Part shown: positions 1 to 32,000 of the stretch, piece by piece
Layout: every line of letters starts with the position of its first letter
Numbering within the stretch: position 1 is the stretch's first letter
Source of the DNA: Corynebacterium amycolatum
Lineage (GTDB): Bacteria; Actinomycetota; Actinomycetes; Mycobacteriales; Mycobacteriaceae
Reading direction: 5' to 3' (one strand)
NCBI RefSeq assembly: GCF_049243625.1
Contig: NZ_CP046975.1
Length of the DNA: 32,000 bases
Position numbers and translations under genes: made by a program
Notes under the pieces: generated by a model
Told to the model about the DNA's origin: nothing
Seen by the model: the letters and a program-made list of their open reading frames with translations, nothing else
The model's database searches: none

Positions 1-603
1 GCGGATGTCATCATCGAGGCCGTGGCGCTGGCCAAGGAGCGCAACCCGAAGGCCATTTACTCGTGTGACCCGGTGATGGGAAATGCCAAGAGTGGCTGCC
101 ACGTCTCGGATGACATTCCGCCGCTGCTGCGCGACAAGGTCGTGCCGGTGGCAGACGTGATTACGCCGAACCAGTTTGAGCTGGGATACCTGACAGGCCG
201 CGAGGTCAGCGACCTGGAGTCCACCATTGCGGCAGCCCATGCTGCTCGTGAGATGGGCCCGGAGGCCGTGCTGGTCACCAGCGTGCTGCGTCCGGAGCGC
301 AAGGAGGGCGAGATTGAGATGCTCGCCGTCAACGGTTCGGGCGCATGGCTGGTGGCGACACCGTACCTGCCGCTGAAGCGCAACGGTTCCGGTGATGTCA
401 CGGCCGCGCTGTTCGCGGGTAACCTGCTGCGTGGTCGCGGTATTGACGGTGACCTTTCGGTCGCACTGGGCAACACAGCGGCCAGCATCTTTGAACTGCT
501 GAAGGTCACGCACGAGTCCGGCTCTGGCGAGCTGGAGCTCGTTCGTGCGCAGGAGGCCTACGTCAACCCGGAGCAGCGGTTTGAGGTTACGAAGGTTCAG
601 TAG
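1..603 (+). CDS. pdxY: pyridoxal kinase (PdxY/PdxK, ribokinase family), 5' end outside window
   Basis: Frame 1 is open from nt 1 (ADVIIEAVALAKERNPK...), so the listed GTG at 22 is probably internal. The product shows PdxY-like blocks (CDPVMG..GC, ITPNQFEL, GSGDVTAALF near the C-terminus). TAG stop at 601-603. Confidence 0.8.
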   Translation, partial: ADVIIEAVALAKERNPKAIYSCDPVMGNAKSGCHVSDDIPPLLRDKVVPVADVITPNQFELGYLTGREVSDLESTIAAAHAAREMGPEAVLVTSVLRPERKEGEIEMLAVNGSGAWLVATPYLPLKRNGSGDVTAALFAGNLLRGRGIDGDLSVALGNTAASIFELLKVTHESGSGELELVRAQEAYVNPEQRFEVTKVQ

Positions 604-629
604 GGCTGGGGTGCAGTAGGGCTGGGGGG
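598..629. repeat. 16-bp tandem duplication (cagtagggctgggg + 2 nt) x2 containing the pdxY stop codon
   Basis: Copies at 598-613 and 614-629 are 15/16 identical. The G-runs GGG-CT-GGGG-N7-GGG-CT-GGGGGG are read directly from the sequence. Confidence 0.85.
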
Positions 630-639
630 CTCAGCCCCC
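625..639. terminator. GC hairpin (gggggc-tca-gccccc) between convergent pdxY and menB
   Basis: 6-bp G/C stem with a 3-nt loop, between the stop codons at 603 and 644. There is no U-tract, so terminator function is only inferred. Confidence 0.3.
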
Positions 640-643
640 GCGC

Positions 644-1612
644 CTAGTAATAGAACGGGAATTCTTCCCAGTTCGGGGCACGCTTCTCCAAGAACGCTTC
701 CTTGCCCTCGACGGCTTCGTCGGTCATGTAGGCCAGGCGAGTAGCCTCGCCCGCGAAGACCTGCTGGCCCATCAGGCCGTCGTCGGTTAGGTTGAAGGCG
801 AACTTCAGCATGCGCTGCGCCGTCGGGGACTTACCGTTGATCATGCGACCCCACTCGACCGCGACATCTTCCAACTCAGCGTGGTCGGCGACCTCGTTCA
901 CGGCGCCCATGCGGTGCATGGTCTCAGCGTCGTAGGAGCGGCCGAGGAAGAAAATCTCGCGGGCAAACTTCTGACCAACCTGCTTTGCCAGGTAGGCCGA
1001 GCCATAGCCGGCGTCGAAAGATCCCACGTCAGCGTCGGTCTGCTTAAAGCGGGCCTCCTGGCGCGATGCGAGCGTCAGGTCACACACCACGTGCAGGGAG
1101 TGTCCGCCACCTGCGGCCCAACCGTTGACCACGGCAATGACAACCTTCGGCATAGTGCGAATTAGGCGCTGCACCTCCAGGATGTGCAGGCGACCTCCCT
1201 CGACCTTGGCTCGCGCGGTATCGATGGTGGATGCGTCCGCGGTGGCGTCGTCATGCTCGTGAGACGTTGCGTACTGGTAACCGGAACGACCACGAATGCG
1301 CTGGTCGCCGCCCGAACAGAATGCCCAGCCACCGTCCTTGGTGCTCGGGCCGTTACCGGTCAGCAGCACAACGCCGACATCCGGAGTGCGACGCGCGTGG
1401 TCGAGCGCGCGGTAGAGCTCATCGACGGTATGCGGGCGGAATGCGTTACGAACCTCCGGGCGATCAAACGCAATACGCACAATGCCGTTCTCGCGGCCCT
1501 CGCCGACGTGGCGGTGGTAGGTGATGTCGGTCAAATCCTCAAAACCATCAACCGTCTTCCACTGCTCGGGGCGGAAGGGGTTATCGGTCGAGTACTTCGC
1601 GGTATCAGTCAT
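644..1612 (-). CDS. menB: 1,4-dihydroxy-2-naphthoyl-CoA synthase (crotonase fold)
   Basis: The product MTDTAKYSTDNPFRPEQWK...AFCSGGDQ...WAAGGGHSLH... is typical MenB. The internal ATG (cat at 1610-1612) gives 322 aa. The 429-aa ORF-track extension overlaps menC and looks non-coding. Confidence 0.9.
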   Translation of the reverse strand: MTDTAKYSTDNPFRPEQWKTVDGFEDLTDITYHRHVGEGRENGIVRIAFDRPEVRNAFRPHTVDELYRALDHARRTPDVGVVLLTGNGPSTKDGGWAFCSGGDQRIRGRSGYQYATSHEHDDATADASTIDTARAKVEGGRLHILEVQRLIRTMPKVVIAVVNGWAAGGGHSLHVVCDLTLASRQEARFKQTDADVGSFDAGYGSAYLAKQVGQKFAREIFFLGRSYDAETMHRMGAVNEVADHAELEDVAVEWGRMINGKSPTAQRMLKFAFNLTDDGLMGQQVFAGEATRLAYMTDEAVEGKEAFLEKRAPNWEEFPFYY

Positions 1613-1637
1613 GGCTTCCAGCATAAAGGTCTCTAGC

Positions 1638-2663
1638 ATGAGGGGTATGTCTGTGTCCGCTGCGCCCAACATCCAGTTTCCGCCAATCGATGGCATTCTC
1701 GACCGCGCCCACGTCGTGGCGCTACCCATGGCGGTGAAATTCCGCGGCGTCACCACCCGCGAGGCACTCCTCATCGACGGCCCCGCCACCTGGGGCGAGT
1801 TCGCGCCCTTCCTGGAGTACGAGGCGCCCGAAGCTGCCGCGTGGCTGCGCTCGGCCATCGAATGCGCATACGTTGGCCTGCCCACCCCGAAGCGCGAGTT
1901 TGTCGAGGTCAACGCCACCATCCCCGCCGTCACGCCCGAGCAGGTGCCGGAGGTCGTGGGGCGTTACCCCAGGTGTCGCACGTTCAAGGTCAAGGTCGCA
2001 GAGAGCGGCCAATCGCTTAACGACGACATCGAGCGCGTAGCCGCCGTCCGCACCTCAGTGGCCGAAGCCTATGGCTATGAACCTGTGGTGCGGGTGGATG
2101 CGAATCGTGGCTGGTCGGTGGAGCAGGCCATCCGCGCCGCCCATGAGTTGGGCCCGCTGGAATATATGGAGCAGCCAGTTGCGACTGTCGCCGAGCTTCG
2201 CGAGGTCCGCGACGCAGTGGGGGAGTTTTGCCCGATTGCTGCCGATGAGTCGATTCGCAAGGCCGAGGATCCGTATTTGGTTGCGCGCGAACAGGCGGCG
2301 GACGTGGGCGTAATGAAGGTCGCACCGCTTGGCGGGCCACGCCGTTTGCTTCGGTTGGCCGAGGAGCTGGCGATAAAGGTGACCGTCGCCAGCGCCTTGG
2401 ACACCGGTGTTGGCATGGCCGCGGGATTGTTCACGGCGGCGGCCCTGCCTGCCACCGAGCTGCAGCCGGAGCCAAACGCGGCGGGTTTGGCCACGTCGTC
2501 GCTGTTTATTGAGGACGTCATCGAGCCCCGGCCACTTATCGATGGCCGTCTGCCCGTCACCAACCCCGCGCCCGACCCTTCCCGCCTGGCCGAGCTCGCC
2601 GCGCCGGGTCCCCGCCGCGATTGGTGGTTCGACCGTCTCCGCGCGGCGTATGTGCACCTGTAG
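1638..2663 (+). CDS. menC: o-succinylbenzoate synthase (enolase superfamily)
   Basis: VALPMAVKFRGVTTREALLIDGPATWGEFAPFLEYE... matches actinobacterial MenC. ATG at 1638 has aaagg 8 nt upstream; an alternative ATG lies at 1647. The ORF-track start at 1521 overlaps menB. Confidence 0.85.
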   Translation: MRGMSVSAAPNIQFPPIDGILDRAHVVALPMAVKFRGVTTREALLIDGPATWGEFAPFLEYEAPEAAAWLRSAIECAYVGLPTPKREFVEVNATIPAVTPEQVPEVVGRYPRCRTFKVKVAESGQSLNDDIERVAAVRTSVAEAYGYEPVVRVDANRGWSVEQAIRAAHELGPLEYMEQPVATVAELREVRDAVGEFCPIAADESIRKAEDPYLVAREQAADVGVMKVAPLGGPRRLLRLAEELAIKVTVASALDTGVGMAAGLFTAAALPATELQPEPNAAGLATSSLFIEDVIEPRPLIDGRLPVTNPAPDPSRLAELAAPGPRRDWWFDRLRAAYVHL

Positions 2664-2664
2664 C

Positions 2665-2694
2665 GGCGCAGTGCAGTGGCGCAGTGCAGTGGCG
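2665..2694. repeat. 13-bp tandem repeat ggcgcagtgcagt x2.3 immediately after the menC stop
   Basis: Perfect copies at 2665-2677 and 2678-2690, with a partial third copy. The stop TAG is at 2661-2663. Confidence 0.85.
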
Positions 2695-2731
2695 GCTCAC
2701 GATCTGCTCCAACTCACGGAGCATCCAGAGA

Positions 2732-2798
2732 TACTGACCCCGTTTATGACACTTTGAGTTCGAAAAACGGCTCCAAACTGTCATAAACGGGGTCAGTA
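2732..2798. repeat. 67-bp palindromic element, copy A (20-bp perfect inverted arms, 27-nt centre)
   Basis: tactgaccccgtttatgaca (2732-2751) is the exact reverse complement of tgtcataaacggggtcagta (2779-2798). Four to five further pairs extend into the centre. It lies in the menC-menD spacer. Confidence 0.85.
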
Positions 2799-2838
2799 AC
2801 TCCCAACGAGCCCGATATCCGGCCTGACAAGTAGCCTA

Positions 2839-4746
2839 TTGAGTGTGAACGACAACCAGGACACCTCCCAGACTTCGCACGCTCAGGGCGCCAACATCAC
2901 CAATGCCGCCGGCACCGATGCTGGCACCCCAGCCTCGGCAACCGACGCCACGCCCCACACCTCCGCAGCCCATACAGCCCCCACGGCCCCATCCGCAGTG
3001 GTAGCGGGCCTCATCGTCGATGAGCTGCTGCGTCTCGGCATGGTCGATGCCGTAGTGTGCCCGGGTTCCCGGTCCGCCCCGCTGGCCCGCGCTCTGGTCC
3101 AGGCCGCCGATGCGGCGAAGGTCCGCCTCCATGTGCGCATCGATGAACGCTCCGCCGCCTTCCTCGCCCTCGGCCTGGCCTCGCGCACCCGCAAGGTGAC
3201 CCCGGTAATTACAACGTCCGGCACGGCGGTGGCGAACCTCGTTCCCGCCATGGTGGAAGCCACCGCGTCGGGTATTCCGCTGCTGGCACTGACCGCTGAC
3301 CGCCCCGCGCATTATCGCGGCACCGGCGCGAACCAGACCATCGTCCAGGACCGCCTGTTCGCCGATGCTTCCGTCGTCGAGTTCGATCTGGACGGCACCG
3401 CCCCGGTCACGAAGGCCACCGCCGCGCAGATTCGTGCCCGCATCGACCGCGTCGTCGCTGCCATGGCATCCGGCGCCGGCCACCTCAACGTTCGTTTTGT
3501 CGAACCGCTCGTGCCTGGCGACGACTCCGTCGCCGACATCCCCGAGGGCCGCGCAGACGGCGGCCCCTGGACCACGATTGCGCCTACCAACAGCAACAAC
3601 GTCGGCGCAGCTGCCATCGCAGCCCACTCAGCCAACTCGGCCCCTACCAGCCCGGCCGACGCAGCTAGCACAGCCACAATTGACATCAGCCGCCGCACAC
3701 TCGTGATTGCGGGCTCGAATGCCCCGCATCTGCCAGAGTTGGAGGATTTGCCAACCATCGCTGAGCCGAATGCATATGCGCCGGCGCACCCGGTTCACCC
3801 GCTTGCGGCGGGTACTTTTGCGCAGATTCCGCCGGAGCAGATTGTATTAGTCGGCAGGCCGACGCTGCACCGAGGAATCTCTAAGCTGCTGGCCAATCCT
3901 GATATCGAGTTGACGGTTGTCTCGGATGCGGAAAACCACGGCTTTGGAGTGGAGTTCCCGGATGTGACAGCGAACGCAAGGGCCGTCGTAAAGCATGTGC
4001 AGACTGTGGGGGACCAGGACCCGCAGTGGACGAAAATCTGTGAGGCCGCCAGCGAATTGGCGGTGAAGTCCGTGCGGGAGACGCTTACCGAGTCGATTGA
4101 AGCGGAGGAGCCACTGACCGGATTTCATGTAGCGGCGGCTCTGACGGATAGCCTGCGCACGGGTGACAATGTGGTGTTAGGCGCGTCGAACCCGGTGCGC
4201 GATGCGTCGTACACGGGCCTGCCTTTCCCGGGGGTGAACACGTATGCGGGACGAGGTGCCGCGGGCATCGACGGCACGGTGGCGACGGCGATTGGTATTG
4301 CGCTGGCGTCCGACCGCGAGCATGCCGACGAGATCCGCCCGCCAAGGACGATTGCGCTCATGGGGGACCTGACGTTCCAGCACGACTCCGCAGCGCTAGC
4401 GATTGGGCCGCTGGAGCCGAGGCCGGAAAACCTCACCATCGTGGTGGCCAATGATGCCGGTGGCGGTATTTTCGAGACGCTGGAAGCGGGCAGCCCGGCT
4501 CTGCGGGGAAGCTTTGAGCGCATCTTCGGCACCCCGCAGGACGTGGATTTTGAGGGCATCTGCCAGGCTTACGGGGTCGAGCACGTGCGCGTTGACCGCC
4601 TCCCAGATCTGCTCGCGCAGCTGCACCCGGATACCGACGTCGACGGCATTCGCGTCATCGAGGTGGCGACCACGCGTGCGACACGTCGGCAGTTGCATCA
4701 CAAGCTGGCATACAATGCGGAGATTGGGGTGCTGGACAAGCACTAG
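2839..4746 (+). CDS. menD: SEPHCHC synthase (ThDP-dependent MenD)
   Basis: IVDELLRLGMVDAVVCPGSRSAPLA... and the C-terminal ThDP block (GDLTFQHD...NDAGGGIF) are typical MenD. The start is ambiguous: TTG 2839 or GTG 2845 gives a ~50-aa Thr/Ala/Pro-rich extension. In-frame GTG 2998 is the only other start codon before the conserved core. Confidence 0.88.
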   Translation: MSVNDNQDTSQTSHAQGANITNAAGTDAGTPASATDATPHTSAAHTAPTAPSAVVAGLIVDELLRLGMVDAVVCPGSRSAPLARALVQAADAAKVRLHVRIDERSAAFLALGLASRTRKVTPVITTSGTAVANLVPAMVEATASGIPLLALTADRPAHYRGTGANQTIVQDRLFADASVVEFDLDGTAPVTKATAAQIRARIDRVVAAMASGAGHLNVRFVEPLVPGDDSVADIPEGRADGGPWTTIAPTNSNNVGAAAIAAHSANSAPTSPADAASTATIDISRRTLVIAGSNAPHLPELEDLPTIAEPNAYAPAHPVHPLAAGTFAQIPPEQIVLVGRPTLHRGISKLLANPDIELTVVSDAENHGFGVEFPDVTANARAVVKHVQTVGDQDPQWTKICEAASELAVKSVRETLTESIEAEEPLTGFHVAAALTDSLRTGDNVVLGASNPVRDASYTGLPFPGVNTYAGRGAAGIDGTVATAIGIALASDREHADEIRPPRTIALMGDLTFQHDSAALAIGPLEPRPENLTIVVANDAGGGIFETLEAGSPALRGSFERIFGTPQDVDFEGICQAYGVEHVRVDRLPDLLAQLHPDTDVDGIRVIEVATTRATRRQLHHKLAYNAEIGVLDKH

Positions 4747-4799
4747 CTGGACAAGCACTAGCTGGGCAAGGCTCGCTGGACAAGAACTAGCTGGCCGGC
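4732..4799. repeat. 15-bp tandem array ctggacaagcactag (~4.5 copies) starting inside the menD 3' end
   Basis: Copies at 4732-4746 (contains the menD TAG), 4747-4761 (identical), 4762-4775 (degenerate, 14 bp) and 4776-4790 (1 mismatch), then a decayed copy. Confidence 0.85.
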
Positions 4800-4858
4800 A
4801 GCATCAGATTAGAGCTGGAAACAATCAAGGACAGAAGAATAAGGAGGTCGCGACCGTC

Positions 4859-5350
4859 ATGCAGTGGAAAACTGCCCTGGCCAATTGGCCGCGCTTCCTT
4901 CGTCAGGTGCTGCTCTTTGTAATTATTTGCCTGTTACTTTCGTGCCTGGCCATGGTGGTTGGCTGCTTCATTAATGACCGCAATATCGAGTCGAACATGG
5001 GGCAGTCCGTAGCCAATGTGCGCTCGGTCGAGCTTCTTCGCACCACGGTCGATTTCGTCGACGAGAATGGTGACTTTCAGTCGCCACCAACCGGCTTGCT
5101 CTATCCCGTTGGTCTGGAAGAGGGGCAGCGCGTCCGCGTCGAATACGACCGCACTGACCCCAATGTCGTCCGCGTCGCCGGACGCACTTGGACGCTGTCG
5201 CTTCTCCCGGCTGCCAGCATCGCTGTGGTTGCGTTTATCGTCGTCGCGCCGTTGTGGTGGTTGTCGTTGCGCGCAACCCGTCGTTTACAAAGAGATCCCC
5301 AAAAGGTAAACAGAGGGTCACTTTCGCTTTCCGACGAGATGGAAAACTAG
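4859..5350 (+). CDS. small two-TM membrane protein (DUF3592-like; positional counterpart of Rv0556)
   Basis: ATG 4859 is preceded by AAGGAGG (4841-4847). The product has an N-terminal TM (VLLFVIICLLLSCLAMVVGCF), a soluble middle and a C-terminal TM (LLPAASIAVVAFIVVAPLWW). The 315-aa ORF-track version overlaps menD out of frame and was trimmed. Confidence 0.7.
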   Translation: MQWKTALANWPRFLRQVLLFVIICLLLSCLAMVVGCFINDRNIESNMGQSVANVRSVELLRTTVDFVDENGDFQSPPTGLLYPVGLEEGQRVRVEYDRTDPNVVRVAGRTWTLSLLPAASIAVVAFIVVAPLWWLSLRATRRLQRDPQKVNRGSLSLSDEMEN

Positions 5351-5354
5351 CACC

Positions 5355-6563
5355 ATGCGCGTTGCCATCATTGCTGAAAGCTTCTTGCCCAACATCAATG
5401 GAGTGACAAACTCCGTGCTGCGGGTGTTGGAACACTTACGCCGTGAGGGGCACGAGGCGCTGGTGATTGCGCCGGGTGCTCGGGACTGGCAAGAAGAAGC
5501 AGAGTTCTACTGCGACTACCGCATTGAGCGTGTGCCCACCGTGATGGTGCCGTTGATTGATTCGCTACCGATTGGTGTGCCGAACCGCAGGGTAGCGTCG
5601 GCGCTGACGCAGTTTAAGCCGGACGTGGTTCACCTGGCCTCACCGTTTGTGCTCGGTGGTGCGGGCGCGCTGACCGCCAAGGCGCTGGGCATCCCGGCTG
5701 TGGCTATCTATCAGACGGACGTTGCGGGTTTTGCCAAGAACTACAAGTTGGCGGGGCTCTCCACGGCCGCGTGGTTGTGGACGCGCGTGATTCACAACTC
5801 CTGCGCCCGAACGCTGGCGCCGTCGTCACCGACTATTGAGGACCTGCAGAATCACAAGATTCGTGACGTCTACCGCTGGGGTCGTGGTGTTGATGCGGTT
5901 CGCTTTACTCCGACAAAGCGTAGTGAAGAGCTCAGGAAGCAGTGGAGCCCGGAGGGCAAGCCGATTGTTGGTTATGTCGGCAGGCTGGCGGCGGAGAAAT
6001 CCGTGGAGCGGCTGGCAGCGCTGAACGGCCGCGATGATATCCAGGTGGTCATTGTTGGTAATGGCCCGGAGCTGCCGAAGCTGCAGAAGCAGATGCCGAA
6101 TGCCGTCTTTACCGGGCAGCTCACCGGCGATAAGTTGGCAGCGGCATTCGCCAGCCTGGACGTGTTCGTCCACACCGGTGACTTTGAAACCTTCTGCCAG
6201 GCCGTACAGGAAGCCCACGCTTCCGGTGTTCCGGCCATCGCTCCGAACGCAGGTGGCCCGCGCGACCTGATTACTAACGATGTCAACGGCTATCTGCTGG
6301 AGCCCAAGACTTTCACCCGCGATCTGTCTGAGGCGGTCGACAAGCTGCTGCTCGTCGACGATGAGCTGGCTCGCAAGCAGCTGCGCAACCGCTGCCGCGA
6401 CACCGTGACCGAACGTACCTGGGGAGCGCTGTGTGCAGACCTTGTTCGCCACTATGAGGAGGTTTCTGGGGTCTCCGCGGCCGAGACGTCAAGCAAGGTC
6501 GCAGCAGATACGATGGACGCTTCCCGTACAGGTGCTGCTACGCGTCAGAAGTCGGTCGCGTAA
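5355..6563 (+). CDS. mgtA: GT4-family glycosyltransferase (MgtA/PimB-like alpha-mannosyltransferase)
   Basis: [21 protein letters not shown]... and the C-terminal E-x7-E-type GT4 region. Its position between menD/membrane protein and menG mirrors Rv0557. The symbol is assigned by synteny only. Confidence 0.8.
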
Positions 6564-6573
6564 TCTGGACAGC

Positions 6574-7266
6574 GTGTCTAGGGCTGATTTAACGAAAAAT
6601 CCCAGCGAAGTCGCCTCGATGTTCGACGGCGTGGGAAAGAATTACGACATCACCAATACCGTGCTCACCGGTGGTATTGACCACTACTGGCGCGTGCGCA
6701 CGGCAAAGCGCCTGAACCTGCAGCCTGGCCAGAAGGTTCTCGACCTGGCCGCCGGTACGGCTGTTTCCTCAGTGGAGTTGGCAAAGTCTGGCGCGTACGT
6801 CGTTGCCTGTGACTTCTCCCGAGGCATGCTCAAGGCCGGTGCGCACCGCAATGTTCCCAAGGTCTGCGGTGACGGCATGAAGCTGCCATTCCCGGACAAC
6901 ACCTTCGACGCGGTGACCATCAGCTTCGGTCTTCGCAACATCGTGGACTACAAGGCGGGCCTCGCCGAACTAGCCCGCGTGACCAAGCCCGGTGGCCAGC
7001 TAACAGTCTGTGAGTTCTCCACCCCTGTGGTGCCAGTGTTTAGCACTTTCTACAAGGAGTACTTGATGCGGGCACTGCCGCAGATCGCCAAGGTCGTCTC
7101 CTCGAACCCGGAGGCCTACGTGTACTTGGCGGAGTCGATTCGCGCCTGGCCAAATCAGCCGCAGCTCGCCCGCGACATCAATGCCTCGGGCTGGGAGGAT
7201 GCTGGTTGGCAGAATCTCACCTTTGGCATCGCGGCGCTGCACTCGGCAACCAAGCCCGCGCAGTAG
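6574..7266 (+). CDS. menG: demethylmenaquinone methyltransferase (UbiE/MenG/MenH family)
   Basis: [16 protein letters not shown]..., the SAM motif VLDLAAGTA and FGLRN are family hallmarks. GTG 6574 lies 10 nt after the mgtA stop. The ORF-track start at 6433 overlaps mgtA. Confidence 0.85.
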
Positions 7267-7288
7267 CTCGCGAGCTCGCAATCGGGCT

Positions 7289-7313
7289 GGGGCGCGGGGC
7301 CCGTCGTAAAGCA
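7289..7313 (+). repeat. bipartite 25-nt motif, copy a (GGGGCGC-GGGGCC-CGTCGTAAAGCA)
   Basis: Read directly from the sequence. It sits between the convergent menG (stop 7266) and the reductase gene (stop 7318-7320). Confidence 0.8.
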
Positions 7314-7317
7314 GTTT

Positions 7318-8670
7318 TTACCGCCAGGGCTGGCGTCCAAACCACTTATCGGAGGCCAGCGCCGCCTGCCCCGAAGCGCGCCACAGTCGCGCTACCACAT
7401 CCCGGTCGTGTTCCGTGACCAGGTTTCCCATCAGGCGTGCGGCAACACCCATGAACTGGCCGCCCCACGGGGCGCCGATGGTTATCGGGCCGACGGTCGG
7501 CAGGAAGCTCGGGTACGTCAACGTCAGTGCCAACTTGCGAGCCAGCGAGAAGCCGGTGCCGTAGTGTTCGCGAAGCAGGGCGGGCCAGGAGTGAGTCAGC
7601 CCATCGCGACCCGCACCAATCGAACTCATCAGCTCCACCGCTAGCCGCGCCGACTCCATGCCGTAGTCAATGCCCTCGCCGTTGAGCGGGTTGACCAGGC
7701 ACGCAGCATCACCGAGCAACGCCCAGTTCGGCCCCGCCACATTCGACACGGCACCACCCATCGGTAGCAGCGCCGACGTCACGTGCTCCGGTTCGCTCAT
7801 CTGCCACTGCTCACGCACCTGCCCGTGGTACTCGCGTAGCAACTTCTTCACGTTCGCGCGCGCCGGGCGTGCCGACGTCGCCAGCGCCCCGCACCCCACG
7901 TTCGCCCGGCCTTCTCCCAGCGGGAAAATCCAGCCATAGCCCGGGTGCGTCTGCCCCTCGGAGTCGCGCAGTTCCAGGTGCGAGTGAATCCAGCCATCCG
8001 CTACGTCCGCGCTGTCGAAGCTGACGTATGACCGCGCGGCCACGCCAAAGACGCTGTCGCGATGCCACGCACGCCCCAGCTGCTTACCGACGGTACTTCG
8101 GACCCCATCGGCCACGAGCAGCCAGCGGGCCGAGATGGTGTGTGGCTTGCCTTCGCGGTCGGAAAGTTCCACCTCGCGCACGCCGTGACCCCGCGTGCCA
8201 CCACTGCTTAGCGCTCCGAGAACCACCTTCCGCGCAGTGACCCCATCAAAGACTTGTGCTCCGGCATCAGCGGCGGCATTGAGCAAGAAAGTGTCGAGCT
8301 CAACACGCGGCATCGCGGATCCGACAGCGGGAAAAGTGCCGGAGGCATCATCTGGCCAAGGTGCGGTGATGGAGCCGCCGAAGCCGTGCAGCTTGAGTCC
8401 GCGGTTACGGTTGCGGCGCAGGAGCTCGTCGTCAAGCCCTAGGCGATGTAGCTCAGCGATAGCGCGAGGAGTGAGTCCGTCGCCACAAGTCTTGTCGCGC
8501 GGGAAGCGCTGCGAGTCGACCACAGTGACCGAAAAACCGGCGCGGGCGGCGTGAATTGCGGCTGCGGAGCCGGTGGGGCCAGCGCCAACAATGAGCACGT
8601 CAGTGCTGCTGGGTAGAGCGACGGCGCCGTCGAACGTGGGGGAAACTCGCGAAATCGGGCTTGAGGTCAT
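7318..8670 (-). CDS. menJ: geranylgeranyl reductase-family flavoprotein (MenJ-like menaquinone reductase)
   Basis: The FAD fingerprint VLIVGAGPTGSAAA, then KTCGDGLTPRA and the PLNGEGI motif. ATG at 8670 gives 450 aa. Synteny matches Rv0561c; the symbol is tentative. Confidence 0.8.
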   Translation of the reverse strand: MTSSPISRVSPTFDGAVALPSSTDVLIVGAGPTGSAAAIHAARAGFSVTVVDSQRFPRDKTCGDGLTPRAIAELHRLGLDDELLRRNRNRGLKLHGFGGSITAPWPDDASGTFPAVGSAMPRVELDTFLLNAAADAGAQVFDGVTARKVVLGALSSGGTRGHGVREVELSDREGKPHTISARWLLVADGVRSTVGKQLGRAWHRDSVFGVAARSYVSFDSADVADGWIHSHLELRDSEGQTHPGYGWIFPLGEGRANVGCGALATSARPARANVKKLLREYHGQVREQWQMSEPEHVTSALLPMGGAVSNVAGPNWALLGDAACLVNPLNGEGIDYGMESARLAVELMSSIGAGRDGLTHSWPALLREHYGTGFSLARKLALTLTYPSFLPTVGPITIGAPWGGQFMGVAARLMGNLVTEHDRDVVARLWRASGQAALASDKWFGRQPWR

Positions 8671-8788
8671 TGCCCCAGCGTATAACGACGTTGAAACAAA
8701 TATGGGAACTGGTCTGCTAGCCACTATGCTCGTAGGGTAGTTTATTTAGCAGTTTCTTATCTTTTATCGTCAGTTAGGCAGGTCTCGA

Positions 8789-9844
8789 ATGCGTACTGGA
8801 GACTACTCCGGGCTTAGTTCCGGAAGTGCTCAGGGCACTGGTGAGCACACCGCCACTAGTTCTCACTTCGTTGATGAGGCGCTGGAAGCAACAATCACCG
8901 AGGGAATGCGCAAGAGCGAGGACCTCCTGATTACTGAGCTGGGGCGCGGCGAGGACTTCCTAGCCGAGCGGGTTTCCCACCTAGCTCAGGCTGGTGGTAA
9001 GCGCTTCCGCCCAATGTTTACCATGCTGTCCGCGCAGTTCGGTGAGCAGCCCGAGAGCGATAACGTCATCACGGCTGCGACTGTGCTGGAGTTGACGCAC
9101 CTGGCGACGCTCTACCACGACGACGTTATGGATGAAGCGGACAAGCGTCGCGGTGTGCCCTCCGCAAACTCGCGCTGGGACAACACCGTCGCCATTCTGG
9201 CCGGTGACTACCTCTTCGCTGCTGCATCCCGCCTGCTGGCGGAGCTCGGTTCCGAGAGCGTAGCCCACTTCGCCGAGACCTTCGGTGTTCTTGTCACAGG
9301 TCAGATGCGTGAGTGCCTCAACGACTTGGACCTGCCGATTGAAGAGCGCATCGAGCGCTACCTGAAGGTCATTGCCGAAAAGACCGGTGTGCTCATCGCA
9401 TCGGCTGGTTATCTCGGTGCCTATCACGCCGGTGCGTCCGCCGATATTTCCAACGCACTGCGCCGCTATGGCGAACTAATCGGCATCGTTTTCCAGATCG
9501 TCGACGACATCATCGACATCTCCTCCAACACAGATCAGTCCGGCAAGACTCCGGGCACTGACTTGCGCGAGGGCGTCTTCACGCTACCGGTTCTCTACGC
9601 GCTGCAGGAGGACACCCCAGCCGCTGACCGTCTCCGTGAGATTCTCGTCGGCCCAGTCTCCGAGGACGCGCTTGTCGACGAGGCCCTCGAGCTCCTGGCT
9701 CAGACCAACGGCGTGGCTCGCGCGATGGAGAAGGTCAATGAACTGCTGGATGAGTCCGACCGCGTCATCGCTGACCTTCCCGACTGTGCGGCCAAGGATG
9801 CTCTGCGTCACGTTGCTCGCTACACCGTGGAGCGCGTGGGGTAG
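8789..9844 (+). CDS. trans-polyprenyl diphosphate synthase (GrcC1/HepT-like, menaquinone side chain)
   Basis: Both Asp-rich motifs are present (LYHDDVMDEADKRRG and FQIVDDIIDI). It is divergent from the reductase gene, as in the Rv0561c/Rv0562 pair. Confidence 0.88.
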   Translation: MRTGDYSGLSSGSAQGTGEHTATSSHFVDEALEATITEGMRKSEDLLITELGRGEDFLAERVSHLAQAGGKRFRPMFTMLSAQFGEQPESDNVITAATVLELTHLATLYHDDVMDEADKRRGVPSANSRWDNTVAILAGDYLFAAASRLLAELGSESVAHFAETFGVLVTGQMRECLNDLDLPIEERIERYLKVIAEKTGVLIASAGYLGAYHAGASADISNALRRYGELIGIVFQIVDDIIDISSNTDQSGKTPGTDLREGVFTLPVLYALQEDTPAADRLREILVGPVSEDALVDEALELLAQTNGVARAMEKVNELLDESDRVIADLPDCAAKDALRHVARYTVERVG

Positions 9845-9882
9845 TGGATTGAGCTCCACTGTCGAGACGAACCTAGGGGCGA

Positions 9883-9932
9883 GCTCTGCTGAGAGTTGGG
9901 CCCTGCTGGGGGTGAGCCCTGCTGAGGGGTGA
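9883..9932. repeat. 16-17-bp tandem repeat gcYctgctgRgRgtKgR x3 downstream of the synthase gene
   Basis: Copies at 9883-9899, 9900-9915 and 9916-9932. The last two differ only by one inserted base. Confidence 0.75.
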
Positions 9933-9967
9933 ATCCAAGTAGGAAAATGTCCTCCTTACCTGCCGAT

Positions 9968-9997
9968 TTGTGTAAATGACAGAGTAGTGGGTAGCAT
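9968..9997 (+). promoter_or_regulatory. candidate promoter of tRNA-Tyr (TTGTGT-18 nt-TAGCAT)
   Basis: The hexamers are read from the sequence. The same architecture and flanking block occur upstream of tRNA-Thr. No transcription start site data. Confidence 0.3.
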
Positions 9998-10023
9998 TCC
10001 ATTCGCACCGTTTAAGAGTGCAC

Positions 10024-10105
10024 GCCAGATTGCCCGAGCGGCCAAAGGGAGCGGATTGTAAATCCGTCGGCATTGCCTTCGTTGGTTCGAATCCATCATC
10101 TGGCA
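10024..10105 (+). tRNA. tRNA-Tyr (GTA), class II with long variable arm
   Basis: Acceptor gccagat/atctggc, anticodon loop ttGTAaa, T-loop TTCGAAT. CCA is not encoded. Confidence 0.9.
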
Positions 10106-10110
10106 CAGTG

Positions 10111-10150
10111 AAATCACCGCGAGATTTTTCTCGCGGTGATTTTTTGTTTG
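10111..10150 (+). terminator. rho-independent terminator after tRNA-Tyr
   Basis: 14-bp perfect stem aaatcaccgcgaga/tctcgcggtgattt with a 4-nt loop, followed by a T-run. Confidence 0.85.
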
Positions 10151-10178
10151 TAGGAGCTGTTGGTGGGGATACGGGGCA

Positions 10179-10220
10179 GGGTTCGGGCTAGGGGTTCGGG
10201 CTAGAGGTTCGGGCTAGGGG
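10179..10220. repeat. 13-bp tandem repeat gggttcgggctag x3 (G-run rich)
   Basis: Copies at 10179-10191, 10192-10204 and 10205-10217 (1 mismatch). The CTAG in each unit gives stop codons in all six frames. Confidence 0.85.
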
Positions 10221-10349
10221 CGGCCACCCATCGATGAGCTATTCACTTATGGTTCCGCTGGGGCTCATCGATAAGTGAATAGATTATCCATAAGTGCGCG
10301 CCAAAATGTCAGCAAACGTGACAAGAAATACCGCTGCCTACCTGCTGAT

Positions 10350-10379
10350 TTGTGCTCAGTGGTGATTTCGGGTTAATCT
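10350..10379 (+). promoter_or_regulatory. candidate promoter of tRNA-Thr/tRNA-Met (TTGTGC-18 nt-TAATCT)
   Basis: It shares the block ctacctgcYgatttgtg and an upstream aaaatgtc with the tRNA-Tyr upstream region. Confidence 0.3.
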
Positions 10380-10466
10380 TTGCAAGGCTTCACGGAGAGC
10401 ACAGAGCGAAACGAAGCGGTCAACAATTGGCCACGGAGTTACGTGCTGAGTTCAATGGATGCTGAT

Positions 10467-10539
10467 GCCCCCTTAGCTCAGTCGGCAGAGCGTTTCCATG
10501 GTAAGGAAAAGGTCGACAGTTCGATTCTGTCAGGGGGCT
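10467..10539 (+). tRNA. tRNA-Thr (GGT)
   Basis: Acceptor gccccct/agggggc, anticodon loop atGGTaa, T-loop TTCGATT. Confidence 0.9.
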
Positions 10540-10578
10540 CTGTTCTTTTATACGGACTTATGTCCGGTAGAGAATAGG

Positions 10579-10652
10579 GGCGATGTAGCTCAGATGGTGA
10601 GAGCGCACGACTCATAATCGTGAGGTCGGGGGTTCGATCCCCCCCATCGCTA
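10579..10652 (+). tRNA. tRNA-Met (CAT), elongator type
   Basis: Acceptor ggcgatg/catcgct, anticodon loop ctCATaa. The anticodon stem lacks the three G-C pairs typical of initiator tRNA. Confidence 0.88.
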
Positions 10653-10755
10653 CTACGGACAGTGATGTTCGTCGAACCCCGCCTTGATTATGCAGCAATG
10701 CAGTAAGGTGGGACATTGTCAGCTAAGGGCTGGAAAGCTCTTTTGCTGGTGGTGA

Positions 10756-10828
10756 AGGGGCGTGGCTCAATTGGTAGAGCAGCGGTCTCCAAAACCGCAG
10801 GTTGCAGGTTCGAGTCCTGTCGCCCCTG
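10756..10828 (+). tRNA. tRNA-Trp (CCA)
   Basis: Acceptor aggggcg/cgcccct, anticodon loop ctCCAaa, T-loop TTCGAGT. This is the conserved position upstream of secE. Confidence 0.9.
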
Positions 10829-10833
10829 CAAGT

Positions 10834-10885
10834 ACCCGTCATCCAGGGCGTATGAAAATGCGTCTGGGTGGCGGGTTTTTCGTTT
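10834..10885 (+). terminator. rho-independent terminator after tRNA-Trp
   Basis: acccgtcatccagggcg pairs with cgtctgggtggcgggt (with G-U pairs), followed by ttttt. Confidence 0.7.
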
Positions 10886-10914
10886 ATATTCGGCGGCGGT
10901 GGGTCAATGCGAGT

Positions 10915-10981
10915 TACTGACTGCGGTTATGTCAAAAATGGCTCGAAAAATGGCTTGAAAGTGTCATAAACTCGCACAGTT
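10915..10981. repeat. 67-bp palindromic element, copy B (decayed)
   Basis: An ungapped alignment to copy A (2732-2798) gives 47/67 identities by my count: arms 16/20 and 15/20, centre 16/27. It has the same 20+27+20 layout. Confidence 0.6.
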
Positions 10982-11027
10982 TCACATTTGCAGCCCGTAG
11001 TCTGGTGGGTCGTCCTTTTTGCAGCCC

Positions 11028-11070
11028 AAGCTTGCAGCACGAGCGAGCAGTCCAGGCTTGCAGCACGAGC
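11028..11070. repeat. 17-bp direct repeat aRgcttgcagcacgagc x2 (period 26)
   Basis: 11028-11044 and 11054-11070 are 16/17 identical. The nearby ttgcagccc also occurs twice (10988, 11019). Confidence 0.7.
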
Positions 11071-11339
11071 TAGGGCGAAGCAGCAGTGAAGCGGCCGTCA
11101 GTGAGTATCGCTGCGGCCAGCAGCGGAATCGAATCTCGAAGCCTGCGGTTCCCACGAAGCGCATTTCTTCGATAGTGTGGATAATCGGCTAGAATTTACG
11201 CACTGAACCAGACTTGCTCTGCACAGTGGGGGCTCGGCTCCGGAGATTGTCCCTGGAGTTTGCTCTTGAAGAATTCACGTTTGAGTTTCACTGTGCAGTA
11301 TCTTTAGGTCTCATATGCACGAAGTAGCGAAGGAGCATC

Positions 11340-11648
11340 GTGTCTGAGGAAAACCAGACTTTCCAGGCGGCGGCTCGCCCGTCCGGTAAGCGCCAGGCGA
11401 CGGGCGCGCAGACCACCGTGTCGAAGAAGCCTGCGCGTGAGAAGGAGACCAACGAGCTTTCGACTCGTAACCCTTTGGTTTTCATCAAGCAGGTTGTTGA
11501 CGAGCTGCGCAAGGTGATTTGGCCGACCGGCCGCCAGATGGTCACCTACAGCATCATCGTGATCCTGTTCCTGATTGCCATGATTGCTCTCGTGTGGGGT
11601 GTGGACACGCTGGCCGGTCTGGGTGTCCGATCGGTGTTGGGCAAGTAA
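11340..11648 (+). CDS. secE: preprotein translocase subunit SecE
   Basis: GTG start with AAGGAG 4 nt upstream. The product has a basic N-terminus, then FIKQVVDELRKVIWPTGRQ and a single C-terminal TM. Conserved position before nusG. Confidence 0.9.
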   Translation: MSEENQTFQAAARPSGKRQATGAQTTVSKKPAREKETNELSTRNPLVFIKQVVDELRKVIWPTGRQMVTYSIIVILFLIAMIALVWGVDTLAGLGVRSVLGK

Positions 11649-11839
11649 TCGGTTATACTGTTTCGCAGTGATGCTTTTCATCCCGCCTCCGAGTTCCGGA
11701 CGGCGGGATTATTCGTTAGCGCAGCTGGTGTCTTGCTGTGCGAAGTGATTGCGGATGGCATATTGGCTCTTAAGACTCTTTGAGCGAAGATGCCAATGTC
11801 GCGAACCGTTGATGTAGATACAAGAGGGGTTAGCACGAC

Positions 11840-12703
11840 ATGAATGATGGTCAGAATATTTTCTCCGACGCCCAGTCCGCGGATGCTGCCGCAACTGAGC
11901 AGGATGCGCAGGGCGCACCGGCTCAGGTAGAAGCTCCGGCCGAGGGTGCAGCCGCAGCCGACGCAGCCGCAGCTAACACTGCCGCAGCAGAAGCAGCGCC
12001 GGCAGAGGAGACCGCCGCTGACGCTGAGGCGCAAGCAGCTGCTGACGCAGACGCCGAGTACCGTAAGCGCCTGCGCGAGTTCCAGCGTGAGCTCAAGCGT
12101 CGTCCGGGCGACTGGTACATCATCCAGTGCTACTCCGGCTACGAGAACAAGGTGAAGACCAACCTGGAAATGCGTGCCCAGACCATGGGGGTCGATGAGC
12201 AGATTCACGAGGTCATCGTTCCGGTTGAGGAAGTCGAAGAGCGCAAGGACGACGGCAAGAAGAAAATCGTTAAGCGCAAGCTGCTGCCGGGCTACGTTCT
12301 GGTCCGCATGAGCCTGGATGACCCGTCCTGGTCCGTCGTCCGCGACACCCCGGGTGTTACTTCCTTCGTCGGTAGCGAGGGTCAGCCGTCCAAGGTCAAG
12401 ATTCGTGAGGTCGCTAAGTTCCTCATGCCGAAGGAGACCATCACCGCGGACGCCGCTGAGGAAGCTGCAAATGCCGACGGTGAGCTGGCTGTCGCAGCGG
12501 CTCCGCAGGCAGAGAAGAAGGCCGTAGCCATCGACTACGAGGTCGGCGAGTCCGTCACCATCCTGTCCGGCCCGTTCGCATCTGTGGCTGCGACCATCTC
12601 CGAGATCGACCCGGACACCGGCCGCATGAAGGCCCTGGTTTCCATCTTCGGCCGTGAGACCCCGGTCGAGCTGGGCATCGATGAGGTCGAGAAGCTGAAC
12701 TAG
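11840..12703 (+). CDS. nusG: transcription termination/antitermination factor NusG
   Basis: [19 protein letters not shown] (NGN domain) and a C-terminal KOW domain ([18 protein letters not shown]). The Ala/Glu-rich N-terminal extension is usual for actinobacteria. Confidence 0.92.
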
Positions 12704-12733
12704 GCCTCGCACTAAGCGGACCTCGCACTAAGC
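12703..12733. repeat. 15/16-bp tandem duplication (core cctcgcactaagc x2) abutting the nusG stop
   Basis: Perfect 13-bp cores at 12705-12717 and 12721-12733. The stop TAG is at 12701-12703. Confidence 0.85.
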
Positions 12734-12805
12734 CGGGCGGCAAGCCAAGCGCCGAGCAAAGGCACCAGCTAGCTCTCTCGAGCAACCAATCTGGTAACGG
12801 ATTTT

Positions 12806-12852
12806 GATGCACGCCATACGCTGCGGTAACGTAGCCAGGCGTGCATTTTTGT
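12806..12852 (+). terminator. rho-independent terminator after nusG
   Basis: Stem atgcacgcc/ggcgtgcat (9 bp) with a 22-nt loop, followed by ttttgtg. Confidence 0.7.
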
Positions 12853-12937
12853 GCCTTGAGCACAGATGTGCCAAGTAATTCGTATCCCCGGTGGCTGGCA
12901 CCAACTCGATGACCAGCGCCAGCGGCCATGATGGTCG

Positions 12938-12962
12938 TGGGCGCAAGGGTCGTCGTAAAGCG
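12938..12962 (+). repeat. bipartite 25-nt motif, copy b (TGGGCGC-AAGGGT-CGTCGTAAAGCG)
   Basis: Read directly from the sequence. Its end lies 75 nt upstream of the rplK ATG. Confidence 0.8.
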
Positions 12963-13036
12963 TCGGCATCCGGACGGGGTGAGTCGCCTTTTCATCGGGG
13001 CGGCGTGCCCCGGTAACTAGGAAGTAGGTTAATCCG

Positions 13037-13474
13037 ATGGCTCCGAAGAAGAAGCTTTCTGCGATCATTAAGCTGCAGATCCAGGCTGGTCAGGCTAACC
13101 CGGCTCCGCCGGTTGGTCCGGCACTGGGTGCCCATGGTGTCAACATCATGGAGTTCTGCAAGGCTTACAACGCAGCAACTGAGAACCAGCGTGGCAACGT
13201 TGTCCCGGTTGAAATCTCCGTCTACGAAGACCGCTCCTTCACCTTCGTTCTGAAGACCCCGCCGGCAGCTAAGCTGCTGCTGAAGGCCGCTGGCATTCAG
13301 AAGGGCTCTGGCGTTCCGCACACCAACAAGGTCGGTTCCGTGACCTGGGAGCAGTGCAAGGAAATCGCCGAGCTGAAGAAGCCGGACCTGAACGCTAACG
13401 ACATCGAGATGGGTGCACGCATCATCGCCGGTACCGCTCGCTCCATGGGCATCACCGTCGAGGGCGCTAAGTAA
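13037..13474 (+). CDS. rplK: 50S ribosomal protein L11
   Basis: [31 protein letters not shown]... is canonical L11. Confidence 0.97.
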
Positions 13475-13575
13475 ACCGTCAGCGTTTAGCTGCACCTTCA
13501 TCAAGTGGTAGGGCCAGCTTCGGCCCGCTAAACACCACAATCCAACCATTTCACTTAATTGAGATTGGACTTTTC

Positions 13576-14280
13576 ATGAGCAAGAACTCTAAGGCATACC
13601 GCGCCGCCGCCGAGAAGATCGACGCCGGCCGCATCTACTCTCCACTCGAGGCCGCTAACCTGGCCAAGGAGACCTCCTCCAAGAACTACGACGCCACGAT
13701 TGACGTTGCTATCCGCCTGGGCGTTGACCCGCGCAAGGCTGACCAGCTGGTTCGCGGCACTGTCTCCCTGCCGAACGGCACCGGTAAGACCGTTCGAGTC
13801 GTCGTTTTCGCCGCTGGCGAGAACGCCACCAAGGCTGAAGAGGCCGGCGCTGACTTCGTCGGTTCCGAGGAACTGATCGAAAAGATTCAGGGTGGCTGGA
13901 CCGACTTCGATGCTGCAATCGCGACCCCGGACCAGATGGCCAAGGTTGGTCGCGTGGCTCGTATCCTCGGCCCGCGTGGTCTGATGCCGAACCCGAAGAC
14001 CGGCACCGTTACCCCGGATGTCGCTAAGGCTGTCACCGAGATTAAGGGCGGTAAGATTTCCTTCCGCGTTGATAAGGCTGCAAACCTGCAGGCTGTTATC
14101 GGTAAGGCTTCCTTCGACGCCGAGAAGCTGGCCGAGAACTACGGTGCGCTTATCGACGAGCTGATGCGTCTCAAGCCATCCGCTGCTAAGGGTAAGTACC
14201 TGAAGAAGATCACCGTCTCCGCCACCAATGGCCCGGGCATCCCGGTTGACACCAGCGTGATCAAGGACTACACCGCCTAA
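13576..14280 (+). CDS. rplA: 50S ribosomal protein L1
   Basis: [16 protein letters not shown]...[21 protein letters not shown]... is canonical L1. Confidence 0.97.
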
Positions 14281-14350
14281 ATCAGCATCAGCCGATAGGC
14301 GAGTGTGCTCTTCACAAGTCGCTCGAGGGTGACTCAGAGCCAAGCTCTTT

Positions 14351-14400
14351 AAAACCGCCGCCACGCGCACTTTCTCCCGGTGTGTGAGGCGGCGGTTTTG
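14351..14400. terminator. bidirectional-type intrinsic terminator after rplA
   Basis: aaaaccgccgcc (14351-14362) pairs with ggcggcggtttt (14388-14399). An A-tract lies upstream and a T-tract downstream. Confidence 0.75.
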
Positions 14401-14437
14401 CATTCTCATAAGGGATACCGATAGCGCGGTGGGGGTT

Positions 14438-14462
14438 TGGGCGCGGTAGACGTCGTAAAGCG
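14438..14462 (+). repeat. bipartite 25-nt motif, copy c (TGGGCGC-GGTAGA-CGTCGTAAAGCG)
   Basis: Read directly from the sequence. Its end lies 73 nt upstream of the ATG at 14535. Confidence 0.8.
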
Positions 14463-14534
14463 AATTGCTAATCCAAAGAACTAATCGAGCCGAAATGGAC
14501 TCACAGCCAAAGTTTGTTGCTTAAAATCGCGACT

Positions 14535-15167
14535 ATGACGTTGATTTTGGAACCCGAAGAAGGGCTGGAGGCGCTTGGCGAGATTAATCGCCTGGCGCAG
14601 CTCGACGACGGTTCCGGAATTATTGAACCGCAGCTCATCTCGTACCTCGACTCGTTGGGCGACGACGCCTATGACATGCCTTGCCTGCGCATCGCGGGGC
14701 AGACGCTGCTGGGCGAGGTACTGACGGGGCTAGGGGAGGACGAGCGCGTAGCTGAGGTGCTTCGCCGCAATATCCAGGATTCTGTGGTGCTTGCGGGGAT
14801 GAGCGAGGAGGAAGCTCTGCAAGCTCGGGCGGCGCAGGTCGTGGTCGTGCGGTTGCTGCGCATCATTGCGCGGATGGAGGCCGTGGAGCTTCGCAACGCC
14901 GTGGCGCAGCAGTGCCTGGCATCGCAGATCCCGCCGGTCGTGCGTGTGGCATTGACACTCACCGTGGATATTCTCGATGCCGCCAGGTTGGACGCGCATC
15001 CCGACGACATGGTGCGCGTAGTACTCGACTATGCAGACCAAGTGCTCTGGCTTGCCGACGATGACCTGAATGCGTACTTTGCCGAGCTCGAGATGATTGT
15101 GCAGCAACGTGAGAAGGACCTGGAGTTCGGCCGCTTTGGAGAGCCTGGTGCGGCGCGCTTTGGATAG
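14535..15167 (+). CDS. hypothetical acidic, probably all-helical protein (no family recognised)
   Basis: 210 aa from ATG 14535 (the ORF track starts at TTG 14514). It is Asp/Glu/Leu-rich and has coding-like third-position GC. G-ending codons dominate, unlike the neighbouring r-protein genes. No obvious SD. Confidence 0.55.
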   Translation: MTLILEPEEGLEALGEINRLAQLDDGSGIIEPQLISYLDSLGDDAYDMPCLRIAGQTLLGEVLTGLGEDERVAEVLRRNIQDSVVLAGMSEEEALQARAAQVVVVRLLRIIARMEAVELRNAVAQQCLASQIPPVVRVALTLTVDILDAARLDAHPDDMVRVVLDYADQVLWLADDDLNAYFAELEMIVQQREKDLEFGRFGEPGAARFG

Positions 15168-15172
15168 GCGAT

Positions 15173-15200
15173 TTGATTAATTGCCTGGGTCTGGTATAGA
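15173..15200 (+). promoter_or_regulatory. candidate rplJ promoter (TTGATT-16 nt-TATAGA)
   Basis: The hexamers are read from the sequence, 6 nt after the stop of the upstream ORF. This would give a ~350-nt leader. Confidence 0.3.
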
Positions 15201-15445
15201 GTTTCTTCACGAAGTTTGACCGGCTTCCAATCGGCACCAACATTAAGTTGGGACGATGGAGGTTGGTACTCAAGTTTCACCGAAGACCGTCGGTCATTCG
15301 CTTTGAAAGAAGCGGATTGAAGGTTTCATTGTAGGAATACAGTGAGCGGCCCACGCAGGAGGACTTGGAAGCGCTTGCGCAGTTTGGCTTCACCTGCTGG
15401 CCCTGGGGTCGGCGGAGTTGAAGTGGAACATGCCAAAAGAATTGT

Positions 15446-15487
15446 GCGCCCCATCCTTGTGCGAGGATTGGGGCGTTTGTTGTATTT
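15446..15487 (+). promoter_or_regulatory. terminator-like hairpin inside the rplJ leader (possible L10-leader attenuator)
   Basis: cgccccatcc (15447-15456) pairs with ggattggggcg (15465-15475) with one bulge, followed by tttgttgtattt. It lies ~70 nt upstream of the rplJ ATG. Confidence 0.45.
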
Positions 15488-15554
15488 GCGCAAAAGAATC
15501 CTTCACTTGGCCGAGCGGAAAATTGCAAAGACCAGGAAGGAGGCGAGAGTACAC

Positions 15555-16067
15555 ATGGCAGCAAATACTGAGAAGATTGCAGCTGTTGCAGCGCTGAAGC
15601 AGGACGTCGAAGAGTCCAACGCTATCGTGCTGACTGAGTACCGCGGCCTGTCCGTTGCGGAAATCACGGAACTGCGTCGCGCCCTCGGTGCTGATGTTAA
15701 GTACTCCGTCGCCAAGAACACCATGATCAAGATCGCTGCCGACGAGGCAGGGATTGAGGGTCTTGATGAGCACCTGAACGGCCCGACTGCAGTCGCCTTC
15801 ATCAAGGGCGAGGCTGTGGATGCGGCTAAGGCGATTAAGAAGTTCGCCGGTGACAACAAGAACCTCGTGATCAAGGGCGGCTACATGGACGGTGCTGCAA
15901 TCGATGCAGCACAGTTCGAGGCTCTTGCGGATATGGATAACCGTGAGACCACGCTGGCAAAGCTGGCTGGTGCCTTCAACGGCGTTCTGGCGAACGTCGC
16001 TGGCCTGCTCGATGCTCCGACCTCCTCGGTTGCCCGCCTTGCTGCGGCACTCGAGGAAAAGAAGTAA
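15555..16067 (+). CDS. rplJ: 50S ribosomal protein L10
   Basis: [42 protein letters not shown]... with GAAGGAGG upstream. The ORF-track start at 15342 is a leader read-through. Confidence 0.95.
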
Positions 16068-16079
16068 TCCCGAGCGGCT

Positions 16080-16097
16080 CGCGAACTACGCGAACTA
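16080..16097. repeat. 9-bp tandem repeat cgcgaacta x2 after the rplJ stop
   Basis: Perfect copies at 16080-16088 and 16089-16097. A partial cgcgaa follows at 16103. Confidence 0.8.
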
Positions 16098-16191
16098 AAT
16101 CACGCGAAAAACTTTTAAATATCACTTTGACGGCTTCGACCCCAGGGATCTCTGAGGGGAGCGGCCGCACCACACTCATAGGAGAATATCC

Positions 16192-16575
16192 ATGGCTAAG
16201 TACACCACTGAGGAACTGCTCGAGGCTTTCAAGGAAATGACCCTCGTTGAGCTCACCGAGTTCAAGAAGGCTTTCGAGGAAGAGTTCGACGTCACCGCTG
16301 CTGCTCCGGTCGCAGTTGCTGCTGCAGGCGCTGCTGGCGGCGAGGCTGCTGCTGAGGAGAAGGACGAGTTCGACGTCGTCCTCGAGGACGCTGGCGCTAA
16401 GAAGATCGGCGTTATTAAGGCTGTCCGCGAGATCGTCTCCGGCCTGGGCCTGAAGGAGGCTAAGGAGATGGTTGAGTCCGCTCCGAAGGCTATCCTGGAG
16501 GGTGCTTCTAAGGACGACGCTGAGGCTGCTAAGGCTAAGCTGGAAGAGGCTGGCGCAAAGGTCTCCCTCAAGTAA
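16192..16575 (+). CDS. rplL: 50S ribosomal protein L7/L12
   Basis: [34 protein letters not shown]...[10 protein letters not shown]... is canonical and very close to the corynebacterial L7/L12 I recall. Confidence 0.97.
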
Positions 16576-16624
16576 TTCAGTTACTTGCTTCGGCCCCGGT
16601 AGTGGCCTAAAGCTGCCAATTCTG

Positions 16625-16672
16625 ACCGCCAATTCTGGGCTTCTTGCCCGGGGTTGGCGGTTCTTTTGTTTC
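16625..16672 (+). terminator. rho-independent terminator after rplL
   Basis: A long stem, accgccaattctgggc/gcccggggttggcggt (with G-U pairs), followed by tcttttgttt. The direct repeat gccaattctg x2 (16615, 16628) overlaps the 5' arm. Confidence 0.8.
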
Positions 16673-16798
16673 TGGGGCCTTTGCCAACCCGCCTGACCCG
16701 GGCAAAACCTCACTAATCTCACCCGTCACAGGAAGTTGGGGCAAAAACCAGCCCACTCATTGTCTTGATTGCCCTTATTGGCCTGTAAAGTATCTAAC

Positions 16799-17764
16799 AT
16801 GCTCTCACGGCCGAGAATTTTGTCTATCCTTCTATTGGGTCTAGGCACTGCACTGCTTGCTGCTGGCATCTTGCTGCCCAAAGTGCTCAATGTTGATCCC
16901 AAAATGCCGCTTAACCTGCCGCCGGTGTCGTACACCCTGCGGGCGGAAGACAGCGTATCCACCAGGATTAACGAAGAAGGCAAGCGCGAAGAAGTGCACT
17001 CGCCGCTGCAGAGACAGCTCCACGGCGTACTCATCGAACCTGCCGATGCGGACAAGGTTTCGCTCCGTGTCGGTGTGACTGAAATGCGTGAGCTTCCCCC
17101 GGAGGTCATGGGCACCGACCCGCTGACCGAGCTTATCGAGGCCAATATCTGGACAGTGACCATCGACCGACTCACCGGCGAGGCGCTGGCTCCTGCGACG
17201 CTTGTCGACCGCATGGCGGGCGTTCCGCGGTCTGTGGCTTTCGAGGGGAACTGGGTGAAGCTCCCGGCCGACACGGAGGAAAAGGAATATCTGATCTTTG
17301 ATGATTTCCTCCACGATTCCCTGCCAGCAAAGTTTGTCGGGGAAGAGGAACGCGGCGGCAACCGCGTTCTGCATTTCCGTCAGGATATTGAGAAGACGAA
17401 TCTCGCCCAGAAGTACCGTTCTTACGTCTCTCAGCTAACTCAGGATGACAAATCCGGGTTCCTCCAGTACCAGGGCACCCGTGATTTTTGGGTTGAGCCG
17501 AAGTCTGGCTCGGTCATCGATATGGCCGAGGACATCCACCTTTGGTGGGAGACTCGCGATGGCGAGCCGATCATGGACTACCTGCGCTTCAACGGAAAGA
17601 TGGACGAAGGCCTTTCCAATCAGCTTCTCTTCGGCGCAATACAGAATTTCCAGCGCCCGGCTCTAGAGCCGTGGTCAATCGGTCTCATTACGTCCGGTTC
17701 GATTCTGGTATTCATCGCAATCGTGGGCATCGTGCGTCCTTCGACCCGTCGTAAAGCAGAGTAA
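16799..17764 (+). CDS. membrane protein with N- and C-terminal TM helices (DUF3068/PorA-family-like, tentative)
   Basis: ATG 16799 gives 321 aa. TM helices are ILSILLLGLGTALLAAGILL and IGLITSGSILVFIAIVGIV. There is no SD. TAAAGT at 16786-16791 lies 7 nt before the ATG, so a leaderless mRNA is possible. Confidence 0.7.
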   Translation: MLSRPRILSILLLGLGTALLAAGILLPKVLNVDPKMPLNLPPVSYTLRAEDSVSTRINEEGKREEVHSPLQRQLHGVLIEPADADKVSLRVGVTEMRELPPEVMGTDPLTELIEANIWTVTIDRLTGEALAPATLVDRMAGVPRSVAFEGNWVKLPADTEEKEYLIFDDFLHDSLPAKFVGEEERGGNRVLHFRQDIEKTNLAQKYRSYVSQLTQDDKSGFLQYQGTRDFWVEPKSGSVIDMAEDIHLWWETRDGEPIMDYLRFNGKMDEGLSNQLLFGAIQNFQRPALEPWSIGLITSGSILVFIAIVGIVRPSTRRKAE

Positions 17765-17777
17765 CGCTTTACGACGG
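17746..17777. repeat. perfect 12-bp inverted repeat ccgtcgtaaagc / gctttacgacgg around the stop codon
   Basis: Arms at 17746-17757 and 17766-17777. The 8-nt loop agagtaac contains the TAA (17762-17764). Confidence 0.9.
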
Positions 17778-17789
17778 CCATAGCGCCCA
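17765..17789 (-). repeat. bipartite 25-nt motif, copy d (minus strand: TGGGCGC-TATGGC-CGTCGTAAAGCG)
   Basis: The reverse complement of 17765-17789 matches the motif with identical spacing. It starts one nt after the stop codon of the upstream plus-strand gene. Confidence 0.8.
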
Positions 17790-18199
17790 GGCCTCCCCCT
17801 TTATATCGGTGACGGGTGAATGCGACACGCCCGATTTGTCAAGTTGTACTAGACAACTGCCAGTTTTTGATATAGGCTAAATCGTTGCGCTGGAATTAGT
17901 GTATCTGTCGCCAGCTCTTTTATAGTTTGCGCTCGGGGCTCGGGGCTATTATGTAGCACCGTTTTTCGTGCATCTAGCTGTTAAAGGAGTTGCCGCGGCG
18001 CCGCCGTTAGGGCTCGGGGGCTCGCCTTTTAAAGGCTGGTCTTGGAGGCCAAGTGGCGGGGGAATCACTTTCGTGTGTGACCAAAGGTTAGACGCAAAGT
18101 ATCCCGGTGCGCAACAGAAATAATTCCTGCAACTTGAATCGCGTATAAACCAAGCGGGCGGAGCGCACCACCGGTTGCCGGTGTGCTCCACCGCGTGAG

Positions 18200-21100
18200 G
18201 TGCTGGAAGGACGCATCTTGGCAGTCTCCCGCCAGACCAAGGCAGTAACCGGTATTCCCGGAGCTTCGAAGAGGTACTCGTTTGCAAAGATTCAGGAGCC
18301 GATTGCGGTTCCTGGTCTGCTCGACCTGCAGCGTGAGTCTTTCGCATGGCTCATTGGCACGCCTGAGTGGCGCGCTCGTCGCCAGGAGGAGCTCGGAGAA
18401 GACGCTCGGGTTACCAGCGGTCTCGAAGATATTCTAGAAGAGCTCTCTCCGATCGAGGACTACTCCCAGAAGATGTCCCTGACGCTGTCGGACCCATGGT
18501 TCGACTCCGTCAAGAACACCGTGGATGAGTCCAAGGATAAGGACATCAACTACTCGGCTCCCCTCTACGTCACCGCGGAGTTCACCAACCGCGAGACCGG
18601 TGAGATCAAGAGCCAGACTGTCTTCATCGGTGACTTCCCGATGATGACGGACAAGGGTACGTTCATCGTCAACGGAACTGAGCGTGTCGTTGTTTCTCAG
18701 CTGGTGCGCTCTCCGGGCGTCTACTTCGATGAGACCATCGACAAGTCCACCGAGCGCCCGCTGCACTCGGTGAAGATTATTCCGTCGCGCGGTGCGTGGC
18801 TGGAGTTCGACGTCGACAAGCGGGACACCGTCGGCGTTCGTATTGACCGTAAGCGTCGCCAGCCGGTCACGGTTCTGCTGAAGGCTTTCGGCTGGACCAC
18901 TGAGGAAATCAAGGAGCGCTTCGGCTTCTCTGAGATCATGATGGCCACCCTGGAGAAGGACGGTGTTGCAAACACCGACGAGGCTCTGCTGGAGATTTAC
19001 CGCAAGCAGCGCCCGGGTGAGCCGCCGACGCGCGAGTCCGCGCTGGCTCTGCTGGAGAACAACTTCTTCAAGCCGAAGCGCTACGACCTGGCCAAGGTCG
19101 GTCGCTACAAGGTCAACCGCAAGCTGGGCCTGGGTACTGAGGTCTCTGGCGAGATGGTCCTGACCGAACAGGATATCGCTACCACCATTGAATACCTCGT
19201 GCGCCTGCACGACGGCGAGAATGTTATGACCTCGCCGGAAGGGGTCGAGATTCCGGTTGAGACCGACGATATCGACCACTTCGGTAACCGTCGTCTGCGT
19301 ACCGTAGGCGAGCTGATTCAGAACCAGGTTCGCGTGGGTCTGTCCCGCATGGAACGCGTGGTTCGTGAGCGCATGACCACTCAGGACGTGGAGTCGATCC
19401 AGCCGACCACTCTGATTAACGTGCGCCCGGTCTCCGCGGCTATCCGTGAGTTCTTCGGTACTTCCCAGCTGTCCCAGTTCATGGACCAGAACAACTCGCT
19501 GTCGGGTCTGACCCACAAGCGTCGTCTGTCCGCACTGGGTCCGGGTGGTCTGACCCGTGACCGTGCTGGTCTCGAGGTTCGAGACGTTCACCCGTCCCAC
19601 TACGGCCGCATGTGTCCAATTGAGACCCCAGAGGGTCCGAACATTGGCCTGATTGGTTCGCTGTCCTGCTACGCACGCGTGAACCCGTTCGGTTTCATTG
19701 AGACTCCGTACCGTCGCGTCCGCGATGGTGTCATCACCGATGAGGTCGACTACCTCACCGCTGATGAGGAAGACCGCTACGTCGTTGCGCAGGCCAACAC
19801 TCCGATCGACGAGAACGGCCACTTCGTTCAGGAGACCCTGTCTGTTCGTAAGAAGGGTGGTGACGTCGAGTCCGTCCGCGCTGATGAGGTCGACTACCTC
19901 GATGTTTCCCCGCGTCAGATGGTCTCCGTGGCTACTGCCATGATTCCGTTCCTCGAGCACGACGACGCTAACCGTGCCCTGATGGGTGCGAACATGCAGC
20001 GTCAGGCTGTGCCGCTACTGCGTTCGGAGGCTCCGTTCGTCGGTACCGGTATGGAGCAGCGTGCTGCTTACGACGCGGGCGATGTCATTGTCGCTTCGGC
20101 CGCCGGTGTGGTCGAGACCGTGTCGGCAGACTTCATCACCATCATGGACGATGAAGGCCAGCGCCACACCTACCTGCTGCGCAAGTTCGAGCGCACCAAC
20201 CAGGGCACCTGCTACAACCAGAAGCCACTGGTTGACGAGGGCCAGCGTGTTGAGGCCGGCCAGGTCATCGCTGACGGTCCGGGTACCGACAACGGTGAGA
20301 TGGCACTTGGTAAGAACCTGCTCGTGGCATTCATGCCGTGGGAAGGTCACAACTACGAGGACGCCATCATCCTGAACCAGCGCATGGTTGAGGAGGACAT
20401 CTTGACCTCGATTCACATCGAGGAGCACGAGATCGACGCCCGCGACACCAAGCTGGGTCCGGAGGAAATCACCCGTGACATCCCGAACGCGTCCGAGGAG
20501 ATGCTGAAGGATCTGGATGAACGCGGCATCGTCCGCATCGGTGCCGACGTTCGCGACGGTGACATCCTGGTCGCTAAGACCACGCCGAAGGGTGAGACTG
20601 AGCTGACTCCGGAGGAGCGCCTGCTGCGCGCTATCTTCGGCGAGAAGTCCCGCGAGGTCCGTGACACTTCCATGCGTGTTCCGCACGGTGAGTCCGGCAA
20701 GGTCATCGGCGTCCGTGTCTTCTCCCGTGAAGACGATGACGACCTGGCACCGGGTGTCAACGAGATGGTCCGCGTGTACGTTGCGCAGAAGCGCAAGATC
20801 CAGGACGGCGACAAGATGGCAGGTCGCCACGGTAACAAGGGCGTTATCGGCAAGATCCTGCCGCAGGAGGACATGCCGTTCCTGCCGGACGGCACCCCGG
20901 TCGACATCATTCTGAACACCCACGGTGTTCCGCGTCGTATGAACATCGGCCAGGTCCTCGAGGTTCACCTCGGCTGGCTGGCGAAGGCCGGCTGGAGCAT
21001 TGAGGGCGACCCGGATTGGGCTAAGCGTCTTCCGGCCGACCTGCACGACGTTCCGTCCGACTCCCTGGTTGCAACCCCAGTGTTCGACGGTGCTGAGAAC

Positions 21101-21688
21101 GAGGAACTCGCTGGTCTGCTCGCGTCGTCCCGCCCGAACCGTGACGGCGAGGTGCTGGTCAACGCTGACGGTAAGGCCACGCTGTTCGACGGCCGCTCTG
21201 GCGAAAAGTTCCCGTTCCCGGTTTCGGTGGGCTACATGTACATGCTGAAGCTGCACCACCTGGTCGACGAGAAGATTCACGCTCGTTCCACCGGTCCGTA
21301 CTCCATGATTACCCAGCAGCCGCTGGGTGGTAAGGCTCAGTTCGGTGGTCAGCGCTTCGGTGAGATGGAGGTGTGGGCAATGCAGGCATACGGCGCTGCC
21401 TACACCCTGCAGGAGCTGCTCACCATCAAGTCCGATGACGTGGTTGGCCGCGTCAAGGTCTACGAGGCAATCGTGAAGGGCGACAACATTCCGGATCCGG
21501 GTATTCCGGAGTCGTTCAAGGTGCTTCTGAAGGAACTGCAGTCGCTCTGCCTGAACGTTGAGGTCCTTTCGGCCGACGGCGTTCCGGTTGAGTTGGGCTC
21601 CTCCGACGATGAGGAACTCGACCACGCGACCGCTTCCCTCGGCATTAACCTGTCCCGCGATGAGCGTTCCGACGCTGACTCCGCATAG
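18200..21688 (+). CDS. rpoB: DNA-directed RNA polymerase beta subunit
   Basis: GTG start. (M)[15 protein letters not shown]...[19 protein letters not shown]... and full-length RpoB blocks throughout the 1162 aa. Confidence 0.98.
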
Positions 21689-21836
21689 TTTCTCGCTTAA
21701 CGACGAAACATTGCGTGAGTATCAGGGGCGGGAAGCCCTAACTCGCGAATAACCCAACACAGACGACAACGTACAAAAACCTCCGCAGAGAATTTGGTTT
21801 CCGCATTACTTCGATGCGGAGGGAAAGGGAAAACAG

Positions 21837-24800
21837 GTGCTCGACGTCAACAACTTTGACGAGCTCCGGATTGGGCTCGCTACCGCCGACGACATCCGCC
21901 GCTGGTCTCGCGGTGAGGTCAAGAAGCCCGAGACGATTAACTACCGTACGCTGAAGCCGGAAAAGGATGGCCTTTTCTGTGAGCGTATCTTCGGCCCGAC
22001 CCGTGACTGGGAGTGTGCTTGTGGTAAGTACAAGCGCGTTCGCTTCAAGGGCATCATCTGTGAACGCTGTGGCGTTGAGGTGACCAAGTCGAAGGTTCGC
22101 CGTGAGCGCATGGGCCACATTGAGCTGGCCGCTCCGGTCACTCACATCTGGTACTTCAAGGGTGTGCCGTCCCGCCTCGGCTACCTGCTCGACCTGGCTC
22201 CGAAGGATCTGGAAAAGATCATCTACTTCGCTGCCAACATCATCACCTCCGTGGATGAAGAGGCTCGCCACAACGACCAGGAAACCCTCGAAGCAGACAT
22301 GCTCGTGGACAAGAAGCTGGTTGAGGACGATCGTGACCAGGAGCTGGCCGAGCGTGCCCAGACCCTGGAAGAGGATCTGGCTGAACTCGAGGCAGCGGGT
22401 GCCAAGGCTGATGCCCGTAAGAAGGTTCAGTCCGCAGCCGAGCGCGAGATGCGCCACATCCGTGAGCGCGCCCAGCGCGAGCTGGATCGTCTCGACGAGA
22501 TTTGGAACACCTTCATCAAGCTCGAGCCGAAGCAGATGATTATCGACGAGGGTATTTACACCGAACTCGTCGACCGCTACGAGGATTACTTCACCGGTGG
22601 TATGGGTGCTGAGGCTATTCAGACCCTGATCCGCAACTTCGACCTGGCCAAGGAGGCCGAGGAGCTGCGCGAGATTATTCGCGACGGCAAGGGACAGAAG
22701 AAGATGCGCGCCCTCAAGCGCCTGAAGGTTGTCACTGCATTCCTGCAGTCCGGCAACGACCCGGCCGCTATGGTGCTCGACTGCATTCCGGTGATTCCGC
22801 CGGAGCTGCGCCCGATGGTGCAGCTCGACGGTGGCCGCTTTGCGACCTCGGACTTGAACGACCTCTACCGTCGTGTCATCAACCGAAACAACCGCCTGAA
22901 GCGCATGATTGACCTGGGCGCTCCGGAAATCATCGTCAACAACGAGAAGCGCATGCTTCAGGAATCCGTTGACGCACTGTTTGACAACGGACGTCGTGGC
23001 CGCCCGGTCACTGGTCCGGGTAACCGCCCGCTGAAGTCCCTGAGCGACCTGCTCAAGGGCAAGCAGGGTCGTTTCCGTCAGAACCTGCTGGGTAAGCGTG
23101 TTGACTACTCCGGCCGTTCGGTTATTATCGTCGGCCCGCAGCTGAAGCTGCACCAGTGTGGTCTGCCGAAGCTGATGGCTCTTGAGCTGTTCAAGCCGTT
23201 CGTTATGAAGGAGCTCGTGGCCAAGAGCTACGCGCAGAACATCAAGAGCGCGAAGCGCATGGTTGAGCGTCAGCGCCCAGAGGTGTGGGACGTCCTCGAA
23301 GATGTCATTACCGGACACCCGGTCCTGCTGAACCGTGCACCTACGCTGCACCGCCTGGGTATTCAGGCGTTCGAGCCGGTCCTGGTTGAGGGTAAGGCAA
23401 TTCAGCTGCACCCACTGGCATGTGAGGCTTTCAACGCCGACTTCGACGGTGACCAGATGGCAGTTCACCTGCCGCTGTCCGCTGAAGCACAGGCCGAGGC
23501 TCGCGTCCTGATGCTGTCCTCGAACAACATTCTGTCGCCGGCTTCCGGTAAGCCGCTGGCTATGCCGCGTCTGGATATGGTCACTGGCCTGTACTTCCTG
23601 ACACTGGAGAAGCCGGAGCTGCCGGGTGGCCACCAGGATGCCACCGAGGACGCACCGGAGCAGGGTATTTACACCAGCCCGGCCGAGGCCATCATGGCTT
23701 ACGACCGCGGTGCAATTGGCCTGCAGAGCCCAATTAAGGTTCGCATCAGCCACCTGCGTCCGCCGGCCGAGATTGAGTCCGAGCAGTTTCCAGATGGTTG
23801 GAACAAGGGCGATACCTGGCTGGCTTCCACCACGCTGGGCCGCGTTATGTTCAACGACCTGCTGCCGTGGAACTACCCATACGTCGAAGGCGTTATGGCT
23901 AAGAAGCCGCAGGCTGCGATCATCAACGACTTGGCTGCCAAGTACCCGATGATTACGGTCGCTCAGACCGTCGACAAGCTCAAGGATGCTGGTTTCTACT
24001 GGGCTACCCGTTCTGGTGTCACCATTGCTATGTCTGACGTGCTGGTTCTCCCGAACAAGCGTGAGATCCTGAACGGCTACGAAGAGAAGGCCGCCACGGT
24101 GGAGAAGAAGTTCCGCCGCGGTAAGCTCTCGGCCGCTGAGCGTCACGAGTCGCTGGTTAACCTGTGGAAGGCTGCGACGGCTGAGGTCGGTGAAAAGGTC
24201 GAGGCTCTGTACCCGGATGACAACCCGATTCCGATGATCGTGAAGTCGGGTGCTGCCGGTAACATGGGCCAGATTCACTCGCTGGCCGGCATGAAGGGCA
24301 TGGTTACGAACCCGCGTGGTGAATACATCACCCGCCCGATTAAGACCTCCTTCCGCGAAGGCCTGTCGGTTCTCGAGTACTTCAACAACTCGCACGGTTC
24401 CCGTAAGGGTCTGGCCGATACCGCGCTTCGTACCGCTGACTCGGGTTACCTGACCCGTCGTCTGGTCGACGTTGCACAGGACGTCATCGTTCGCGAAGAG
24501 GACTGTGGCACCCACGACGGTGTCGTTGTCGAGATTGGCGAGGATGTTCTGGACGCAACCGGCAACCCGACCGGCGAGATCCGTCGTGCGAAGTACGTCG
24601 AGACCGCCGCGATTGCTCGCGTACTGGCAGCAGATGTCACCGACGCTGAGGGCAATGTCCTTATCGAGGCTGACACCGACCTGAACGACGACCACATCAC
24701 CCTGGCTCTCAGCCACGGTGTCAAGGAAGTCAAGGTCCGCTCGGTTCTGACCTGTTCCACCGCAACCGGTGTCTGTGCCAAGTGCTACGGTCGTTCGATG

Positions 24801-25808
24801 GCAACCGGCAAGCTGGTCGACATCGGAGAGGCTGTCGGTATTGTCGCTGCGCAGTCCATTGGTGAGCCGGGTACCCAGCTGACCATGCGTACGTTCCACC
24901 AGGGTGGTGTCGGTGGCGACATTACCGGTGGTCTGCCGCGTGTCCAGGAGCTGTTCGAGGCCCGAGTGCCGAAGAACAAGGCTCCACTGGTTCGCGAAAA
25001 CGGTCGCGTGCGCCTGGAGGAGGACGAGCACTTCTACACGCTCACCCTCATCCCGGATGCCAACAGCGAGGACGAGGTCGTCTACGACAAGCTGGCCAAG
25101 CGTCAGGGTCTGGCTGAAATCACCGTCGATGGCCGTCGTCGCGCCATCCGCGATGGTGACCATGTGGTTAAGGGGCAGCAGCTGCTCAAGGGCGCTGCCG
25201 ATCCGCACGAGGTCCTCGAGGTCCTGGGGCGCCGCGGTGTCCAGCGTCACCTCATTGAGGAAGTCCAGTCGGTCTACCGTGACCAGGGTGTGGCCATTCA
25301 CGACAAGCACATCGAGGTTATTGTCAGCCAGATGCTGCGCCGCGTGATTGTGTCCAAGCCGGGTGACTCCGACCTGCTGCCAGGCGCATTGGTCGAGCGC
25401 TCCACGGTCATGGCTAAGAACCGCGAGATTGTTGCCTCCGGCGGCAGCGTCATCGAGGGCCGTCGCGTGCTGATGGGTATTACCAAGGCATCGCTGGCCA
25501 CCGAGTCCTGGCTGTCCGCGGCCTCCTTCCAGGAGACGACGCGCGTGCTTACCGACGCCGCTATCAACAAGCGCTCGGATAAGCTCATCGGCCTGAAGGA
25601 GAACGTGATCATCGGTAAGCTAATCCCGGCTGGTACGGGTATCTCGCGCTACCGCAACATCACTGTTGAGCCGACTGAGGAAGCTGCCCGCCAGGCAGCC
25701 GCACCATTTGCCTCCTTCGGTGAGGGCTTCTACGGTGCCGAGGACACCTACGGCATCGACCAGGTTGGTTCCGCAGTTCCGCTGGATGACATCGGAACCT
25801 TCGAGTAA
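21837..25808 (+). CDS. rpoC: DNA-directed RNA polymerase beta' subunit
   Basis: GTG start. The Zn-finger [23 protein letters not shown] and the catalytic NADFDGD are present. 1323 aa. Confidence 0.98.
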
Positions 25809-25949
25809 AAATCAATAGCTTTGCGGCCGCGGCTGGGGGTGGCAATCCTTTGAGATCCCCCAGTTCACCGCTGAGCAGAGCCACGCTCCTAACAGGGCTT
25901 ACTGGTTAGCAATACGCGGTTAACCGAGCCCGACATTAGGCGGCAACCC

Positions 25950-26025
25950 AAAAATTCCCCCGACACCACAGTTGGTCAGTTGTTTTTAAACAGCTAGCCA
26001 AAAGGTGTTGGGGGATTTTTTGCTA
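25950..26025 (+). terminator. nested-hairpin intrinsic terminator after rpoC
   Basis: The outer stem aaaaattcccccgacacc / ggtgttgggggatttttt (one mismatch, one G-U) encloses an inner hairpin agttgttt..aaacagct, followed by a T-run. Confidence 0.65.
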
Positions 26026-26124
26026 TTTACTTAAGTAATTTGCTATTGAAATGCGTAATTTGTGGCTACAATAAACAGTACGTTCGTACGGTAGACATAG
26101 CAGCGCGCATGAGAGGTGCCCGCC

Positions 26125-26850
26125 ATGACTGAAATCACCATCATCCAACCCGATCCGACAGTCCCCATCGGCCGAATCGCACCATGGCTCGAAGAAATCG
26201 GAGCAACGTACACCACCGTCCGCCTATGTCGCGAACCAGTTCCGGCAATCACTGACTGCGGCGAGGGCATTATCATTCTGGGCGGCGCAATGGACGCCCT
26301 CAATGAAGAAAAGGCACCGTGGCTGCCCGCACTACGCACACTGCTTGACGACGCTCTTACCACCCACATTCCCGTTATCGGTATCTGCCTCGGACACCAA
26401 ATCATTGCCAATTGCTTTGGCGGTACGGTGACAGTGGCAGCACCTGGTCAAGGTCAAGAAGGCGCAGCGGAGGTCACGTTGACCTCGGAAGGTGCGTGCG
26501 ATCCACTTCTCGGTGCGCTACCTACAACCTTCGAGGTGGCAGAGTCCCACTTTGACGCAGTCGATGTACTCCCACCGCAGGCGACGTTACTGGCCACTGG
26601 TGAGCCATGCCCCGTCCAAGCCTTCCGGCTTGGCAGCATCGTCGGTGTGCAGTTCCACCCAGAGGCCACCCCAGAGTTAGTGGAGGAATGGTCAAAGACC
26701 AATGGCACGGATTCGGAGGCGATTGTGGCCAAGCTCCGAGCCGTCGATAAGCAGGTGGAAGCCAATGGGCGTGCGTTGATTGCGGCATTCGTCGAGCAGG
26801 TGGGTGCCAATCAGCCCAAGCGTGCCTGCAGTGTTGATGCGGGTGTCTAA
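26125..26850 (+). CDS. class I (type 1) glutamine amidotransferase-domain protein
   Basis: The nucleophile elbow GICLGHQ and the His/Glu pair in VQFHPE. ATG 26125 has GAGAGG 8 nt upstream (the ORF track starts at GTG 26116). Confidence 0.8.
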   Translation: MTEITIIQPDPTVPIGRIAPWLEEIGATYTTVRLCREPVPAITDCGEGIIILGGAMDALNEEKAPWLPALRTLLDDALTTHIPVIGICLGHQIIANCFGGTVTVAAPGQGQEGAAEVTLTSEGACDPLLGALPTTFEVAESHFDAVDVLPPQATLLATGEPCPVQAFRLGSIVGVQFHPEATPELVEEWSKTNGTDSEAIVAKLRAVDKQVEANGRALIAAFVEQVGANQPKRACSVDAGV

Positions 26851-26936
26851 GCAGGCTGCCTGATTAGACACAGCACGCACCCCGGGGCCGCGGTGGGGGC
26901 GGGAAAGCAGATGACTACCGCGGCACTCGCGACGTG

Positions 26937-32000: not shown

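Follow-up and report, generated by a model that had tools for sequence, protein, structure and literature searches.

Corynebacterium amycolatum and related species carry an over-represented DNA word with an extended intergenic form

The REP/BIME elements of enterobacteria and pseudomonads have been linked to the binding of DNA enzymes and to greater stability of the mRNA upstream of them, and the REP sequences of E. coli bind gyrase. In Actinobacillus pleuropneumoniae, 765 uptake sequences were counted, 49% of which lie within ORFs (PMC2817400). TRIT ('Tuberculosis Rho-independent terminator'; Gardner et al. 2011, PMC3152330) comprises 147 sequence-conserved palindromes, which are mostly bidirectional, are located narrowly around stop codons and are confined to a single genus. 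Few mapped 3' ends of M. tuberculosis overlap with TRIT (10.1101/2022.06.01.494293). Mycobacterial topoisomerase I recognises the site C(G/T)CTT(C/G), requires at least 20 nt and has a large footprint (PMC6379724). The 25-nt motif described here is a word of 11-12 nt in its extended, intergenic form. This word is specific to the lineage of C. amycolatum and its relatives and occurs, both within and between genes, several hundred times more frequently than expected by chance.

The window, i.e. the whole stretch of 32,000 nucleotides of C. amycolatum DNA that was analysed, contains six exact copies of CGTCGTAAAGC, its most over-represented 11-mer. A nearly unbiased 60.4-kb sample of C. amycolatum sequence, composed of the window, 7.2 kb to its left (three copies) and an unrelated 21-kb locus (one copy), yielded 10 exact copies, about one per 6 kb, as against ~0.03 expected from base composition. 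The richness of the window in ribosomal and RNA polymerase genes may have inflated the local density of the word, and the evidence as a whole covers these ~60 kb and loci picked for carrying the motif rather than a whole genome. The core consensus is CGTCGTAAAGC[G/A]; the 12-mer core with up to one mismatch has 10 matches in the window, where 0.15 are expected.

Four equally spaced copies of the pattern TGGGCGC-N6-CGTCGTAAAGCG had been claimed in the original prediction, and a scan of the window allowing up to three mismatches found all four of them: copy a (GGGGCGC-GGGGCC-CGTCGTAAAGCA; 7289-7313, plus strand), copy b (TGGGCGC-AAGGGT-CGTCGTAAAGCG; 12938-12962, plus), copy c (TGGGCGC-GGTAGA-CGTCGTAAAGCG; 14438-14462, plus) and copy d (TGGGCGC-TATGGC-CGTCGTAAAGCG; 17765-17789, minus). 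Dinucleotide-shuffled windows contained 0.04 matches on average, and four matches were reached in none of 100 shuffles. GGCGC was present at the N6 offset from four of the six exact cores but at only 0.2% of random positions (binomial P = 3e-10). The fixed N6 spacing of box and core is not due to chance, and the claimed non-randomness was borne out by both the shuffles and the core count. The reading of a bipartite motif with four intergenic sites, on the other hand, did not hold: the copies belong to a genome-wide family in which the 11-12 nt core is conserved and about half of the members are genic and lack the box. In the 60.4-kb sample, six of the 10 exact copies are coding, and a GGGCGC box six bases upstream of the core accompanied all four intergenic copies and none of the coding ones. 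The original prediction would have been refuted by copies that are mere pieces of a known, larger repeat family; the family is indeed larger, but no published description of it was found in the literature. The motif could be matched to none of the known regulator sites, as had been stated, nor to an Rfam family, and the word is not accounted for by any promoter consensus, by a small ORF or by an RNA fold common to the copies.

An internal copy is present in menD, and at other loci copies were found within the genes for a sortase, a histidine kinase, a dihydrouridine synthase, an exonuclease-like protein and a HAD-type protein. The menD copy (CGAACGC-AAGGGC-CGTCGTAAAGCA; 3971-3995, plus), which encodes ANARAVVKH, is one of two weak relatives noticed originally, both of which are present. 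None of its 25 positions varied among the strains and the close relative L122, whereas 56 of 300 flanking positions did. The synonymous sites of coding copies are invariant across strains, the cores of copies b, c and d were retained where their flanks had diverged, and the motif is conserved in related genomes as DNA. The word is constrained at the DNA level. The menD copy aligns without a gap to RRTTAAV of C. sphenisci MenD, and it therefore arose by substitution. The histidine kinase copy is located in the variable ATP-lid loop, and in strain 1285_CVIT the box of this gene differs from the orthologues by one Asp-to-Gly change. Judging from these alignments, the coding copies arose in situ via point substitutions and not by insertion. 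Similarly, the copy following rplK in L122 stands in place of a sequence of similar length in the window.

Three more copies deviate from the consensus. The copy TGGGCGC-AAGGACT-CGTCGTCAAGCG (31674-31699, plus) at the ureA/ureB end of the urease cluster, which was missing from the original list, has a 7-nt spacer and one core mismatch. Two weak members with one-mismatch cores lie on the minus strand: CGTCGGAAAGCG (5325-5336), within a coding region, is kept in L122 and in the strains covering this position, and CGTCGTTAAGCG (2014-2025) lies within a menC-type (enolase-superfamily) gene.

The word has species variants. In C. xerosis, in C. hansenii and in metagenome contigs of 67-69% GC, CGTCGTCAAGC and CGTCGCAAAGC are found about once per kb and frequently form inverted pairs; neither variant was found in C. 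sphenisci. In the high-GC relatives, three variants coexist and no single word dominates. Orientation is mixed with no clear polarity (four plus and three minus copies in L122, five plus and seven minus in L154); in the window and its left flank, seven of the nine exact copies lie on the same strand as rpoBC and the ribosomal genes. Copies are enriched between genes, and inverted pairs were found at or near gene ends at site d, at L154 9815-9849 and at L020 5090-5130.

In the explanation that we tentatively favour, a putative sequence-specific protein recognises the word in double-stranded DNA and the word accumulates by substitution, the closest working model being an uptake signal sequence. 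Point substitutions, under selection or biased transmission, would build up the word one site at a time, and it would not spread by transposition. According to the uptake model, a receptor would favour word-bearing DNA, and uptake with recombination would enrich the word in the core genome, coding DNA included; gene-end hairpins formed by adjacent inverted copies would be a secondary effect. We infer the reading of the word by a protein and propose, more speculatively, DNA uptake as the process behind it. Neither natural competence nor sequence-biased DNA uptake in Corynebacterium was found in the literature, and we know of no competence or biased uptake in this genus or in any actinobacterium with such a word. 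The three coexisting variants of the high-GC relatives count against the uptake model. Moreover, it does not predict placement 0-6 nt past stop codons (copy d, rpoB, rplK of L122, L038 and L062), a placement more in keeping with an RNA or DNA element of gene ends.

Such an element, a gene-end hairpin like the mycobacterial TRIT or like REP, is the main rival, which we consider rather unlikely. Words in inverted pairs, or a copy with a degenerate partner in the coding end, would form stem-loops of RNA (or of cruciform DNA) which end transcripts, shield 3' ends or keep the cistrons of highly expressed operons apart; the conserved stem sequence could be recognised by a factor, and copies standing alone would be halves or decayed remains of the element. 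Site d speaks for it. Copy d begins at the first base past the stop codon (17764) of a PorA-family gene, as was originally claimed, and a core-only copy, CCGTCGTAAAGCA (17746-17758, plus), overlooked at first, lies in the last codons of this gene (RRKAE*). The segments 17746-17758 and 17765-17777 pair perfectly into a 12-bp hairpin whose loop holds the stop codon (folding z-score -2.6), and this hairpin is kept with a different loop in L060 and L122, where copy d persists despite unrelated neighbouring intergenic sequence. Copy a, also in the context claimed for it, lies inside the 51-nt gap between convergent genes for a ubiE-type methyltransferase and an FAD-reductase and ends 4 nt short of the reductase stop (minus strand, 7318). 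Its core is kept in 10 of 10 C. amycolatum strains with a variable box (GGGGCGC, CGACCGC, CTGTCGC or GGGTCGC), and it is absent from L122, in which the entire spacer is different. The other weak relative noticed originally, a degenerate copy (21694-21718, minus) with the core CGTCGTTAAGCG (21694-21705) and the box TCACGCA, is located 6 nt past the rpoB stop codon, where it lies at the tip of a local hairpin that is stable (z-score -3.45); L060 and L122 have a perfect core, CGTCGTAAAGCG, at this site. Proximity to stop codons (0-6 nt) recurs independently behind rplK in L122 and at loci that include L038, L062 and L020-1635, several of them in other strains. In a relative of 69% GC, pairs also occupy the rpsD-rpoA interval and the region upstream of infA, a copy follows rplQ in another strain, and TRIT provides a precedent within the same order.

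Several findings speak against the hairpin element. The single copies b, c and menD are conserved to the same degree as the paired one. The folds vary from copy to copy and are mostly no better than those of shuffled sequence, and the hairpins are not followed by a U-tract. L117/118 and L121 each have one change in one arm of hairpin d, with no compensation in the other. Many copies lie in mid-gene, having arisen in place, and pair geometries are both convergent and divergent. TRIT itself coincides with few mapped 3' ends in M. tuberculosis.

The copies could also be sites at which another DNA enzyme or organiser binds throughout the chromosome, for instance strong sites of the site-specific actinobacterial topoisomerase I or of gyrase. 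Like the E. coli REP sequences for gyrase, they would be placed so that supercoiling is eased where heavily transcribed genes end; we regard this as improbable. The reverse complement of the core begins with CGCTTT and that of the C-variant with CGCTTG, copies cluster near rplK, rplA, rpoB and rpoC in the window and near rpsD-rpoA and rplQ elsewhere, and constraint at the DNA level and indifference to orientation are compatible with such sites. However, the main variant matches the topoisomerase I site in only five of six positions, which could be chance, preference for a hexamer leaves the conservation of 12-25 bases unexplained, and the link to highly expressed operons may be an effect of the regions sampled.

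Control of a single regulon has very little probability. The bipartite site would then be an operator or promoter element, bound by a transcription factor or an alternative sigma factor, for the neighbouring genes (rplK, the orphan ORF) or for antisense transcripts. Copies b and c are indeed similarly placed: copy b ends 74 nt ahead of the start codon of rplK and copy c, which lies after the rplA terminator, 72 nt ahead of that of the orphan ORF (14535-15167), in agreement with the original prediction; the distance of 73-75 nt proposed there was seen in no further copy of the family. Conservation at copy b starts at the core and continues across the rplK 5' leader; L122 retains the core with an altered box, and two strains have CGTCGCAAAGCG at this site. 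At copy c, core and spacer are nearly invariant, whereas 40% of the flanking positions vary (11 distinct sequences). The 11-nt gap between the box and TAAAGC of the core, however, matches no sigma factor spacing, and on inspection this hexamer lacks the final T of TANNNT, the −10 consensus for these bacteria as used in PMC3526491. Copies a and d and those behind rpoB and rplK point into gene 3' ends, about half of the copies lie within coding regions of unrelated genes, and the site is neither a palindrome nor a direct repeat.

It is equally hard to credit that the copies are remnants of mobile elements (a MITE, an IS end or a REP moved by a RAYT-type transposase) spread by insertion, although the family is dispersed, lineage-specific and enriched between genes, forms clusters of alternating orientation (L154 7633-8012) and includes copies c and d, whose similarity extends over 46 nt (74% identity). 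Outside this pair, the sequence common to copies does not exceed ~29 nt, the unit is non-palindromic, target duplications were not seen, coding copies align without gaps to motif-free homologues, and gain and loss between close relatives resemble substitution, not clean insertion. Finally, a polar chromosome-processing signal, Chi-like or orienting FtsK (KOPS-like), is highly improbable: a frequency of about one per 6 kb, much like that of E. coli Chi, and the strand bias in the window and its left flank would suit it, but L122 and L154 lack polarity, known examples measure 5-8 nt as against 12-25 here, intergenic enrichment, stop-codon adjacency and inverted pairs are foreign to such signals, and the GC skew of the window is too weak for leading-strand assignment.

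Like the word, REP/BIME elements are short, dispersed and lineage-specific, occur in hundreds of copies, mostly after genes, and form clusters of alternating orientation. The REP unit, however, is an imperfect palindrome, strictly extragenic and tied to RAYT transposases, whereas the Corynebacterium word is non-palindromic and about half of its copies are coding and arise in place. The sites of mycobacterial topoisomerase I belong to a related order and are likewise asymmetric and recognised by a site-specific enzyme needing at least 20 nt; CGCTT is also the beginning of the core's complement. They differ in that the hexamer alone is defined (PMC6379724), with a partial match in the main variant. 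TRIT, compared by description only, is of the same order, genus- or clade-restricted, bidirectional and present in hundreds of copies; its sequence and not structure alone is conserved, and its very narrow position at stop codons, starting within the coding sequence, recalls hairpin d. TRIT is nevertheless described as a palindromic hairpin unit, whereas here a non-palindromic 12-25-mer occurs mostly singly and also in mid-gene. We know of no over-representation of topoisomerase I sites as a longer word.

The favoured reading as a protein-bound, uptake-like word invites comparison with USS of Pasteurellaceae and DUS of Neisseriaceae. These are found about once per 1-3 kb, i.e. at a density 3-6 times higher than the ~1 per 6 kb of C. 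amycolatum; the coexistence of several variants in high-GC Corynebacterium relatives and the tight tie to stop codons, which is unusual, are further differences. Shared features are an asymmetric core of 9-12 nt with extra consensus at a fixed spacing, over-representation by hundreds of times, and occurrence in both orientations, within as well as between genes. Coding copies lie at poorly conserved residues and arise by substitution, intergenic DNA is enriched, inverted pairs stand behind genes, and variants ('dialects') are species-specific. The share of copies in ORFs, about one half, is likewise inside the range of 34.5-65% for three genomes with uptake sequences (PMC2817400).

The commonest 11-mer of the window is CGTCGTAAAGC, with six exact copies, and the 12-mer core within one mismatch has 10 matches there against 0.15 expected. 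The original prediction described a 25-nt bipartite motif, in which a GGGCGC box stands six bases upstream of this core, at four intergenic sites. A search for TGGGCGC-N6-CGTCGTAAAGCG with up to three mismatches returned exactly these four, 7289-7313 (+), 12938-12962 (+), 14438-14462 (+) and 17765-17789 (-) (copies a, b, c and d), and no others in the window, whereas the mean in shuffled sequence was 0.04 matches. The fixed distance between box and core was found to be real as well, since GGCGC occurs at the proper offset in four of the six exact cores but at only 0.2% of random positions (P = 3e-10). The bipartite unit specifies 19 bases; it has no internal dyad, and a hairpin requires two units. 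Such a pair is present at copy d. An overlooked core at 17746-17758 (+), within the final codons of a PorA-family gene (Pfam PF11271), forms with it a perfect 12-bp hairpin which carries the stop codon in its loop. A further variant copy lies at 31674-31699. Two 26-nt stretches with 88% identity, 8416-8441 and 28814-28839 (GCGCAGG-NNN-TCGTCGTCAAGCCCTA), contain the variant core CGTCGTCAAGC; their GCGC is shifted upstream by one base relative to the main motif. Both lie opposite to minus-strand ORFs (the reductase gene and a urease-cluster ORF taken as ureF, respectively), and they may form a sub-family or have arisen coincidentally through codon usage.

The original description held for the sites themselves but not for the extent of the family, which is larger and about half coding. 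In 60.4 kb of nearly unbiased C. amycolatum sequence, 10 exact 11-mer cores were found (1 per 6 kb), as against approximately 0.03 expected from base composition; three of them are located in the 7.2-kb left flank of the window and one in an unrelated 21-kb locus. Extrapolation from this sample, in which the window is heavy in ribosomal and RNA polymerase genes, gives roughly 400 copies per 2.5-Mb genome. Of the 10 exact cores, six lie in genes and four between them; the latter all have the box and the former all lack it, among them the four cores from outside the window. Full bipartite copies in coding sequence were detected in the tail of a dihydrouridine synthase (antisense, PLYDGPSAH), in the ATP-lid of a histidine kinase (AGAVDVVKH), in an exonuclease-like protein (GAVDVVKH) and in the C-terminal tail of a HAD-type protein. 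Among the matches listed in a scan of one genome per species, the pattern occurred in several Corynebacterium genomes, and the matches listed from other phyla were mostly chance or coding 'LYD'-type matches to a 17-base pattern. Among the matches listed in a metagenome scan, perfect inverted pairs occurred at site d and at a second C. amycolatum locus, where the pair lies within a sortase gene and encodes AVVKP...ALRR. Viral contigs contained six isolated pattern matches, among which there was no sign of a phage link.

Records under the name Corynebacterium amycolatum contain an L1 ribosomal protein identical to the one encoded in the window, and complete genomes of this species (approximately 2.5 Mb) share the locus. 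The genes follow in the order menD, glycosyltransferase, ubiE-type methyltransferase, reductase (minus strand), polyprenyl synthase, four tRNAs, secE, nusG, rplK, rplA, an orphan ORF, rplJ, rplL, the PorA-family gene, rpoB, rpoC and the urease cluster. The orphan ORF (14535-15167, +; 210 aa), which lies between rplA and rplJ beside copy c, is unusual in interrupting a cluster of ribosomal genes that is conserved as a rule. Versions of 210-260 aa occur in C. amycolatum, the S30M relative, C. lactis and C. hansenii; C. sphenisci lacks the ORF. A Pfam search assigned no domain to it, and it therefore yields no candidate for a binding protein. In some C. amycolatum strains, one or two transposase genes (Transposase_mut; rve) are inserted between the polyprenyl synthase gene and secE (L116 3798-6410, L117 5680-6514 and L118 4606-7402 in three comparison loci), in a region corresponding approximately to window positions 9900-11300, where the window has the four tRNA genes. 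No motif word was found inside these three insertions.

The motif is also conserved in relatives. The cores of copies b, c and d and of the copy within menD are retained in a close relative, the metagenome-assembled genome S30M_St_31 (loci L060 and L122), despite the divergence of the neighbouring intergenic sequences. Site a is missing from this genome, the copy after rpoB is perfect, and a new reverse-oriented copy is present in L122 approximately 4 nt past the rplK stop codon, in place of a similarly long stretch of window sequence. In ten C. amycolatum strains the core was retained at all four sites a, b, c and d, and the box of site a varied (GGGGCGC, CGACCGC, CTGTCGC, GGGTCGC). At copy c, core and spacer are nearly invariant whereas 40% of the flanking positions vary, and some strains carry single uncompensated changes in hairpin d. 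None of the 25 positions of the menD copy is variable, in comparison with 56 of 300 in its flanks, which shows that the constraint extends to synonymous sites. The alignment of MenD with that of C. sphenisci is gapless across the motif (ANARAVVKH vs ANARRTTAAV), indicating that the menD copy has arisen by substitution. The histidine kinase copy lies in a segment that forms a variable loop; orthologues in the species complex read ADAVDVVKH, and the box of strain 1285_CVIT corresponds to one Asp-to-Gly change. In the alignments A1 and A2 and in two protein alignments, no filled site was found whose empty counterpart differed from it by one unit.

The forms of the word differ among the relatives. 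In C. xerosis (L020), C. hansenii (L125) and metagenome contigs with 67-69% GC (L134, L138, L148 and L154), the variants CGTCGTCAAGC and CGTCGCAAAGC occur beside the main form, and matches within one mismatch reach approximately 1 per kb, many of the loci from other strains and relatives having been picked for carrying the motif. These copies are mostly intergenic and are frequently arranged as inverted pairs or alternating clusters, for example between rpsD and rpoA and upstream of infA. One copy was found in C. lactis and none in 20 kb of C. sphenisci. As the GGGCGC box is not conserved in C. xerosis, C. hansenii and the high-GC contigs, only C. amycolatum appears to have the bipartite form. 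In L154, from the 69% GC relative, a variant core is followed twice (7666-7710 and 8002-8046) by the same tail of approximately 33 nt (AGCCCCGCCCCCAGCCGCACCGCTCCCC...), which hints that the repeat unit of this genome is longer.

Several other repeats were observed in the window. An unrelated, near-perfect palindrome of approximately 75 nt (2728-2802; arms GAGATACTGACCCCGTTTATGACA..., 93% complementarity) lies just upstream of menD, and a copy with 71% identity (10901-10983) is located between tRNA-Trp and secE. C. amycolatum strains differ in whether they carry its arm TGTCATAAAC and in which orientation, and L116 and L122-L125 lack it; this element could be either an operator or a small mobile palindrome. 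Three head-to-tail units of approximately 23 nt (CTAGCTGGACAAGCACTAGCTGG, 87-100% identical; family D14) overlap the menD stop codon and extend past it (4728-4794). The short-period GTG/ATG-rich repeat at 31350-31463 (plus strand; family D1) corresponds on the minus strand to a histidine-rich coding stretch (CAC/CAT), probably the metal-binding tail of a urease accessory protein. An Rfam match to '5_ureB_sRNA' (30457-30759, +; 85 bits), opposite to the minus-strand gene of the urease alpha subunit, is most likely due to the conserved coding sequence of urease and not to a small RNA of this organism.

The feature is real and lineage-specific and, as far as could be found, undescribed. It is best filed under over-represented genomic words or genus-specific gene-end repeats. 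By analogy with known systems, the reading that we favour, tentatively, is that the word would be read as DNA by a sequence-specific protein and would build up through selection or biased transmission. That the process is DNA uptake in particular, in which the word would label 'self' DNA for a pathway of uptake or recombination that is sequence-specific, is speculative and rather unlikely, since no competence is known in this group; we found no report of competence in this clade in the literature. It is similarly doubtful that the C. amycolatum/C. xerosis clade holds the first uptake-signal-like system described outside Proteobacteria, which would consist of a 12-nt word and an auxiliary box.

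The main rival explanation is a gene-end element like the mycobacterial TRIT hairpin motif, and hairpin d and the adjacency to stop codons fit it better than they fit an uptake-like word. Intergenic copies lie, in either orientation, within 0-6 nt of a stop codon at d (0 nt), a (4 nt), rpoB (5-6 nt), rplK of L122 (3-4 nt), L038 and L062 (0-4 nt) and L020-1635, distances that random placement in intergenic regions of 96-435 nt would rarely produce. No such proximity is seen for copies b and c or for those in coding sequence. The orientation is mixed and may be immaterial, with four plus and three minus copies in L122, five and seven in L154, and seven and two in the window with its left flank; the GC skew was too weak for the replichore to be assigned. 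A weaker lead is a site for topoisomerase I. The complement of the core starts with CGCTT and thus resembles C(G/T)CTT(C/G), the strong site of the mycobacterial enzyme, which needs at least 20 nt of DNA (PMC6379724).

Other readings were rejected. An intrinsic terminator lacks its U-tract, hairpin d being followed by CCATAGCGCCC; the terminator scan listed no motif copy and found canonical terminators after rplL and after tRNA-Tyr, and a hairpin with a T-run is visible in the sequence after rplA. For a shared RNA fold, seven copy contexts fold differently and solely hairpin d and the rpoB-rpoC hairpin surpass shuffled sequence; at gathering thresholds Rfam reported just tRNAs and one artefact in the urease genes, and a relaxed search of 7000-22000 gave zero matches at any copy. 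The unit is non-palindromic, whereas a classical REP/BIME element is an imperfect palindrome of 20-40 nt, and copies in menD, sortase, histidine kinase, dihydrouridine synthase and other genes break the extragenic rule of that class; no RAYT (IS200/IS605-like) transposase was found among the loci examined. Remnants of a MITE or IS disagree with the alignments A1 and A2 and the two protein alignments, which contain substitutions and no unit-sized gaps. As to a larger repeat unit, copies c and d share 46 nt at 74% identity but other copies share nothing past approximately 29 nt. In a σ70 or ECF promoter, the gap between the box and TAAAGC would be 11 nt instead of the required 15-19 nt, and the hexamer does not end in the T of TANNNT; a promoter scan of the window gave nothing at the motif copies, and half of the intergenic copies point toward gene 3' ends. 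Type I restriction-modification sites are bipartite, with about 7 specified bases around N6-8, and are not over-represented, in contrast to the 19 specified bases and strong over-representation here. A small ORF or peptide disagrees with the inconsistent frames through the four copies, one with TAA, and with the use of two frames by coding copies (RRKA and VVK).

Words of this kind are known from few bacterial families, where they expose a chromosome-wide sequence-specific process, that of DNA uptake and recombination. A Corynebacterium word would signal a process hitherto unrecognised in this clinically relevant skin commensal, which is often multidrug-resistant, with natural transformation, a sequence-specific gene-end factor and a topoisomerase site code as the candidates. 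If the uptake reading were true, the system would belong to an actinobacterial host living on human skin and mucosa. The exact 12-mer can be used directly in pull-down, DAP-seq and uptake experiments. Literature on the sequence itself, on Corynebacterium repeats, on RAYT and on actinobacterial uptake sequences yielded nothing relevant.

Uptake signal sequences number 765-1892 copies per genome, 34.5-65% of them in ORFs at poorly conserved residues (PMC2817400). The word described here resembles those of Pasteurellaceae and Neisseriaceae (USS/DUS) in its strong genome-wide over-representation, extrapolated from the 60.4-kb sample, in having both coding and non-coding copies, the coding ones arisen by substitution at poorly conserved residues, in the DNA-level constraint and intergenic enrichment, and in the extended consensus at fixed spacing, the inverted pairs at gene ends and the species-own variants. 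TRIT comprises 147 sequence-conserved, bidirectional palindromes placed narrowly around stop codons in one genus (PMC3152330), and its role as a terminator is doubtful (10.1101/2022.06.01.494293). Compared with TRIT by description, several intergenic copies share the narrow placement around the stop codon of the upstream gene; however, TRIT is a palindromic hairpin, a form seen here at site d and in the pairs of relatives, whereas most copies are single and non-palindromic. The favoured reading and its main rival need not be mutually exclusive. Taken together with TRIT, the Corynebacterium word would suggest that Mycobacteriales, which include both Corynebacterium and Mycobacterium, repeatedly evolve genus-specific, sequence-conserved gene-end elements.
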